From a bacterium (GTDB lineage Bacteria > Electryoneota > AABM5-125-24 > Hatepunaeales > Hatepunaeaceae): a stretch of 54,845 nt of DNA. Made by a program: the position numbers and the translations under genes. The notes under the pieces were generated by a model that saw only the letters and a program-made list of their open reading frames with translations, was not told where the DNA came from and searched no databases. This document shows positions 1 through 54,845 of the stretch, in pieces (within the stretch, counting starts at the first letter, position 1; the number at the start of each line of letters is the position of its first letter). The stretch covers positions 1-54,845 of the forward strand of contig JALGVR010000007.1 of assembly GCA_025774605.1 (NCBI GenBank), written 5' to 3'.

Positions 1-111
1 GACGGTGAATACGTCATACGGGGACGCTTCCGGGCGACCTACTCCTCGCGCGAGTACTTCTCACGGGATGTCAGCACCCGGTTCAAACTTGAGTCGAAGC
101 AGTCCCGGTAA
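1..111 (+). CDS. 3' end of a CDS running in from the left edge (partial, unknown product)
   Basis: Frame 1 is open from base 1 to TAA at 109-111 (DGEYVIRGRFRATYSSREYFSRDVSTRFKLESKQSR*) with coding-like codon use. Confidence 0.45.
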   Translation, partial: DGEYVIRGRFRATYSSREYFSRDVSTRFKLESKQSR

Positions 112-192
112 CCGTTCTATATATCGACAGCCATGTTTACTCGTGGATAATCGTAAAGTGGGCATAAACAGCCGTGTGTCATTCCTGCGAAG

Positions 193-348
193 CAGTCTGT
201 CTGAGAATGAGAAAAACGCACCAAACCTCATCATTCCATCGAAAGATGGAATCCAGTAACTCCCGCAATATCAGCAAGTTCTCTGGATTCCAACCCCCGC
301 GTCCGCGAGGGCATGCTTTCGTTGGAATGATGAATCTCGAGACAATTT
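193..348 (+). mobile_element. Partial copy of the MITE at 28490-28664 (one TIR plus internal REP doublet)
   Basis: Highly similar to the reverse complement of 28509-28664; starts with TIR CAGTCTGTCTGAGAAT (193-208) and diverges after GAGACAATTT, so the second TIR is missing. Confidence 0.8.
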
Positions 349-374
349 CCATATTGAGGATCCTGAAGACGACC

Positions 375-770
375 TCAGGAGTGATCGATCAGCTCATCCA
401 CGTTAACCGACCTCCGCCAGTCATTGAACACGCTGTCGCCGGCTTCTATTCTCACGGTGGTATCGGGATCGGAGAGCGAATCCAGCTTCTCATTCTCCAC
501 GATTATCCTGGCTTCAACGATGTAATTGACCGTCATCAGGATGTTGATGCTTTCGAGTCCATGTCTGCCCCTCCTGGGCAGGGAACGAAGCTGCTGATAG
601 GAGAACCGACGCGGCGGGCTGACGGAGAACATATAGGCTGTGGTTACCGAATCGATGGAGTCCTTGAAGTCGTTGTGAACTGAAAGATAAGCATGACCAT
701 CGCTTTCCAGCTCTTCGCAGATCGACCGTAACAGGAACCTCGATATCCGGAATTCTTTTCGATAGGACAT
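375..770 (-). CDS. Hypothetical protein (131 aa)
   Basis: ATG preceded by GGGTGA; protein-like composition; the overlapping + strand ORF reads as an antisense shadow. Confidence 0.55.
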   Translation of the reverse strand: MSYRKEFRISRFLLRSICEELESDGHAYLSVHNDFKDSIDSVTTAYMFSVSPPRRFSYQQLRSLPRRGRHGLESINILMTVNYIVEARIIVENEKLDSLSDPDTTVRIEAGDSVFNDWRRSVNVDELIDHS

Positions 771-1186
771 ATATCACCCAACTGAAGCCGATGAAACCGG
801 TCTGAATGCGTAGATCAAGCAAACAACGTACCATTTCTTCGCTGGAACTGCGGACACGAAATGTCCGGGCGGATACTTTTCCGTTGACGGGATCATAATA
901 AGTTCGTATATTGTGTAAAATTATCGTTATGTAGACTAATCGAAGAATCCCTGACATCTATCACAACCTTCGTCTCCTTAACCAGATTGTTCTTTTTTAG
1001 CATACGGATTTCAACCTTTTTGGGTAAATAATCAATAAAAAACCTTTAATAACCGTTATACTGATCTTCGCAATCCATTTTTCTCCCACGAACGAGTCGC
1101 TGGCTGGAACGGGGATCAGGCGGGGATCGAAATTCCTGAATGTCTATCCGGAGACGGCTTCAACCCGGCGCGTCGCGCCGACCGAG

Positions 1187-3931
1187 TTGCTGACCGGTGC
1201 AGGATTGGGAGAGATGGCGGCGAAGGGAGGGCTGCGAGCGGAGACGGTCTCAAGCTCCCGTTACGGCTCGACAACGCGTTACCGTCAGTACTACCGTGGT
1301 ATTCCGGTCATCGGCGGATCGGTTGTCGTTCGTCTCACTGCAGAAGGTTCGCCGCGCCTCGTCGCCGGATCGGTCGCACGCTGGATCAAGGACGCCGAAC
1401 CGGTCTATAATATCTCCCGCGAAAAGGCGATCAATATAGCCTGCCGGCATATCAGTCCGGCGTCGCTGCGCGGCGATATTTACACATATAGAGCCGTCCT
1501 GCCGCGGGGTGGTCGACCGCGGTTCATCTGGAGGGTTGACATTGCGGCGCGGGATCCTTTAGGCGATTGGGAGGTTTTTATCGACGGCGCCGACGGCGGA
1601 ATAATCCAGGTGGAAAACAGGCTGTGTTATCTGAACGGAAGCGGCCTGGTCTTCGATCCTGACCCGGTAACCGCCACCGGCGACACCACGCTGGAGGATG
1701 ACGACGACGCCGCGCGGGCTGTTCCGGGTGAGGCTTACAGCGAGGTCGATCTTCCGGATATCAGCATGGAAGACGACCGTTACGTCCTGACCGGTCCCTG
1801 GGCTGACACATCACCAACCGACAACCGCGCCCGCATCGCCGAAGCGGATTTCTCCTTCGACCGCGAAGACGACCGGTTCGAGGAGGTAATGGCGTATTAT
1901 CACATCGACCGGCAGGCTCGCTATGTCCGGTCGCTCGGCTTCGACGAACTGCCTCCTTCCCCACAGCGTTTCGATGTCAACGGAATCGAGGAGGACATGT
2001 CGTTCTTCAGCCCGCATACCGGCATAATAACCACCGGCAGCGGCGGCGTGGACGACGCCGAGGACGCCGACATCCTGCTCCATGAATACGGCCATGCCCT
2101 GATGCAGCGGATCCTCGCCGACCGGCGCGGCGGTGACACGGGTCTGCTCGCTGAAGGCTGGTGCGATTACCTTGCCGGCGACTGGTCGCTGGCGGTCAAT
2201 CCCGATTTCCAACCGTTTATCCTGTTCAACTGGGACGGTCACAACGAGTTCTGGGCGGGACGCGTGCTCGACAGTGACCTGGCCTATCCCGAGGCTGTCG
2301 AACTGGAGTCACACGAGGGCGGCCAGATGTGGTCGTCGCTGCTGACCGAGATCAGGCTCGCCGCTGAGAGCCGCGATATCTGGAACAGCGTGGTCATCGA
2401 TCACCTGTATTCGCTCACCGACAGCGCAACGGTTCCCGAAGCGGCGGCGGCGCTGTTGGAGAGCGATCTCCGGATCGCCGACGGCGTCTTCCGCCAGCTT
2501 ATCGTGGACTGCTGCGAGGCGAGGGAGATAATTCCGCCCGGGATGTTCAGCCCCAGGATGTCGCACCAGCCGCTCGGCGACACGGAGAACGTCAACCTGT
2601 CCCGGCGCGCCCGGGTGTTCATCCACTCACGGCTCCCTTTGAACCCGGACGAGCTGTGGCTTGTTTACCGTCTCAACGACGGCGCACCGGACAGTCTCCC
2701 GCTTCGCTCCGTGCGGGAACGCGGCGACCTGTTCCAGGCGTTTCTGCCCGCGCCGCGCCTTCCATCCGATCTGCACTATTACTTCACGGCGGCCGATACG
2801 TGCGGCGTCTTTTCCACTCAACCGGCGGGGGCGCCGTTCGAGACATACAGCTTCCATGCAGGACCCGATTTAGTTCCACCGCTGATCGTCGAAGTTGATT
2901 CTCTGCCGGAGTCGATCTTTCTTGACGGTGAGATTGTCGCCGGCGCCGTGGTAACCGACAATATCACCGTGGGCACGGTCAGCCTGATCTGGTACTGGGG
3001 ACGCATGGAGCCGGGCGGGATTGTGACACTCCAGCCGGCGCAGTGGGATTCGTCCCTGTACACCGGTCGTCTGCACTGGTCGGTCGAGGAATACGGTGAA
3101 ATCCATTACATGATCACCGCCGTCGACGCTTCGGCGGCCGGTAATACAACCTCCAGCCGGGTCAGCAGCTTCGCGTTGCATTCAGAGGCGCTGGTGGACG
3201 ACTTCGAGAGGGACGACAGACGCTGGATACCGCGGGACTGGCGCCGGGTGAGCGGTGCAGCCGCGCTGGGTGAATACTGTTACGCGGATCGTTGCGACAG
3301 CCTGGCTTTCATGCCGCCGCGCGAGGCTGTTGCGGAGGTGGACGAAAACTGGGACTTCTCACGCTTCGAGCGCGCCCGCTTGAGATTCTGGGAAATCCAC
3401 GATCTCGACGCCGATGAGGGTGAATTCGGAGTGGTTGAGGCAAGGGAGATCGATGGTGACGGCTGGCTGGAACTGGCGCATTTCACGGGGTCCCAGGGAT
3501 GGTGGCGGCAGAGAACCATTGACCTGTCGGAGTACTGCGCGGGAAGATCCGCGCCGGTACGCGTGCGCTTCCGCACCCATACACCCCAGGGAGCGGAATA
3601 CTCAGGCGGTTGGCGGATCGACCGGTTGACACTTCAAACCGATAATCTGGTGGACGCCGACGCCGCTTATGAGGTCAGACCCGGGGCGGGTTTCATCTCA
3701 TCACTCCGTCCCAATCCTACGAATAACAGGATTATTTTGAGCTATCGCATGTCAAAAAGCGGCTGTCTTGATCTCCTCGACATCTCGGGCAGAAAAGTGC
3801 TCAATTTACCGTTGCCGCGGGGAAGTCGGGATATTTCACTCAACCTGGACGGCTTGCCCACAGGAACATACATGCTGCGCCTGACTTCCGACGGGACGAC
3901 AACAACGCAGCGCGTCGTCGTATTAAAATAG
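1187..3931 (+). CDS. Secreted M36/M4-like (fungalysin/thermolysin) zinc metallopeptidase with propeptide, beta-sandwich domains and a C-terminal sorting-like domain; true start probably near 1028-1031
   Basis: FTP/PepSY-like propeptide (YRQYYRGIPVIGG, WEVFIDGADG), HEYGH zinc motif plus downstream E (LAEGWCDY), C-terminal PNP...SGRKV...GTYMLRL motif. Confidence 0.85.
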   Translation: MLTGAGLGEMAAKGGLRAETVSSSRYGSTTRYRQYYRGIPVIGGSVVVRLTAEGSPRLVAGSVARWIKDAEPVYNISREKAINIACRHISPASLRGDIYTYRAVLPRGGRPRFIWRVDIAARDPLGDWEVFIDGADGGIIQVENRLCYLNGSGLVFDPDPVTATGDTTLEDDDDAARAVPGEAYSEVDLPDISMEDDRYVLTGPWADTSPTDNRARIAEADFSFDREDDRFEEVMAYYHIDRQARYVRSLGFDELPPSPQRFDVNGIEEDMSFFSPHTGIITTGSGGVDDAEDADILLHEYGHALMQRILADRRGGDTGLLAEGWCDYLAGDWSLAVNPDFQPFILFNWDGHNEFWAGRVLDSDLAYPEAVELESHEGGQMWSSLLTEIRLAAESRDIWNSVVIDHLYSLTDSATVPEAAAALLESDLRIADGVFRQLIVDCCEAREIIPPGMFSPRMSHQPLGDTENVNLSRRARVFIHSRLPLNPDELWLVYRLNDGAPDSLPLRSVRERGDLFQAFLPAPRLPSDLHYYFTAADTCGVFSTQPAGAPFETYSFHAGPDLVPPLIVEVDSLPESIFLDGEIVAGAVVTDNITVGTVSLIWYWGRMEPGGIVTLQPAQWDSSLYTGRLHWSVEEYGEIHYMITAVDASAAGNTTSSRVSSFALHSEALVDDFERDDRRWIPRDWRRVSGAAALGEYCYADRCDSLAFMPPREAVAEVDENWDFSRFERARLRFWEIHDLDADEGEFGVVEAREIDGDGWLELAHFTGSQGWWRQRTIDLSEYCAGRSAPVRVRFRTHTPQGAEYSGGWRIDRLTLQTDNLVDADAAYEVRPGAGFISSLRPNPTNNRIILSYRMSKSGCLDLLDISGRKVLNLPLPRGSRDISLNLDGLPTGTYMLRLTSDGTTTTQRVVVLK

Positions 3932-3952
3932 ATGAACACTCCCAGCTCGAAA

Positions 3953-4138
3953 CACGGGTAACAGGTTACCCGTGCCACACCCCGTGCCACACACTGGATC
4001 CCCGCCCGTGCGGGGAAGGACTCGCTCAGACAAGAGTGTCCGAGCTCCCCGTTACATTCCTGGAGGGCGGACATTCCTGTCCGCCCGGGCGGTTGTATTG
4101 CGGCGGTTTCAGGGCGGACGGGAATGTCCGCCCTCCAA
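3953..4138. repeat. Cluster of different REP-like palindromes
   Basis: CACGGGTAAC/GTTACCCGTG hairpin with duplicated CCCGTGCCACAC; reversed GTC-type REP 3994-4021; inverted pair GGAGGGCGGACATTCC...GGAATGTCCGCCCTCC 4062-4136. Confidence 0.8.
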
Positions 4139-4212
4139 GCCCAAATATAAAGCGCGCCATTTAATAAAGTACTGCTAGCAAGCTGATCTGGGCGGGGCTT
4201 TTCGGCATCGCC

Positions 4213-4806
4213 ATGGGTTACTTCGAAGCGGCGCTGGTTGAATATCTCCGGGAGCTGTACTATCCCGACGGCTTTACGTTCCCGCTGTGTGATATACCGG
4301 TCAAGTTCCTGCTGATCGAGCTCGGACGCGAGGCTGCCAGCCTGCTGATGCTCGCCTCCGTCGCGGCGCTGATCGGCTCGGGTTTCATCGACCGCTTCGC
4401 CGGGTTTGCCTTTGTCTTCGGTGTCTGGGATATATCGTATTACCTGTTCCTCAAATTGTTCGAGGATTGGCCCCCCTCCATCTTTACCGTCGACCTCCTG
4501 TTTCTTATTCCCCTCCCCTGGGTCGGACCGGTCTGGGCGCCGGTCCTGGTTTCGGTTGCGCTTATCTGGGCGGCAGTCTGCGTCTGGCGCGATCTGGACA
4601 GGGGCATTGCCGTAAAGCTCACCACCGTCGAATGGGCGCTTGAAATCCTGTCGGGATTGATCATCATAGCTTCATTCCTGGCGGCGGCGCCCTCGGTCTT
4701 GTTGAAGGGAATGCCTCCACCCTATCAGTGGTACTCCTGGCTGTTCGGGATGATGATCGGTGTAACAATTTTCCTGCGCGCCCGCCGCCGCGCTCGCCGC
4801 CTTTGA
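4213..4806 (+). CDS. Hypothetical multi-pass membrane protein
   Basis: Several hydrophobic helices; motifs AMGYFEAALVEYLR, FGVWDISYY, DLLFLIPLPWVGPVWAP; frame is open upstream to 4168. Confidence 0.75.
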   Translation: MGYFEAALVEYLRELYYPDGFTFPLCDIPVKFLLIELGREAASLLMLASVAALIGSGFIDRFAGFAFVFGVWDISYYLFLKLFEDWPPSIFTVDLLFLIPLPWVGPVWAPVLVSVALIWAAVCVWRDLDRGIAVKLTTVEWALEILSGLIIIASFLAAAPSVLLKGMPPPYQWYSWLFGMMIGVTIFLRARRRARRL

Positions 4807-4898
4807 AGTTTGTGAAATATTTCGTATATTTTTAGCTTGATTTTCCCGGGTATAACGTACAACCAATACACAGAATCCAGATCCTCAAACTGAAAACG

Positions 4899-5978
4899 AT
4901 GCCTGGTAAGGAAGTACTGATAGTCATCAATCCCGGCTCCACCTCCACCAAGTTCGCGCTCTGGAGCCGCGATGGATGCGTTGTCGAAAGAGTCGTGCGG
5001 CACGATGCCGCCCAGCTCGCCCGCAAGGTCGCCGACCAGTTCGATTACCGCCTCGGCTTGATCGACCGCGAGCTTGAATCTTTGATCGACAGTGTCGAGG
5101 TCGTCGGCGTCGTCGGTCGCGGTGGCCCGTTAAGACCTTTGGAGGGTGGAACATACACGGTCAACGACGCGATGCTGAATGACCTGAGGTCGTCTCGTTA
5201 TTCCAATCACGCCAGCAACCTCGGCGCAATGCTTGCGGATCATTACGCTCGACGTTTCGGCGTCAAGGCTTATATCGTCGATCCCGTCACTACCGACGAA
5301 TTGGATGATGTGGCGCGTCTTTCAGGCGTACCGTGGATCGAACGCAAAAGCCGCGCTCATGTTCTGAACATCAAGGCGGTGGTGCGCCGCGCCTGTGCGG
5401 AATTGAGCGTGGACATTCATGATTCCAGATTCGTCGTCGCCCATCTCGGCGGGGGCATCTCTGTTGCGGCGGTCGACAGGTACCGCATTGCGGACGTCAA
5501 TGATGCCCTGCACGGCATGGGCCCGTATTCGCCCGAGCGCGCCGGCGCGCTGCCGATCGGACCGCTGGTCGAACGCTGCTTCAGCGGCGAGGTCACCAGA
5601 CAGGAGCTGCTTGACGAGCTGGCGCGCAACGCGGGACTTAAGGGTTATCTGGGAACCTCGGATGTGCGCGAGGTTCTGAAGCGCATCGGGGAAGCCGACA
5701 GAAAAGCCGACCTGGCGCTGCGCGGCATGATCTACCAGACCGCCAAGGAGATCGGCGCCGCGGCGTCCGCCCTCGAGGGCGGATTCGATGCGGTAATCCT
5801 TACGGGCGGCCTGACGCAATCGGACGAGATCGTCAACATGCTCAAGAAATATATTTCATTCCTGGGAAAGGTGCTGGTCTTCCCCGGTGAGGGAGAATTG
5901 CAGGCTTTGGCGGAAGGCGGATTCCGCGTGCTGGACGGACAGGAGAACGCGCTGGAATATGTCAACCCGCATGTTTGA
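4899..5978 (+). CDS. buk: Butyrate kinase / branched-chain carboxylate kinase
   Basis: INPGSTSTK, VGRGG, HASNLG, HLGGGISV motifs of the acetate/butyrate kinase family. Confidence 0.93.
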   Translation: MPGKEVLIVINPGSTSTKFALWSRDGCVVERVVRHDAAQLARKVADQFDYRLGLIDRELESLIDSVEVVGVVGRGGPLRPLEGGTYTVNDAMLNDLRSSRYSNHASNLGAMLADHYARRFGVKAYIVDPVTTDELDDVARLSGVPWIERKSRAHVLNIKAVVRRACAELSVDIHDSRFVVAHLGGGISVAAVDRYRIADVNDALHGMGPYSPERAGALPIGPLVERCFSGEVTRQELLDELARNAGLKGYLGTSDVREVLKRIGEADRKADLALRGMIYQTAKEIGAAASALEGGFDAVILTGGLTQSDEIVNMLKKYISFLGKVLVFPGEGELQALAEGGFRVLDGQENALEYVNPHV

Positions 5979-6046
5979 CTGTTGCGTTGCATCGAAGTGA
6001 AGAAACGGTAAACTGTTCAATACATCTATGAAGAAACGGTAAATAT

Positions 6047-7876
6047 ATGGGAAAGATAAAACAACTGCCCGAGATAAAGGAGCCGACACGCATGCTGCTG
6101 TCGGGAAATGAAGCGATCGCCCTGGGGGCGCGCGAAGCCGGCGTCTATTTTGCTTCCGCCTATCCCGGTACGCCTTCAACAGAAATACTGGAGACCTTCG
6201 CAAGGTTGCCCGGGGTTATTGCTCAGTGGGCGCCCAATGAAAAGGTGGCCTTCGAGACCGGCATCGGCGCGGCGTTGGCCGGCGCACGGACGATGGTCTG
6301 CATGAAGCATGTCGGCGTCAACGTGGCCATGGACCCGCTGATGACCTTCGCCTACACCGGAACGGTCGCCGGATTCGTCCTGGTCTCCGCCGATGATCCG
6401 GAGATGCACTCGTCGCAGAACGAACAGGACAACCGGATACTGGCTCGTTTCGCCAAGATCCCGATGCTCGAACCATCGGATTCGCGTGAGGCGCATGATT
6501 TCTTCAAACTCGCCATGGCAATATCCGAGAAGTTCGAAACGCCGGTGATGCTGCGCGTAACCACCCGCATCTCGCACGCCAAGGGGATCGTTGAACTCGA
6601 AACATGGCCTGTTCCCGATGTCGGTGGATTCAAGAGGGACCCGGACAGATTCGTCATGGTACCCGAGTATGCCCGGCGCAGGCATCATGAGGTGGAATCA
6701 AGGCTTGCGCAGCTCAGAAGCTTCAGCGAGAAAATGCCGATTAATCGCGCCGAACCCGGCCAGGGAGCGATCGGCATCGTCACCGGAGGCATCTCCTACC
6801 AGCACGTCCGGGAAATCATGCCCGGGGCGAAGATATTCAAGGTCGGGATGTCCAACCCGATGCCGCTCGACTCGATACGCAAGTTCGCCGGAACTGTGGA
6901 CAGACTGATCGTCGTGGAGGAGCTCGAGCCGTACTACGAGGAGCAGATCAACGCGGCGGGCATCAAGTGTGAAGGCAAGCGGTTCTTCCCCGTCGAGGGA
7001 GAGCTCAACCCGGAGATAGTCGCACGGGGCTTGCACGAAGCCGGGGTTCTTGATGATCACCTGCCCAGGCTGCACCCGGTCGATGTTGATGTCCTGCCAC
7101 GCCCGCCGGTGCTCTGTTCCGGCTGCCCGCACCGCACGGTATTCAGCGCGCTCAAGAAGATTAAGGCGGACGTTTTCGGTGATATCGGCTGTTACACGCT
7201 CGGGGCATTGAAGCCGTTGAATGCACTGCACACCTGCATCTGCATGGGGGCGTCGATAGGAATGGCTTCGGGAGTACAACAGGTCGGCGGATCCAGGCAT
7301 CCGGTCGTCGCGGTGATCGGCGATTCCACCTTCCTCCATTCGGGAATGACCGGCCTGCTCGATGCGGTTTACAACAAAGTTCCAGTGACCATCATAATTC
7401 TCGACAACCGCGCCACGGCAATGACCGGCGGTCAGCAGCACCCCGGAACCGGTCATACGCTGCAGGGCGAGGAGACGTTCGCCGTCGACTATGTCGAGCT
7501 TGCCAGGGCGCTTGGCGTCAAAAACATTCATTCCATCGATGCCTACGACCTGGACAATGTAATCAAGGTTGTCAAGGAGACCACATCCTCCGGCGAACCG
7601 TCCGTGATCCTCACCAGTCGCCCCTGCATGCTTTATCCGGTCAAGAAACAACCCGAACCCTACAAGGTTGTGCTCGATGTCTGCAACGGCTGCGGCGCCT
7701 GCATCCGGATCGGCTGTCCGTCCATAATCACCATCGATGAGACCACCGAAAAAGGGTTGCACAAGGTGGAGATCGATCCCGAAACATGCACGGGCTGCCG
7801 GCTGTGCGTGCAGGTTTGTCCGGTTGACTGCATCATTCCGGTGAGCGAATCGGAGGTCGAGGTTGTGCAGGAGTGA
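6047..7876 (+). CDS. iorA: Indolepyruvate:ferredoxin oxidoreductase alpha subunit
   Basis: GNEAIA, YPGTPSTE, NEKVAFE, RPPVLCSGCPH, GDSTFLHSG TPP motif and a C-terminal 2x[4Fe-4S] ferredoxin. Confidence 0.93.
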   Translation: MGKIKQLPEIKEPTRMLLSGNEAIALGAREAGVYFASAYPGTPSTEILETFARLPGVIAQWAPNEKVAFETGIGAALAGARTMVCMKHVGVNVAMDPLMTFAYTGTVAGFVLVSADDPEMHSSQNEQDNRILARFAKIPMLEPSDSREAHDFFKLAMAISEKFETPVMLRVTTRISHAKGIVELETWPVPDVGGFKRDPDRFVMVPEYARRRHHEVESRLAQLRSFSEKMPINRAEPGQGAIGIVTGGISYQHVREIMPGAKIFKVGMSNPMPLDSIRKFAGTVDRLIVVEELEPYYEEQINAAGIKCEGKRFFPVEGELNPEIVARGLHEAGVLDDHLPRLHPVDVDVLPRPPVLCSGCPHRTVFSALKKIKADVFGDIGCYTLGALKPLNALHTCICMGASIGMASGVQQVGGSRHPVVAVIGDSTFLHSGMTGLLDAVYNKVPVTIIILDNRATAMTGGQQHPGTGHTLQGEETFAVDYVELARALGVKNIHSIDAYDLDNVIKVVKETTSSGEPSVILTSRPCMLYPVKKQPEPYKVVLDVCNGCGACIRIGCPSIITIDETTEKGLHKVEIDPETCTGCRLCVQVCPVDCIIPVSESEVEVVQE

Positions 7877-8007
7877 ATGCGCAAACACGGGGATTGCGCG
7901 GCATCGGGCGGCATCGCCTGACACCTGTGCCGATATTGTCCACATATATCAGGATCAACCGTTTGAAAGCTCAAAGGATTGCTCCAAGAAGCCTCCGGTT
8001 GCCTTAA

Positions 8008-8823
8008 TTGCTGACCAATAAAACCAATAGGCATCAGGGAACCGCGCTGATCACCGGCGCCTCGGAGGGCATCGGTTCTGAACTGGCGGGAATCATGGCT
8101 GCCGACGGGTGGGACCTGGCGATTACCGCACGCCGCGGGGAGTTGCTCGATCGACTTGCCGACGAACTCACCGGCAGGTACGCACAACGTGTCGAGGTGA
8201 TACCGGCCGATCTTGCCAGGCCGGAGGCGCCGGATGAGATCTTCGGGCGGCTGTCTGGAAAGGGAATAACCATTGAAGCTCTGGTGAACAATGCCGGCGT
8301 GGGCTATTACGGCGAATTCATCCGGCAGGATCTTAACCGCATCCTTGACATGATCAGCCTGAACATCGGGGGACTCGTCAGGCTCTCGCACATCTTCCAG
8401 CGGGACATGGTCAGGCGCGGTCGGGGGCGGATCATGAATGTCGCGTCGCTGGTCTCCTTTACGGCCATGCCGCTGCACGCCGTCTATGCCGCGACCAAGG
8501 CATTCACGCTGAGCTTCAGTGAAGCGCAGGCTCGTGAACTTCGGGGAACGGGCGTAACGGTCACCGCCCTCTGCCCGGGTTTCACGCGCTCGGGCTTTTA
8601 CAGGGCTGCGGGGGGTGAAGGTCGGGCGAGGTCCGCGTTCGGCTTGATGTCAGCGCGGTCGGTGGCGCGCATCGGTTACCGCGCCATGATGAAGGGCAGG
8701 TTAATTGTCATCGCCGGCGGCTCCAACAAGCTGATGGCGTTCAGTACGCGTCTGGTCCCGCGAAGAATCACCGGACTTGGCGCGTTCACAATCATGAAAC
8801 AACTTTTACGGAAAGCTCGATAA
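8008..8823 (+). CDS. Short-chain dehydrogenase/reductase (classical SDR)
   Basis: TGASEGIG, NNAG, YAATK; stop overlaps the iorB start (TAATG). Confidence 0.9.
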   Translation: MLTNKTNRHQGTALITGASEGIGSELAGIMAADGWDLAITARRGELLDRLADELTGRYAQRVEVIPADLARPEAPDEIFGRLSGKGITIEALVNNAGVGYYGEFIRQDLNRILDMISLNIGGLVRLSHIFQRDMVRRGRGRIMNVASLVSFTAMPLHAVYAATKAFTLSFSEAQARELRGTGVTVTALCPGFTRSGFYRAAGGEGRARSAFGLMSARSVARIGYRAMMKGRLIVIAGGSNKLMAFSTRLVPRRITGLGAFTIMKQLLRKAR

Positions 8824-9422
8824 TGTCCGAAAAAACATACAGCATTCTCATCGTCGGCGTCGGCGGACAGGGTGTAATACTGGCTTCAGAACTGCTCTCT
8901 GAAGCCGCCATGAACGCCGGTCTCGACGTCAAGAAGTCGGAAGTTCACGGCATGTCGCAGCGCGGAGGCGTGGTCTCCAGTCATGTCCGCTTCGGGAAGA
9001 AGGTCTATTCTCCGCTGATCCCCGCCGGCAGCGCCGATGTCGTTCTTGCCTTCGAAGCGGCTGAAGGTCTGCGCTGGGCTGGTCAGGTGAAGAATGACGG
9101 GCTGCTGGTCGTCAACACTCAGCGGATTATCCCGCCGGTCGCCTTCACCAGGGAGTACGACTACCCTGACGACCCGATCGGGGAAGCCGTTAAATGCGCG
9201 GCGCGCGTTCGGCCGATCGACGGACAGGGAATCGCGCTGAGGCTGGGCAACGTCAAGGCGGTCAACACCGTCCTGTTGGGCGCTATATCGGGGGAACTGC
9301 CCATTTCCGGCGATATCTGGGAGGCGGTCATAAAGCGCCGCGTGCCGCGCGGAACGGAGGAGATCAATCTCGCGGCTTTTCGAGCAGGCATCGAAGCGGT
9401 CAAGTCCGAAGCCGCGGTGTAA
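8823..9422 (+). CDS. iorB: Indolepyruvate:ferredoxin oxidoreductase beta subunit
   Basis: GVGGQGVILAS, EVHGMSQRGGVV, NTVLLG, NLAAF motifs. Confidence 0.93.
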   Translation: MSEKTYSILIVGVGGQGVILASELLSEAAMNAGLDVKKSEVHGMSQRGGVVSSHVRFGKKVYSPLIPAGSADVVLAFEAAEGLRWAGQVKNDGLLVVNTQRIIPPVAFTREYDYPDDPIGEAVKCAARVRPIDGQGIALRLGNVKAVNTVLLGAISGELPISGDIWEAVIKRRVPRGTEEINLAAFRAGIEAVKSEAAV

Positions 9423-9811
9423 CCGGACGGTCGTGCGAAAGTTAACAGGGGGACAACTGCTTGCGTCTGTCGCCGTTCGCCTTCCGCGAACAGCCTCCTT
9501 TGCATCTGAAGCGCCAGCAACGTCCACCGATACACCGGGAAACGGGAGTGGATGACGATTGGCGTAGAATCTTGATAATTGAGGGAAATCTGTTTATATT
9601 TGTGGCAATTGGCAGACATGATATGCTGGAGAGGTTTGTTTGATTTAGTGGATGGGAGGTTTAAGTGATATAGTGGGGTGGGACTCCGTGCCCGCCCGCA
9701 TGTGTCATGATTGAGAACAGCCTGCCCGAGAATGCAATATCGTCAGGAAGAGACTTCAACTCACGCGTTACCGACAGGAACAAGGACTCAATTTCAAAGA
9801 TCTTTTCTCAC

Positions 9812-10152
9812 ATTGTCATTCCTGCGAAGGCGGGAATCCATGATTATATATCACTTTGTCATTCCTGCGAAGGCAGAAATCCACGATTATATATCACATT
9901 GTCATTCCTGCGAAGGCAGGAATCCATGATTATATATCACATTGTCATTCCTGCGAAGGCAGGAATCCATGATTATATATCACATTGTCATTCCTGCGAA
10001 GGCGGGAATCCATGATTATATATCACATTGTCATTCCTGCGAAGGCGGGAATCCATGATTATATATCACATTGTCATTCCTGCGAAGGCGGGAATCCACT
10101 GAATACAAGCAGAAATTTCTCTCTGGATACCTGCCTCCGCAGGTATGACGCT
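9812..10152. repeat. Tandem array of 7 REP-like palindromes (43-bp period) closed by one inverted copy
   Basis: ATTGTCATTCCTGCGAAGGCRGGAATCCA at 9812, 9855, 9898, 9941, 9984, 10027, 10070 separated by a near-identical 14-bp linker TGATTATATATCAC; inverted copy CTGGATACCTGCCTCCGCAGGTATGAC at 10123-10149. Confidence 0.95.
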
Positions 10153-10311
10153 TTGCAGACATTTTCAACAGGTACAATTTGATTTTATATATGATGTGCC
10201 CCCATCACTAAAGAGTCGGAAATACCCGTCCCACTGATTTTTCAGCATATTTGTTAACCGACGAACCGCAATCAGAAGGTAGATGCCGTCAAGATACATA
10301 ATTCAGAGGTA

Positions 10312-12444
10312 ATGTTGAACCAGCGCAGAATATTTGCCCTGTTGATCCCGCTGACCGTCCTGATCGTAACCTCCGGCTGCCAGGTCGGCGGCTCCAAGTC
10401 ATTCGTCCAGGGTGATTCGCCTGAGGAGAACAACGCTGAATACACGGGCGGGCCGGTAACCGGCGACTGGGTGGTGATGGACCTGCTGGATGAACCGGAA
10501 TCATTGAACCCGTATACATCCACGTCGGCGAGCGCGACGAACATCTATAGCGGCTACATTTACGAGTCATTTCTCCGGACTCAGCGGGTGCCGCCGTGGG
10601 ATGACGAGCCGCTGCTTGCCGAAAGCCTGCCCGAAATATCCGGCGATCACCTTGTTTATACCTGGAAGCTGTGTTCCGGCATCTACTTCCATGACGGTCA
10701 CCCGTTGACCATGCGCGATGCCGCGTTTTCACTCAAAGCGATCATGAACCCCTACGTCGATGACCTGCCGAGCAAGCCCTATTACGCCGAGCTTGACAGC
10801 CTGAAAATCATGGATGATCTGAACCTGATGATGTACTGCTCGCAACCCTATTTCCTGCACCAGGGATTTCTCGGCGGTTTTAGCATAATTCCGGAGCATA
10901 TCTTCGATCCTGAAGGATTGATGGCTGATCTGACCTACTTCCAGGTTAAAAACGGATCTGCGTTCGGACGCATCGCCGAATTCCTGGAAAAGAGTGAACA
11001 TGCAACCTGGCGGGAGCTGGTTCCCGCCGTGACCCTGGCGGCGCTCGAGAAATCCATCGCCGGGGCGACACACGATCATATCAAGTGGAAGGATGTCGAG
11101 AAGGCTGTTCCCGGTCTGAGAAGTATGCGGCCGGCTGAAGCGCTGGATGCGGTGTCGGTTTTCCTCGCCGGTCAGCCCGACGGCGACGGAGCCGCTGGTT
11201 TGCTCAACGAGGTTCGGAAATCCACACGGAACGTCCTTAACACGCTGCCGATCACCACCAAGATCAACGCTGAAACAGGATCGAAAGACTTTCCCCGGCG
11301 GAAAGAACTGATGGAGACCTGCCGGGATATCCACGACCAAATCGAGAAATTCGGCAGATCATTCAACATCCATGAACAGAACCGCGCTCCGACGGTCGGC
11401 AGCGGACCGTACATGTTCGAGAGCTGGAGCACCGGCCAGGAGATCGTGCTGAGACGCAATCCCAATTACTGGCGCGGCGAAGGCTATGCTTATCTCGATA
11501 AAATCGTCTGGCGGATACTGACCGATGTAACCGCTTCACTGGTGGCTCTGAAAAACGGCGAGGTCGATTTCGTCGATAACCTGCAGACATTACAGTACCT
11601 GACCATGACCAATCGCAAGAGCTTTCTCGACAAGTTCATCAAGGACACTTATTTGATTCCCACCTACACATACCTCGGCTGGCGCAACACACACCCGATC
11701 TTCAAGGATAAACGGGTCAGACTTGCCATGACGCACATGGTCAGGCGCAAGGACATCCGCGACAAGCTCCTGTTCGGCTTTGCCGAGATCGTCGTCAGTA
11801 ACTTCTACCGTTACGGAATGGACTACGATTCAACCATCGTTCCCTACAAGTATGACCCTGAAGAGGCGGTCAGGCTTCTTACGGAGGCCGGCTGGAAGGA
11901 CGTCGATAATGACGGCATCCTCGAAAAGGACTCGCTCGAGTTCCGCTTCGAGATGTTGATACCATCGGGTTCGACGTTCGCCCAGCAGTTGACATCCATC
12001 CTGCGCGAAGATCTTTTCATGATCGGCATCGAGATGGACATCCGCCAGCTCGAGTGGTCGGTATTCATTAACAATTACATCCGCAACCACAACTTCGACG
12101 CCTGCTTCCTCGGCTGGGTGTTCGGTATGAAGGGCGACCCGAAACAGGTCTGGCATTCGGAGTCGGCCAAGGGACGGGGTTCAAACCACATCGAATTCAT
12201 GAACCCGGAGGCCGATTCCCTGATCGATGCGGCGCGCACCGAGTTCAACGTCGAGAAGCGGATCGCCCTGTATCACCGCTTCCAGCGTATACTTCACGAG
12301 GAGCAGCCTTACACGTTCCTGTTCAGCTCCATGCGCAAACCAGCCTATGACAGACGCTTCAAGGGTGTGAAGTGGTACCCTTTCCGACCCGGTTACCAGC
12401 TTGACGAGTGGTTCGTGCCGAAGGAGGAGCGGAAGTACCAGTAG
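10312..12444 (+). CDS. ABC-type peptide-binding lipoprotein (SBP family 5, OppA/AppA-like) with a large insertion
   Basis: Lipobox-like VTSGC; PESLNP, LAESLPE, DGHPLTMRDAAFS, VGSGPY, RNPNYW; about 130 extra residues in the middle. Confidence 0.85.
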   Translation: MLNQRRIFALLIPLTVLIVTSGCQVGGSKSFVQGDSPEENNAEYTGGPVTGDWVVMDLLDEPESLNPYTSTSASATNIYSGYIYESFLRTQRVPPWDDEPLLAESLPEISGDHLVYTWKLCSGIYFHDGHPLTMRDAAFSLKAIMNPYVDDLPSKPYYAELDSLKIMDDLNLMMYCSQPYFLHQGFLGGFSIIPEHIFDPEGLMADLTYFQVKNGSAFGRIAEFLEKSEHATWRELVPAVTLAALEKSIAGATHDHIKWKDVEKAVPGLRSMRPAEALDAVSVFLAGQPDGDGAAGLLNEVRKSTRNVLNTLPITTKINAETGSKDFPRRKELMETCRDIHDQIEKFGRSFNIHEQNRAPTVGSGPYMFESWSTGQEIVLRRNPNYWRGEGYAYLDKIVWRILTDVTASLVALKNGEVDFVDNLQTLQYLTMTNRKSFLDKFIKDTYLIPTYTYLGWRNTHPIFKDKRVRLAMTHMVRRKDIRDKLLFGFAEIVVSNFYRYGMDYDSTIVPYKYDPEEAVRLLTEAGWKDVDNDGILEKDSLEFRFEMLIPSGSTFAQQLTSILREDLFMIGIEMDIRQLEWSVFINNYIRNHNFDACFLGWVFGMKGDPKQVWHSESAKGRGSNHIEFMNPEADSLIDAARTEFNVEKRIALYHRFQRILHEEQPYTFLFSSMRKPAYDRRFKGVKWYPFRPGYQLDEWFVPKEERKYQ

Positions 12445-12557
12445 GTTAAGGGATAAACCCGTCCAACAAGCCGTCCGGGTCACGCGCCCCGGGGAACTAC
12501 GATAATATCACCGCAGCCCTCCCGTCCGATATTCTTCGTTTGCCTACACATTGATAA

Positions 12558-12584
12558 ATTTGTATAATATTATGTTATACAAAT
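12558..12584. promoter_or_regulatory. Putative operator in the tldE promoter region
   Basis: Perfect 10-bp inverted repeat ATTTGTATAA-N7-TTATACAAAT, 25 bp upstream of the ATG, next to TTGATA (12551) and TATAAT (12563). Confidence 0.45.
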
Positions 12585-12608
12585 CAGCTTTGAACCAACG
12601 AGGATGCC

Positions 12609-13952
12609 ATGCTGACCGAAACCGAACTCAAGACACTCGCCGATAAGGCGCTCGCCTTCGCCAACGGCTACGACGCCGAAATACTTGTTAACTCGGGCGA
12701 CAGCGCGCTGACCCGCTTCAGCGAAAACGTCATCACCCAGAATGTTTCATCGCACAATGCCGGTCTGTCGATCAGGCTGCTCAAGGACGGCAGGATGGGC
12801 AAAGCATCGACCGGCAACCTGTCCGATGACGGGCTGAGGCGCTGCGTCGAAACCGCCGCGGCAGCGTTGAAGGTTGCGGAACGTGACCCGGACCTGTTCC
12901 CCCTGCCCGGTCCCCAGGAATACCGGAAGGTTGAAAACTTCACGCCGGCAACCCCGGAGACAACGCCTGATACCCGTGCTGAAGGCGTCAGGCTGGCCAT
13001 TGACAGGTTCAAGCGGGACGAGCTCGAGGGCGCCGGGATATTCTCCACCGGCGGCAGCGGCTTTGCGCTGGCAAATTCCAGACAGTTGTGGGCCTACCAT
13101 CCTTCGACCCGCGCCAAGTTTTCGATCTCGGCGATGAGCCCCGACTCGTCCGGCTGGGCCGAGGATACCGACAACGACATCGGAGCTATAGCCATCGACG
13201 AAATCGCCCGCAAAGCCGCGCAGAAAGCGCTGGACGGAAGGAATCCCGCCGATATCGAACCCGGCGCGTACACGGTGATCTTTGAGCCCGCCGCGGTGGC
13301 GGAATTCCTGCTCTTCCTCGCCTGGGAAGCATTCAACGGACTGGCGTATGTTGAGGATCGAAGTTGTTTCTCCGGCAAATCCGGACAAAAGGTCGCCGGC
13401 GACAACATCACCATTGTGGACGACGCCTATCACCCCATGACCAGGGGCGTCCCGTTCGACTACGAGGGGTTTCCCCGGCAGAAGGTGACGTTGATCGAGC
13501 AGGGCGTCTTCAGGTCAGCGGTGCACAACCGCAAGACGGCGAAGCTGGCGGGCGTGGATCAGACCGGTCATTCCATGCCTCAGCCCGACGCCTGGGGACC
13601 GATGCCCGGAAACCTGATCCTGTCGCCGGGTGATTCCACGATGGAGGATATGATCGCCTCGACCGACAGGGGACTGCTGGTCACCAACCTGCACTACGTG
13701 AACATCCTGAACCCGATCACGATGACGTTGACCGGCATGACCCGCGACGGCTTGTTCCTGATCGAGAACGGCAGGATCACGAAAGGCCTGAAGAACATGC
13801 GCTTCACCGAATCCGTGCTGCACGTGCTCAACAACGTCGAAGCCCTGACAAGGGAGTTGTTCAAGACCGGCACGTTCTGGGGCGGCGGCGGCAGCATCGC
13901 ACCGGCGATCAAGGTGAACGATTTTCACCTGACGAGTAAGACGGAGAATTGA
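12609..13952 (+). CDS. tldE: TldE/PmbA family protein (non-catalytic subunit)
   Basis: SALTRFSENVITQN, PGAYTVIFEPAAV, PFDYEGFP, TGMTRDG; no HExxxH motif. Confidence 0.88.
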   Translation: MLTETELKTLADKALAFANGYDAEILVNSGDSALTRFSENVITQNVSSHNAGLSIRLLKDGRMGKASTGNLSDDGLRRCVETAAAALKVAERDPDLFPLPGPQEYRKVENFTPATPETTPDTRAEGVRLAIDRFKRDELEGAGIFSTGGSGFALANSRQLWAYHPSTRAKFSISAMSPDSSGWAEDTDNDIGAIAIDEIARKAAQKALDGRNPADIEPGAYTVIFEPAAVAEFLLFLAWEAFNGLAYVEDRSCFSGKSGQKVAGDNITIVDDAYHPMTRGVPFDYEGFPRQKVTLIEQGVFRSAVHNRKTAKLAGVDQTGHSMPQPDAWGPMPGNLILSPGDSTMEDMIASTDRGLLVTNLHYVNILNPITMTLTGMTRDGLFLIENGRITKGLKNMRFTESVLHVLNNVEALTRELFKTGTFWGGGGSIAPAIKVNDFHLTSKTEN

Positions 13953-13992
13953 TGGCAAAGCCCTGTTAATATTGCCATCAACGCGGAATGCA

Positions 13993-14191
13993 CATTAAAA
14001 TCATCCCTTCTGAAGATGCATTAATGTCATCCTTTCTGAAGGCGCATTAACGTCATCCTTTCTGAAGGTGCATTAACGTCATCCTTTCTGAAGGTGCATT
14101 AACGTCATCCCCGCGCACGCGGGGAACCAGAATCAGGACGACGGGGCTCCGCACCCGTCGCTAATGTCATCCCCGCGCACGCGGGGAACCA
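13993..14191. repeat. 26-bp tandem units merging into two REP-like palindromes
   Basis: CATTAACGTCATCCTTTCTGAAGGTG-like unit x4 (13993-14096), then GTCATCCCCGCGCACGCGGGGAACCA at 14104-14129 and 14166-14191. Confidence 0.9.
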
Positions 14192-14208
14192 AGTAGAAGG
14201 AATTATCA

Positions 14209-15045
14209 ATGTTATTCACGATCATTCTGGTTGTAATAGCTGTTGTTGTAATTTTAATGCTAATTAAAAAGCTATCTAAGGTACAAAAACCACCAGAAGA
14301 AGAACGGATTCCCCCTCTTTTAGAAATTGGCGAATTGAATGCAGTCTGCCCCTACTGCGGTGTGGAACTGAAAAAGAAGCCCGGACGGAAGACGAAGTGC
14401 CGCGATTGCGGGAACTTCATCTATGTAAGAACCCGTCCAATCGACCAGAATAAAATTTTAATACGGGAAGACCAAATTGAGCAAATAGAAGAGCAATGGG
14501 CAATTGCAAATGGGAACTATGACGAATACTGTCGAGATAAAGAAGAAGCTCAAAGAAGACTGGAATCGGCACGTAACGTCTTAAAGCAGCGTTTTGGTAA
14601 AGATCCCTCTGAGGGAGACGTTCAATGGTATATGTTCAATGAAGACTTGATTATACATGCAGGGCAAATAAACTGGGGGCTTTACAGCAATACGAGAATG
14701 GCAATGGCATTCCACCTTGAAAAAGAGGGTCGCTTCAAGCATGCTCTACAAATTCTTCTTGAGGTATGTTATCTCGATTTAAACGGACCCAATAATATGG
14801 GCGGCATAACTGATTCTGAATTACTGAAGGAGTTCCCGCAGTGGGATGTGAGTCTCGCTTTTACGGCTCCCGCCATCTTGAACAAGATAATCAAATTGGC
14901 TGAGCAGTTGAACATTAGCAAAGACGATGTCCAGCGGATATTCTCTGAAGTCGCTGAACGAACTCGGAAATCAATCAAGACCCCTGTCCCTGTTGAATCT
15001 GCTTGGAATTCGTTGCAGAAAGAGATATGGACTGCGTCTTTGTAA
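14209..15045 (+). CDS. Hypothetical protein with N-terminal membrane anchor and Zn-ribbon
   Basis: Hydrophobic N-terminal helix; CPYC-x13-CRDC; helical C-terminal region; more AT-rich than its flanks. Confidence 0.8.
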   Translation: MLFTIILVVIAVVVILMLIKKLSKVQKPPEEERIPPLLEIGELNAVCPYCGVELKKKPGRKTKCRDCGNFIYVRTRPIDQNKILIREDQIEQIEEQWAIANGNYDEYCRDKEEAQRRLESARNVLKQRFGKDPSEGDVQWYMFNEDLIIHAGQINWGLYSNTRMAMAFHLEKEGRFKHALQILLEVCYLDLNGPNNMGGITDSELLKEFPQWDVSLAFTAPAILNKIIKLAEQLNISKDDVQRIFSEVAERTRKSIKTPVPVESAWNSLQKEIWTASL

Positions 15046-15142
15046 GAGCGTTTTTATTTGAGTCCCATAAATTTTCCATGAAGTGTATAGACTTCTATTC
15101 GTGCTTGGTTAGTAAGTATATTCCGTTTGAGTAAAAAATGGG

Positions 15143-16468
15143 ATGAACATGCCAACGAGAGAATACACAAAACCAATATATGATATTGAGGTTAACGGTG
15201 AAATACTACTCAAAAATATTTCTGGTGAGGTACATTTTGGGAATGGTAAGAAAGTAAATACATACTTCGAAATTTACTATTCTCTTTTACGTTTACCGAG
15301 CCTCAAAGTATTGTTTACTAATAGAAATCCAGATCTATATAATTATCTAACTGATAAGAATAGAATTACATTAGTGATTGACAGAAATAAGGTCAAAGGA
15401 ATTGTTTCAGCTGTAAATTTCAATTTAAAAGGCAAAATTTCATTTTTTAATTGCGAATTCATACCACATGCTCCAATTATTACCGGTGATAAATCAAATA
15501 GTGTGAAGATAATAAAATTCCATTTATTAAATTTCCCGTTTTTCTATTGTATTGGAATGCCATTATCCTCATGCTATGACGTTCCTTACAAAGATAATCA
15601 TAGAAATGCTCGCTTGGGAGGTGTACTTTTAGAAGCTATGGATTATGAGATACATTTTCATTCACATTCAGAATATCGTGAAATTGAAAAGGAATTACGA
15701 AGAACTGGTGGATACGGAATTACTCACATTGGTAAAATTAAGAGAATGGATGAAGGTCTAATAAGTTTTGATGAGGTGGATAATATTCTTAATATATTGC
15801 ACTATTTTCTTTCATTTACTGCTGGCAGATGGTGTCCACCTGTATTAATAACTGGTATTGATGATAAAGATAATGTTATTTGGGAAGTGTTTGAAACACC
15901 GTTAGTTACTAAATGGGTGTATTCACCTAACTGGTTTGATATATATAATGGTAGTTCAATTCACGATATATTTCCTGGTTTTGTTGATATGTGGAAAGAT
16001 GATGTTTGGAAAGAAACCTTAGAACATTCATTGTACTGGTATCTATTAAGCAATACTCTAACGTCAAAGGATGCTGGAATTATTCTTTCATTTACTGCTC
16101 TAGATAGGCTTAAGAGCACTTATTTACGGAAAAATAACAAACATTTACTAAAGAATAAATATGGTGGTAAATTTAAAATTGATTCTCTTTTGAAGGAGTT
16201 TAAAATTGATCCAACGATTCCCAGTAAACTATCAAATATTAAAAAATTAGGTGATAATGGTCCGAAACTGATAACAGAAGTGAGAAACTCATACGTACAT
16301 CCTACGGAACGTATTCCGTCTAATTTAGATATTAGTTTCGAAGCATGGCAACTTACACAATGGTATTTGGATCTGATATTTCTAAAACTTTTCGATTACA
16401 ATGGGCAATATTCCAATAGAATAACATCTACTCGCTATGGGCAAGTAGAGGATGTACCGTGGATTTAA
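15143..16468 (+). CDS. Apea-like HEPN domain protein (candidate anti-phage ribonuclease)
   Basis: Very AT-rich 441-aa ORF; beta-rich N-terminal half; C-terminal R-N-S-Y-V-H (RxxxxH) motif at residues 381-386. Confidence 0.6.
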   Translation: MNMPTREYTKPIYDIEVNGEILLKNISGEVHFGNGKKVNTYFEIYYSLLRLPSLKVLFTNRNPDLYNYLTDKNRITLVIDRNKVKGIVSAVNFNLKGKISFFNCEFIPHAPIITGDKSNSVKIIKFHLLNFPFFYCIGMPLSSCYDVPYKDNHRNARLGGVLLEAMDYEIHFHSHSEYREIEKELRRTGGYGITHIGKIKRMDEGLISFDEVDNILNILHYFLSFTAGRWCPPVLITGIDDKDNVIWEVFETPLVTKWVYSPNWFDIYNGSSIHDIFPGFVDMWKDDVWKETLEHSLYWYLLSNTLTSKDAGIILSFTALDRLKSTYLRKNNKHLLKNKYGGKFKIDSLLKEFKIDPTIPSKLSNIKKLGDNGPKLITEVRNSYVHPTERIPSNLDISFEAWQLTQWYLDLIFLKLFDYNGQYSNRITSTRYGQVEDVPWI

Positions 16469-16489
16469 AAGCTCATAAATTTTAAAGTG

Positions 16490-16552
16490 CTGGATTCCAA
16501 CTTCCGTTGGAATGATGAGCTTGTCTGCATTCCCGGTCAGGTCGGGAATGAC
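16490..16552. repeat. Two reversed REP-like palindromes
   Basis: CTGGATTCCAACTTCCGTTGGAATGATGAG and CATTCCCGGTCAGGTCGGGAATGAC; same family as the MITE-internal REP. Confidence 0.8.
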
Positions 16553-16607
16553 AAGTAATAAAATAGCTTGTTAGTACATTTACTTTTTAATATACACGAG
16601 GCAATCA

Positions 16608-18053
16608 ATGAGACAACTTGCTGAGCGCGCAGTCGAGACGGCAAAGGTAAAGGGCGCATCATACGCCGACTGCAGAATCATCTTCACCGAAACAGAAGAG
16701 ACCACGGTTCAGAACGGCAAGGTTTCCGAGCTTAACATCAGCGAAGACATCGGCTTCGGCGTCAGGGTTATCGTCGACGGCGCCTGGGGGTTCGCCTGCG
16801 GTCCGGGGACAGACAGGGAATCCATCGACAGGATCGCCGCCGAAGCGGTGTCGATCGCCAGGGCATCCGCCATGTTGAAAAAAGATGACGTCCGCCTCGC
16901 TCCGGAACCGGTCTACGACGAAACCTGGCAGACACCGATCGTCGAGGACCCGTTCGCGGTGCCCTTGGAGGAAAAACTGGCGCTGCTGTTCGAGATCGAC
17001 CGTACCCTGCGCACCGACAAGCGCATCAAGACCGCAACCGGATCGCTCGAATTCCTGCGCGAACACCAGTGGATGGCGACCAGCGAAGGGACGTTCATCG
17101 ACCAGCTCCTGGTGCGCAGCGGCGCGGGATTCTCAGCCACGGCGGTCGGCAACGATGAAGTGCAGGTGCGCAGCTATCCGAACTCGTTCCGCGGTCAATA
17201 TATGACTTTGGGTTACGAGCTCGTGCGCGGGCTGCACCTGTTGGACAACGCCGAACGGGTGCGCGAGGAAGCCATCGCGCTCCTGACCGCGCCGACATGC
17301 CCCTCCGGTCAATACGACACCATCATCGACGGCTCGCAGATGGGGCTGCAGATCCACGAATCGGTCGGACACGCCACCGAACTCGACCGCGTCCTGGGGA
17401 TGGAAGCCAACTACGCCGGAATGAGCTTCGCCACGACCGAGAAGCTGAACAACTTCCGTTACGGCTCCGACATCGTCAACCTGGTCTGCGACGCCACCGT
17501 GCCGGGCGGGTTGGGGACGTTCGGCTGGGACGATGACGGCGTCCGGGCTCAACGCTGGCACCTGGTCAGGAACGGTCAGTTCGTCGGATACCAGTTCAAC
17601 CGGGAGCTTGCACATAAGATCAATGCTGAACGGGCGGTCAGCAGCAATCGGGCGGACGGCTGGAACAATATCCCGATCGTGCGCAACGGCAATATCTCGC
17701 TGATGCCCGGCAAGTGGAAGCTGGAAGACCTGATGGCCGACACCGAGGGCGGAATCTACATGGAGACCAATCGCAGCTGGTCAATCGACCAGTGGCGGCT
17801 GAACTTCCAATTCGGCGTGGAGGCTGCCTGGGAGATCAAGGGCGGCAGGAAGGGACAACTGCTAAAAAACGCCAACTACCAAGGCATCACACCGGAGTTC
17901 TGGAAGAGCTGCGATGCGATCTGCAACGACGAACACTGGGTGTTATGGGGCGTGAACAACTGCGGCAAGGGTCAACCCGGTCAGCGCGCCGAAATGTCCC
18001 ACGGCGCCGCTCCGACACGGTTCAGGAAAATGACGGTCGGTGTGGGGAATTAG
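16608..18053 (+). CDS. tldD: TldD family zinc metalloprotease subunit
   Basis: IHESVGHATELDR (HExxGH), GTFGWDDDGV, CGKGQP. Confidence 0.92.
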   Translation: MRQLAERAVETAKVKGASYADCRIIFTETEETTVQNGKVSELNISEDIGFGVRVIVDGAWGFACGPGTDRESIDRIAAEAVSIARASAMLKKDDVRLAPEPVYDETWQTPIVEDPFAVPLEEKLALLFEIDRTLRTDKRIKTATGSLEFLREHQWMATSEGTFIDQLLVRSGAGFSATAVGNDEVQVRSYPNSFRGQYMTLGYELVRGLHLLDNAERVREEAIALLTAPTCPSGQYDTIIDGSQMGLQIHESVGHATELDRVLGMEANYAGMSFATTEKLNNFRYGSDIVNLVCDATVPGGLGTFGWDDDGVRAQRWHLVRNGQFVGYQFNRELAHKINAERAVSSNRADGWNNIPIVRNGNISLMPGKWKLEDLMADTEGGIYMETNRSWSIDQWRLNFQFGVEAAWEIKGGRKGQLLKNANYQGITPEFWKSCDAICNDEHWVLWGVNNCGKGQPGQRAEMSHGAAPTRFRKMTVGVGN

Positions 18054-18089
18054 CGCCATCGCCCGCCCGCAAATTATAATTATCCCGGA

Positions 18090-18485
18090 TTGCCCATGCC
18101 CCCGATAAAACTGCGTCAATCGAACCCGAGCCGCCTGATCGAATACGGCGAGATCGAAATTCCGGACGACGATGATCTCGGCGCCGGCTGCTTCATCACC
18201 AGGCTCAAACCGAACGCCCTGTTTGTACAGAACATCATCAACAGCCAGATGATGAATGTCCCGGTTTTCCAGATATCAGTCAATATCAACGGCACCGATA
18301 AAGAAGTTTCGGTACTCCTTGGCAAAGCCGATGGATCAGATCCCGTCTCACGCCGGGTATTCGAACTCCCGCGGGAATTCGACTTCAGGCCGGAACGGCT
18401 GTTTACAGCTCGATTCAAGGATTGGAAGGTCACTGCGCTGGAGGTGGATGGAACGGGATTGATGGAAGCGGGACAGGAGGAATAA
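18090..18485 (+). CDS. Hypothetical protein (ATG start probably 18096)
   Basis: Coding-like ORF directly after tldD; no recognisable motif. Confidence 0.6.
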   Translation: MPMPPIKLRQSNPSRLIEYGEIEIPDDDDLGAGCFITRLKPNALFVQNIINSQMMNVPVFQISVNINGTDKEVSVLLGKADGSDPVSRRVFELPREFDFRPERLFTARFKDWKVTALEVDGTGLMEAGQEE

Positions 18486-18555
18486 TCCGACGGACTTAAA
18501 TGAAATCATCACTAATGTTCCGTTGAAGAAGTATTCCATCCCTAAGATTAATTTT

Positions 18556-18588
18556 CACATTGCCATTCCTGCGCAGCAGGTATGACGC
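18556..18588. repeat. Collapsed derivative of the 9812-10152 REP array
   Basis: CACATTGCCATTCCTGCG joined to GCAGGTATGACGC, i.e. the first and last bases of that array with the middle deleted. Confidence 0.65.
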
Positions 18589-18679
18589 CTGTTTGATTCT
18601 TTCATCAGGCAGATCAACAATCCGCATCTGCGGGCGTGTGGAGAGAAAATCAATGAAAACAAACCAGGCTAAACCATAA

Positions 18680-19465
18680 ATGTTTTCCGGCTTCGCGATT
18701 CGTTCCGGCAACCCGGACAGGACGCCTCCGGTCTGCATCATCCTGACCGCAACCGTAATCTGTCTGTTTGCAGGTCAATTGTCCGCCGAGGGAATAACGG
18801 CATATTCATGTCTGGATTCGAGCTGGGTGGATACCGTATATTCCCTCGTCAGGAACGATCAGATGGATTCCGCCGTCAGGTTCATCAAGGGGCTCGGCGA
18901 TGAAAACAGTGTGGTCCGCATCTGGCTCGATATTCAGCGTGATATTTTCAGTGTCAAGCGAGACGCACACGCTTCCGCCGCCATCGGCAGGATCGGTGCC
19001 GAATATGCCGTCGAGAAGGGTTACATCCGCACCGCGGCGGTGATGTTGCACAACATCTGTTCCTTCATGATGCCGGAATTCGACGAAGGGATCGATGCGG
19101 AAGATCACCAGGCGATCATTGACGCCGCCAGGCGTCAGGTCGAGCTGAGGCGCCGGATCAGGTACAAGTCAAAGCTCGTCTGGGCGTTGTGGGATCTGGG
19201 GATCGCCCGGTTGTCGGCAGGGCACGCAGACGAAGCGATCAAGGCGCTAAGCGAGGGTGAAAAGCTTTCCCTGGATCAAGATGAAGCCAAAGCCGCCGCC
19301 TGGTGCCGCATTTTCATCGGCAAGACCAAGGTCAAGTACATGCCGGATCGCGAGTTCGAGGGCGAAAGAGATATGCTGGAAGCCGCGAGAATAATCCGTA
19401 AAACCGGGAAGTCATGGGAAAAAGAGGCCGTGGGGAATATCCTGAAATCGGTCTATCTTGAGTGA
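18680..19465 (+). CDS. Hypothetical alpha-helical (TPR-like), probably exported protein
   Basis: Hydrophobic stretch VCIILTATVICLFAGQLSA resembling a signal peptide; helical repeats (WALWDLGIARL, AAWCRIFIGK). Confidence 0.7.
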   Translation: MFSGFAIRSGNPDRTPPVCIILTATVICLFAGQLSAEGITAYSCLDSSWVDTVYSLVRNDQMDSAVRFIKGLGDENSVVRIWLDIQRDIFSVKRDAHASAAIGRIGAEYAVEKGYIRTAAVMLHNICSFMMPEFDEGIDAEDHQAIIDAARRQVELRRRIRYKSKLVWALWDLGIARLSAGHADEAIKALSEGEKLSLDQDEAKAAAWCRIFIGKTKVKYMPDREFEGERDMLEAARIIRKTGKSWEKEAVGNILKSVYLE

Positions 19466-19552
19466 CAACCATGACGGTTCGTCCATGGCATGTTCCGGCC
19501 GGAAACATGACAGGCATGGTTCAAATATGAATTATTTTTCTCTGCTTCACGA

Positions 19553-19813
19553 TTGCCGGCGGCGGGTAACATCACGGAGTCGCGGGGAGCGTTCGAGGAG
19601 GGTGAAAAACTGGCATTGGAGCAAAATGACCGGAACTGCGCCGCATGGTGTCGTATCTTTATCGGCAAGGCAAAAGTCAAGCGCCTGCCGGACCTGAAGG
19701 AGCAGGGCAGGCAGGAAATGCTGGATGCCGCCGGAGTCATCACTGAGATCGGTGAAGAGTGGGAACGGGAAGCAATGGAAGGGATCTTACAATCCGCCGG
19801 TGTTAAAAGATAA
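19553..19813 (+). pseudogene. Truncated paralog of the C-terminus of 18680-19465
   Basis: EGEKLALEQNDRNCAAWCRIFIGKAKVK aligns with EGEKLSLDQDEAKAAAWCRIFIGKTKVK; in-frame stop at 19508-19510 and no equivalent of the N-terminal two thirds. Confidence 0.7.
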
Positions 19814-19878
19814 TTCGCCGCCAATCTGCGGACAACCCGTGAGAATTCAAAAAACAACCAGATGAAAGCATATAAAAA

Positions 19879-20238
19879 ATGCCACTGATCGAAGTAAAAG
19901 CCGACGTGGAGAAGAACCGGTTGTACATGAAACTTGTGGGACTTCCCACACCGGAGAAGGCAGTAGAGCTCAAGAGCAGACTGATTATCGAATTACGTAA
20001 GTTAAAGCCCGGTTTCACGATGCTGAATGATTCGAGAGGTCTGCTGTTGGAAAAGGGGAATATTACGGGCATGGTCACGGAGATCATGCAGGCTATCGCC
20101 GCGGGGAAACCGTCCAAGGTTGCCCGTGTTGTCAACGAGCTTGCGGCTGAACCACTCGAAGAAATATCGACTAATGTCGGATACCAGGTCAGGGTTTTCG
20201 ATTCGGTTCAGAAAGCCGAGAAATTTCTGGATAGTTAG
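19879..20238 (+). CDS. Hypothetical SpoIIAA/STAS-like alpha/beta protein
   Basis: Pattern LYMKLVG...TMLNDSRG...KVARVV...VRVFDSVQKAEKFL. Confidence 0.6.
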   Translation: MPLIEVKADVEKNRLYMKLVGLPTPEKAVELKSRLIIELRKLKPGFTMLNDSRGLLLEKGNITGMVTEIMQAIAAGKPSKVARVVNELAAEPLEEISTNVGYQVRVFDSVQKAEKFLDS

Positions 20239-20363
20239 CTCTTAGCAACACCGGCGTCAGTCTCTGTTTTCATCAGCAGGATATGGTTGCATGTACATAT
20301 CACTGGCATTCAATGTTTTAGATCAGAATTCAAAGCCATGATAAAACCCAACTGGGAAACATA

Positions 20364-21623
20364 ATGAAACTTAAACTGCACTGGCAGATACTAATCGCAA
20401 TGGGCGTCGGCATCGTGTTCGGGATCATCTTCCAGAGTGTCTATAACGGCGAGCCGACCGGTTGGTTCTACGGTTTGATAACATCCCTTGGTACGATCTT
20501 TATTCGACTGCTGAAGATGGTGATCGTCCCGCTGATTTTCTCATCCATCGTAACCGGCGTTTCCGGCATCAGCGACGGCAAAAGCCTGGGGCGGTTGGGC
20601 GGAAAGACTTTTCTGTATTATGTAACGACGAGTTTATGCGCCATTCTCATCGGATTGACACTCACCAATATCATCCATCCGGGTTTCGGCGTATCACTCG
20701 CCGCGACCAGCAGTTTTGACGCTTCAAGCATTAAGACTCCCGGATCGCCGGCCGGGATCCTGATTCGCATGATCCCGCTCAACCCGGTGCATGCCGCATC
20801 CTCCGGCGACATGCTCGGCATAATCTTCTTCGCCATCTTCCTGGGCGTCATAATCACGAAGATCAAGCCCCGGTATCGCGACACCCTGAGAAACCTGTTC
20901 GAAGCGATATTCGAAGCGATAATGAAGGTTACGGAAGCGGTCATCAAACTGGCGCCGCTCGGCGTATTGGGCTTGATCACCAAGGCGGTGGCGACATCGG
21001 GATTTGACCTCTTTGCCGCGGTCGGGATATACATGGCCACGATCGCCGCCGGTCTGTCGATCCACTTTCTCATCGTGCTGCCGTTGTTATTCTTCCTGCT
21101 CACGAGGATCAATCCCATTTATCATTATCGAGCCATGGCATCGGCCATGGCGACGGCTTTCTCAACCAGCTCTTCCAACGCCACGCTGCCGGTCACCATG
21201 CGGAGCATCGAAGAAAACGCCGGTGTTTCCAATCGCATCTCCAGCTTTGTTCTACCCATGGGAGCGACGGTCAACATGGACGGCACCGCGTTGTATGAAT
21301 GCGCCGGAGTGCTTTTCATCAGCCAGGTACTGGGTGTTGAATTATCGTTTTCGCAGCAATTCATCGTTGTCCTGACCGCTCTGCTGGCATCCATAGGCGC
21401 CGCCGGAATTCCCAGCGCCGGACTGGTGATGATCTTCATTGTAACCCAGGCTGTCGGCTTCAAGGACACGGATGTGGCGATGATCATCGGCACAATGCTG
21501 GCGGTTGATCGACCGCTGGACATGTTCCGGACGATGGTGAACGTCACCAGCGACAGCGTCGGAACAGTCATTATCGCCAAGAGCGAGGGTGAAACCGATT
21601 TGTACCGGAATTTGAAGATGTGA
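20364..21623 (+). CDS. gltP: Dicarboxylate/amino acid:cation symporter (DAACS, GltP/GltT-like)
   Basis: FSTSSSNATLP, GATVNMDGTALY, ASIGAAGIP, DRPLDMFRTMVNV. Confidence 0.93.
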   Translation: MKLKLHWQILIAMGVGIVFGIIFQSVYNGEPTGWFYGLITSLGTIFIRLLKMVIVPLIFSSIVTGVSGISDGKSLGRLGGKTFLYYVTTSLCAILIGLTLTNIIHPGFGVSLAATSSFDASSIKTPGSPAGILIRMIPLNPVHAASSGDMLGIIFFAIFLGVIITKIKPRYRDTLRNLFEAIFEAIMKVTEAVIKLAPLGVLGLITKAVATSGFDLFAAVGIYMATIAAGLSIHFLIVLPLLFFLLTRINPIYHYRAMASAMATAFSTSSSNATLPVTMRSIEENAGVSNRISSFVLPMGATVNMDGTALYECAGVLFISQVLGVELSFSQQFIVVLTALLASIGAAGIPSAGLVMIFIVTQAVGFKDTDVAMIIGTMLAVDRPLDMFRTMVNVTSDSVGTVIIAKSEGETDLYRNLKM

Positions 21624-21732
21624 TAGCGCTGAAAATGATATGTATGTTCTGTAAGACTTGTATGGTAATGATGTGAATGTCACCCTGAACAAAGTGAAGG
21701 GGCTCTTGTTTTTCCTTGTTAATGATAATTAA

Positions 21733-21758
21733 GAGATTCTTCACTTCGTTCAGGTGAC
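21733..21758. repeat. Single REP-like palindrome (GTCATTCTGAACGAAGTGAAGAATCTC family, reversed)
   Basis: GAGATTCTTCACTTCGTTCAGGTGAC matches the family at 27468 and 36084-36134. Confidence 0.65.
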
Positions 21759-21873
21759 TCCGGGGAGTTCGTTCAGAACGTTATCGAGGTTTACTCAACC
21801 AGTTACCAGCGATGGTAACCCGTGCAACAGTCTTCCTGTAAAAATTACTTAAACGCTTTCAAACGAGGAATCC

Positions 21874-23055
21874 ATGAGAATATTACTCACTGTCGTTATC
21901 TTCACGGCGATGCTGCTGGATACAACAATCGCGGCGGAAGCTGCAACCGACTTCAACTGGTGGGGAATGGTCGCCGTTCGAGGGCGGCATGAATCCTATA
22001 AGGAGTACGTTGACATATCCGCCTCCGATACCACAAAATGGGGAACGGTTCGCTATACCGATGACAATTCCAAAACACGGCTGGGTTACAAGTTTGGTTT
22101 CTCGCTGGACATCAACGAATTCATCACTGCGGCCGTAACGCTCCGATCCGGCGTGGGCAGCGTGATGTGGCAGGATATCAGCACAGAGAATACGAGCGGT
22201 TTGAGCCCCGGCCTCCAGGAGGCGTATATCCGCTGGACACCTCCAAAGGCACAGGTTTTAATGGGCAGGATTCCACAATCCGGGAATGCAATGTGGGACC
22301 TTTACGCTGCAAGCAACAACATTCGCGACCCGGTTCGCCAGGACAATCCGACCGACGGCGTCTTCAACGACAAGATGGGATTTCTGAACGGTATCAAGCT
22401 GCTGGTTCCGGTTGGACCGGTGACCATGCGGGCAGTCTATCACACCGATTACGTAGGTGGTGCCCGCCGGGAATACAGCTCGAGCAGCTCATCCCCTGAG
22501 ATCACACCGCAGATGGATTCTTATACATACGTGGGCGGGCTGTCGGTCGACATCATGCAGACCCTGGCATCATTCGGGCAGACGATGCCGACCGGTGTGT
22601 CGTCACAACTGGATTTCGATTACGGTAAGCCGCACCGGATCGGCGACCTGCGCGACACGGACACCGACTCATCCTACGCCGATGAGAAGCTCTGGGGCAT
22701 GTCATTCAAAGTCGGGCGCTTCTCACCAACAACACATACAGGCAGCGAATTCCAGTACAGTTACGGCTACAACAAACGCGAGGGCATATACGAATCCAGG
22801 TTCTCCGATTACAAACTCACGGCTGAATTCAGGGGATTCCGGTTGACGTTCAGATACCAGGACAATACCCAGGAGATGACGGAGGGCATCTATAAAGGGC
22901 ATGAAGCCGACAGGACGGCGACCCACATCTATCTCAACACCACCTTATGGGGGCTTGACATCCAGCCGCGCTACATCAAATTCGAGACCAAGGTGGGGGG
23001 GCATAAGGCGACTTCCAACGAACGGTACGAGGTGACGTCTACGATTAGGTTTTAA
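21874..23055 (+). CDS. Outer-membrane beta-barrel protein (putative porin)
   Basis: Signal peptide, alternating amphipathic strands rich in Y/G/D, C-terminal Phe (YEVTSTIRF). Confidence 0.7.
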   Translation: MRILLTVVIFTAMLLDTTIAAEAATDFNWWGMVAVRGRHESYKEYVDISASDTTKWGTVRYTDDNSKTRLGYKFGFSLDINEFITAAVTLRSGVGSVMWQDISTENTSGLSPGLQEAYIRWTPPKAQVLMGRIPQSGNAMWDLYAASNNIRDPVRQDNPTDGVFNDKMGFLNGIKLLVPVGPVTMRAVYHTDYVGGARREYSSSSSSPEITPQMDSYTYVGGLSVDIMQTLASFGQTMPTGVSSQLDFDYGKPHRIGDLRDTDTDSSYADEKLWGMSFKVGRFSPTTHTGSEFQYSYGYNKREGIYESRFSDYKLTAEFRGFRLTFRYQDNTQEMTEGIYKGHEADRTATHIYLNTTLWGLDIQPRYIKFETKVGGHKATSNERYEVTSTIRF

Positions 23056-23258
23056 AATGTCGGCAAGGCGCTGTTTGTCATGCAGAATATAGTGAAGCAT
23101 CTAATTGATTTAACGGGAGCTTCTTCAGTTCGTCAGGGTAACGCGCGACCCGTCAAATCACCGATTGGTTATTACTCTTAAGTTTTTCACTATAAATCAT
23201 CGTCTGTTCAGCCGGTGACACCTGTTAAATGGGGTGCTTCATGGTTGAGCTTTAATAC

Positions 23259-24242
23259 CTATTGAGGCAGATAACCGCCGGCCTCCTTCAGTCTGTCGAT
23301 CCTCCACTCGAGCAGTTCATCGATAAGCTTCAGGTCGCCCTCGTCTATCCTCCACCCCGCTCCGCCGACAGTCTCCTCTATCTGGGAGGGACGCCTTGCA
23401 CCGGCGATGGCTGCGGTAACAACATCCAGTCTGAGCGTCCAGGCAATGGCCAGCTGAGCCGGTGTCTTGTCGTACTTCAAGGCGATGTTCCACAACCGCC
23501 CGGCGAATTCCTGGTTGATATGCAGATTCGGCTCCTTGAACTCGTTCGATCTCCTGCGCCAGTCGTTTTCGGCGACCCGCCGGATATCGAACTTTCCCGT
23601 CAACAGACCCGAATGCATGGGACTGTAAGCCACAACCCCGATGTCGTTCCGCCGGCAGAAATCGAATTCCGCACCTTCGACCTTTCGCCGCAACATGCTG
23701 TAGGGAGGCTGCAGCGAGGCAATCGGATGTATTCTCTGGGCCCTCTCCATATGCCCTACGTTGAAATTTGAAACGCCGCCGCAGCGAACCTTGCCCTCCT
23801 CCATCAGGCGGGCGATGGCTTCCCAACCTTCCTCTATATGTTCGTCGTCGATGGGCCAGTGGATCTGGTAGAGGTCGATATGGTCGGTGTTCAGTCGCCT
23901 AAGGCTGTCCTCGCATTCCCGGCGCACGCTGTCGGATGTCAGCCTGCCGGATATCTCCCCCTTCTCGTTCCAGACCTGCGAGCACTTGGTGGCGATGATG
24001 ATCTCATCGCGGCGCCCCTCGAATGCCCTGGCGACCAGCTCCTCGCTGTGTCCCAGTCCGTAAATCGCCGCGGTATCGATCCAGTTTACACCGAGCTCCA
24101 CCGCCCGACGCATGGCGGCGATTGATTCATCATCGTCCTGCGGTCCCCAGCCGAACGACCAGTCGCCGCCACCGATCGCCCAGGCGCCGAAACCGACCTC
24201 GGTCAGCTGCAGGTCGGTAAAGCCGAGTTTCCTGGTGTTCAT
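23259..24242 (-). CDS. Aldo/keto reductase
   Basis: VGFGAWAIGG, WIDTAAIYG, ATK, DLYQIHWP, GVSNF, QPPYS, YSPM. Confidence 0.93.
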   Translation of the reverse strand: MNTRKLGFTDLQLTEVGFGAWAIGGGDWSFGWGPQDDDESIAAMRRAVELGVNWIDTAAIYGLGHSEELVARAFEGRRDEIIIATKCSQVWNEKGEISGRLTSDSVRRECEDSLRRLNTDHIDLYQIHWPIDDEHIEEGWEAIARLMEEGKVRCGGVSNFNVGHMERAQRIHPIASLQPPYSMLRRKVEGAEFDFCRRNDIGVVAYSPMHSGLLTGKFDIRRVAENDWRRRSNEFKEPNLHINQEFAGRLWNIALKYDKTPAQLAIAWTLRLDVVTAAIAGARRPSQIEETVGGAGWRIDEGDLKLIDELLEWRIDRLKEAGGYLPQ

Positions 24243-24459
24243 TTTTTAACTCCAGACGAATGATTCACCCTGAGATGAAGATTTCCGGCATGCATACAAG
24301 CATGAAGTATTCTTCGTTTACGATAGCGGTAAAACGGGTCTGATCCGTCATGCTCACCATGAAACGCTACAGTATTCGCGGATCTCCAAGATATCCCCCA
24401 AATAATGTAAGGGGGGATGGGGAGCTCATTTTTTCAATATCATCAATCACAATAACTTA

Positions 24460-25782
24460 TCATCCCCCGACCGAAACTGACACGCCGTCCACCAGGAACG
24501 GTCCGGTCTCCATCAAGCCCCGATGGTTTCGAGCTTCACCCACAGCCACAATGTTGTTCAGCAGGTCGAACACATTCCCCGCGACCATCGTTTCCACCAG
24601 TGGAATCGCTTCTCCATCATTCAACATGTGTGAGTTCTTTGCAACGCCGGAGAAATCGCCGGTTACAGTATTCAGGTTGCCGGCGAAACGCCTCATGGAC
24701 AGGATCGGTCTTCCCGCCTGTGCAGCCAGGTCAGCGACATCACCGCTCTCTCCGGCAAGGCGGGTGACGACGAGCCCGTTCTCATGACCGGTTGTTCCGG
24801 TACCGCGCCTGGACGCCGAATCGACCGACTCCATGAAAAACTTCAGCACACCCTTTTCAATCAGTGTATGAGCCCGGGTCGGCGTGCCGGCGGTGTCGAA
24901 GCTCGCCGCCTGGATGTAATCCAGGTTATGCGGATCGTCCCTGACCGTGAACCGCGGGGAGGCGACCGTTTCGCCCAGCTTGTCCGCCCAGCGGCTGGCG
25001 TTATCCTTCAGCGCGTTGCCGTGGGAATGAAACTCGACGACCTGCATCAGCATCTGGTTGACAACCTCGGGGCGCAGGATGATCATCCCCTTGTAGCTCT
25101 CACCCTTGCGCGGATTGAATGTCGATTTAAGATTGGCGGTAAGTTCATCCATCATCCGGCGGGTTTCCAGGGGAAAATTCGCCAGATCGCGCGACCCGAA
25201 CCAGTCATAGTCAAAGGAGGTGACCTGACCATCGTGCACACCCATGCCCATCAGCATGGAACTCAAATATGTAACTTCGGTGGAGACCGATACGCCGTTG
25301 GTGTTGATGATGCAGTACGAGACGTGATTGACGTCGATCGAACCGGAATCCACGGATATCTCCCGATCGGCAAACACCGGTTCGAAAACCGATCGGGTGA
25401 TTTTCAGCAGTTCCTCCGATCCGAGAGCGGCTATATCCGCGCTTGCCAGCGGCAGGTCGACGATCTCCCCGGGCAGGCTGAACGCCAGTTTCTCGTCGCG
25501 CGGCGCGGTTGACGCCAGCGCCACCGCTCTACTGGCGACATCTCGCAACCCGTCCGAAGACAGATCATTCGTCAGAGCCGAGCCGAGCTGGAAGTCCTTG
25601 TGTATGACGAGCTTGATCTCGGAATAATCCGAGGAGGAACCGATCTGGTAGTCGTTCTTCTCCAGGCTCACCCTGCGTCGCCGCCGGGAGACGGCGGTTA
25701 CCTGAGCGGTGTCGATTCCAAGATGCTTGACCATCTCCATCAGCTTCCGACTCTTCAACAGAAGTTCATCGGGGCTTCTCAT
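24460..25782 (-). CDS. tldE: TldE/PmbA family protein (second copy)
   Basis: Start moved to ATG 25782 behind a GGGAGGT RBS; SFDTAGTPT, GDFSGV, VETMVAGNVFDLL. Confidence 0.85.
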   Translation of the reverse strand: MRSPDELLLKSRKLMEMVKHLGIDTAQVTAVSRRRRRVSLEKNDYQIGSSSDYSEIKLVIHKDFQLGSALTNDLSSDGLRDVASRAVALASTAPRDEKLAFSLPGEIVDLPLASADIAALGSEELLKITRSVFEPVFADREISVDSGSIDVNHVSYCIINTNGVSVSTEVTYLSSMLMGMGVHDGQVTSFDYDWFGSRDLANFPLETRRMMDELTANLKSTFNPRKGESYKGMIILRPEVVNQMLMQVVEFHSHGNALKDNASRWADKLGETVASPRFTVRDDPHNLDYIQAASFDTAGTPTRAHTLIEKGVLKFFMESVDSASRRGTGTTGHENGLVVTRLAGESGDVADLAAQAGRPILSMRRFAGNLNTVTGDFSGVAKNSHMLNDGEAIPLVETMVAGNVFDLLNNIVAVGEARNHRGLMETGPFLVDGVSVSVGG

Positions 25783-25783
25783 G

Positions 25784-27190
25784 CTACTTACCTCCCAATG
25801 TTGTCCGGCAACGGATGTAGGGACCGCCGCCATCGACCTTTGCCGCCTGGCCCTTGCCACAATATCCGGTGCCCATGTCCCACATGAATTCCGAGCTGAC
25901 TGCATCGACACTCTTCAGCACATCGAAGGCAATGCCGGAAATGGTGACTTCACGAAACAGCCTGCCCAGCCTGCCGTCCTTGATCTCGACAGCGTGACCC
26001 ACGCCGAACATGAATTCGCCGGTCGCATCAGCCTGACCGGAGCCGCTGCCCTCGAGCAGCACGCCGGATTTTGTCTCCGCGATGATCTCATCGAGGCTCC
26101 GCGCCCCCGGAGCCAGGCAGGTGTTGCGCATGCGGATCAGTGGCTCTACGCCGTATTCCCAGGCTCGAGCGTTACCCGTGGGCTCGACCCCGAAGAGCGC
26201 CGCGGACTCACGGTTGTGAAGATAGGACTTCAATATACCATGATCGATGATTGTCACCTCACGACAGGGAACACCCTCGTCATCGAAAGTCAACATCGCC
26301 GCGGGATTTTCGCCGTAGGGCGCGTCTCCGGAGTCGATCAGCGTAACAAGTTCCGAACCGACGCGTTCGCCGATTTTATCCTTCGCCACCGAACCGGACT
26401 GGACAAAGTCCGCCTCAACGGTGTGACCGACCGCTTCATGGCTCAGCAGTCCGGCGATACTGGGCGACAAGATCACGGTCTGTTTTCCGCCCTCCACGTA
26501 ACCCGCCGACAGCAGATCGACCGCCAGTCCGGATGTCTTTTCAACAACGTTATCGATGGAAGGGTGTTGGAACAGGCTTTCCCAGTCGCCGCTGATGCCT
26601 GCACCGTTGCGATAGGTTGTCTGCACCCCGGATTTTTCCGCGATCAGACCGAGCAGGAATTCCGGCTGAGCCAGACGCTGCCTGGCACAGGCGCCGTCAC
26701 TGGTCACGATTATCTTGTCCTCCAGCAGCTCGCTGTAACGGCAGGTGGCGCGGGTGATGTACTTTGATGAAGCCTTGCCGGCGCGCTCCATCTTCACGAC
26801 CGCGTCCAACTTGTCCTGGAGCGTCATATCCATCAGTGATTCATAGCCCGGTGCGAAGTAATCCTCGGTCGCAAGCGGGATCTTTTTGAATTCGGTTACC
26901 TTCCGCTTCTTGAGTTTCGAGAGGTTGCGGGCGTTGACGATGGCGCTGTGCACCGCCTGCATGATGCCGGTTTCAGTCAGTTCGTCGGTGCTGGAGAAGC
27001 CGTAGCAGCCGTCCACCATCGTGCGCACACCCACGCCGGCCTTGACGATCGACTCCGCGGTGTCTATCCGTCCGCCGCGCGCCATGATTGAATTGCGGCG
27101 GCGGTGGTGATAGCGCAGTTCGATCCAGTCATCGACCTTGTCAACGCAGGATTTCAGTATCTCTTTCATGGCGATTTTCAAGTTCTCCAA
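25784..27190 (-). CDS. tldD: TldD family zinc metalloprotease subunit (second copy)
   Basis: SHEAVGHTVEAD (HExxGH), FDDEGVP, RMRNT, CGKGQ, DGGGP. Confidence 0.92.
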   Translation of the reverse strand: MENLKIAMKEILKSCVDKVDDWIELRYHHRRRNSIMARGGRIDTAESIVKAGVGVRTMVDGCYGFSSTDELTETGIMQAVHSAIVNARNLSKLKKRKVTEFKKIPLATEDYFAPGYESLMDMTLQDKLDAVVKMERAGKASSKYITRATCRYSELLEDKIIVTSDGACARQRLAQPEFLLGLIAEKSGVQTTYRNGAGISGDWESLFQHPSIDNVVEKTSGLAVDLLSAGYVEGGKQTVILSPSIAGLLSHEAVGHTVEADFVQSGSVAKDKIGERVGSELVTLIDSGDAPYGENPAAMLTFDDEGVPCREVTIIDHGILKSYLHNRESAALFGVEPTGNARAWEYGVEPLIRMRNTCLAPGARSLDEIIAETKSGVLLEGSGSGQADATGEFMFGVGHAVEIKDGRLGRLFREVTISGIAFDVLKSVDAVSSEFMWDMGTGYCGKGQAAKVDGGGPYIRCRTTLGGK

Positions 27191-27424
27191 AATGTTCTGT
27201 TTAATCTATTAAGTTAAAGACAAACCCGCCGGTGTGAAAGTGAGAACGTAAGAAAGTGCGAAGGTGAGAAAGTTTGTGGATATGTGGCTCGTACAGCTTG
27301 ACGGTTGATGTTGTGTTGCCGGAACGATCTGAATCCACGCCGTACAGTCCAGGATAATCCGGTAATATAATGATCCAGGTCATATTTTATTACGAGGAGC
27401 GACTTATAGTCGCATCTCTATATA

Positions 27425-27537
27425 TCCTTCTGAGCCATCCAATGCGTCCTTCTGAACCATCCAATTCGTCATTCTGAACGAAGTGAAGAACCTCATCCCC
27501 TCCCACCAAGAAGATCCTTCACTGCGTTCAGGATGAC
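27425..27537. repeat. Inverted REP pair preceded by two 22-bp truncated units
   Basis: TCCTTCTGAGCCATCCAATGCG / TCCTTCTGAACCATCCAATTCG, then GTCATTCTGAACGAAGTGAAGAACCTC ... GATCCTTCACTGCGTTCAGGATGAC. Confidence 0.85.
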
Positions 27538-27544
27538 AATACAA

Positions 27545-28318
27545 CTATAAAACGCTCCCCTTAATAACCGCTTTCGGCTTCATCTGCAACGTTATCCCCG
27601 CCACGATCAATCCCAGGCCGAGGACGGATGTGACCAGTATCGTTTCACCGAGGATGAAATGAATGAAGATCAGCGAGAGGAACGGCGTGATGTATGCCTT
27701 GATCCCCACCGACGCGCTGTCCTTCGACAGGCTCAGCGCCTTCAGCCAGATCACGAACGTTATCCCCATCTCAAACAGACCGACATAGGCGCCCCCGGCG
27801 AAGCCCGTCAAGGTTGGAAGCGTGAAACCTGACAGGAGCGCCATAACGACGAGGTTGTAAATATTCCCGAACAGGAAGCAGAGGAAAAGCCTGACCGTTG
27901 GATCGCGCCGGTCACGGAGGTTGAATATCCAGAACAGCGCCCAGATAACCGAGCTGCCGATCGCCAGCAGGTCACCGGTCAGGCTGGTAAATCTGAGCGC
28001 GATCACGTTGCCGCGGGTGGCGATAAGGATAACACCGGAAAAGCTGATAACGATGGCAATTATCGTACGTATCGTGAGTTTCTGCTTCAGCAGCGGCGCC
28101 GACAGGATCGACAGCATTATCGGCCAGGTCCAGTTAAGCGGCTGCGCCTCCTGAGCCGGCAGCAGGTCGTAGGCGCGGAACAGCACGAGGTAGTACAGCG
28201 TCGGATTGATCAATCCCAACAGCATTGAATGGAGCAACTGCCGCTTCGTCGACTGCCGTAAGAGCGCGATCTTCCCCTGCACCAACAGCGCCATGAACAA
28301 CGAAACGAGGGAGACCAT
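27545..28318 (-). CDS. EamA/DMT family transporter; true start probably ATC at 28447
   Basis: Hydrophobic helices, EAQPLNWTWP, YITPFLSLIF; the frame continues upstream with a typical EamA N-terminus (QTKAYLYTGAAVLLWSTVASAFK). Confidence 0.88.
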   Translation of the reverse strand: MVSLVSLFMALLVQGKIALLRQSTKRQLLHSMLLGLINPTLYYLVLFRAYDLLPAQEAQPLNWTWPIMLSILSAPLLKQKLTIRTIIAIVISFSGVILIATRGNVIALRFTSLTGDLLAIGSSVIWALFWIFNLRDRRDPTVRLFLCFLFGNIYNLVVMALLSGFTLPTLTGFAGGAYVGLFEMGITFVIWLKALSLSKDSASVGIKAYITPFLSLIFIHFILGETILVTSVLGLGLIVAGITLQMKPKAVIKGSVL

Positions 28319-28489
28319 TGAGGCGAAGAACAGCAGTTGGATATAATCCAGCTCCCTGAGCGCGATCTTGAACGCCGATGCGACGGTTGACCAGAGCAGT
28401 ACTGCCGCTCCGGTGTAAAGGTATGCTTTTGTCTGGTGGGTTTGGATATGCGTTTACCGGAAATGATGAATCGGGAGCGGGGACACTCC

Positions 28490-28664
28490 CAGCCTGTCTG
28501 AGAATAGCAAATTGTCTCGGGATTCATCATTCCAACGGAAGCATGCCCTCGCGGACGCGGGGGTTGGAATCCAGTGAAGTTACTGATACTACGTGCGTTA
28601 CTGGATTCCATCTTTCGATGGAATGATGAGGTTTGGCGCGTTTTTCTCATTCTCAGACAGACTG
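28490..28664. mobile_element. 175-bp MITE-like element carrying a REP doublet
   Basis: 16-bp TIRs CAGCCTGTCTGAGAAT / ATTCTCAGACAGACTG (1 mismatch); CTCC direct repeats at 28486-28489 and 28665-28668; second partial copy at 193-348. Confidence 0.8.
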
Positions 28665-28680
28665 CTCCTGTCAGAAACAA

Positions 28681-28704
28681 GGGCTCGATAAATCGGCCCC
28701 TACG
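28681..28704 (-). repeat. GTAG-type REP-like palindrome
   Basis: Reverse complement reads CGTAGGGGCCGATTTATCGAGCCC; a related degenerate hairpin is at 27394-27416. Confidence 0.55.
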
Positions 28705-28732
28705 CGATGTTATTGAATACTATGAACAAAGA

Positions 28733-30157
28733 TCAAAAACCGGCGCCTGACAACCTCAACTGTTCCGCAATCCTCCCTCCAGCCTTGCCATCAAGAGGCC
28801 CGCAATCTGACTCACGGGCTCGCCTGCGCCCCTCGGCGTCAAGCTCGGGTTGCTCCAGGTATTGATTAATCAGTTCGATGCACTGTTCGGGGTCGCGAGC
28901 CAGGCGGGAAGTGCCGTAATCCATCATCTGTTTCACGTCGGATCGGGTATAGAAGCGACGCACGGAACACCCCGGGTTCGTATCCGCCGGAATATCGTAA
29001 TAAACATTCACCGTCGGTTTGTCGAGGATCGCCGAGTCGATGGTCATCGTGCCGCAGACGTTGACCTGCACGTCCTGGTAGGCAAGCGTCGCCAGGTGCA
29101 GCGGTTCGTCCTCCAGGATCAACCTGACCACCTGCGCCTCGTGCTCAGGGCTCTGATATTTGAAGCCGACTGGTTTGGGGAAGGCTTTGGCTTCGGGATA
29201 TTCCCGGTGCAACAGTCTCAGATCAGAGCCGAACATGCGCGGATGTCCCCTGACCAGCAACTGGGCGCCGCGGGCGAACCTGCCGTGATGCGCCGCATCG
29301 GCAAGATGCTGTGTAATGTTTATCTCGTGATCAATCAGCCCGGGAGTGGCGGTTGTGTAAACGATCAAGGGTCGAGTCGAGTCCAATTCCATCCTTTCGA
29401 AGAACTCGCGGCGATCAAGACGGTATCGGGGATCAAGATGATGATCGAACTGCGGGGAGCCGGTAACGATCACGCTGTCCGGATTGACCTCGGGATACAT
29501 CTTGAGAAAGAAACTCCGGGTTACGTCAGACCAGACCAGATACCGGTCCGCAAGCGGAAGATGAAGTATTTTCGATGAGAGGTTGTCGCGTGACCTGATC
29601 ATCACCATGGTTGGAACGCCCTCAGTGCGCGCCGCCTCCAACAGCAGCATTTCGCGCAGCCCCTCGGGTGAAAACCCCGCCACAATCCGCGCATCAAGTT
29701 GCTTGAAAAGACGGCGGTATTCGTCGGCGGCACTCAGCGATCCGAGTTGTCCGGCGACCTTCCTTCGCCAGCGAATCGCCTGACCGATGGCGCCAGCCAG
29801 CCAGCCTGAAGCGAATTCGGCGAGGCGCTTCGCCAGGCTCACAGCGAGCCGCGTCCGGGACCGGTCGGCATAGGCTCGACGCGATGTGGCGATCATCTTG
29901 TTCCACCGTGTAACCGGGTCGTAAAACGTCTTGCGGGCAAGGTTGGCGCGGTCGGCAAGGGCATGCAGAGCCGGCTCGGTCTCAATACGGAAGTCCTGCA
30001 ACGGCTCTATCCTGACATTCCCGGGAGCCGCGAGACGACTGCCTTCCAGTTGGTTCGGATCGACAAGCACGACCAGGTTGTCCAGATGTCGACCAAGGTC
30101 CCCGTTCCGCACGTTACGCAGGGCAAGAAAGCTGTCGCAGCCGATGATCACCGACAC
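28733..30157 (-). CDS. GT-B fold transferase (CDP-glycerol glycerophosphotransferase-like; candidate CMP-ulosonate transferase)
   Basis: Start moved to GTG 30157 behind GGGGAG; VTGSPQFD, LLVRGHP, GTMTIDSAILDKPTV. Confidence 0.7.
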   Translation of the reverse strand: MSVIIGCDSFLALRNVRNGDLGRHLDNLVVLVDPNQLEGSRLAAPGNVRIEPLQDFRIETEPALHALADRANLARKTFYDPVTRWNKMIATSRRAYADRSRTRLAVSLAKRLAEFASGWLAGAIGQAIRWRRKVAGQLGSLSAADEYRRLFKQLDARIVAGFSPEGLREMLLLEAARTEGVPTMVMIRSRDNLSSKILHLPLADRYLVWSDVTRSFFLKMYPEVNPDSVIVTGSPQFDHHLDPRYRLDRREFFERMELDSTRPLIVYTTATPGLIDHEINITQHLADAAHHGRFARGAQLLVRGHPRMFGSDLRLLHREYPEAKAFPKPVGFKYQSPEHEAQVVRLILEDEPLHLATLAYQDVQVNVCGTMTIDSAILDKPTVNVYYDIPADTNPGCSVRRFYTRSDVKQMMDYGTSRLARDPEQCIELINQYLEQPELDAEGRRRARESDCGPLDGKAGGRIAEQLRLSGAGF

Positions 30158-30173
30158 GGCTGAACTCCCCGCG

Positions 30174-31244
30174 TCATCCCTCTTGATCGAGAATGGCCGA
30201 TTCGACGAGCTCACAGACCGCATGCCAGGCGAGGATATGGAGCTCCTGGATGCGGGGTGTGGATTGCGAAGGCGCCTGGAAGCAAATATCGCAGAGCTTT
30301 TTGATCTTCGCGGGTTTGGCTCCGGTAAACCCGATGGTCGTCGCGCCGATTTCCCGCGCGGCTTCGAGACCCTTCAATACATTGGGTGAATTACCGCTGG
30401 TGCTGATCCCGGCAACGAGATCACCGCTCTTTCCCAGAGCCCGAACCTGCCTGGAGAATATCCGGCTGTAATCCCAGTCGTTTCCGACGCAGGTGAGGAC
30501 AGAACTGTCGGTCGTCAACGCGATCGCCGCCCAGGGCGGGCTCTCCTTGAGGAAGCGTCCGACCAGCTCACCGGCGATGTGCTGCGCGTCCGCGGCGCTG
30601 CCGCCGTTGCCGAACAACAGCATTTTATGTCCACTGCGGATAGTTCCGATCATTGCCTGAGCCACTTCGGCGAGTACTTCAAGGTGTCTCTCATTCAGGG
30701 AGCGATGGGCGATGATGCTGTCTTCAACTATCGAGGCGATGCCGTCGACGAGAGGTTTACGGTTTTCCGCCATATCGCGCATTATTATGACCAGGTTCAC
30801 AGCTTCAGCCACCGCGCCTCCACCGCCGGGATTGGATAGCACACGATCTGCGGCGGCTTTGGCCGCCGTGGAAGCATCGGAGGGAGCCAAACCAAGTCCG
30901 GCGATCTCGAGAGCGGCTGCATCCCGATCGCCGTCACCGATGTAGCAGATCGACGCGAGATCGACACCCAAATCTCCGGCGAGCTTATTCAGTCCGGCAT
31001 CCTTGTCCTTCATGCCGCGCACGACATGCTTGACCTCAAATCGATCAGAAATCCGGTCGACCGCGGCTGTTGATTCGGCGGTGAGGAAGGCGACCTTGAG
31101 ACCTTCCCGCCGCGCCCTGAAAATCGCGTCCAGATCGCGAAAGAAAACCTGCTTGGCTTCGGTTTTACCATCGACAAGCAGGGCTCTGCCATCGGTAAGC
31201 ACGCCGTCGATGTCGCAGACTATGGCTTTGATAAACCCGCGCAT
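30174..31244 (-). CDS. gmhA: Fusion of a KdsC-like HAD phosphatase (N) and a GmhA-type SIS phosphosugar isomerase (C)
   Basis: Start moved to ATG 31244 behind GAGGGGGTG; CDIDGVLTDG, YIGDGDRD, SNPGGGGAVAE; FGNGGSAADAQHIAGELVGRF, GISTSGNS, TPRIQELH. Confidence 0.9.
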   Translation of the reverse strand: MRGFIKAIVCDIDGVLTDGRALLVDGKTEAKQVFFRDLDAIFRARREGLKVAFLTAESTAAVDRISDRFEVKHVVRGMKDKDAGLNKLAGDLGVDLASICYIGDGDRDAAALEIAGLGLAPSDASTAAKAAADRVLSNPGGGGAVAEAVNLVIIMRDMAENRKPLVDGIASIVEDSIIAHRSLNERHLEVLAEVAQAMIGTIRSGHKMLLFGNGGSAADAQHIAGELVGRFLKESPPWAAIALTTDSSVLTCVGNDWDYSRIFSRQVRALGKSGDLVAGISTSGNSPNVLKGLEAAREIGATTIGFTGAKPAKIKKLCDICFQAPSQSTPRIQELHILAWHAVCELVESAILDQEG

Positions 31245-31299
31245 CACCCCCTCTGATTTTATGGGTTGCATAAGAATTTTACTGTTCACACGACTTTGT

Positions 31300-32304
31300 T
31301 TATCCAGCAATATTATAGCCAAATGAATACCGGAGGTGCTTCTTGATAAAGGTTAACAGCATTGCTTGCTCATCAGCGGTAAGTTCATCCAACTGGTTAA
31401 TTTTACCGGAACGCCCCATTTTAACATATCTTATATCGTCAATCCCTTTTCTCTTCATTTCATATTCCCGCTCTCGTTCAATCGACGTAAGCTTAATGGA
31501 GTATTCAACAAGAGGCGTTGGAATATCATCAATCCCAAGAAATCCAGTAAATTTCATAAACGTCTCCAAAGGTTCATTAATCAACTCTTCGTATCTGATT
31601 ATTAAATAGTCGTGAAACTTACCACTCTCTAAAGCATAACCCCAGGAGTTCAGAAATTTCATCATATTCAGAGGTGGAGCAAGATTCAAATATGATTCAA
31701 AATCATGATTCTCGAAGAACTTACCGAAATAATACTTCGAGATTAAGATGTCACAGGGATTCCTGATCTGTAAGACAAGTCTGCGATGGTTTGTCCAGGG
31801 GAGACAGCTGTTGTGACTATGCATCAATCTTGGAACGGGTACATGATATCTGAACCTGTTCTCTCCAAAGGTTGTGTTGTATTGACCGGTCACCGGTTCA
31901 TAGAAAAGCCTCCGGTGGTCATCCAGAATATCCAGGTTCAATTCCAGATCATAGAATTGTTTTGCCATAACTACTGTATATACATGTGATAACCACGTGA
32001 AACCCGATCGTTGTACCGTGAACCATAGAACATCGTTCTGGCGCGGATACCAATGCCACATGGTCCTGGCGGTTCTTGCCAACGCCTTAAATATATCTCT
32101 CTTGCGGTAATCATCATACCTGGTGCCCAGCAGAGATTTTATGTATCTCTTTAACGGCGCAATCGCCAGATGCCAAGGGTAGTTACGCATCAGGAATACT
32201 CTGATCGGAGATACCGGACGATGGTAATGCGTCAACCGACCCTCTGCGGACTTCCTCTGTTCAGCAATCGAGGGTTGATACAGCAGCTCGCGCTGATTTA
32301 CCAC
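31300..32304 (-). CDS. Sulfotransferase domain protein
   Basis: 5'-PSB-like TVQRSGFTWL, 3'-PB-like RNPCDILIS, and YEEL; AT-richer than its neighbours. Confidence 0.8.
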   Translation of the reverse strand: MVNQRELLYQPSIAEQRKSAEGRLTHYHRPVSPIRVFLMRNYPWHLAIAPLKRYIKSLLGTRYDDYRKRDIFKALARTARTMWHWYPRQNDVLWFTVQRSGFTWLSHVYTVVMAKQFYDLELNLDILDDHRRLFYEPVTGQYNTTFGENRFRYHVPVPRLMHSHNSCLPWTNHRRLVLQIRNPCDILISKYYFGKFFENHDFESYLNLAPPLNMMKFLNSWGYALESGKFHDYLIIRYEELINEPLETFMKFTGFLGIDDIPTPLVEYSIKLTSIEREREYEMKRKGIDDIRYVKMGRSGKINQLDELTADEQAMLLTFIKKHLRYSFGYNIAG

Positions 32305-33134
32305 GCCGTCCTGCCTCCGTCAACATGAACGTTTGCACCCGTCATATAGGACGACGCATCCGAAACCAGGAACACGACAACGGCTTTGTATTCATCCGGC
32401 TGCGCCATCCTGCCGAGCGGGATCAGCTGTGTGAGTCGCTCGACGAAGTCCGGTGGCTGCCGGTTGTAGACTCCTCCCGGCGAAATTGCATTGACACGCA
32501 CACCCTTGTCAGCCCAGTAAGTCGCCAGGTATTTCGTCAGCCCCACCAGACCGGCTTTCACAATTGAATAGGTGACCGGTTTGACCGGCTGTTGATCATC
32601 CGGAATGCCCGGTTTGCGGTAGATACGCTGGTCGGGCCCGATCACGCTCAGATCAGAAGCAACGTTCAGGATTACCCCCCTGCCCGCGCGCGCCATCTCA
32701 GCGCCGAACAGCCGGCTGCAGTGAAAAGCGCCGGTCAGTCCCACCGCAATATCCTTCTCCCAGACATCAAGCGGAAAGTTTTCGAAGCGCGTCCATTGCT
32801 GTCCGGATCCGTTTTCCGCCTTGGGATTGTTGGCGGCGTTGTTGATCAGAATGTCGATCCCGCCGAATTCGTCGATGATTCTGTCGCGGGCTCTTTCGAC
32901 CTGAGCCGGGTTGGTGATGTCCGCTCCCATACCGAGCGCCTTAACGCCGTATTGCAGCGATACCGTCTTCGCCGCCTCCCGAGCCCTCTCCCCGTACAGG
33001 TCGAGCAGCACCGGCGAAGCGCCCTGCTCGGCAACGGCTTCAGCGTGCTTGACACCCAGCAGCCCCGCGCCGCCGGTGATCACCGCGACCCGGCCGGTAA
33101 GATCGAAAGCCTTCCTGACGTCATCAAGGCTCAC
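32298..33134 (-). CDS. SDR oxidoreductase (PtmA/ElaC-like)
   Basis: TGGAGLLG, NNAA, YSIVK, RVNAISPGG, DGGRTAW. Confidence 0.88.
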   Translation of the reverse strand: MSLDDVRKAFDLTGRVAVITGGAGLLGVKHAEAVAEQGASPVLLDLYGERAREAAKTVSLQYGVKALGMGADITNPAQVERARDRIIDEFGGIDILINNAANNPKAENGSGQQWTRFENFPLDVWEKDIAVGLTGAFHCSRLFGAEMARAGRGVILNVASDLSVIGPDQRIYRKPGIPDDQQPVKPVTYSIVKAGLVGLTKYLATYWADKGVRVNAISPGGVYNRQPPDFVERLTQLIPLGRMAQPDEYKAVVVFLVSDASSYMTGANVHVDGGRTAW

Positions 33135-34003
33135 ATGCCGACCCGGCGGAGTTTTTTCATTATGGGGATCTCCTCATCGTAGACCCGTTTCACGCCGTCG
33201 CCCAATGCCTTTTCCACGGCTCTAACGTCCTTGATCAGACGGCTGAATCCGTGAGGCTCGACCGACGCCGCCTGGTCGCTGCCCCACATCGCCCGGTCGA
33301 GCGTGATATGCCGCTCGATCACACAGGCGCCCAGAACCGCGGCGGCAACTGAAGTCGCGAGTCCGACCTCGTGACCGGAATACCCGACCGGCATATCGTA
33401 TCGGGCACGCAGCGATTCTATCACCCGCAGGTTCAGGTTCTCAACCTTCGAAGGGTACGTACTGTTGGTGTGCAGCAGTATCGTCCTGTCCGTACCGAGT
33501 ATCTCGAGCGCGTGATCTATCTGTTCGAGCGTGCTCATCCCCGACGAGATGATAATGGGACGCCCCTTCGCGACGTGATGCTTCAACAGGTCGTCGTCGG
33601 TCAGCGAAGCCGAAGCGATCTTGTAGCAGGGCGGGTTGAACTGCTCGATGAAATCCACCGAAGCCTCGTCCCAACAGGAGGCGAACCATTCGATTTTCTT
33701 CTCCCTGCAGTAACGATCGATCTCGGCGTATTCCTCCCGGCCGAATTCCAGACCGCGCTTCAGGTCGCCGTTGGTCGGACCGAACGGATTTTCCCGCGGC
33801 CTGGCGAGTTCTTCCGGGCTGTAAACAACCTCAACCGTCCGTTTCTGGAACTTGACCGCGTTGCTGCCGGCAAGGGCCGCCGCATCGATCAGCTTCTTGG
33901 CGATCCCCATGTCTCCGTTGTGATTGATGCCTATCTCGGCGACGAAATATACGGGTTGACCATCACCGACGAGTGAATCGCCTATCTTTATGGTTCCATT
34001 CAT
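33131..34003 (-). CDS. neuB: NeuB-family PEP-dependent ulosonate synthase, short form without C-terminal SAF domain
   Basis: AEIGINHNGD, AVKFQKR, KIASA, GYSGHE, IERHITLDR; ends at 290 aa. Confidence 0.9.
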   Translation of the reverse strand: MNGTIKIGDSLVGDGQPVYFVAEIGINHNGDMGIAKKLIDAAALAGSNAVKFQKRTVEVVYSPEELARPRENPFGPTNGDLKRGLEFGREEYAEIDRYCREKKIEWFASCWDEASVDFIEQFNPPCYKIASASLTDDDLLKHHVAKGRPIIISSGMSTLEQIDHALEILGTDRTILLHTNSTYPSKVENLNLRVIESLRARYDMPVGYSGHEVGLATSVAAAVLGACVIERHITLDRAMWGSDQAASVEPHGFSRLIKDVRAVEKALGDGVKRVYDEEIPIMKKLRRVGM

Positions 34004-34086
34004 CTGGTAAACCTTGTCTGTTTGTAAATCGAAAATAAACGGTTTAGTTACCTAATTAATGAGTGCGGTTTATACCTGGGTGCAGC

Positions 34087-34182
34087 TTGGAGGGCGGACA
34101 TTCCTGTCCGCCTTGAAACCCATGCCATACAATCACTTGGACGGACTGGAATGTCCACCTTGAAACCGGCGCCACACAACCA
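34087..34182. repeat. REP-like pair of the GGAGGGCGGACATTCCTGTCCGCC family
   Basis: Matches the reverse complement of about 4086-4138 including the linker (TGAAACC...ATACAA). Confidence 0.75.
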
Positions 34183-34203
34183 GGCTCATGCGCCCTTCCC
34201 CAT

Positions 34204-34959
34204 TCACACCGGATGCCTGCCGCTTCTGTCCAGCCTCTCCAGGGTTCCCGCCTGCAGCCTCTTCAGCGCGGCTTCGCACGGCGGTATGTTCTCCGGGTAG
34301 TCCAGCTCGAACATGTGCTCCTCCACGATCAACGGGAGCACAACCTCCCCCCACATCGAGTTCTTCTCCATCACGGCGCGCGGCCTGATAACGTCTACAT
34401 AGCCGTTCTGCCAGTAGACAATCGGCAACCGCTGACGCGGGATCGACTGGCAGTCTTTGACGCCTTCAAGCCTGAGCAGCGGTTTCAGGGTGCCGTCCGC
34501 ATCGATCCGCCACATCTTGTAGGGCGTCTGCTCGGCAAGCGTAACGCTGCGCACCGCATCGGCTTCGGGATGGTGAGCCAATAGATCGACGGCATCGTCG
34601 ATAAGCTCGATCCGGCGCACCGGATTGGTCGGTCGCAAATGGACGACCATATCGGGCAGGCTTTCCCCGTTCTCCCTGATCCAGTTGAAGTAGTGGCGAA
34701 AGACGTCTATATCGGGGGAACCGTCCCGGGCGAATTCGTCCGGCCGCAGGAACGGCGCTTCAGCGCCGTATTGCCTGGATACTTCGGCGATCTCCGGGTC
34801 GTCCGTCGATACGATCACGCGGTCGATCCTGCTTGAATCGAGAGCGTGCTTGATGGTGTAGCTGATAAGCGGTTTCCCCAGTAACTGCAACAGGTTCTTC
34901 CGGGGTATCCCTTTCGATCCGCCGCGCGCCGGAATCAAGGCCGTAACGATGTCAGGCAT
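34204..34959 (-). CDS. neuA: Acylneuraminate cytidylyltransferase (second NeuA-family enzyme)
   Basis: Start moved to ATG 34959; ALIPARGGSKGIPRKN, VSTDD, LRPTNPVR, YWQNG. Confidence 0.9.
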   Translation of the reverse strand: MPDIVTALIPARGGSKGIPRKNLLQLLGKPLISYTIKHALDSSRIDRVIVSTDDPEIAEVSRQYGAEAPFLRPDEFARDGSPDIDVFRHYFNWIRENGESLPDMVVHLRPTNPVRRIELIDDAVDLLAHHPEADAVRSVTLAEQTPYKMWRIDADGTLKPLLRLEGVKDCQSIPRQRLPIVYWQNGYVDVIRPRAVMEKNSMWGEVVLPLIVEEHMFELDYPENIPPCEAALKRLQAGTLERLDRSGRHPV

Positions 34960-36028
34960 CGGTAATCCCCGTTGCTTCACCGCTGTTCAGCGAGGCGTGA
35001 GCGGCAAGTGATATCAGGACGCTGCGGCGACCCTCATGAAGATCTATCAACGGTTCAGCATTCCCGGCGATGCAATCGAGGAAATGATTGAGCTCGTCGA
35101 TGAACATCTGGTTGCGCTGAAACTGATGGAAGGTTGTGATCTCCGTCGTCCGCGCCTCTGTATCATATACGACGACTTCGTTCGCGTAGTAATCATAGCG
35201 CAACCTGCCGGCATCGCCGACGATCTCGCAGACACGCTGCGGAGGCCGCTGCAGGTAGTCGAGATGTATGTGCAACGGCAGCGGACGTCCTTCGAATTCG
35301 CAGTCGAGCAGGATGCTGACCGAATCTTCGACGTCCGTTTCCAGCCGGCTCAACTGACCACCAACCGCGTAAACACGGCGCGGCATGCCAAGCAGCCATA
35401 AGCCGAGATCGAGCTCATGGGTCTGGATGTTCAGGCAGCCGCCGCCAAGGTCTCTTCGAGCCGGATGAGTCTCGCGATAGTCCTCGTACGGGTGCCAGTC
35501 GGGGATGTATTCGCCGTTGACGATATGCGCCGCAATAACTCGACCGAGCCTGCCCGAATCAATGATCTCCTTAACCTTCTTCATGCCCGGGTGGAAGCGG
35601 AACTGATAAGCGACAAAGGCGGTCAGTTTCTTTCGTGCGACGGCTTCAATCAGTTCATCAATCCCTTCAACCGTCTCCGCCAGCGGCTTCTCGATGAACA
35701 GATGACAGCCGGCATCAGCCGCGGCGCGGGCTGCCGGCAGATGAAACGGGTTGGGGTTGGTGATGAAGGCAACGTCCGGCTTGTCGTTCAACGCCTCATC
35801 GAGCGAGCGGAACAGCTTCACGTTATATTTTTCAGCGAGGCTTGCGCCGGGAATAATCCCGCCCTGATCGTCAAGCACATAATCCAGGCCGCGCGCACGG
35901 TAAGCGATTATTTCAACATCCTCACCGAGCAGGAACCGCAGGTTTCGCAGATGACGCTGTCCGATCGAACCGAGTCCGCAAAACAGAGCCCTCCGAAACG
36001 GCAGATCCTTTTGATTACTTTCGATCAT
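34952..36028 (-). CDS. Gfo/Idh/MocA family oxidoreductase (PtmF/ElaA-like)
   Basis: GLGSIGQRH, FIEKPL, HELDL, GGGCL. Confidence 0.88.
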   Translation of the reverse strand: MIESNQKDLPFRRALFCGLGSIGQRHLRNLRFLLGEDVEIIAYRARGLDYVLDDQGGIIPGASLAEKYNVKLFRSLDEALNDKPDVAFITNPNPFHLPAARAAADAGCHLFIEKPLAETVEGIDELIEAVARKKLTAFVAYQFRFHPGMKKVKEIIDSGRLGRVIAAHIVNGEYIPDWHPYEDYRETHPARRDLGGGCLNIQTHELDLGLWLLGMPRRVYAVGGQLSRLETDVEDSVSILLDCEFEGRPLPLHIHLDYLQRPPQRVCEIVGDAGRLRYDYYANEVVVYDTEARTTEITTFHQFQRNQMFIDELNHFLDCIAGNAEPLIDLHEGRRSVLISLAAHASLNSGEATGITDA

Positions 36029-36068
36029 ATCACTTATAAAAATGCAGTTTCATCAATTTATCAATGGG

Positions 36069-36147
36069 GGCGTTTCAAATTGTATCGTCATCCTGATGAA
36101 AGGGGATGAGATTCATCACTTCGTTCAGAAGGACATTTGGAAACGCC
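36069..36147. repeat. Composite inverted repeat containing an internally deleted copy of the 27468-27537 REP pair
   Basis: Outer arms GGCGTTTCAAATTGT / ACATTTGGAAACGCC (13/15); inner sequence reverse-complements to GTCCTTCTGAACGAAGTGATGAATCTCATCCCCT...CAGGATGAC. Confidence 0.75.
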
Positions 36148-36198
36148 ACAGCAAGCCGCCCCCGTAATAACTGGTAATTAAGTAACTGAAAAACACCA

Positions 36199-36546
36199 CT
36201 AAAACTCGGGTTCATAAGCGGTATGCAGACCGATGAGTCGGTTCTCCCCGTCCGTCACCGGAAGCACTGTCACCATCTCCTTTTTGAGGATTGTCCTCCC
36301 CGTTTCGGGATCAGTTTCAAGGGTTGTTATACAATTGATGTTCATAATCGAACTTACGGGGGTGATTTTTATTGCATTCCGCAGAAACGCCCTCCGGACG
36401 TCACCGTCGCTGACCGTGCCAAGTACCCGATTATCTGAAACAACAATGACAACCCGATGCTTATTCCTATCGATCTTCTGCATTGCGGTATAAACTGTAT
36501 CGGTGGGATCGACAATGAAATCTTCGATGCTCTCTGTCAGATACAT
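36199..36546 (-). CDS. Stand-alone CBS-pair protein
   Basis: Two CBS-like repeats (VLGTVSDGDVRRA, VLPVTDGENRLIG) and no catalytic domain. Confidence 0.8.
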   Translation of the reverse strand: MYLTESIEDFIVDPTDTVYTAMQKIDRNKHRVVIVVSDNRVLGTVSDGDVRRAFLRNAIKITPVSSIMNINCITTLETDPETGRTILKKEMVTVLPVTDGENRLIGLHTAYEPEF

Positions 36547-36547
36547 G

Positions 36548-37705
36548 TTAGTATGTTAATCCTTTCTTTATCAGTTTATCATCAATTGGAATTTCCTTCA
36601 GCACCCGCACAATTCTCTCCGACACTTTTCCATCACCCATGTACGGGTGTCGCGATTCCCTCACAAGCGTGAGAAATTCGGGCTTCAACGCGCGTTCTAT
36701 GGCTTCCCGGATCCTTTCACGTTCGGCGGGGACGTTAATCACGTTGGCGCCGTGGGCTCTTCCGCGTTGACGTTCACCGATATTTACAACAGGGAGGTTG
36801 AATGTGGGCGCCTCGATAAGCCCGCTGCTGCTGTTGCCAACCAGCACATCGGCAACATTCATCAATCCCAGATACCTGCCGCGCGGCAGGTTTCTGAATA
36901 TCTTGATGAACGGGCGTTTATTGGCTTCGATCCAGAGCCTGATGGTTTCGTTGTAGGCATCGTTGTTCGGGAATACAATCACCGTCTGATATTCGAATCC
37001 AAGTATCGCATTATATGTCTCCTGTATCTGTTCCAGACTTTTGTCGTATTCTTCGGATGTCGGATGCTGAACCATCAGGATCATCGGCGACGCCAGATCG
37101 ATCCCTATCTCCTTTTCAATCAATTCCGGGGGATCGTAGCTTCCCCTCACAAGCTCGTCAAGTTGCGGCGCCCCGGTCTTATGGATTCTGAATCCCTGTT
37201 CACCGCTTTTAATCAGTCTTTGCGCGGCGTCTTCATTTGATGCAAAATGAATGTGACTGAAGCGTGCGATCGCATGACGGCTCTGTCCATCGATGTGTCC
37301 GGAAACTTCGCCCGCCTGAATATGCGCAATCGGAATATTCATATGCGCCGCGGCGATCGCCGCCATCAGCTGTTCGCCCCGGTCGCCCGCCAGCAGTAAA
37401 ATATCAGGGGACAAACGGGAGAGCACATCCACAAAAGACCACAGAAAACCGGCAAGCGATTTGGTCATTGTTGCCGGCGTGTAACCGTCCAAAGCCATAT
37501 ATATGCGATCCGATATTGCGAAGCCGTCCTCCTCAATTTCCCTGACACTCAAGCCGAAACTCGGTAAGAGATGCATATTCGTAACTACGAGCCTGTAATC
37601 CAGGTCGGGGTCTTTTTCAATCAGGCGAAGAATCGGTCGGATATATCCGTATTCACCCCTCGAACCGGTGATCAATCCAATACATCTCAAGCCAGATCCT
37701 CCCAT
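36548..37705 (-). CDS. neuC: UDP/GDP-GlcNAc 2-epimerase, hydrolysing (NeuC/LegG family)
   Basis: TGSRGEYG, GDRGE, HIQAGEVSG, GNSSSG, GERQRGR, YMGDG. Confidence 0.93.
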   Translation of the reverse strand: MGGSGLRCIGLITGSRGEYGYIRPILRLIEKDPDLDYRLVVTNMHLLPSFGLSVREIEEDGFAISDRIYMALDGYTPATMTKSLAGFLWSFVDVLSRLSPDILLLAGDRGEQLMAAIAAAHMNIPIAHIQAGEVSGHIDGQSRHAIARFSHIHFASNEDAAQRLIKSGEQGFRIHKTGAPQLDELVRGSYDPPELIEKEIGIDLASPMILMVQHPTSEEYDKSLEQIQETYNAILGFEYQTVIVFPNNDAYNETIRLWIEANKRPFIKIFRNLPRGRYLGLMNVADVLVGNSSSGLIEAPTFNLPVVNIGERQRGRAHGANVINVPAERERIREAIERALKPEFLTLVRESRHPYMGDGKVSERIVRVLKEIPIDDKLIKKGLTY

Positions 37706-38712
37706 TTTAAAAGTGTGTTCGCCTTGATATCATCCGCCGCCGTTCGACCGATCACTTCGTTCATCCGGCGCGCGGGGATACCGGTTCCGGGCCGTTTCGA
37801 CCAGACCATCTCGGCGGTGATTTTCTGGCCCTTTCTGATATCCATCCGGGTGACCAGACTTCTGAAAGCCCATTCTCGAACCTGTTTCTCACGCTCGTGC
37901 ACCTTTCGTTCATCACCGGATGCGGCTTCGATCTTTCTTATTCCATCAACCAGTTCATGCAGCTCGTCGAACTCTATCGAGACATCCCTGTCCGGACCAG
38001 GCAGCAGTCGGCTGAGGGTTACATGCTTCTCGAAAACCACCGCCCCAAGGGTTCGCGCCGCAAAACTGGTATAGAGGTCCGGGGTATGGTCGGAATGCCC
38101 GATTACAGCCTTCGGGTACCGGGCGATCATCTTCGGAATTACGCCGAGATTGACATCCTCATACTTGGGAGGATATTCGGAGACGCAGTTGTTCAGAACC
38201 AACTGCATGTTTCGTGAAGACAGGAGATTATAGGTCCGGTCAATCTCTTCCCAACTGCTCATTCCCGTGGAGATGATCATCGGCTTGCCGAAATCCGCGA
38301 TTCTGTCCAGCGTCGGCAGATCGGTCATCTCTCCGGAGCCGATCTTGAATGCCGATACCCCGATTCGTTCGAGTTCCTCCGCTGCCTCCCAGCTGAAGGG
38401 GGTGCAGAGATAGGTTATTCCGATCTGCTCACAATACCTCTTCAGTTCCCGGTGGTCGTCAAGCGTCAGGGCATACTTCTGCAGGAACTCATACAGCGGC
38501 ATATCGAAATTATCCGACATCGGCACATCAGGCAGCATTTCCGTATCAGGCAGGTGATGCTGGTATTTTACGGCATCAACACCCGCCAGCTTGGAGCGCA
38601 AAGCCATCTCCTTCGCCCGCTCCAGATCACCCAGATGGTTGTCGCACGCCTCCGCTATTATATAGGCGGGATGACCCGTTCCGATCCTTCTGTCGTTAAT
38701 GCTTATTTCCAT
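37687..38712 (-). CDS. neuB: NeuB-family N-acetylneuraminate synthase with SAF domain
   Basis: AEACDNH, KIGSGE, GHSDHT, EKHVTL, C-terminal KRPGTGI SAF domain. Confidence 0.92.
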   Translation of the reverse strand: MEISINDRRIGTGHPAYIIAEACDNHLGDLERAKEMALRSKLAGVDAVKYQHHLPDTEMLPDVPMSDNFDMPLYEFLQKYALTLDDHRELKRYCEQIGITYLCTPFSWEAAEELERIGVSAFKIGSGEMTDLPTLDRIADFGKPMIISTGMSSWEEIDRTYNLLSSRNMQLVLNNCVSEYPPKYEDVNLGVIPKMIARYPKAVIGHSDHTPDLYTSFAARTLGAVVFEKHVTLSRLLPGPDRDVSIEFDELHELVDGIRKIEAASGDERKVHEREKQVREWAFRSLVTRMDIRKGQKITAEMVWSKRPGTGIPARRMNEVIGRTAADDIKANTLLKWEDLA

Positions 38713-39425
38713 TTTTCACCGGAGTTTTGCCGCCTCTCCGACAGCAGAATTTTCAACAGTTTAAGATCCAGATCAGTATCGATGTCAATCGAATCCCTCT
38801 CGGACATTATATAACCGGCGATCCTTTCGCCCAGCAACTTCTTCTGATCCAGTATTCTGTCCGCATAAGACGCATAAATCGCGCCGTTTTCCCTGTAAAT
38901 CATGGGTACTTCCTGCCTGCGCACATAATCGGTATGTTTCAATATTCTGACTCTACCATCTTCGTCCAGTTCACACAGGCGATACAGACACCTCTGGGAC
39001 GCCACCAGGCTGACCACGGAATCAGCGCCTGAATCGAGCATCCTGTTTATCGCCTCATCGACATGGCGTCCGTCGCGTAATGGTGTTGTGGGTTGTAATA
39101 AAACAAGGATATCGGGACTATAACTTTCCTTGTCCGCCAGCCATTTCAGGGCATGGATAATTACATCAATTGATGGCGTGGTATCCAATGCCAGCTCCAC
39201 CGGTCTGAGAAAAGGCGCTTCCGCACCGGCCGACAGGGCGATGTCCCTGTATAATGGCGAGTCGGTGCTTACAATCACGCGGTCCGTCATCGTTGCCGAC
39301 AAACCCGCCTCCACGGTATAATCCAGGACTGTTTTATCAACAATCCTGAGGATGTTTTTATCCTTGATCCCCCTCGAACCGGATCGGGCGGGAACCAGCG
39401 CCAATATCTCTTTGTCTTGCGGCAT
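38703..39425 (-). CDS. neuA: Acylneuraminate cytidylyltransferase
   Basis: LVPARSGSRGIKDKN, VSTDS, LLQPTTPLR, NGAIY, DIDTDLD. Confidence 0.92.
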   Translation of the reverse strand: MPQDKEILALVPARSGSRGIKDKNILRIVDKTVLDYTVEAGLSATMTDRVIVSTDSPLYRDIALSAGAEAPFLRPVELALDTTPSIDVIIHALKWLADKESYSPDILVLLQPTTPLRDGRHVDEAINRMLDSGADSVVSLVASQRCLYRLCELDEDGRVRILKHTDYVRRQEVPMIYRENGAIYASYADRILDQKKLLGERIAGYIMSERDSIDIDTDLDLKLLKILLSERRQNSGEKWK

Positions 39426-39531
39426 TATGCTTGTACTTGTCAGGATAATCAGGCCGAACTCTGCTCACTCGCGCCCCTGCAGAACGCGGTGCGCCCGCAA
39501 AAAATGCGGTTCGGGAGTGTCCGGCGGGATT

Positions 39532-40836
39532 TCAGTTATCACCTCGACCATTACCCACTTTCGCCGTCTCCCATTTCACTATCTCCGGCGCCATCAATCC
39601 CGGGCGCGCCTTGCCTCTCGGTCCGCCCAGGCTGAAGAAGGTGCCCTTGTCCGACAGGTCGAAGTAAAACGGTCCCTGGCGATCATACACCACGCCGATC
39701 TTGTTTATGATAAGTCGCAACTGAAATGCGCCCGTATTCAGTATTTTACCGGGCAGGACAACCCTTGAACGATATATCCCCGGTTCCCGCACGATATAAT
39801 GCCCCGGCGCCCAGTCCATGTCCGCCGATCGACAGATAAGCGTGCCGTCGATGCCGTCGAGCATTATCCTCACCGCCGCCCCGTCGATCTTCCGCCGCAC
39901 GATGTACTCCAGCTCGAAGACTGTGTCTTCAAGACGATCGATATACGTGCTTACCTCACCCTTCTCGTTCAATATCTGGAAGCGGGTGAATTGTATCGGC
40001 TTGGCCGGATCCGGTGTAAAGGCATAATCCTGAGTCTTGTCCAACACGTGAGACGTATACTGCTCGATCACCGTATCGATCGGCCCGACAGCCATTACCC
40101 GGCCCTCGTCGAAAAATATCCCCCGGTGACACAGCCGGCTGACCGCGCCCATGTTATGACTCACGAAGATCACTGTTCTGCCTTCGGAAGAAACATCGTC
40201 CATCTTGCCCAGGCACTTACGTTGAAAGGCGACATCACCCACCGCCAGGACTTCATCGACGAGCAGTATCTCCGGCTCCAGATGCGCGGCAACAGCGAAC
40301 GCCAACCGCACCCGCATCCCCGATGAATAACGCTTCACCGGCGTGTCTATAAACTTCTCAACCTCGGCGAACGATACAATCTCGTCGAACTTCAGGTCTA
40401 TCTCCCTTTTCGTCATGCCCAGAATCGAACCGTTAAGATAGATGTTTTCGCGTCCCGTAAGCTCGGGGTGGAAGCCGGTTCCGACCTCCAGCAGCGCGGC
40501 GATCCGTCCGCGGATGGAGGCTCGACCGTAGGTCGGTCCGGTAATCTTCGAAAGTATCTTCAGCAGCGTGCTCTTGCCGGCGCCGTTCTTGCCCACTACC
40601 CCGAGAACCTCGCCGACCTCCATCTCGAACGAGACGTCCCGCAACGCCCAGATCACATCATCGGAATCGTCCGAATTATCATCAAAGGAGGTCAGTCTGC
40701 GCAGGTTCTTGAGGTTCTTCAACGGCTGCCTGACTAAATCGGCAAGCGCCCCCATGAAGGTGTCGTGAGCCTGCTCCTTGAGCCCTATCCGGTAACGCTT
40801 GGAGATGTTCTCCACGCGGATCGCGATGTCACCCAT
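39532..40836 (-). CDS. wzt: Polysaccharide ABC exporter ATPase with C-terminal carbohydrate-binding domain
   Basis: Start moved to ATG 40836; GKNGAGKST, YSSGM, LLVDEVLAVGD; C-terminal Ig-like extension. Confidence 0.93.
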   Translation of the reverse strand: MGDIAIRVENISKRYRIGLKEQAHDTFMGALADLVRQPLKNLKNLRRLTSFDDNSDDSDDVIWALRDVSFEMEVGEVLGVVGKNGAGKSTLLKILSKITGPTYGRASIRGRIAALLEVGTGFHPELTGRENIYLNGSILGMTKREIDLKFDEIVSFAEVEKFIDTPVKRYSSGMRVRLAFAVAAHLEPEILLVDEVLAVGDVAFQRKCLGKMDDVSSEGRTVIFVSHNMGAVSRLCHRGIFFDEGRVMAVGPIDTVIEQYTSHVLDKTQDYAFTPDPAKPIQFTRFQILNEKGEVSTYIDRLEDTVFELEYIVRRKIDGAAVRIMLDGIDGTLICRSADMDWAPGHYIVREPGIYRSRVVLPGKILNTGAFQLRLIINKIGVVYDRQGPFYFDLSDKGTFFSLGGPRGKARPGLMAPEIVKWETAKVGNGRGDN

Positions 40837-40880
40837 CTGTTCGCTCCGCTCCATGCAAGCGTGCAATTAAAACGCGGATT

Positions 40881-41753
40881 TTACGCCACATCGGCAAAAT
40901 ACCTCTCCATTCGGTAGAAGAAAAACAGACCGCTGATAAAGATCAACGTCGCACTTACACCGCCGACTGCGATCAGGTCCCACGGCATTGGAGTCGTTCC
41001 GATCAGGGAGGAGCGGAAACCCTCAATCACCCCCGCCATCGGATAGAGACCATAAACGAGCCTGTACTGCTCAGGCACCTTGGAAACCGGCCAGACCACC
41101 GGCGCGGAATACATCAGTATCTGCACCACGAAATGGTTGGCATGTTTTATATCCCGGTACTGGACGGAGAGCGCCGACAGCCAGATACCGGCTCCGGACG
41201 CGCAAAATACCATGATCAGGACCAGCAGCGGCAGCGCCAGCGCATTCCAGGTGGGTGTGATTCCGTAATACAGCATCAGAATGGCGAGAAAGAAAAACGA
41301 GATGAAGAAGTCGACCAGCTTGGCGAGCGTTGATGCCAGCGGCAGCACGATGCGCGGGAAGTATATCTTGCCTATCATGTTGGCGCCGGAGACCAGACTG
41401 ACCGACGAGAACGTCAGCGCGGTGGCGAAAAAGGTCCAGGGAATCAGGGCCGTGTAAGAGAAGATCGGATACGGGACGCCGTCGCTGTCGATCCTGGCGA
41501 GTCTGCCAAAGACCACGGAAAACACGATCATCTGGAAAAGAGGGTTGATTATCGCCCAGGTGAAGCCCAGAATGGTCTGCTTGTATAGAATCTTGATATC
41601 GCGCCAGGTGAAGAAGTAGAGCAGCTCGATATATTCCAGGAACTCGCCGAGCCTGATCGCCGCCCAGCCGCTGGCCGGCTTGATGACATTGACCGTCACG
41701 GCGCGTTTGGATTTACCATCAGTGGATCCGACAGATTTATCGTCTATTGTCAT
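40881..41753 (-). CDS. wzm: Polysaccharide ABC exporter permease
   Basis: RDIKILYKQTILGFTWAIINP, LYPMAGVIEGFRS. Confidence 0.93.
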   Translation of the reverse strand: MTIDDKSVGSTDGKSKRAVTVNVIKPASGWAAIRLGEFLEYIELLYFFTWRDIKILYKQTILGFTWAIINPLFQMIVFSVVFGRLARIDSDGVPYPIFSYTALIPWTFFATALTFSSVSLVSGANMIGKIYFPRIVLPLASTLAKLVDFFISFFFLAILMLYYGITPTWNALALPLLVLIMVFCASGAGIWLSALSVQYRDIKHANHFVVQILMYSAPVVWPVSKVPEQYRLVYGLYPMAGVIEGFRSSLIGTTPMPWDLIAVGGVSATLIFISGLFFFYRMERYFADVA

Positions 41754-42142
41754 TCAATATTCCCGGACGTAAATTATATCCTGCCCTGTAAACCGACCAT
41801 GCATCGGAGGCCGGAATCAACGCCTCCTCCACCGATCTTGAGTGAACGTCTAATTTATAACTCCATTTCAGCAAAATCAATAAATACTTTACCTTCTACA
41901 CCGTATACTGGATTTCAAGCGTAATGCGGAATCACCGATCCCCGGCCTGCCGCCTGATGTTCCCGCCGCGCGAATGACCAATGATATTCAGAGACGACTG
42001 ACAACATGATTAAATATCAACGACATATCGGCGCATCATGCTAAATTGTTCTCGTTAATGACATAAAGCATCTTTTGCCTTGATGTTAAAAGCGTTAATC
42101 CTTAAATTCAACTCTTAAGTAGTGATAGCAAAGTGAGGAGGC

Positions 42143-44842
42143 TTGAATCTCGTCATGAAGAGAATATTGGTCGTCGAGGATCAGCGAATCGTTGGCCTGG
42201 ATATACAGGGCAAACTGGAAGGCCTCGGTTACGAGGTTCCGTCAATAGTATCGCGCGGTGAAGACGTCCTGGAAACTGCAAAAAAGACACGACCGAATCT
42301 GGTGCTGATGGATATCAGGCTTGAAGGAAAGATGGACGGTATTGAAGCGGCGGTGCAGTTGCGCCACAGCCTCGATGTTCCGGTGGTTTACATCACCGCT
42401 TATGCCGACGATGATACGCTCAAGCGCGCCAAGCTGACCGAGCCCTACGGGTACCTGCTTAAGCCGTTCGAGGAGCGCGATCTGTGTATAACCATCGAAA
42501 TGGCACTTTATAAACACAGTGTTGAAAGGAAGCTGAGGGAGAGCGAAATCTGGCTTTCAACCACCTTGAACAGTATTGGCGACGCGGTCATCGCCACGGA
42601 CAGAAAAGGTTATATAAACTTTATGAACCCCGCCGCCGAGAGGTTGACCGGCTGGAACAGGGAGGACGCGGTCTATAAGCATATTAATGATATATTGAAG
42701 ATCACCGATGAGGATACCGATAAACCCGTGAAAGGATTCGTGGAGGCGGTATTCAAGGGGAAAACCGTCCTCAGGCTGGTCGAAAACACCCTTCTATTCA
42801 ACAGGCAGGATGATGCAATCGCCATCACTGCCAGCGCCGCCCCCATCAGCAACGAAAAGGGCAACATTCTCGGAGCTGTTTTTGTCATAAGAAATATCTC
42901 CGGAAAAAAACGCGCCGAAGAGGAACTGAGGATCAGGGACTGGGCGATGAAATCCTCGATCAGCGCCATTGTTCTTGCCGATCTGGAAGGAAGGTTGACG
43001 TACGTAAACCCCTCATTCCTTAGCATGTGGGGATATAAGCAGAGGGAGGCTCTGGGAAGATCCATCGTCGGATTGTGGCAGAACAGGGACCGGGCAATGG
43101 AGATGCTGAATTCTCTGAACGACAAGGGCAGTTTCATCGGTGAAATTACCGCTCAAAAAAAGGATACATCCCTGTTCGATGTCCAGCTTATCGCCAGTAT
43201 CGTCAAGGACCGATCAAACAAACCCATCTGCATGATGGCATCGTTCGTCGACATCACCGATCGAAAGAGGGCTATTGATGCTCTGAGGGTGAGCGAAGAG
43301 CGCTTCAGGAGCCTGTATGAAAACGCCACCATCGGACTTTTCCGCACCGCGCCGGACGGCAAGATTCTGATGGCGAATCCCGCTCTGATCAGAATGCTGG
43401 GCTATTCGTCATTCGATGAGTTAATACACTGCGATCATGAAGGGGAAGGTTTCCAGCCGTATTTCCTCCAGAAGAAGTTCTGGAAACAGATCAGAGATAA
43501 CAGCGAGCTGAAGAACCACGAAACGGTCTGGCAGAGAAAGGATGGAAATCCTGTATATATCCGCACAAACGTCAGGGCTTTCAGGGACAGCGACGGCGAT
43601 ATCATGTACTATATCGGAACCGCCGAGGACATCACCGAGATAAAGCTCGCCGAGGCTGAACGCAAGAAGCTCGAAGCCAACATGCAACAGGCGCAAAAGT
43701 TGGAGAGTCTCGGTGTTCTGGCAGGCGGAATCGCACATGATTTCAACAACCTGCTTCAAGGCATCCTGGGCAATGCAAGCCTGGCTCTGTCGGATCTGGA
43801 GCCTGAATCGCCGGCGCATGAGAGCATCGAACAGATCGAGAAATCCGGACAGCGCGCCGCAGAACTGACCAAGCAGATGCTCGCCTATTCGGGCAGGGGA
43901 CGGTTCGTGATAAACGCCATCGACCTTTCAACGCTGATCCAGAATATGAAGGAACTGCTGGAATCGTCGGTTTCGAAGAAGGCAACTATCAAGTTCAGTC
44001 TGAAGCAGGATCTACCCCGCATCGAAGCCGACGCTTCACAGATCCGCCAGGTGGTCCTGAATCTCGTGATAAACGCTTCGGAAGCGCTGGAGGAAAAGGG
44101 CGGTGAAATAAGGATCTCGACCGGAGTACTGGAATGTGACAGCACCTACCTGAAGGAAACATATCTGGATGACAATCTCGCCGAGGGTGTCTATGCCTAT
44201 ATCGAGGTGGCGGATAACGGCTGCGGTATGGACGAGGATACATTGGGCAGGATATTCGATCCGTTCTTCTCTACCAAATTCATCGGTCGCGGCTTGGGGC
44301 TGGCGGCGGTTCTGGGGATCGTGCGGGGGCATCGCGGAGCGATAAAGGCGGTCAGCGAGCAGGGCAAGGGATCCTCCTTTTCGGTCCTGTTTCCAATCGC
44401 CGGTAAATTCTTTAAAAACGGCGAAATAGACCAGGGAATCCTGCCTTTTCACAACACCGAAGGCAACATCCTGGTGGTCGATGACGACGAAACAGTCCGG
44501 GGAACCGCCAAACGGATCCTCGAACGAGCCGGGTACAACGTCCTGACGGCGTCCGGTGGTCGGGAAGCGATCAACATCTTCCGTCGGTATTCAACGGAAA
44601 TAACCCTGGTGCTGCTTGATCTGACCATGTCCGACATGAACAGCGAAGAGGTTTTTACCGAGATAAAACGGCTGCGCAAAGACAGCCGTGTGATCCTCTC
44701 CAGCGGTTACACGGAACAGGAAGCGCTGGATCAGTTTATACAGGTGGGGTTGGCGGGGTTTATCCAGAAACCCTATAAATCCGCAGCCCTGATCCAGCTG
44801 ATAAAGGAGACGATAGGCAGCGACACGCAGAAGATCACCTGA
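42143..44842 (+). CDS. Hybrid sensor kinase REC-PAS-PAS-PAS-HisKA-HATPase-REC (ATG start probably 42155)
   Basis: LVLMDIRL receiver; three PAS/PAC repeats; IAHDFNNLL H-box, NLVINA, DNGCG, GRGLGL; C-terminal LVLLDLTM receiver; no TM segments. Confidence 0.93.
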   Translation: MNLVMKRILVVEDQRIVGLDIQGKLEGLGYEVPSIVSRGEDVLETAKKTRPNLVLMDIRLEGKMDGIEAAVQLRHSLDVPVVYITAYADDDTLKRAKLTEPYGYLLKPFEERDLCITIEMALYKHSVERKLRESEIWLSTTLNSIGDAVIATDRKGYINFMNPAAERLTGWNREDAVYKHINDILKITDEDTDKPVKGFVEAVFKGKTVLRLVENTLLFNRQDDAIAITASAAPISNEKGNILGAVFVIRNISGKKRAEEELRIRDWAMKSSISAIVLADLEGRLTYVNPSFLSMWGYKQREALGRSIVGLWQNRDRAMEMLNSLNDKGSFIGEITAQKKDTSLFDVQLIASIVKDRSNKPICMMASFVDITDRKRAIDALRVSEERFRSLYENATIGLFRTAPDGKILMANPALIRMLGYSSFDELIHCDHEGEGFQPYFLQKKFWKQIRDNSELKNHETVWQRKDGNPVYIRTNVRAFRDSDGDIMYYIGTAEDITEIKLAEAERKKLEANMQQAQKLESLGVLAGGIAHDFNNLLQGILGNASLALSDLEPESPAHESIEQIEKSGQRAAELTKQMLAYSGRGRFVINAIDLSTLIQNMKELLESSVSKKATIKFSLKQDLPRIEADASQIRQVVLNLVINASEALEEKGGEIRISTGVLECDSTYLKETYLDDNLAEGVYAYIEVADNGCGMDEDTLGRIFDPFFSTKFIGRGLGLAAVLGIVRGHRGAIKAVSEQGKGSSFSVLFPIAGKFFKNGEIDQGILPFHNTEGNILVVDDDETVRGTAKRILERAGYNVLTASGGREAINIFRRYSTEITLVLLDLTMSDMNSEEVFTEIKRLRKDSRVILSSGYTEQEALDQFIQVGLAGFIQKPYKSAALIQLIKETIGSDTQKIT

Positions 44843-47800
44843 GCAGCACCAGCCTCTGCAACAATATACCATCCGGCGTCGCCAGTCGACAGATGTACAG
44901 CCCCGAAGACGCTTTCATGCCGTTCTGGTCAAGCCCGTCCCAAAGCAGGCGATGCCTGCCCGCCGACATTTGACCGTTCGCCAACGTCCTGATCCTTCGT
45001 CCGCGCGGATCATAGACGGCGAGTTTTGCCGCGGTCGGATTCGGCATGGCAAAGTCTATGCTCACAAACTCATTAAACGGATTGGGATGGACCGGTCCAA
45101 GGGTAAGCTCTGTCGGAAGAAGACCATCCTTGTCATCAACAGACAACGGCGCTATGATTACGTGGAAATCATCACCGGCCGACCGGATCGTATCGGTTCC
45201 GTCGGAAGCCAGTACGCGCCAGGTCACGTCCGTTTCAACATGCGGATCAACGGAAAACTCTTCACGAGAAACGAGGAAAACGGTGTCGTTTATACCGGTG
45301 TGCCGGTATTGTTCATCGTTGTATTCCAGTATCAAGGCGTACGATACGGTGGAATCTTCAACCTCGTCCACTGAAACTTCCCAGATGAACGGAACATCCG
45401 GATTATCGCAGAAGGTGCTGTTGTCTTCTGGTGAAACAAGGTTGAATTGTGTCGGCGGGTCGTTGACCGGACTTATCGTCACCTGAAACGTATCGCCGGC
45501 TGCGCCCCCGCTGCGGTCATCCGCGACGACCACGATTGAGGCTGTTCCGTGCAGGTTCGGGACAGCTTCCAGGCTGAGGATGTCCTCGTCATCGATCTCG
45601 GCGGACACGATCGGGTTGTCAATCTGGGCGCTGTAGGTCAACGGCTGTCCGTCCGGATCGTCGAATATCTCCTCCAGATCGACCACATTATAAGTCTCAA
45701 AGTCCTCGTCCAGCTCCTGGTCTTCGATAAAACCGACTGCCCTGGGTGGATGATTGGCTATTTCGGCGTGCAGCGGAATCTCCCACTCCCAGTGGTCGAA
45801 ATCGTTGGAGACCACGAGGATCGCGGCTTCGTAATCACCGGGCATATCGGACCTGAACGTAACCGTCACATCCCGGCTTTCATCATGGGGGATTATCAGG
45901 CTGTCGAGGTCGACCGTAAAATTATCGCCGTCAACCTCTATTGTCTCGACGATCAGGTCGGTCCTGCCCCGGTTGTAAATAATGAACGGGAGGTCGTAAT
46001 CCTCGTTGATCTCCATCGCCTCATAGACCATGCTCCAGTCCATGATATCGGGGTAACCGGCTTCTTCTGACCAGTCCACCCAAATATCAGCGAAGCCGAG
46101 AACCCGCATGGCGACGGGGATAACCGTGTCCTGATCGCCCGGATCGTTGGAGAGTATGTGCAGCTCGGCCTCGTAGTTGCCTTCCACGGCGTCGGTCGCG
46201 TTCACTGTAACCGTGATGACCGTATGTTCATCCGGCTCCACCTCGCCTTCGCGGGGCTCCCATGATATCCAGTCGGGGGCGTCATCAGGCTCAGCGATTA
46301 TATCAACTTCAGTTTCAAAGATAAGCGTCCGGTTGCCGACATTGGAGACCGTCAGCCCGGCGTCCTGCTCGACCTCCATGCCCTCAATCTCAAATGATAA
46401 TTCATCCGGTTCAACGCGTATGCGCGGCTCTTCGACTTCAAAATCGGGATCGATGTGCAGCAATCCGTATCCGAACAGGTTATCCTGTCCGTCCTCGCCG
46501 ACATCCCGCGCCGCGGTCGTCAGATAGTTCCACAATTCCCGGTTATCCATCTCCAGGTCCGAGGACAGCACCAGAGCGGCGGCGCCGGCGACGTGAGGAC
46601 AGGCGGCGGATGTGCCGTAGAAATCGCCGTCGTAGACAAAGGATGTCACGCCGTCCACGCCGGAAATCTCCGGTTTGACGCGGTCGTCGTAGGTCGGTCC
46701 GCGCGAGCTGAACGACTCGGGGTGGACGTCGTTGCGGTTCCAAAGCCTGTGATTGACCGCGCCGACAGCGAAACACCGTTCGTTCAGTGAGGGTATGGTC
46801 AGGCTGCCTTCCGGTGTTCGGTAGGCAAGATCATGGGAGGTAAACAGGGTGAAATCAATGCCGTCTTCACCGTCACGGTTATGAACCGCCACGCCGTAAT
46901 GACCGCTCTCCTGCGCCTGGTATTCGATCTCCTCACGCGGAGGATCATTCCCGTTCTGGACATCCTCGGATCTGTCGACTATCTGCCAGTCGTCGTCATC
47001 CTCATTCCAGAACAGCAGGTACAGGTTGTAATCCTCACCGGATTCGGGGAAATCGTCCCACTGCAGCGAAGCCGATACAAACTCGCCACGCCTTATATTG
47101 GTGAAATGATCCGCGTTGCGCCCGAAATGATTGACCACGACCCCATCGGCGAAGCGGTGATAGTCGTCATCCTCGTTGTCGTCGTCAAAGTCGGCGCGGT
47201 AGTGAGCCTGTGCGGAATTGCCGGCGGAGCTGACGAACAGGATTCCGGCATCAAATGCGTCGACGACACGCTGGGACAGGTGATCGTCACCCTCGAAATA
47301 GTCATCCATGGCTGACAGCCAGCCCAGCGACATGCTGATCACGTCCACCTCCTCGTCGATCAGGTAATCAACGGCATTCTCATAGTGACCGCTGTGGAAG
47401 ATCTTGACCAGATAGAATTCGGCGTCGGGAACGAAATCGGCGGCGATTTCAGCACACGCGGCGCCGTGAGGATTGCCTTCGTTCATGTCCTCGTTGGTGA
47501 AATTCCGAATGGTGAGATCTTCCGGCAGTTCACCTTCATCCTGTGCCTCCGCGTAATCACCGAATCCGATGTCAAGGATGGCGATTTTAACATCCTCACC
47601 GCTGATGCCATGATCGTGGAATTCGTCCGCACCGGTAACGGTGGGAAACGGTTTGAACGGCCGATAGATACGGCTGATGATGTCAAGGCTCGTCGAAAAA
47701 TCAGCCAGCCTGTCAATCGGTATCCACAGGGTCAAAAAATGCTCCGACCTGCACTCAACCAGCGCCTGGAATCCGCTCAGATCGGAGTCCTTGATCTCAG

Positions 47801-48050
47801 CCGGAAGATGGCCGGGATGTAATACAACATCAACAAGCACACGATTATCGGACAAGGTGATGTCATGAATATCCGCAAATCCCTGCCCCGCCGATCCGCC
47901 CTGAGACTTGTAAACGTCGAGGAGGTTTGACAGGGCGGTTTCCAGCCCTGGGTATGCCGGCTCCGAGTAGTCAGGTCTCGGCAGCGCAGCGTATGCAGTC
48001 GCCATGAAGATAGAGATCAGAACAACAGATAAATATGAACCCGGTTTCAT
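44835..48050 (-). CDS. Secreted S8 (subtilisin-like) serine protease with Ig-like domains and FlgD-Ig/CTD-like C-terminus
   Basis: Signal peptide; catalytic triad ILDIGF / PHGAAC / GTSAACPHVAG; acidic Ig-like repeats; HPNPFN...SSGLYICRL tail. Confidence 0.88.
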   Translation of the reverse strand: MKPGSYLSVVLISIFMATAYAALPRPDYSEPAYPGLETALSNLLDVYKSQGGSAGQGFADIHDITLSDNRVLVDVVLHPGHLPAEIKDSDLSGFQALVECRSEHFLTLWIPIDRLADFSTSLDIISRIYRPFKPFPTVTGADEFHDHGISGEDVKIAILDIGFGDYAEAQDEGELPEDLTIRNFTNEDMNEGNPHGAACAEIAADFVPDAEFYLVKIFHSGHYENAVDYLIDEEVDVISMSLGWLSAMDDYFEGDDHLSQRVVDAFDAGILFVSSAGNSAQAHYRADFDDDNEDDDYHRFADGVVVNHFGRNADHFTNIRRGEFVSASLQWDDFPESGEDYNLYLLFWNEDDDDWQIVDRSEDVQNGNDPPREEIEYQAQESGHYGVAVHNRDGEDGIDFTLFTSHDLAYRTPEGSLTIPSLNERCFAVGAVNHRLWNRNDVHPESFSSRGPTYDDRVKPEISGVDGVTSFVYDGDFYGTSAACPHVAGAAALVLSSDLEMDNRELWNYLTTAARDVGEDGQDNLFGYGLLHIDPDFEVEEPRIRVEPDELSFEIEGMEVEQDAGLTVSNVGNRTLIFETEVDIIAEPDDAPDWISWEPREGEVEPDEHTVITVTVNATDAVEGNYEAELHILSNDPGDQDTVIPVAMRVLGFADIWVDWSEEAGYPDIMDWSMVYEAMEINEDYDLPFIIYNRGRTDLIVETIEVDGDNFTVDLDSLIIPHDESRDVTVTFRSDMPGDYEAAILVVSNDFDHWEWEIPLHAEIANHPPRAVGFIEDQELDEDFETYNVVDLEEIFDDPDGQPLTYSAQIDNPIVSAEIDDEDILSLEAVPNLHGTASIVVVADDRSGGAAGDTFQVTISPVNDPPTQFNLVSPEDNSTFCDNPDVPFIWEVSVDEVEDSTVSYALILEYNDEQYRHTGINDTVFLVSREEFSVDPHVETDVTWRVLASDGTDTIRSAGDDFHVIIAPLSVDDKDGLLPTELTLGPVHPNPFNEFVSIDFAMPNPTAAKLAVYDPRGRRIRTLANGQMSAGRHRLLWDGLDQNGMKASSGLYICRLATPDGILLQRLVLLR

Positions 48051-48624
48051 TTTTACTTCCGGTTAGTTTCTGCTCGAATCATTAAACAGGTAATATACGG
48101 TTAAACGGGTTTATTTCCAAAGGGAATGAGAGAGGGGGATTGAAATCGGTTTCTTTATGAAAACTGGCGGGGGGCCCGTACAGCCTGCTGGACGGGTTTA
48201 TTCTATGTGAGTCTGAGAGTGTAAAAAAAGAGGATCCAGTCTGAGTTACTGTTCCTATGAATCGGGGCATGACGGGTCTCCTGGTTGTACAAGATCAGTC
48301 CAAGAATTCACATGATAAATTACAAATTATCAAAGGAGGATACTGCAATTTATGCGATGCATATTCTGTCACAAGCGCCGTAAATCACAAATACAGTATT
48401 TTCCATCATTTACATGGTATTCGATCCGGTCGCTATTGCCCGCGAGTATGTGGCGGCGGCGGCCGACTTGCGCGTTGCCGATCAGTTCAAGCACACCGGG
48501 TTCTGTGAAATTCTCCTTCCATGCCCGTGCAAGCCATAGTCACACTTCCATCTTTCGTCGTCATTTCGTACTCCGCCCGACATTGTCGCATCTGGATTTG
48601 ACGTACTTTTCATTACAAACCTCT

Positions 48625-48715
48625 CTGGATCCCCGATCAAGTCGGGGATGACATGCTGGCGTTCGGGGATGACATGCTGGTGCTCGGGGATGACATACTG
48701 GCGTTCGGGGATGAC
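48625..48715. repeat. Reversed REP followed by three 21-bp truncated units
   Basis: CTGGATCCCCGATCAAGTCGGGGATGAC, then ATRCTGGYGYTCGGGGATGAC x3. Confidence 0.9.
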
Positions 48716-48755
48716 TCGGCGATAGTTTCTGAATAAATCAAAGGACTCATACTAC

Positions 48756-48784
48756 TTGACTTTATACGATACGGTAATTAAATT
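48756..48784 (+). promoter_or_regulatory. Putative sigma70 promoter for tRNA-Ala/ffs/dnaX
   Basis: TTGACT-17 bp-TAAATT. Confidence 0.4.
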
Positions 48785-48859
48785 GTTCAGTTCTGAAACA
48801 TTTGTTCGCAGAATGTCTGATATACAGTAAGCGCCATATTATCAATAATATATAGATTC

Positions 48860-48932
48860 GGGGCTGTAGCTCAGCTGGGAGAGCGGTACGTTCGCAACGT
48901 ACAGGTCGGCGGTTCGAGCCCGCTCAGCTCCA
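48860..48932 (+). tRNA. tRNA-Ala (CGC), CCA not encoded
   Basis: Acceptor stem GGGGCTG/CAGCTCC, D arm, anticodon stem GTACG/CGTAC with loop TTCGCAA, T loop GGTTCGAGCC. Confidence 0.95.
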
Positions 48933-48950
48933 CTGATCCTTTGAACATAT

Positions 48951-49230
48951 TTTCGGCTGTGCTAGACGGGGAGTTAGCGGTGCCCTGAACCCGCAATCCG
49001 CTACAGCGGGGTCGAAAGCCCACTGTGAGGTCTTCCCTCCCCTCTCAGACATCCGTTTGGACAGCGTTAAAGGTTTGGTCCCGCGCAGCGGACGCGCGTT
49101 GAACCCCGTCAGGACCGGAAGGTAGCAGCGGCAGGCGTTGCGTGCGGGTGCCGCGGGGTAGCCGGGCATCAGTTGTCCGACGGTAATGGATGCGGGGCGC
49201 GAGGCGATCGAAAGTGGGGCACAGCCGAAA
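48951..49230 (+). ncRNA. ffs: Signal recognition particle RNA, large (Alu-domain, Bacillus scRNA-like) form
   Basis: Terminal helix TTTCGGCTGTGC/GCACAGCCGAAA; Alu-like GGGGAGTTAGCGGTGCCCTGAACCCGCAATCCGCT; helix-8 TCAGGACCGGAAGGTAGCAGC; conserved position before dnaX. Confidence 0.92.
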
Positions 49231-49254
49231 AGTCAAATCCAATCACAGAACGTT

Positions 49255-50964
49255 ATGTCCTATCTTGTACTGGCTCGCCGCTGGCGTCCGCTTCGCTTCT
49301 CCGAAGTCGTCGGGCAGCCGCATGTTGTCCGGACGCTGCTTAACAGTATCGGCAAGGGTCGTATCGCCCACGCCTACCTGTTCAGCGGTCCGCGCGGCGT
49401 GGGAAAGACAACCACCGCACGGCTGCTCGCCCGCGCCCTCAACTGTCAGAATCCCGACGATTCCGAGCCCTGCGGCAAGTGTCCTTCCTGCGCGGCGATC
49501 AGCGATGACCGCTTTATCGACGTGATCGAGATCGACGCCGCGTCAAACCGCGGCATAGATGATATTCGGCAACTCCGCGACGGTGTCAGGTATGCGCCGA
49601 TTGAGGGCAAAGTCAAGACCTATATCATCGATGAAGTACACATGTTGACTGAACCGGCATTCAACGCACTCCTCAAAACCCTCGAAGAGCCCCCGGAGCA
49701 CGCGTATTTCTGCCTGGCGACAACCGATCCCCAGAAGGTACCGGCGACGATCCTCTCCCGCTGCCAGCGCTTCGACTTCCGACGGATATCTGTCGCCGAC
49801 ATCCGCGATCACCTTGAGAAGATCTGCCGGGCGGAGGATATCGAATACGAGCTCGACGCACTCGACCACGTGGCGCGCAAGGCGGACGGCTCGGTGCGCG
49901 ATTCGCTGAGCCTGCTTGACCAGGTCATCGCCTTCTCGCGCGGAAAGGTGTTGCGCGCTGATGTGGATGAGGTCCTCGGCGAGGTCAGGCTCGATCTTTA
50001 CTTCAAAGCGGTAGGGCTCGTCAACAGCAGATCCATGGCCGAGGCGTTCAAGCTGGATGAAGAACTGGCGGCGGCAGGAACGGATCCGCAGGACTTCATT
50101 CTCGGCTTGGAGTCACACCTGGTCCAGATACTGCAGGTCAAGTCGGTGGGGGTGGAGAATGTCGACGTACCGCCGGATGCCGTGAAGGATTTCAAGGGCG
50201 CGGCACAGCAGTTCACGGAAGCCGACCTCATTCGTCTCATCCAGTTCTGCTCTACCGCGGAGGTTGACATACGCCGCAAGTTCAACCCGCGCACGCGGCT
50301 GCAGCTGCTGTTGTTGAGATTCGCCGCCATGGAAAACAGCGTTATGCTGGCGGATTTAATCGACCGGATCGAGAACGTGGCAGCCGGTAAACCGGATGAT
50401 GTTCACAGGGCGGCCGGAAGCGTTGCCCGTCCCGAGGTTGCTGAAACTCCAACGCAGCCCGTCCCCGGCCGCGTTGACGGGAAGAAGTCCGATGCACATG
50501 TTGCCGACAAGCCGCAACAGATCAGCCTGAACAATGCGCACTCTGATAATGCCGCCGATTCAGCGCCGGTATCCGAGGAGACCCAGTCCGGCAAGGCAGC
50601 GAAGAAAAAAATCGTCCCGATCCCGGATAATCCTCTCGAGGTCGCCCAGAACGCCTGGGACGAGATCTGTGACAGGATCGCACTCAAACACAATTCCAGC
50701 AGTAAACTTATGAAATTCGACGGGTATCCGGTCGGATATGAAAACGGTTATCTGAAGATCCGGTTCACCAGCAGGTATCACATGGATAACGCCCGCAGCC
50801 GCAAGCAGGCGCTCCAGCGTGAGCTGGCATCGTTTGTGGGTAATGTCAACCTGAATTTTGAAGTCGGGGAGCTCCCGGCGAGGAAGGTTGCAGGCGACAA
50901 ACAAGAGGACGATCCCGCCCTCAGGCTGTTGATGGATCGATTCAACGCTCACCCGCAGGAATAA
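49255..50964 (+). CDS. dnaX: DNA polymerase III subunit gamma/tau
   Basis: Start moved to ATG 49255 (MSYLVLARRWRP); GPRGVGKTT, Zn motif, EIDAASNRG, IIDEVHML, SRCQRFDF. Confidence 0.97.
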   Translation: MSYLVLARRWRPLRFSEVVGQPHVVRTLLNSIGKGRIAHAYLFSGPRGVGKTTTARLLARALNCQNPDDSEPCGKCPSCAAISDDRFIDVIEIDAASNRGIDDIRQLRDGVRYAPIEGKVKTYIIDEVHMLTEPAFNALLKTLEEPPEHAYFCLATTDPQKVPATILSRCQRFDFRRISVADIRDHLEKICRAEDIEYELDALDHVARKADGSVRDSLSLLDQVIAFSRGKVLRADVDEVLGEVRLDLYFKAVGLVNSRSMAEAFKLDEELAAAGTDPQDFILGLESHLVQILQVKSVGVENVDVPPDAVKDFKGAAQQFTEADLIRLIQFCSTAEVDIRRKFNPRTRLQLLLLRFAAMENSVMLADLIDRIENVAAGKPDDVHRAAGSVARPEVAETPTQPVPGRVDGKKSDAHVADKPQQISLNNAHSDNAADSAPVSEETQSGKAAKKKIVPIPDNPLEVAQNAWDEICDRIALKHNSSSKLMKFDGYPVGYENGYLKIRFTSRYHMDNARSRKQALQRELASFVGNVNLNFEVGELPARKVAGDKQEDDPALRLLMDRFNAHPQE

Positions 50965-51056
50965 TCCATCGGTTCCGGGGCGTCAGAACATCCATCTTGT
51001 CTGCTGACGCCGGACGAAAATAACAACAGGCAATTCAAATAGTTTCAGGAGAGATC

Positions 51057-51410
51057 ATGAAGGGACCCAGACCGCCGAAAGGTCAGATGGGGAAATTGTT
51101 CAAACAGGCGCAGAGGATGCAGTCTGAGATGGCGCGGGTTCAGGAGGAGATTGCCCGGATGGAGGTTGAAGCCTCCGCCGGCGGCGGCGCGGTTACAGCT
51201 CGCGTCAACGGTCAGATGGAATTGCTCTCCATTAAGTTCGATCCGGATATCGTCGATCCCGAGGATGTCGAAACACTGGAGGATCTGGTCATCGTCGCCG
51301 TTAACAAGGCTATCGAGGAGGTTCGAGCCAAATCCGACGAGCAGATGGCTGAACTGACCGGCGGCATGGGTGCAATGAGCGGAATGGGCATGCCGAAGAT
51401 GCCCTTTTGA
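51057..51410 (+). CDS. ybaB: YbaB/EbfC nucleoid-associated protein
   Basis: KQAQRMQ, SAGGGAVT, DVETLEDLVIVAVN; follows dnaX. Confidence 0.93.
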   Translation: MKGPRPPKGQMGKLFKQAQRMQSEMARVQEEIARMEVEASAGGGAVTARVNGQMELLSIKFDPDIVDPEDVETLEDLVIVAVNKAIEEVRAKSDEQMAELTGGMGAMSGMGMPKMPF

Positions 51411-51455
51411 TCCATCTCGTGAAAGCCGTGACAAGCCAGTAAACCTGAATGACCG

Positions 51456-52220
51456 GTGATAATCCTCGTACTCTCAGTAATAACGATCGCTCTCTCGTCC
51501 GTCGAAGCGCAGGACTTCGGCGAACGCCCGCTGCAGAAGCTGATCGACTGCCCTTCGGCGGGATGCCCGGAGTCCGGGGTTTATGATTTCGAGCTGCGCG
51601 CCTTCCCCGGCGGCGGTGTGCTTGTCGGCTTTTCAGTGGGCTTGCTGGGGCGTTTCGGCGTGGGATTGTATTACGGGGGAACCGGCATAATCGGTTTCGA
51701 CAGACCGGATTGGAACCCCCAGCCGGGGGTGACGGCGATGTGCCGGCTGATAGACGAAAACCTGCTGCTGCCGGCCCTGAGTATCGGTTTCAATAACCAG
51801 GGATACGGCGCCTGGATGGATTCCGCCGAAAGGTACCAGTTCAAAGCCAAAGGATTTTACGCGGTACTGGGCAAGGTCTTCAGGATCGGCGTAGTCGGTG
51901 AGATCGGCTGGCATCTCGGCGTCAACATGAACCCGATAGAGGAAGACAATAAAAAGCCGGACTTCTTCTGCGGCGCCGACTATCACCTGGTCAGGCAGAT
52001 AGCGCTGATAGCCGAATATTCAGCCGCACTGGACGACCGGCAGGTATCATCACTGGGCGAGGGAAAGGGCTATCTCAACCTTGGCGTCAGGTGGACGTTT
52101 GCGGAAAGGCTGGCGCTGGACCTGCATCTGAAGGATGTAATCATCAACCAGGATACCGATCTCCGCGGCGGCGGCGGTGTCGGCAGGGAGATCCGAATCA
52201 GTTACGTGGAGAAGCTGTAA
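51456..52220 (+). CDS. Exported beta-barrel-like hypothetical protein (YjbH-like)
   Basis: Signal peptide, LIDCPSAG, amphipathic beta-strands, GYLNLGVRW. Confidence 0.6.
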   Translation: MIILVLSVITIALSSVEAQDFGERPLQKLIDCPSAGCPESGVYDFELRAFPGGGVLVGFSVGLLGRFGVGLYYGGTGIIGFDRPDWNPQPGVTAMCRLIDENLLLPALSIGFNNQGYGAWMDSAERYQFKAKGFYAVLGKVFRIGVVGEIGWHLGVNMNPIEEDNKKPDFFCGADYHLVRQIALIAEYSAALDDRQVSSLGEGKGYLNLGVRWTFAERLALDLHLKDVIINQDTDLRGGGGVGREIRISYVEKL

Positions 52221-52223
52221 ACA

Positions 52224-53111
52224 GTGATTGACCTGGACATCAAACCGGCTCAATTCCATCGCCGGACCATACGCATCCTGACCGCCCGGGATCAAAAGCT
52301 GACCTTGGGAAGGCGCACGCTGATCATGGGTGTAATCAACGTAACGCCCGATTCGTTCTCGGACGGCGGAGAGGCATTCGGTCTGAACGCCGCGGTGAAA
52401 AGAGGATTGAAATTCGCCGATGAAGGTGCGGACATCCTTGATGTCGGCGGCGAATCGACCCGACCCGGCAGCGAACCGGTATCTCTCGATGAAGAGCTCG
52501 CGCGCGTCATGCCGGTGATTGAAGCTCTCGCGGGAAAGACCGACACTCCGATCTCCATCGACACATATAAATCAGAGGTTGCGCGGGAGGCGCTGAACGC
52601 CGGAGCGCGCCTGGTCAATGACATCAGCGGCGGAAATTTCGATCCTGAAATGCCCGGTGTCGTGGCTGAAACAGGCGCGGCGGCGGTGTTGATGCACATC
52701 AAGGGTACGCCGCGTGATATGCAGAGAGATCCTTCATACGATGATCTGATCGGTGAAATAAAGTCCTATCTGATGGATGCCGTCAACAGGTTCAAGAAGG
52801 CGGGCGTCCGGGCTGAACGTATCCTCGTCGACCCGGGCATCGGATTCGGCAAGCGGCTGGAGCACAACCTTGAGCTGATCCGCCGGCTGTATGAATTTCA
52901 GGGCATCGCCGCCGGGGTGCTGTTCGGCCCATCCCGTAAATCGTTCATCGGCATGCTGACCGACCGACCGGTGCAGGACAGGCTGGCGGGAACGATCGCA
53001 TCGGTAACCGTCGGCGTCCAGTGCGGCGCAGACATCGTTCGGGTTCATGACGTGAGACCGGTCGCCGACGCCCTGAAGGTGATTGATGAACTTGCCGGCG
53101 GTCGTGACTGA
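52224..53111 (+). CDS. folP: Dihydropteroate synthase
   Basis: MGVINVTPDSFSDGG, DVGGESTRPG, SIDTYK, DPGIGFGK, SRKSFIG, VRVHDV. Confidence 0.97.
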   Translation: MIDLDIKPAQFHRRTIRILTARDQKLTLGRRTLIMGVINVTPDSFSDGGEAFGLNAAVKRGLKFADEGADILDVGGESTRPGSEPVSLDEELARVMPVIEALAGKTDTPISIDTYKSEVAREALNAGARLVNDISGGNFDPEMPGVVAETGAAAVLMHIKGTPRDMQRDPSYDDLIGEIKSYLMDAVNRFKKAGVRAERILVDPGIGFGKRLEHNLELIRRLYEFQGIAAGVLFGPSRKSFIGMLTDRPVQDRLAGTIASVTVGVQCGADIVRVHDVRPVADALKVIDELAGGRD

Positions 53112-53567
53112 ATGGAGAAAATGGTCAACGGGAAGATAATCGTCCGCGATTTGAGTCTGTCACATCTTGAGGAGGTTACGGCGATCGAAGAGCGGAGTTT
53201 TCCAAATCCCTGGCCCGCCTACTGGTTCATTTCGACGATACGGGCCGACGTCCTGACCTGGGGCGCCTTCTCGGGCAGGAAACTGATCGGATATCTCATC
53301 GCCATTCCGGGCAAGGATATGATCCACCTGGCAAACATCGCCATTGACAATCCTTACCGGCGACAAGGGATCGCCCGGTTGCTGATGAAGCGTCTTTACG
53401 TATACGCCCGTCGTCATCACCAGTCGCGGATTACACTCGAGGTGCGGCGGTCGAACCGATCAGCCATCGCCCTCTACGAGAGGGAGGGATTCGCCCAGGT
53501 AGCGGTCGAGCAGGGCTATTACCGGGGGGAGGAGGATGCGCTGATTTTCAACCTGGAATTGAGGTAG
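53112..53567 (+). CDS. rimI: Ribosomal protein S18 alanine N-acetyltransferase (GNAT)
   Basis: IEERSFPNPW, HLANIAI, RRQGIA, TLEVRRSN, GYY...EDA. Confidence 0.88.
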   Translation: MEKMVNGKIIVRDLSLSHLEEVTAIEERSFPNPWPAYWFISTIRADVLTWGAFSGRKLIGYLIAIPGKDMIHLANIAIDNPYRRQGIARLLMKRLYVYARRHHQSRITLEVRRSNRSAIALYEREGFAQVAVEQGYYRGEEDALIFNLELR

Positions 53568-53569
53568 AT

Positions 53570-54430
53570 ATGGTACCCTGGTTTAAGCGGGACAAGGATA
53601 AACTCAGTTCACAATCCAGGCGGAACATCCCCGACGGCGTCTGGGTTTTATGCCCGGTATGCCAGGTTTCGCTTTATCATAAAGAGTTGGAGCGTAACCT
53701 GGACGTCTGCCCCAAGTGCGGACATCACTTCAGGTTCCCGTCGGCGAAATACATCGATCTGCTCCTCGACGAGGGCGACCATCGGGAATATGATGCCGGT
53801 TTAAGATCAGCGGACCCGCTGAAGTTCAAGGATACTTCAGCCTATACCGACCGCCTGGCGAAGAACACGAAGAAGTCCGGCTTGACGGACGCGATCAGGT
53901 GCGTGAGCGGCGAATTGGACGAGCGACCCGTGCAGCTTGCAGTCATGGATTTCGCCTTCATGGGCGGCAGCGTCGGATCCGTTGTCGGCGAGAAGCTCTG
54001 TCGGGCGGTAATGCGCGCTGTGGAAAACCGCTGTCCGCTGATCGTGATATCCTGTTCCGGAGGAATGCGGATGCAGGAGGGAATCCTCTCGCTGATGCAG
54101 ATGGCGAAGGTTTCGGCGGCGCTGGTCAGACTGTCGAACCTGCCGCAGCCGTTCATTTCGATCATGACCAACCCGACCACCGGCGGCACTACGGCATCCT
54201 ACGCGATGTCCGGCGACGTCAACATCTCTGAACCGGGCGCGCTGATCGGTTTCGCCGGACCGCGCGTCATCAAGCAGACCATCGGCGAAGACCTGCCCAA
54301 GGGGTTCCAGAGCGCGGAGTTCGTCCAGGAGCACGGCTTCCTGGATTTGATAGTGGCTCGCTCGGAGCTGAAGGGAAAGGTATCGAGCCTACTTGGACTG
54401 CTTCAGGGGGAAGCGGTCAAACCCGGATGA
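53570..54430 (+). CDS. accD: Acetyl-CoA carboxylase carboxyltransferase beta subunit
   Basis: CxxC-x15-CxxC finger, FMGGSVG, SGGMRMQEG, PTTGGTTAS, GFAGPRVI. Confidence 0.96.
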   Translation: MVPWFKRDKDKLSSQSRRNIPDGVWVLCPVCQVSLYHKELERNLDVCPKCGHHFRFPSAKYIDLLLDEGDHREYDAGLRSADPLKFKDTSAYTDRLAKNTKKSGLTDAIRCVSGELDERPVQLAVMDFAFMGGSVGSVVGEKLCRAVMRAVENRCPLIVISCSGGMRMQEGILSLMQMAKVSAALVRLSNLPQPFISIMTNPTTGGTTASYAMSGDVNISEPGALIGFAGPRVIKQTIGEDLPKGFQSAEFVQEHGFLDLIVARSELKGKVSSLLGLLQGEAVKPG

Positions 54431-54514
54431 GAAAGCAAGAGGGACCAAGGGATATTTATTGACGGAATTATCTTATAACTATACTCAGGTTTCGCAGTTA
54501 TGTAAATCAGACGC

Positions 54515-54641
54515 GGATTGTCATTTCCGCCACGGATTGTCATCCCCGCGAAGGATTGTCATCCCCGCGAAGGATTGTCATCCCCGCGAAAGATTGTCAT
54601 CCCCGCCACGGATTGTCATCCCCGCGAAGGCGGGGATCCAG
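54515..54641. repeat. Five 19-bp truncated units followed by one complete REP
   Basis: GGATTGTCATCCCCGCGAA-like units at 54515, 54534, 54553, 54572, 54591; full GTCATCCCCGCGAAGGCGGGGATCCAG within 54610-54641. Confidence 0.92.
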
Positions 54642-54780
54642 AATAAAGTTTAATTCTCATCATTCCAGGTAATTACGAGCTTCCCGATCTACGTTTGCTC
54701 TTTCAAGTAAATATTGCAACTGGGTGTCATTTCGTCAATAGATGTCCTCACCGGTGTAGAGATCAGGAAGAACTCTCAAT

Positions 54781-54845
54781 CTGGATTCTTGCCTTCGCAG
54801 GAATGACAGGCCTTCGCAGTAATGACAGTACTTCGCAGGAATGAC
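54781..54845. repeat. Reversed REP followed by 19-bp truncated units (runs off the window)
   Basis: CTGGATTCTTGCCTTCGCAGGAATGAC, then AGGCCTTCGCAGTAATGAC and AGTACTTCGCAGGAATGAC. Confidence 0.88.

Follow-up and report, generated by a model that had tools for sequence, protein, structure and literature searches.

Chromosomal defence hotspots, in which variable defence cargo sits between conserved core genes, are known from E. coli, Vibrio and Pseudomonas. ApeA is a single-gene HEPN anti-phage system in which deoxydinucleotides switch on a tRNA anticodon nuclease (bioRxiv 10.64898/2026.01.26.701840). A mostly β-strand module, “ApeA-NTD1”, fused to the Apea HEPN domain has also been described (Anantharaman 2013, PMC3710099), and this fusion resembles the architecture of one of two genes that we analyzed in an Electryoneota genome. 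The locus lies in a window of 54,845 bp (the whole stretch of DNA that was analyzed), and its features are collected in Table 1.

Two protease genes, pmbA (tldE) and tldD, are separated in the window by an AT-rich insert of ~2.6–2.65 kb that carries two genes on the same strand, gene A and gene B, with 97 bp between them. The base composition of the insert departs sharply from that of its flanks: GC is 0.428 in gene A and 0.315 in gene B, versus 0.606 in pmbA and 0.608 in tldD, and third-position GC (GC3) is 0.44 and 0.235, respectively, versus 0.80 for the flanks. The products of the flanking pmbA and tldD genes share 75% and 85% identity with their orthologues in Ca. Hatepunaea meridiana. 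Neither the ORF list nor a tRNA scan reveals an integrase, a transposase or a tRNA inside the island or adjoining it, and an Rfam scan gave no match inside the island or beside it. A preliminary description of this DNA, made from the sequence alone, had reported two low-GC, co-oriented genes between tldE and tldD, with no integrase or transposase, and the ORF coordinates and base composition bear this out. No terminator was predicted between gene A and gene B, in a promoter/terminator scan that is uninformative here; its sigma-70 consensus rules may not hold in the host phylum.

Table 1. Features of the pmbA–tldD locus in the window and occupancy of the corresponding slot in other genomes
Feature	Position	Strand	Evidence
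PmbA/TldE-like metalloprotease gene, 447 aa; left conserved flank	12609..13952	+	Pfam PmbA_TldD_1st, 2nd and 3rd domains, best E 2.3e-54; GC 0.606
Left junction of island	13952-14209		
Tandem array of 26-nt units, 4.5 copies, degenerate REP-like, consensus CATTAACGTCATCCTTTCTGAAGGTG	13993..14110	+	Tandem Repeats Finder score 194, 92% matches
Two forward REP palindromes (TAAYGTCATCCCCGCGCACGCGGGGAACCA), third small palindrome in between	14100-14129, 14162-14191	+	Repeat/palindrome scans
Gene A, 278 aa	14209..15045	+	Membrane helix residues 2-23; CxxC...CxxC zinc ribbon; helical-repeat domain
Gene A zinc-ribbon cysteines C47, C50, C64, C67	14347-14409		Translation
Gene B, 441 aa, YopA family	15143..16468	+	Pfam PF26308 YopA_M and PF27216 YopA_C; GC 0.315
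Gene B motif R381-N-S-Y-V-H386, C-terminal domain	16283-16300		
Right junction of island	16468-16608		
Two reverse REP palindromes	16494-16518, 16530-16551	-	Repeat/palindrome scans
TldD-like metalloprotease gene, 481 aa; right conserved flank	16608..18053	+	Pfam PmbA_TldD domains; NCBIfam archaeal-type TldD, E 9e-41; GC 0.608
Empty slot (14-31 bp) in L013, L014, L016, L017, L020, L023, L024, L033, L038, L039, L044			
Slot filled with different cargo (1.9-4.8 kb) in L010, L011, L026, L021, L022			

Comparison of the same junction in other genomes, a check that the preliminary description had proposed, found both empty sites (11 genomes) and variable cargo (5 genomes). In the 11 surveyed genomes with an empty slot, six of which are close relatives, pmbA and tldD lie only 14–31 bp apart, in agreement with the statement that the two genes are normally adjacent; in most distant phyla they are adjacent in the opposite order. 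Three different sets of cargo occupy the slot in the nearest clade: DarG with TIR, YopA and ParE; RhuM with a kinase; and a pair of PtuA-like ATPases. The matches behind these assignments are to DarG (E 1e-135), PDC-S35 TIR, PDC-S05/RhuM, a PD-T4-6/mad6-like kinase, a PtuA/AriA-like ATPase and ParE, an enrichment in defence genes that is qualitative and carries no background statistic. In Ca. Hatepunaea meridiana, the very same slot holds the best homologue of gene B (51% identity) found in a protein database of 5.8 billion non-redundant sequences. Since the gap is tight in 11 genomes and filled with other cargo in the nearest clade, the slot is a lineage-specific variable hotspot. The insert is strain-variable cargo and is horizontally acquired, the latter as the preliminary description had proposed.

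The island is bracketed by REP palindromes that face inward, with forward copies on the left and reverse copies on the right, just as first described. These palindromes follow the pattern GTCATYCC-stem-loop-stem-ATCCA, and the forward copies belong to the same family as copies at 228, 9902, 9945, 10128, 28605, 48630 and 54616. A scan of the window for REPs scored 15 positions, or ~11 distinct copies after merging of overlaps, versus 0–4 in 10 shuffles. The REPs are genome-wide elements and not specific to the island. Inward-facing REPs also bracket the slot cargo of a relative (L011), so that bracketing is seen in at least two genomes, and REPs adjoin tldD in a further one (L012). Like REP/BIME-type elements, they are imperfect palindromes of ~27–30 nt that are intergenic, clustered, present in both orientations and found in many copies per genome; they differ in a consensus that is lineage-specific (GTCATYCC...GGRATCCA). 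The tandem array on the left side, which the preliminary description did not mention, is also repeat family D1. We also considered a CRISPR mini-array (two 30-nt repeats, 62 nt apart) and rejected it: the repeat is the REP family dispersed across the window, the “spacer” is itself palindromic, and no cas-like ORF lies nearby.

REPs at both junctions, together with the sharp step in GC, are also what one would expect of a metagenome assembly chimera, joined at the REP repeats and present in no real genome. Fragments of pmbA and tldD occur in seven metagenome runs, often with 95–99% identity, but depth is zero over ~14244–16600, which would fit strain-variable cargo as well as a chimera; this absence of the island is based on contigs at ~3x, which show presence better than absence. 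A chimera would, however, need two precise joins that preserve gene order, and a MAG from an independent study (Ca. Hatepunaea meridiana) carries the nearest homologue of gene B in precisely this slot, again with GC below that of its flanks. A third MAG carries REP-bracketed cargo at the same site. Because independent MAGs carry cargo in this slot, including the closest YopA, we regard an assembly artefact as very improbable.

Gene B belongs, by its domain matches, to the large and uncharacterized YopA family, whose name comes from a gene in the SPbeta prophage of Bacillus. Precomputed Pfam matches assign the YopA_M and YopA_C domains to gene B and to all 28 homologues, and the family comprises 3,980 clusters at 50% identity (E<=1e-3). 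Gene B aligns with the yopA CDS of SPbeta/SPBc2 over residues 159–440 (tblastn, 30.3% identity, E 3e-29). The two proteins share their length class (~440 aa), both Pfam domains and their occurrence as stand-alone genes in accessory regions. In contrast, the N-terminal 158 residues of gene B are left unaligned by BLAST, and gene B is chromosomal in Electryoneota, whereas yopA resides in a Firmicute prophage. The AF2 model of gene B (pLDDT 88) predicts a β-rich region at residues 1–250, with strands through 20–250, followed by an all-helical region at residues 271–416. Foldseek searches with this model returned nothing below E 1e-3 in PDB or BFVD, with only weak matches of the N-terminus to small β-barrels, and searches of solved structures with gene B, a family profile and a C-terminal sub-profile gave no meaningful match. 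We found nothing relevant in the literature on YopA function, including under the Pfam names and accessions. PADLOC assigned no family to gene B, to its homologue in L010 or to SPbeta YopA; consequently, there is no ApeA-model match for gene B.

The C-terminal motif of gene B fits the HEPN-type Rx4-6H pattern. Across 28 sequences, R381 and N382 never vary, and H386 is conserved in at least 90%. HEPN_Apea (PF18739) matches gene B with an E of 0.019 (15.8 bits, below the cut-off of 24.4) and is the sole recurrent Pfam match among YopA members, weakly in 6 of 28; one of the 28 weakly matches ApeA_NTD1. No HEPN structure was retrieved with gene B by Foldseek (PDB, BFVD) or by PDB profile searches. 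Gene B is thus a candidate HEPN protein, on the basis of its motif and of sub-threshold Pfam matches. Of the earlier proposal of a HEPN nuclease, the conserved RNxxxH motif stands, while a significant profile or fold match was not obtained.

YopA homologues elsewhere stand alone, often in defence islands. One is embedded in a BREX operon, others adjoin TIR_2, ThsB_TIR, Abi_2 and Fic genes, and further members have a PLD-SNF2 gene and a SIR2 gene as neighbours. In the SPbeta prophage, genes for a RES toxin and for superinfection exclusion lie close to yopA. In about 4 of 10 YopA contexts, no defence gene is obvious nearby. These contexts, together with a founding member that is a prophage gene and rare occurrences of both the YopA and the gene-A families on viral contigs, would also fit selfish or decaying acquired DNA with no defence role (a mobile-element remnant or prophage morons), in which YopA would act as an RNA-processing or phage-benefiting protein. 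We consider this unlikely: both ORFs of the island are intact and have lost none of the residues that are invariant in their families, recognized defence genes occupy the slot in relatives, and YopA genes occur inside a BREX operon as well as in TIR/SIR2 islands.

Gene A was first described as a membrane zinc-ribbon protein, and both the invariant columns of its family alignment and its AF2 model (pLDDT 93.9) agree with this. Its helical-repeat domain carries an invariant EVCYLDLNGPNN motif. More than 182 homologues were found, with no Pfam family, and only a subset of them has the membrane helix. The family is widespread, with variable genomic neighbours, and occurs in variable and defence regions. 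In the closest relatives of gene A (79% and 58% identity), a different conserved gene follows, whose product of 365–397 aa is unrelated to gene B. Comparison with the sequences of solved structures retrieved only zinc-ribbon subunits of RNA polymerase (E ~0.2), and Foldseek with the gene A model against PDB found nothing below E 1e-3, with weak TPR-like matches only. PADLOC matches to gene A are spurious and driven by the zinc ribbon, so that the PADLOC check proposed for both genes returned no convincing model for either protein. PHROGs and NCBIfam likewise gave no meaningful match for gene A or gene B.

The preliminary description had read the two genes as a sensor–effector pair. Such a dedicated two-gene anti-phage system, whether sensor–effector or toxin–antitoxin-like, would have the zinc-ribbon protein either detect infection or hold the HEPN nuclease in check, and the shared strand, the 97 bp spacing and the lack of a predicted terminator between the genes agree with it. 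In addition, some gene-A homologues adjoin HEPN proteins, namely AbiU2 (L005) and DUF4209 (L107), and ORFs with an RxxxxH motif lie beside gene-A homologues in L106, L113, L118 and L127. The two families, however, never co-occur at 109 other loci (0 of 95 gene-A loci and 0 of 14 gene-B loci), and the pairing is therefore unsupported. YopA homologues lie alone or beside other genes, the closest relatives of gene A come with a conserved partner of their own, and the membrane helix that would place gene A at the membrane is restricted to part of its family. Finally, a GC difference of 11 points sets the two genes apart, so that they probably arrived separately, as the preliminary description had also allowed. 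Taken together, a dedicated pair appears improbable, and gene A and gene B look like independent passengers. Given their spacing and common strand, co-transcription and some functional coupling are possible at this locus.

The reading that we favour, with reasonable though incomplete confidence, is that the island is strain-variable, horizontally acquired cargo in a lineage-specific pmbA(tldE)–tldD slot, that its two genes are independent, and that gene B is a HEPN-type, single-protein abortive-infection (Abi) defence. A single-gene HEPN Abi role is the best, though tentative, reading of gene B. The slot lies in the chromosome of an Electryoneota bacterium related to Ca. Hatepunaea, between pmbA-like and tldD-like genes that normally abut. 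Cargo would be exchanged in a slot without a recombinase, most likely by homologous recombination in the flanking protease genes, which are conserved, or in the REPs on either side. The β-rich N-terminal and middle domains of gene B may keep the enzyme inactive before an infection cue is perceived; dimerized C-terminal HEPN domains would then cut RNA with R381 and H386. The RNA target would plausibly be tRNA anticodon loops, as in ApeA, and translation would stop. Gene A, which encodes a membrane-anchored zinc-ribbon/helical-repeat protein, appears to be a separate passenger, and its usual downstream partner is missing here. Within this reading, the anatomy, base composition, variability of the hotspot, family memberships and absence of co-occurrence are demonstrated, while RNase activity, a defence role and the route of exchange are inferred.

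Beyond this locus, we tentatively suggest, at somewhat less than even confidence, that YopA is a widespread, unrecognized single-gene HEPN Abi system with a β-rich sensor module, of ~4,000 clusters across bacteria and absent from PADLOC 2.0, and that the REP-bracketed pmbA–tldD gap is a recombinase-free slot for the exchange of defence cassettes in Electryoneota and related FCB lineages. More speculatively, the zinc-ribbon family of gene A may be a modular partner of different nucleases, either the 365–397-aa protein or various HEPN proteins. Should YopA proteins prove to be HEPN nucleases of the Abi type, a role would follow for thousands of clusters, among them the SPbeta gene and the BREX-embedded gene, and the β-rich N-terminal module would offer a new kind of infection sensor for study. 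The slot itself is a clear natural case, from an uncultured phylum, in which defence cargo turns over between tightly linked core genes without an integrase. With REPs at both borders, REP-assisted or flank-mediated exchange becomes testable in metagenomic populations.

Among known HEPN systems, gene B can be compared with ApeA. Each consists of one polypeptide in which large non-catalytic domains precede an Apea-like HEPN region at the C-terminus, a candidate one in gene B, and in both an Rx4H motif lies in a helix that precedes a long helix; ApeA and the YopA family also share their occurrence in defence islands and R-M operons. Nevertheless, we do not assign gene B to the ApeA system: its HEPN_Apea match lies below the Pfam gathering score, PADLOC gives no match, and its β-rich residues 1–250 contrast with the solved E. 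coli ApeA proteins, which are predominantly α-helical throughout. With AbiU2, AbiJ, AbiD/F, PD-T7-3/DARNA and PrrC/RloC, gene B shares a predicted catalytic motif and genomic habitat, and presumably a suicide-RNase logic, but has no significant sequence or fold match. DARNA (PD-T7-3) was rejected as a match because its HEPN domain is N-terminal, while that of gene B would be C-terminal. As for the slot, its flanks are pmbA and tldD, otherwise a tight two-gene unit, and it contains no integrase or P4/P2-type element, in which it differs from the known chromosomal defence hotspots; with these it shares conserved flanks, sites that are empty in some genomes, and sites that in others hold different defence cargo of lower GC.

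In agreement with the preliminary description, two ORFs of low GC, gene A (encoding a membrane zinc-ribbon protein) and gene B (a YopA-family, HEPN-type candidate), lie between pmbA(tldE)-like and tldD-like genes, at positions that proved exact. GC content is 0.428 in gene A and 0.315 in gene B versus 0.606 and 0.608 in the flanking genes, and GC3 is 0.44 and 0.235 versus 0.80 in the flanks. The window has an overall GC of 0.546, and its remainder carries housekeeping genes (e.g., dnaX, a two-component kinase, polysaccharide biosynthesis). ORF, tRNA and Rfam scans revealed no integrase, transposase, tRNA or Rfam match within or adjoining the island.

Features of the window and of loci from other genomes (L handles); slot entries give TldD identity to the window's TldD and the gap after pmbA
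Feature	Position	Strand	Description
PmbA/TldE-like gene	12609-13952		447 aa; all three PmbA_TldD Pfam domains
Tandem array	13993-14110		26-nt unit CATTAACGTCATCCTTTCTGAAGGTG, 4.5 copies, 92% identity
REPs left of island	14100-14129, 14162-14191	forward	two copies
Gene A	14209-15045	+	ORF, 278 aa
Gene B	15143-16468	+	ORF, 441 aa
GGYGITH motif	15707-15727		gene B residues 189-195
(FL)SF-x-G-x-W motif	15812-15832		gene B residues 224-230
REPs right of island	16494-16518, 16530-16551	reverse	two copies
TldD-like gene	16608-18053		481 aa; all three PmbA_TldD Pfam domains
Dispersed REP family	228, 9902, 9945, 10128, 14105, 14167, 16494, 16530, 28605, 48630, 54616		intergenic
ORF downstream of tldD	18680-19465		261 aa
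ORF downstream of tldD	19553-19813		86 aa
Sulfotransferase gene	31300-32304	-	within sugar/polysaccharide gene cluster
L013, L014, L016, L017, L020, L033			TldD 76-80%; gap 14-27 bp; empty
L023, L024, L038, L039, L044			TldD 49-65%; gap 15-31 bp; empty
L010, Ca. Hatepunaea meridiana (phylum Electryoneota)			TldD 85%; gap 4.8 kb; occupied
L010, DarG-like gene	4264-5310		start of slot; PADLOC E 1e-135
L011			TldD 83%; gap 2.6 kb; RhuM/PDC-S05 gene and Ser/Thr kinase resembling PD-T4-6
L026			TldD 82%; gap 2.4 kb; 153-aa ORF and double-Zn-ribbon protein
L026, double-Zn-ribbon protein	5622-6710		362 aa
L021, L022			TldD 67-69%; gap ~2 kb, GC 0.28; PtuA/AriA-like AAA_21 ATPase and partner
L001; L005, gene A homologue and partner	7101-9210; 4694-6765		two-gene unit
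L090, stretch with YopA homologue P0014	2961-10118		in BREX operon; PglX methyltransferase on one side, SNF2 helicase/PglZ on the other
L174; L175; L092, TIR_2 and YopA homologue	4780-7422; 44-2686; 4742-7380		TIR_2 (400 aa) ends 18-56 bp 5' of YopA homologue

The slot was compared across 80 genomic loci that encode TldD relatives, the position of the PmbA gene being determined for every locus. The comparison of empty site against variable cargo, proposed in the preliminary description, favours a hotspot: 11 loci are empty, while five carry differing cargo. In L010, the cargo comprises a DarG-like Macro protein, a PDC-S35 TIR protein, a YopA homologue, small antitoxin-like ORFs and ParE; no evident full-length DarT gene adjoins DarG, which is followed only by a 47-55-aa ORF. 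The 362-aa protein of L026 has two zinc ribbons, a C-terminal RRHLFIH and a weak PADLOC PDC-M14A match; it would bring a Zn-ribbon/HEPN-like combination into this slot for a second time, here as a single fused protein. Distant phyla mostly have tldD followed by an adjacent pmbA (L025, L027-L089; Actinomycetota, Acidobacteriota, Chloroflexota, Armatimonadota), and the window's clade shares the order pmbA then tldD with a few others. In seven public metagenome runs, pmbA and tldD are present as contig pieces, many of them 95-99% identical, and depth is zero over ~14244-16600 even when the identity threshold is set at 80%; at the low depth of these runs (~3x), contigs are better evidence of presence than of absence. 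Across the seven runs, this pattern is consistent with closely related populations lacking the island or having a different one. The reading of the insert as a cassette gained by horizontal transfer and sitting at a variable site is well supported.

The palindromes said to bracket the island are real, two forward on the left and two reverse on the right, and all four belong to one family (GTCATYCC-stem-loop-stem-ATCCA, with a GNRA-like loop). Scanning the window for this family gave 15 scored positions, ~11 distinct copies after merging overlaps, versus 0-4 in shuffles. The slot cargo of L011 likewise sits between inward-facing REPs of the same family, and the L012 contig begins with such REPs immediately upstream of tldD. 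The bracketing palindromes are genome-wide REPs and not island-specific ends. The tandem array runs straight into the two full forward REPs, and its unit resembles a degenerate REP whose stem, CCTT/AAGG, is short.

Two further features of the window were noted. Downstream of tldD, the 86-aa ORF contains a repeat of the C-terminal portion of the 261-aa ORF (common motif AAWCRIFIGK.KVK), in what looks like a partial tandem duplication; neither has a Pfam match. GC falls a second time, to 0.436 over 31-32 kb, at the sulfotransferase gene, probably another horizontally acquired gene.

The model of the gene A protein (pLDDT 94) places a membrane helix at residues 2-23 and also shows a zinc ribbon and a TPR-like domain made up entirely of helices; C47, C50, C64, C67, a VRT(RP) stretch, E95, W97 and a EVCYLDLNGPNN motif are invariant. 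The family has no Pfam entry, spans bacteria and archaea with more than 182 members in a word-indexed search and 287 confirmed metagenome stretches, and has the N-terminal membrane helix in a subset only. The closest two homologues, with 79% and 58% identity, lie elsewhere on the chromosome; one comes from a MAG that has a TldD 83% identical to that of the window. In each case a conserved 365-397-aa protein, unrelated to gene B, is encoded 29-34 bp downstream. The two versions of this partner are 48% identical and without a Pfam family, and the conserved two-gene unit may be a separate uncharacterised module. A HEPN_AbiU2 gene lies immediately upstream in three loci (L005, L006, L008).

Among 101 non-redundant immediate neighbours of the gene A family, no partner recurs. 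These neighbours include Ltp lipoproteins, DndB, a type II restriction enzyme, TIR and caspase-like proteins, several PADLOC candidate families, an IS110 transposase and an integrase, with a few HEPN proteins (AbiU2, DUF4209, four small RxxxxH-motif ORFs); we read them as the usual content of variable and defence regions and not as a specific partnership. The sensor-effector pairing put forward in the preliminary description is unsupported, since no gene B homologue occurs in 95 loci carrying a gene A homologue, no gene A homologue occurs in 14 loci carrying a YopA homologue, the two genes differ by 11 points in GC, and the nearest gene A relatives have a different partner. Local co-transcription is possible because the genes lie 97 bp apart on one strand without a predicted terminator between them. 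In sum, a paired module is unlikely, and separate arrival, raised there as a side remark, is the reading supported.

Searching 5.8 billion proteins with gene B returned 29 matches, all with precomputed Pfam PF26308 (YopA_M) and PF27216 (YopA_C). An exhaustive profile search, counted in 50%-identity clusters, gave 3,980 with E<=1e-3, of which 2,307 reach E<=1e-30; almost all have a length of ~440 aa. The sole match in a phage database is yopA of the Bacillus prophage SPbeta/SPBc2 (30% identity, E 3e-29), which stands alone there, with a RES-domain gene and a superinfection-exclusion gene nearby. In the family alignment, R381 and N382 are invariant and H386 nearly so, forming the canonical HEPN R-N-x3-H. 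The confident AlphaFold model (pLDDT 88, pTM 0.89) reveals a beta-rich region (residues 20-250) and a helical domain (271-416), with the HEPN motif at a helix end and a long helix next. GGYGITH and (FL)SF-x-G-x-W, invariant in the middle domain of the YopA family and distant from the HEPN motif, could mark a ligand pocket or second functional site.

Several YopA homologues lie beside defence genes. In the BREX operon of L090, ORF boundaries with the neighbours are tight or overlapping. A homologue directly 3' of a TIR_2 gene shares its island with ThsB_TIR, Abi_2, Fic, UvrD and AAA_13 genes. The three contigs in which TIR_2 precedes the homologue could reflect a clade-specific TIR + YopA pairing. 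Another homologue is flanked by PLD-SNF2 and SIR2_2 genes, and solitary ones adjoin a resolvase, Uma2 nuclease or MNT nucleotidyltransferase, or lie at a contig end. Guilt by association and the conserved HEPN motif make gene B a reasonable anti-phage candidate. No PADLOC model matches it, and a literature search found no published work on YopA function. The interest lies mainly in the YopA family, a large and unstudied one that has no model in the defence-system library searched.

The likeliest mechanism, drawn by analogy from ApeA, DARNA and further HEPN Abi proteins, would be that gene B acts as a single-protein abortive-infection RNase, its N-terminal domains gating a dimeric HEPN site. 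Foldseek, PDB sequence and PDB profile searches gave nothing significant. HEPN_Apea is the only recurrent Pfam match (6 of 28 family members, below threshold every time), and ApeA_NTD1 matches one of the 28 weakly. Since helices predominate in the E. coli ApeA proteins of solved structure, whereas residues 20-250 of gene B are beta-rich, gene B is at most their distant cousin. It is a stand-alone HEPN Abi-type candidate within a defence hotspot, a variant of an already known kind.

What the first reader, a model, noticed from the sequence alone, without database searches (positions are those of the whole stretch)
30174..34959. NeuA + SAF-less NeuB + KdsC-GmhA fusion: candidate route to KDN or an undescribed 10-carbon ulosonic acid
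Seen: one co-transcribed block holds a cytidylyltransferase, a short NeuB-family PEP aldolase, and a single protein joining a KdsC-type phosphatase to a GmhA-type isomerase. No HldE/GmhB/HddA/HddC is recognisable in the window. Established: GmhA converts sedoheptulose-7-P to D-glycero-D-manno-heptose-7-P, and NeuB-family enzymes can condense phosphorylated aldoses followed by a KdsC-family phosphatase and CMP activation (Bacteroides thetaiotaomicron KDN pathway). Inference: the isomerase supplies the aldose-phosphate to the aldolase. Fructose-6-P -> mannose-6-P would give KDN (C9). Sedoheptulose-7-P -> heptose-7-P plus PEP would give a C10 3-deoxy-deculosonic acid, which I do not know of as a surface sugar. 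The fusion would then cover the first and third steps of the pathway.
Basis: partly seen in the sequence, partly recalled or inferred. Interest (0 to 1): 0.75.

Follow-up and report, generated by a model that had tools for sequence, protein, structure and literature searches.

The report
Phosphate-route sialic-acid-like sugar cassette
This gene block is one copy of a widespread but uncharacterised cassette that most likely builds and CMP-activates a Kdn-like acidic surface sugar from a phosphorylated sugar, possibly a never-described ten-carbon one made from a heptose.

Summary
On the minus strand lie a cytidylyltransferase (34204-34980), a 290-aa NeuB with no SAF domain (33131-34003) and a 356-aa fusion of a KdsC-type HAD phosphatase with a GmhA-type SIS isomerase (30174-31244).

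The linkage is not chance. All 9 related loci with the fusion carry the short NeuB within 4 kb. An archaeal locus and many metagenome loci carry HAD, short NeuB and GmhA as separate neighbours. Another clade fuses the cytidylyltransferase to the HAD. Of 24 well-flanked short-NeuB loci, 20 have the HAD and 10 the GmhA-type gene.

So isomerase, then PEP condensation, then dephosphorylation, then CMP activation is well supported by inference. This is the Kdo-pathway logic with different enzymes.

Which sugar is made stays open. All GmhA zinc, catalytic and phosphate-binding residues are kept, which favours heptose-7-P and a C10 acid (about 0.5). Kdn is the main rival (about 0.3).

No paper found describes the cassette, and all homologues come from uncultured organisms. 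It is a new variant of a known kind, and worth testing.

The parts
30174..30737 (-). C-terminal SIS domain of the fusion protein (about residues 170-356): GmhA-type zinc-dependent ketose-phosphate to aldose-phosphate isomerase
   Evidence: PF13580 SIS_2 87 bits; NCBIfam GmhA models 193.8 and 180.6 bits, both below their cut-offs. 187 bits to B. pseudomallei GmhA 2X3Y. The Zn ligands, D61 equivalent and S7P phosphate-binding residues are conserved; the Trp substitutions are clade-specific.
30765..31244 (-). N-terminal HAD domain of the fusion protein (about residues 1-160): KdsC/KDN-9-P-phosphatase-type ulosonate-phosphate phosphatase
   Evidence: NCBIfam KDN-9-P phosphatase 83.9 bits, KdsC 74 bits; no GmhB model among the 25 best of 29 listed. 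PDB KdsC 4UM5 78 bits, BT1713 3E81 68 bits. The DxDGxxTDG and GDxxxD motifs are invariant in 25 homologues.
31300..32304 (-). PAPS-type sulfotransferase inserted in the cassette
   Evidence: PF00685 Sulfotransfer_1 50.4 bits. Sulfotransferases recur beside short NeuB genes in L081/L082 and in L108, L114, L116, L118, L119 and L121; PAPS synthase occurs in L108, L109, L111, L114, L118, L119 and L121.
32298..33134 (-). Classical SDR oxidoreductase (PtmA-like, sugar-acid dehydrogenase-like); tailoring step not assigned
   Evidence: PF13561 160 bits; best NCBIfam hits are gluconate 5-dehydrogenase and KduD-like models, with PRK09186 at 148 bits. 60-66% identical in related cassettes. An SDR is present in 18 of 24 short-NeuB loci.
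33131..34003 (-). Short (SAF-less) NeuB-family PEP-condensing ulosonate synthase
   Evidence: PF03102 259 bits, no SAF. TIGR03569 252.7 bits against a cut-off of 399.65. The family is about 289 aa and 73-87% identical across phyla. Metal and PEP residues are conserved; E134 is Ser, F112 is Trp, and there are extra invariant basic residues.
34204..34980 (-). Cytidylyltransferase no. 2 (NeuA/PseF/LegF-like): CMP activation of the cassette's sugar
   Evidence: PF02348 81.6 bits; PseF model 127 bits, below its cut-off. 54-69% identical in related cassettes. It is fused to the KdsC-type HAD in L107 and L114.
34952..36028 (-). GFO/IDH/MocA NAD(P) oxidoreductase (PtmF-like); tailoring step not assigned
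   Evidence: PF01408 and PF22725. 44-67% identical in related cassettes.
28733..30157 (-). Conserved 474-aa GT-B-fold protein, probable transferase for the CMP-sugar
   Evidence: No Pfam family; weak BFO_1060 glycosyltransferase hit of 46 bits. AlphaFold2 pLDDT 93.8; GT-B fold; best PDB matches are UDP-GlcNAc 2-epimerases and GT-B transferases, TM 0.54/0.67. It lies directly downstream of the fusion in L081-L085, L087 and L088.
36199..36546 (-). Stand-alone CBS-pair protein (115 aa); not conserved in related loci
   Evidence: PF00571. The related loci carry other genes at this position.
36548..37705 (-). NeuC-type hydrolysing UDP-GlcNAc 2-epimerase (second NulO pathway)
   Evidence: TIGR03568 379.6 bits, above its cut-off of 235.9.
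37687..38712 (-). NeuB with SAF domain (second NulO pathway)
   Evidence: PF03102 232 bits plus PF08666 SAF 52.9 bits.
38703..39425 (-). Cytidylyltransferase no. 1 (second NulO pathway)
   Evidence: PF02348 76 bits; PseF model 139.7 bits, below its cut-off.
39532..41753 (-). Wzt-like ABC ATPase (39532-40866) and Wzm/KpsM-like ABC-2 permease (40881-41753): glycan export
   Evidence: PF00005 and PF01061; NCBIfam Wzt/TagH-like and Wzm/KpsM-like hits. The same arrangement occurs in L087, and a Wzt with Wzt_C in L084.

Best explanation
The block is the core of a conserved cassette: GFO oxidoreductase, cytidylyltransferase, short NeuB, SDR, HAD-SIS fusion and a GT-B protein. It makes a CMP-activated 3-deoxy-2-ulosonic acid by a phosphate route. 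Step 1: the GmhA-type SIS domain isomerises a ketose phosphate to a manno-configured aldose phosphate, most likely sedoheptulose-7-P to D-glycero-D-manno-heptose-7-P. Step 2: the SAF-less NeuB condenses it with PEP. Step 3: the fused KdsC-type HAD domain removes the terminal phosphate. Step 4: the cytidylyltransferase makes the CMP-sugar. With a heptose substrate the product is a ten-carbon Kdn homologue, a 3-deoxy-dec-2-ulosonic acid with free-acid mass 298.09. The SDR and GFO enzymes probably epimerise or oxidise it, and the sulfotransferase may sulfate it or its glycan. The GT-B protein transfers it onto a glycan. That glycan also receives a conventional NulO from the neighbouring NeuC/NeuB+SAF/NeuA set and leaves through the Wzm/Wzt exporter. 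What is shown here: domain identities, intact catalytic motifs and conserved linkage. What is inferred: the order of steps, the substrate, the tailoring reactions and the destination.
For: Linkage: all 9 loci holding a full-length fusion (L001-L004, L081-L085) have the short NeuB 0-4 kb upstream at 48-76% identity, whereas among the 71 loci recovered only through a GmhA-type match (L005-L080) only L054 also holds a short NeuB. The cassette proteins are 44-76% identical between loci. The adjacent NeuB+SAF/NeuC/CTP1 set is only 36-42% identical. Unfused versions occur with the same neighbours: the archaeal L054 has HAD, short NeuB, then GmhA, and L156 has GmhA, HAD, then short NeuB. Independent fusions tie the steps together: HAD-SIS here, and CTP-HAD in L107 and L114. 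A NeuB-phosphatase fusion in Leptospira is reported in PMC3438082. In 24 metagenome loci with at least 3 kb on both sides of a short NeuB, a HAD is present in 20, an SDR in 18, a CTP transferase in 16 and an SIS in 10. For the heptose substrate: the Zn ligands H64, E68, Q175 and H183 and residue D61 of B. pseudomallei GmhA (PMC5705639) are conserved. So are the S7P contacts N53, G55, S121, T122, S123, S126, Q173 and E66 of M. tuberculosis GmhA (PMC7705670). Of 39 columns conserved at 90% or more in 74 canonical GmhA sequences, 35 are kept in the fusion family. 22 of 23 NeuB-linked SIS proteins in metagenome loci, and those of L054, L003 and L004, keep the catalytic and phosphate-binding residues, and none carries this clade's Trp238/Trp257/Trp340 set, although the residues at 257 and 340 vary among them. 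Man-6-P is a housekeeping metabolite that needs no dedicated isomerase, and there is no heptose kinase or nucleotidyltransferase in the cassette.
Against: No enzyme was assayed and no product is known; every homologue found is from a MAG or metagenome. 14 of 24 short-NeuB loci have no SIS gene nearby, so the isomerase is dispensable in many contexts. A Man-6-P substrate would also explain that. In this window's clade the SIS domain has clade-specific changes next to catalytic residues: L238W, Y257W, G340W and often R235S. These could mean an altered, possibly shorter, substrate. DMB-MS surveys find Kdn often but higher-carbon ulosonic acids only rarely (PMC8157484), although this cassette is common in metagenomes. 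The HAD domains score on KDN-9-P phosphatase and KdsC models about equally and below their cut-offs. I could not compare the short NeuB with the characterised Kdn-9-P synthase BT1714.
Confidence: 0.5

Rival explanations
1. The pathway logic is the same but the product is Kdn (C9). The SIS domain, or housekeeping enzymes, supply mannose-6-P from fructose-6-P. The short NeuB is a Kdn-9-P synthase, the HAD a Kdn-9-P phosphatase and the cytidylyltransferase a CMP-Kdn synthetase, as in Bacteroides thetaiotaomicron.
For: Among the models scored, the HAD domain is best matched by the BT1713-type KDN-9-P phosphatase model (83.9 bits), and the unfused archaeal HAD nearly reaches its cut-off (170.8 against 180). 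More than half of short-NeuB loci lack an SIS gene, as expected if a housekeeping metabolite is the substrate. Kdn is frequently detected in environmental microbes and sludge EPS while C10 acids are rare (PMC8157484, PMC10483923). SAF-less NeuBs occur in Streptomyces scabiei (PMC8208679), a group whose walls contain Kdn polymers (reference 17 of PMC6200933). The bulky Trp substitutions in this clade's SIS pocket could suit a shorter ketose phosphate.
Against: It gives no reason for the repeated recruitment of canonical GmhA genes next to short NeuBs in bacteria, Lachnospiraceae and archaea. Fructose-6-P to mannose-6-P is normally a PMI reaction. All residues reported to position the 7-phosphate and the C1-C2 reaction centre of S7P are retained. 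All NCBIfam equivalog cut-offs for the Kdn phosphatase are missed.
Confidence: 0.3
2. A different chain length. The module is a non-orthologous replacement of the Kdo pathway (Ru5P to A5P, then Kdo-8-P, Kdo and CMP-Kdo), or it acts on another ketose phosphate, giving a C8 or other ulosonic acid.
For: The four-step logic is identical to KdsD-KdsA-KdsC-KdsB. Several NeuB-linked HADs score slightly better on KdsC than on the Kdn phosphatase model (L107, L114, L086). KpsC/KpsS-type Capsule_synth proteins, a family I recall as Kdo transferases, sit next to short NeuBs in L107-L121. The module occurs in Gram-positives and archaea.
Against: The SIS domain is GmhA-type, not KdsD-type: KpsF and KdsD models score at most 28 bits against about 200 bits for GmhA models. 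The synthase is NeuB-type, whose known substrates are C6 manno-configured sugars. The cytidylyltransferase scores higher on the NulO model PseF (127 bits) than on KdsB models (at most 62 bits).
Confidence: 0.08
3. The HAD-SIS fusion is not part of the NeuB pathway. It makes heptose, as a GmhA plus a GmhB-like phosphatase, for another glycan residue, and merely travels with the locus.
For: GmhA and a HAD phosphatase (GmhB) do work together in nucleotide-heptose synthesis. One related locus, L083, has a GHMP kinase at its edge.
Against: The HAD is KdsC-type, and no GmhB model appears among the 25 best of the 29 matching families listed. No heptose kinase or nucleotidyltransferase is in the window or in the conserved cassette. 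The linkage to the short NeuB holds in every fused locus and in unfused triads. The HAD is fused to the cytidylyltransferase in another clade.
Confidence: 0.05
4. The SIS domain, with the PtmA-like SDR, the PtmF-like GFO enzyme or a neighbouring amidotransferase, makes an amino-sugar phosphate, as reported for PtmA/PtmF in Campylobacter. The short NeuB would then make a neuraminic-type or aminated acid.
For: The SDR, cytidylyltransferase and GFO gene trio resembles PtmA-LegF-PtmF of legionaminic acid clusters (PMC4481668; PRK09186 148 bits). AsnB-like amidotransferases lie in L087 and L088.
Against: There is no amidotransferase, aminotransferase or N-acetyltransferase in the window's operon. 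The SIS domain is GmhA-type, not GlmS-type: the glmS model scores about 20 bits on the related L054 SIS. The amidotransferase is not a conserved cassette member.
Confidence: 0.05

Closest known systems
Bacteroides thetaiotaomicron Kdn pathway (BT1714 Kdn-9-P synthase, BT1713 Kdn-9-P phosphatase, CMP-Kdn synthetase)
   Same: A NeuB-family synthase acts on a phosphorylated aldose, followed by a KdsC-family (C0 HAD) phosphatase and CMP activation. The HAD domains here match the BT1713-based model.
   Different: Here a GmhA-type isomerase is fused to the phosphatase, or encoded next to it. SDR and GFO oxidoreductases and a GT-B protein are conserved members. The HAD misses the BT1713 equivalog cut-off. 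The relationship of the short NeuB to BT1714 could not be tested.
Kdo pathway KdsD-KdsA-KdsC-KdsB
   Same: It has the identical four-step logic: an SIS-fold ketose-P isomerase, PEP condensation, a KdsC-type phosphatase and a CMP-forming cytidylyltransferase.
   Different: Three of the four enzymes come from other families or subfamilies: GmhA-type rather than KdsD-type SIS, NeuB rather than KdsA, and NeuA/PseF-like rather than KdsB. The substrate is therefore expected to be longer than arabinose-5-P.
GmhA of nucleotide-heptose biosynthesis (e.g. B. pseudomallei 2X3Y)
   Same: 187 bits to 2X3Y. All Zn, catalytic and phosphate-binding residues are conserved.
   Different: It is fused to a KdsC-type phosphatase and has no kinase, GmhB or nucleotidyltransferase partner. 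It scores below the GmhA equivalog cut-offs. It carries clade-specific Trp substitutions near the active site.
Animal and Leptospira Neu5Ac-9-P route (NANS/NANP; L. interrogans NeuB-phosphatase fusion, PMC3438082)
   Same: A phosphorylated substrate, and a phosphatase physically or genetically coupled to the synthase.
   Different: There is no kinase or ManNAc-forming step in the cassette. The phosphatase is fused to an isomerase, or in another clade to the cytidylyltransferase, rather than to the synthase. NANS has the SAF/antifreeze-like domain (from memory); this NeuB does not.
CMP-linked C10 alpha-keto acids of Magnetospirillum gryphiswaldense (PMC8157484; bioRxiv 10.64898/2026.04.20.719630)
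   Same: Mass-spectrometric evidence that CMP-activated ulosonic acids longer than nine carbons exist in prokaryotes, with no genes assigned.
   Different: Those sugars are di-N-acetylated Pse/Leg-type. This cassette has no aminotransferase or acetyltransferase and would give a non-aminated Kdn homologue. No link between this cassette and Magnetospirillum was found: L071 has GmhA only.
Legionaminic acid clusters with PtmA-LegF-PtmF (PMC4481668)
   Same: An SDR, a cytidylyltransferase and a GFO oxidoreductase are encoded together beside NeuB and NeuC genes.
   Different: LegB, LegC, LegH and PtmE are not in the operon. An extra SAF-less NeuB and the HAD-SIS fusion sit inside the trio.

Membership tests
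NeuB / N-acetylneuraminate synthase (TIGR03569, PF03102 plus SAF) | NeuB TIM-barrel domain with the metal- and PEP-binding residues | tested here: met
   PF03102 259 bits over the full model. The equivalents of E25, K53, Q55, K129, S132, S154, Y186, S213, H215, E234, H236 and D247 of N. meningitidis NeuB are invariant in 120 family members.
NeuB / N-acetylneuraminate synthase (TIGR03569, PF03102 plus SAF) | C-terminal SAF (antifreeze-like) domain supplying Arg314 to the sugar site | tested here: not met
   No SAF hit; the protein ends after about 290 aa. The family is uniformly about 289 aa. It has a conserved basic C-terminal tail, K284-L-R-R, instead.
NeuB / N-acetylneuraminate synthase (TIGR03569, PF03102 plus SAF) | Score above the NCBIfam equivalog cut-off, and Glu134 present | tested here: not met
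   TIGR03569 252.7 bits against 399.65; PseI 201.8 against 340.25. Glu134 is replaced by Ser in 92% of the family.
GmhA, sedoheptulose-7-phosphate isomerase | Zn ligands H64, E68, Q175 and H183, residue D61, and the phosphate loop S-T-S-G-x-S | tested here: met
   All are present in the window protein. All are invariant or nearly so in 25 fusion proteins (D61 equivalent 84%). The residue list comes from PMC5705639 and PMC7705670.
GmhA, sedoheptulose-7-phosphate isomerase | Score above the NCBIfam equivalog cut-offs | tested here: not met
   PRK13936 193.8 against 276; TIGR00441 180.6 against 209.45.
GmhA, sedoheptulose-7-phosphate isomerase | Works with a heptose kinase, GmhB and a nucleotidyltransferase (HldE, or HddA/HddC) | tested here: not met
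   None is in the scanned ORFs of the window or in the conserved cassette of L081-L088. The rest of the genome is unknown.
GmhA, sedoheptulose-7-phosphate isomerase | Converts sedoheptulose-7-P to D-glycero-D-manno-heptose-7-P | not testable with these tools
   This needs an enzyme assay.
KdsC / KDN-9-P phosphatase (C0-type HAD, YrbI family) | HAD motifs DxDGxxTDG and GDxxxD, with no cap domain (about 160 aa) | tested here: met
   D11, D13, T17, D18, G19, K79/K81, D104 and D108 are invariant. The domain aligns over 150 residues with KdsC 4UM5 and BT1713 3E81.
KdsC / KDN-9-P phosphatase (C0-type HAD, YrbI family) | Score above the NCBIfam cut-offs for KdsC or for KDN-9-P phosphatase | tested here: not met
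   KDN-9-PPhBT 83.9 against 180; KdsC PRK09484 74.4 against 208; TIGR01670 74.2 against 106.95.
B. thetaiotaomicron-type Kdn pathway | Synthase specific for mannose-6-P, giving Kdn-9-P | not testable with these tools
Specificity needs an assay.
CMP-NulO / CMP-Kdo synthetase (PF02348) | CTP_transf_3 fold | tested here: met
   PF02348 81.6 bits. PseF model 127 bits against a cut-off of 205.7; KdsB models at most 62 bits.
Legionaminic acid pathway | LegB dehydratase, LegC aminotransferase, LegH acetyltransferase and PtmE nucleotidyltransferase | tested here: not met
   None is recognisable in the operon or among the scanned ORFs of the window. Only a stand-alone CBS protein is present.

The most novel reading that the evidence does not exclude
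The cassette encodes a widespread, previously unrecognised route to ten-carbon sialic-acid-like sugars: 3-deoxy-dec-2-ulosonic acids made from D-glycero-D-manno-heptose-7-P and PEP. The sugars are CMP-activated, redox-tailored and in some lineages sulfated, and are displayed on the surfaces of many uncultured bacteria and some archaea. This would give the first genetic basis for 'higher-carbon ulosonic acids'.
Probability: 0.45. Interest if true: 0.85.

Novelty: new variant of a known kind. Interest (0 to 1): 0.68.

Why it matters
Sialic-acid-like sugars cap microbial surfaces and shape recognition by phages, immune systems and neighbouring cells. All known ones have eight or nine carbons. Mass spectrometry has hinted at longer ones without any genes to explain them.

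This cassette is common in metagenomes from several phyla. It is annotated only as 'SIS domain protein', 'N-acetylneuraminate synthase family' and 'hypothetical protein', and it offers a concrete enzyme set that can be expressed and tested.

If the heptose route is right, it adds a new class of monosaccharide and a new use for GmhA. If the product is Kdn, it identifies what may be a major environmental Kdn pathway. It would also explain why Kdn and sulfated glycoconjugates are found together in microbial biofilm matrices.

Tried and rejected
1. A GmhB-type reading of the HAD domain. Rejected: the 25 best of the 29 matching NCBIfam families are KdsC, KDN-9-P phosphatase and other HAD models, with no GmhB model among them.
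2. A KdsD-type reading of the SIS domain. Rejected: KpsF and KdsD models score at most 28 bits, against about 200 bits for GmhA models.
3. The genome-contig scan with the fusion alignment was dominated by the generic GmhA motif. Only 4 of 80 loci carried the fusion, and the remaining 71 GmhA-only loci ended up serving as a control.
4. Literature searches for a heptose-plus-PEP or C10 3-deoxy acid found nothing, including zero hits for 'deculosonic' and variants.
5. I tried to read the BT1713/BT1714 and HAD-specificity papers (PMID 18986982, PMC2613614, PMC3966652, PMC4425688). None is held, so the published specificity residues of Kdn-9-P and Kdo-8-P phosphatases could not be checked.
6. The BT1714 sequence could not be obtained, so the short NeuB could not be placed relative to a characterised Kdn-9-P synthase.
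7. Cluster look-up for cultured hosts found only MAG or unnamed members.
8. The supplement of the NulO survey, which might list a DMB mass of 415.13, is not held.
9. Structure prediction of the short NeuB and of the fusion was not run. The tool returns no coordinates, so pocket geometry could not be measured.
10. Terminator and promoter scans gave fewer or no more sites than shuffled controls, and are uninformative beyond showing no intergenic terminator.

Full report
**What is in the window.**
The finding lies in a long minus-strand gene row running from about 41753 down to 28733. In order of transcription the genes are as follows.
- A Wzm/KpsM-like ABC-2 permease (40881-41753).
- A Wzt-like ABC ATPase (39532-40866).
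- Cytidylyltransferase no. 1 (38703-39425).
- A NeuB with a SAF domain (37687-38712).
- A NeuC-type hydrolysing 2-epimerase (36548-37705; TIGR03568 379.6 bits, above its cut-off).
- A 115-aa CBS protein (36199-36546).
- A GFO/IDH/MocA oxidoreductase (34952-36028).
- Cytidylyltransferase no. 2 (34204-34980).
- A 290-aa NeuB without a SAF domain (33131-34003).
- A classical SDR (32298-33134).
- A sulfotransferase (31300-32304).
- The HAD-SIS fusion (30174-31244, 356 aa).
- A 474-aa protein with no Pfam family (28733-30157).

Genes overlap or are separated by at most about 200 bp, and no terminator-like site falls in an intergenic gap. Nothing resembling a heptose kinase, GmhB or heptose nucleotidyltransferase was found among the window ORFs I scanned. 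Those scans covered 42 of the 66 ORFs of at least 150 aa; the rest are mostly overlapping shadow ORFs.

**The fusion protein.**
The N-terminal roughly 160 residues are a cap-less HAD of the KdsC (YrbI) family.
- The best NCBIfam models are the BT1713-type KDN-9-P phosphatase (83.9 bits) and KdsC (74 bits).
- The best solved structures are KdsC 4UM5 and BT1713 3E81.
- The HAD catalytic motifs are invariant in 25 homologues.

The C-terminal roughly 190 residues are a GmhA-type SIS domain, scoring 187 bits against B. pseudomallei GmhA.
- The zinc ligands H64, E68, Q175 and H183 and residue D61, described as conserved in all GmhA orthologues (PMC5705639), are all present.
- The residues reported to hold the 7-phosphate and the C1-C2 centre of sedoheptulose-7-P (PMC7705670) are also present.
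- Of 39 alignment columns conserved at 90% or more in 74 canonical GmhA sequences, 35 are also conserved in the fusion family.
- Every NCBIfam equivalog cut-off is missed for both domains. Neither domain can therefore be filed as an orthologue of GmhA, KdsC or the Kdn phosphatase.

**The linkage is real and old.**
- The fusion family is large. More than 7000 proteins scored below E = 0.001, and the top 120 are all about 355 aa and 53-85% identical. The named ones come from Nitrospirae, Chloroflexi and Acidobacteria MAGs, and cluster members from Polyangiaceae and Myxococcales MAGs.
- In every locus I could read that carries a full-length fusion (L001-L004, L081-L085), the short NeuB lies 0-4 kb upstream at 48-76% identity.
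- In long contigs the whole row recurs: NeuB+SAF, NeuC, CTP1, a variable gene, GFO, CTP2, short NeuB, SDR, HAD-SIS, then proteins of about 480 aa and about 460 aa. L087 also has Wzm/Wzt, and L084 has Wzt.
- The six cassette proteins are 44-76% identical between loci. The neighbouring NeuB+SAF, NeuC and CTP1 are only 36-42% identical. The cassette is therefore the tightly conserved unit.
- As a control, among the 71 loci recovered only through a GmhA-type match (L005-L080), only L054 also held a short NeuB.
- That one locus, L054, is from a Nitrosopumilaceae archaeon. It is informative because it carries three separate adjacent genes: HAD (170.8 bits on the Kdn-phosphatase model, cut-off 180), short NeuB, and GmhA (202 bits on TIGR00441, cut-off 209). 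An SDR and a cytidylyltransferase lie nearby.

**A broader sample.**
Scanning metagenome contigs with the short NeuB returned 80 loci at 49-72% identity. Among the 24 with at least 3 kb on both sides, the partners found were as follows.

| Partner gene | Loci of 24 |
|---|---|
| KdsC-type HAD | 20 |
| SDR | 18 |
| Cytidylyltransferase | 16 |
| GmhA-type SIS | 10 |
| GFO oxidoreductase | 7 |
| TPP enzyme | 6 |
| NeuB with SAF | 3 |

- Unfused SIS-HAD-NeuB triads are common, for example L156.
- In a separate clade (L107-L121) the HAD is fused to the cytidylyltransferase instead, as ORFs of 414 and 409 aa in L107 and L114.
- A NeuB-phosphatase fusion is described in Leptospira (PMC3438082).
- These fusions tie isomerase to phosphatase, phosphatase to CMP activation, and synthase to phosphatase.
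- The phosphatase is the near-constant partner of this NeuB clade. That, rather than the missing SAF domain, is the evidence that the clade condenses a phosphorylated aldose.

**Mechanism.**
The best-supported reading has the logic of the Kdo pathway, carried out by other enzymes.
1. A GmhA-type isomerase makes a manno-configured aldose phosphate.
2. The short NeuB condenses it with PEP.
3. The KdsC-type domain removes the terminal phosphate.
4. The cytidylyltransferase forms the CMP-sugar.

The short NeuB keeps all metal and PEP residues of the N. meningitidis enzyme. It replaces Glu134 by Ser and Phe112 by Trp. It also gains invariant basic residues next to the sugar-binding Gln and in a C-terminal K-L-R-R tail. 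This is compatible with an anionic substrate but proves nothing.

The SDR and GFO oxidoreductase are conserved members whose step I cannot assign. Their resemblance to sugar-acid dehydrogenases, and to the PtmA/PtmF pair that flanks LegF in legionaminic acid clusters, suggests oxidation-reduction tailoring or epimerisation of the acid.

The 474-aa protein is confidently modelled (pLDDT 93.8) as a GT-B fold. Its nearest solved structures are UDP-GlcNAc 2-epimerases and GT-B transferases. It always follows the fusion, so it is the obvious candidate transferase.

**Which sugar?**
Arguments for heptose-7-P, and hence a C10 acid:
- The isomerase is GmhA-like in every diagnostic residue.
- Outside this window's clade, the NeuB-linked SIS proteins keep the GmhA catalytic and phosphate-binding residues. 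This holds for 22 of 23 in metagenome loci, and for L054, L003 and L004. None has this clade's Trp substitutions, although the residues at positions 257 and 340 vary among them.
- Man-6-P needs no dedicated isomerase, so a Kdn pathway gives no reason to recruit GmhA repeatedly.
- Patchy presence of the isomerase is what one expects if many hosts already own a housekeeping gmhA.

Arguments for Kdn:
- More than half of the loci lack the isomerase.
- The HADs resemble the Kdn phosphatase.
- Kdn is often seen in environmental microbes, whereas higher-carbon acids are rare (PMC8157484, PMC10483923).
- In this window's clade the SIS pocket carries L238W, Y257W, G340W and often R235S, which might fit a shorter ketose phosphate.

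I put the heptose route at about 0.5, Kdn at about 0.3 and the other readings together at about 0.2. I could not place the short NeuB relative to BT1714, the characterised Kdn-9-P synthase, and that comparison could shift these numbers.

**What is known.**
- Full-text searches found no description of a heptose-plus-PEP product or of this cassette.
- The nearest chemistry is the report of CMP-linked C10 alpha-keto acids in Magnetospirillum gryphiswaldense (PMC8157484; bioRxiv 10.64898/2026.04.20.719630). Those are diacetamido sugars with no genes assigned, and I found no link to this cassette.
- All homologues come from uncultured organisms and are annotated generically.

I therefore rate this a new variant of a known kind: a phosphate-route ulosonic acid pathway with a new enzyme combination. 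It has a substantial chance of yielding a new class of sugar.

**Sulfation.**
The sulfotransferase inside the window's cassette is not an isolated oddity.
- L081 and L082 carry one at the head of the locus.
- In the L107-L121 clade, sulfotransferases lie beside the short NeuB in L108, L114, L116, L118, L119 and L121. PAPS synthase genes lie in L108, L109, L111, L114, L118, L119 and L121. KpsC/KpsS-like Capsule_synth genes lie in nine of these loci.

Sulfated glycans containing this acid are therefore plausible, but this is untested.

Noticed in passing
window 36548-41753: A second, complete nonulosonic acid set (NeuC, NeuB with SAF, cytidylyltransferase) and a Wzm/Wzt ABC exporter lie in the same operon. 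The pairing of two NulO-type pathways recurs in L081-L085, L087 and L088, so the exported glycan probably carries two different ulosonic acids.
   Followed up: partly
window 31300-32304; L114 4284-6113, 10957-11802, 14211-15080; also L108, L116, L118, L119, L121: Sulfotransferases recur next to short NeuB genes, and in one clade a PAPS synthase and a KpsC/KpsS-like Capsule_synth protein do too. This hints at sulfated ulosonic acid glycans.
   Followed up: partly
L003 9147-12822; L004 9142-12844; L090, L094, L097, L148: In Lachnospiraceae flagellin loci and several metagenome loci, the short NeuB and the HAD (with or without SIS) are followed by a roughly 590-aa thiamine-diphosphate enzyme instead of a cytidylyltransferase. 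This could be a branch that decarboxylates the alpha-keto acid.
   Followed up: no
L004 2108-3631: A 507-aa protein fuses a NeuB domain to a cupin domain with weak similarity to D-lyxose isomerase. It is another case of a sugar isomerase joined to a NeuB-type synthase.
   Followed up: no
L107 948-2192; L114 8679-9908: Cytidylyltransferase and KdsC-type HAD are fused in single ORFs of 414 and 409 aa, directly upstream of a short NeuB. As I recall, vertebrate CMP-sialic acid synthetase has the same architecture.
   Followed up: yes
window 14000-17000: A stretch of 38% G+C in a window of about 55% holds two ORFs (14209-15045, 15143-16468) with no family match. It lies between TldD/PmbA paralogues (12609-13952, 16608-18053), and two more TldD/PmbA genes lie at 24460-25911 and 25784-27190. 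It may be a foreign insert in a peptide-maturation-like locus.
   Followed up: no
window 1187-3931 and 44835-48050: Two large secreted proteins have C-terminal sorting tails: Por_Secre_tail on a protein with a fungalysin/thermolysin propeptide motif, and a FlgD_ig-like tail on an S8 subtilase with Ig-like repeats. From what I recall of type IX secretion, this suggests a host from the Bacteroidota-related (FCB) group.
   Followed up: no
window 36199-36546: A stand-alone 115-aa CBS-pair gene sits where related loci carry other variable genes (an AsnB-like amidotransferase, an acetyltransferase or unknowns). Legionaminic acid clusters carry a PtmE nucleotidyltransferase beside PtmF which, as I recall, has CBS domains, so this may be a remnant of one.
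   Followed up: no
window 28733-30157: The conserved GT-B protein has no Pfam family. It belongs to a large unannotated superfamily: 3142 representative clusters at E <= 0.001 and 101 at E <= 1e-30.
   Followed up: partly
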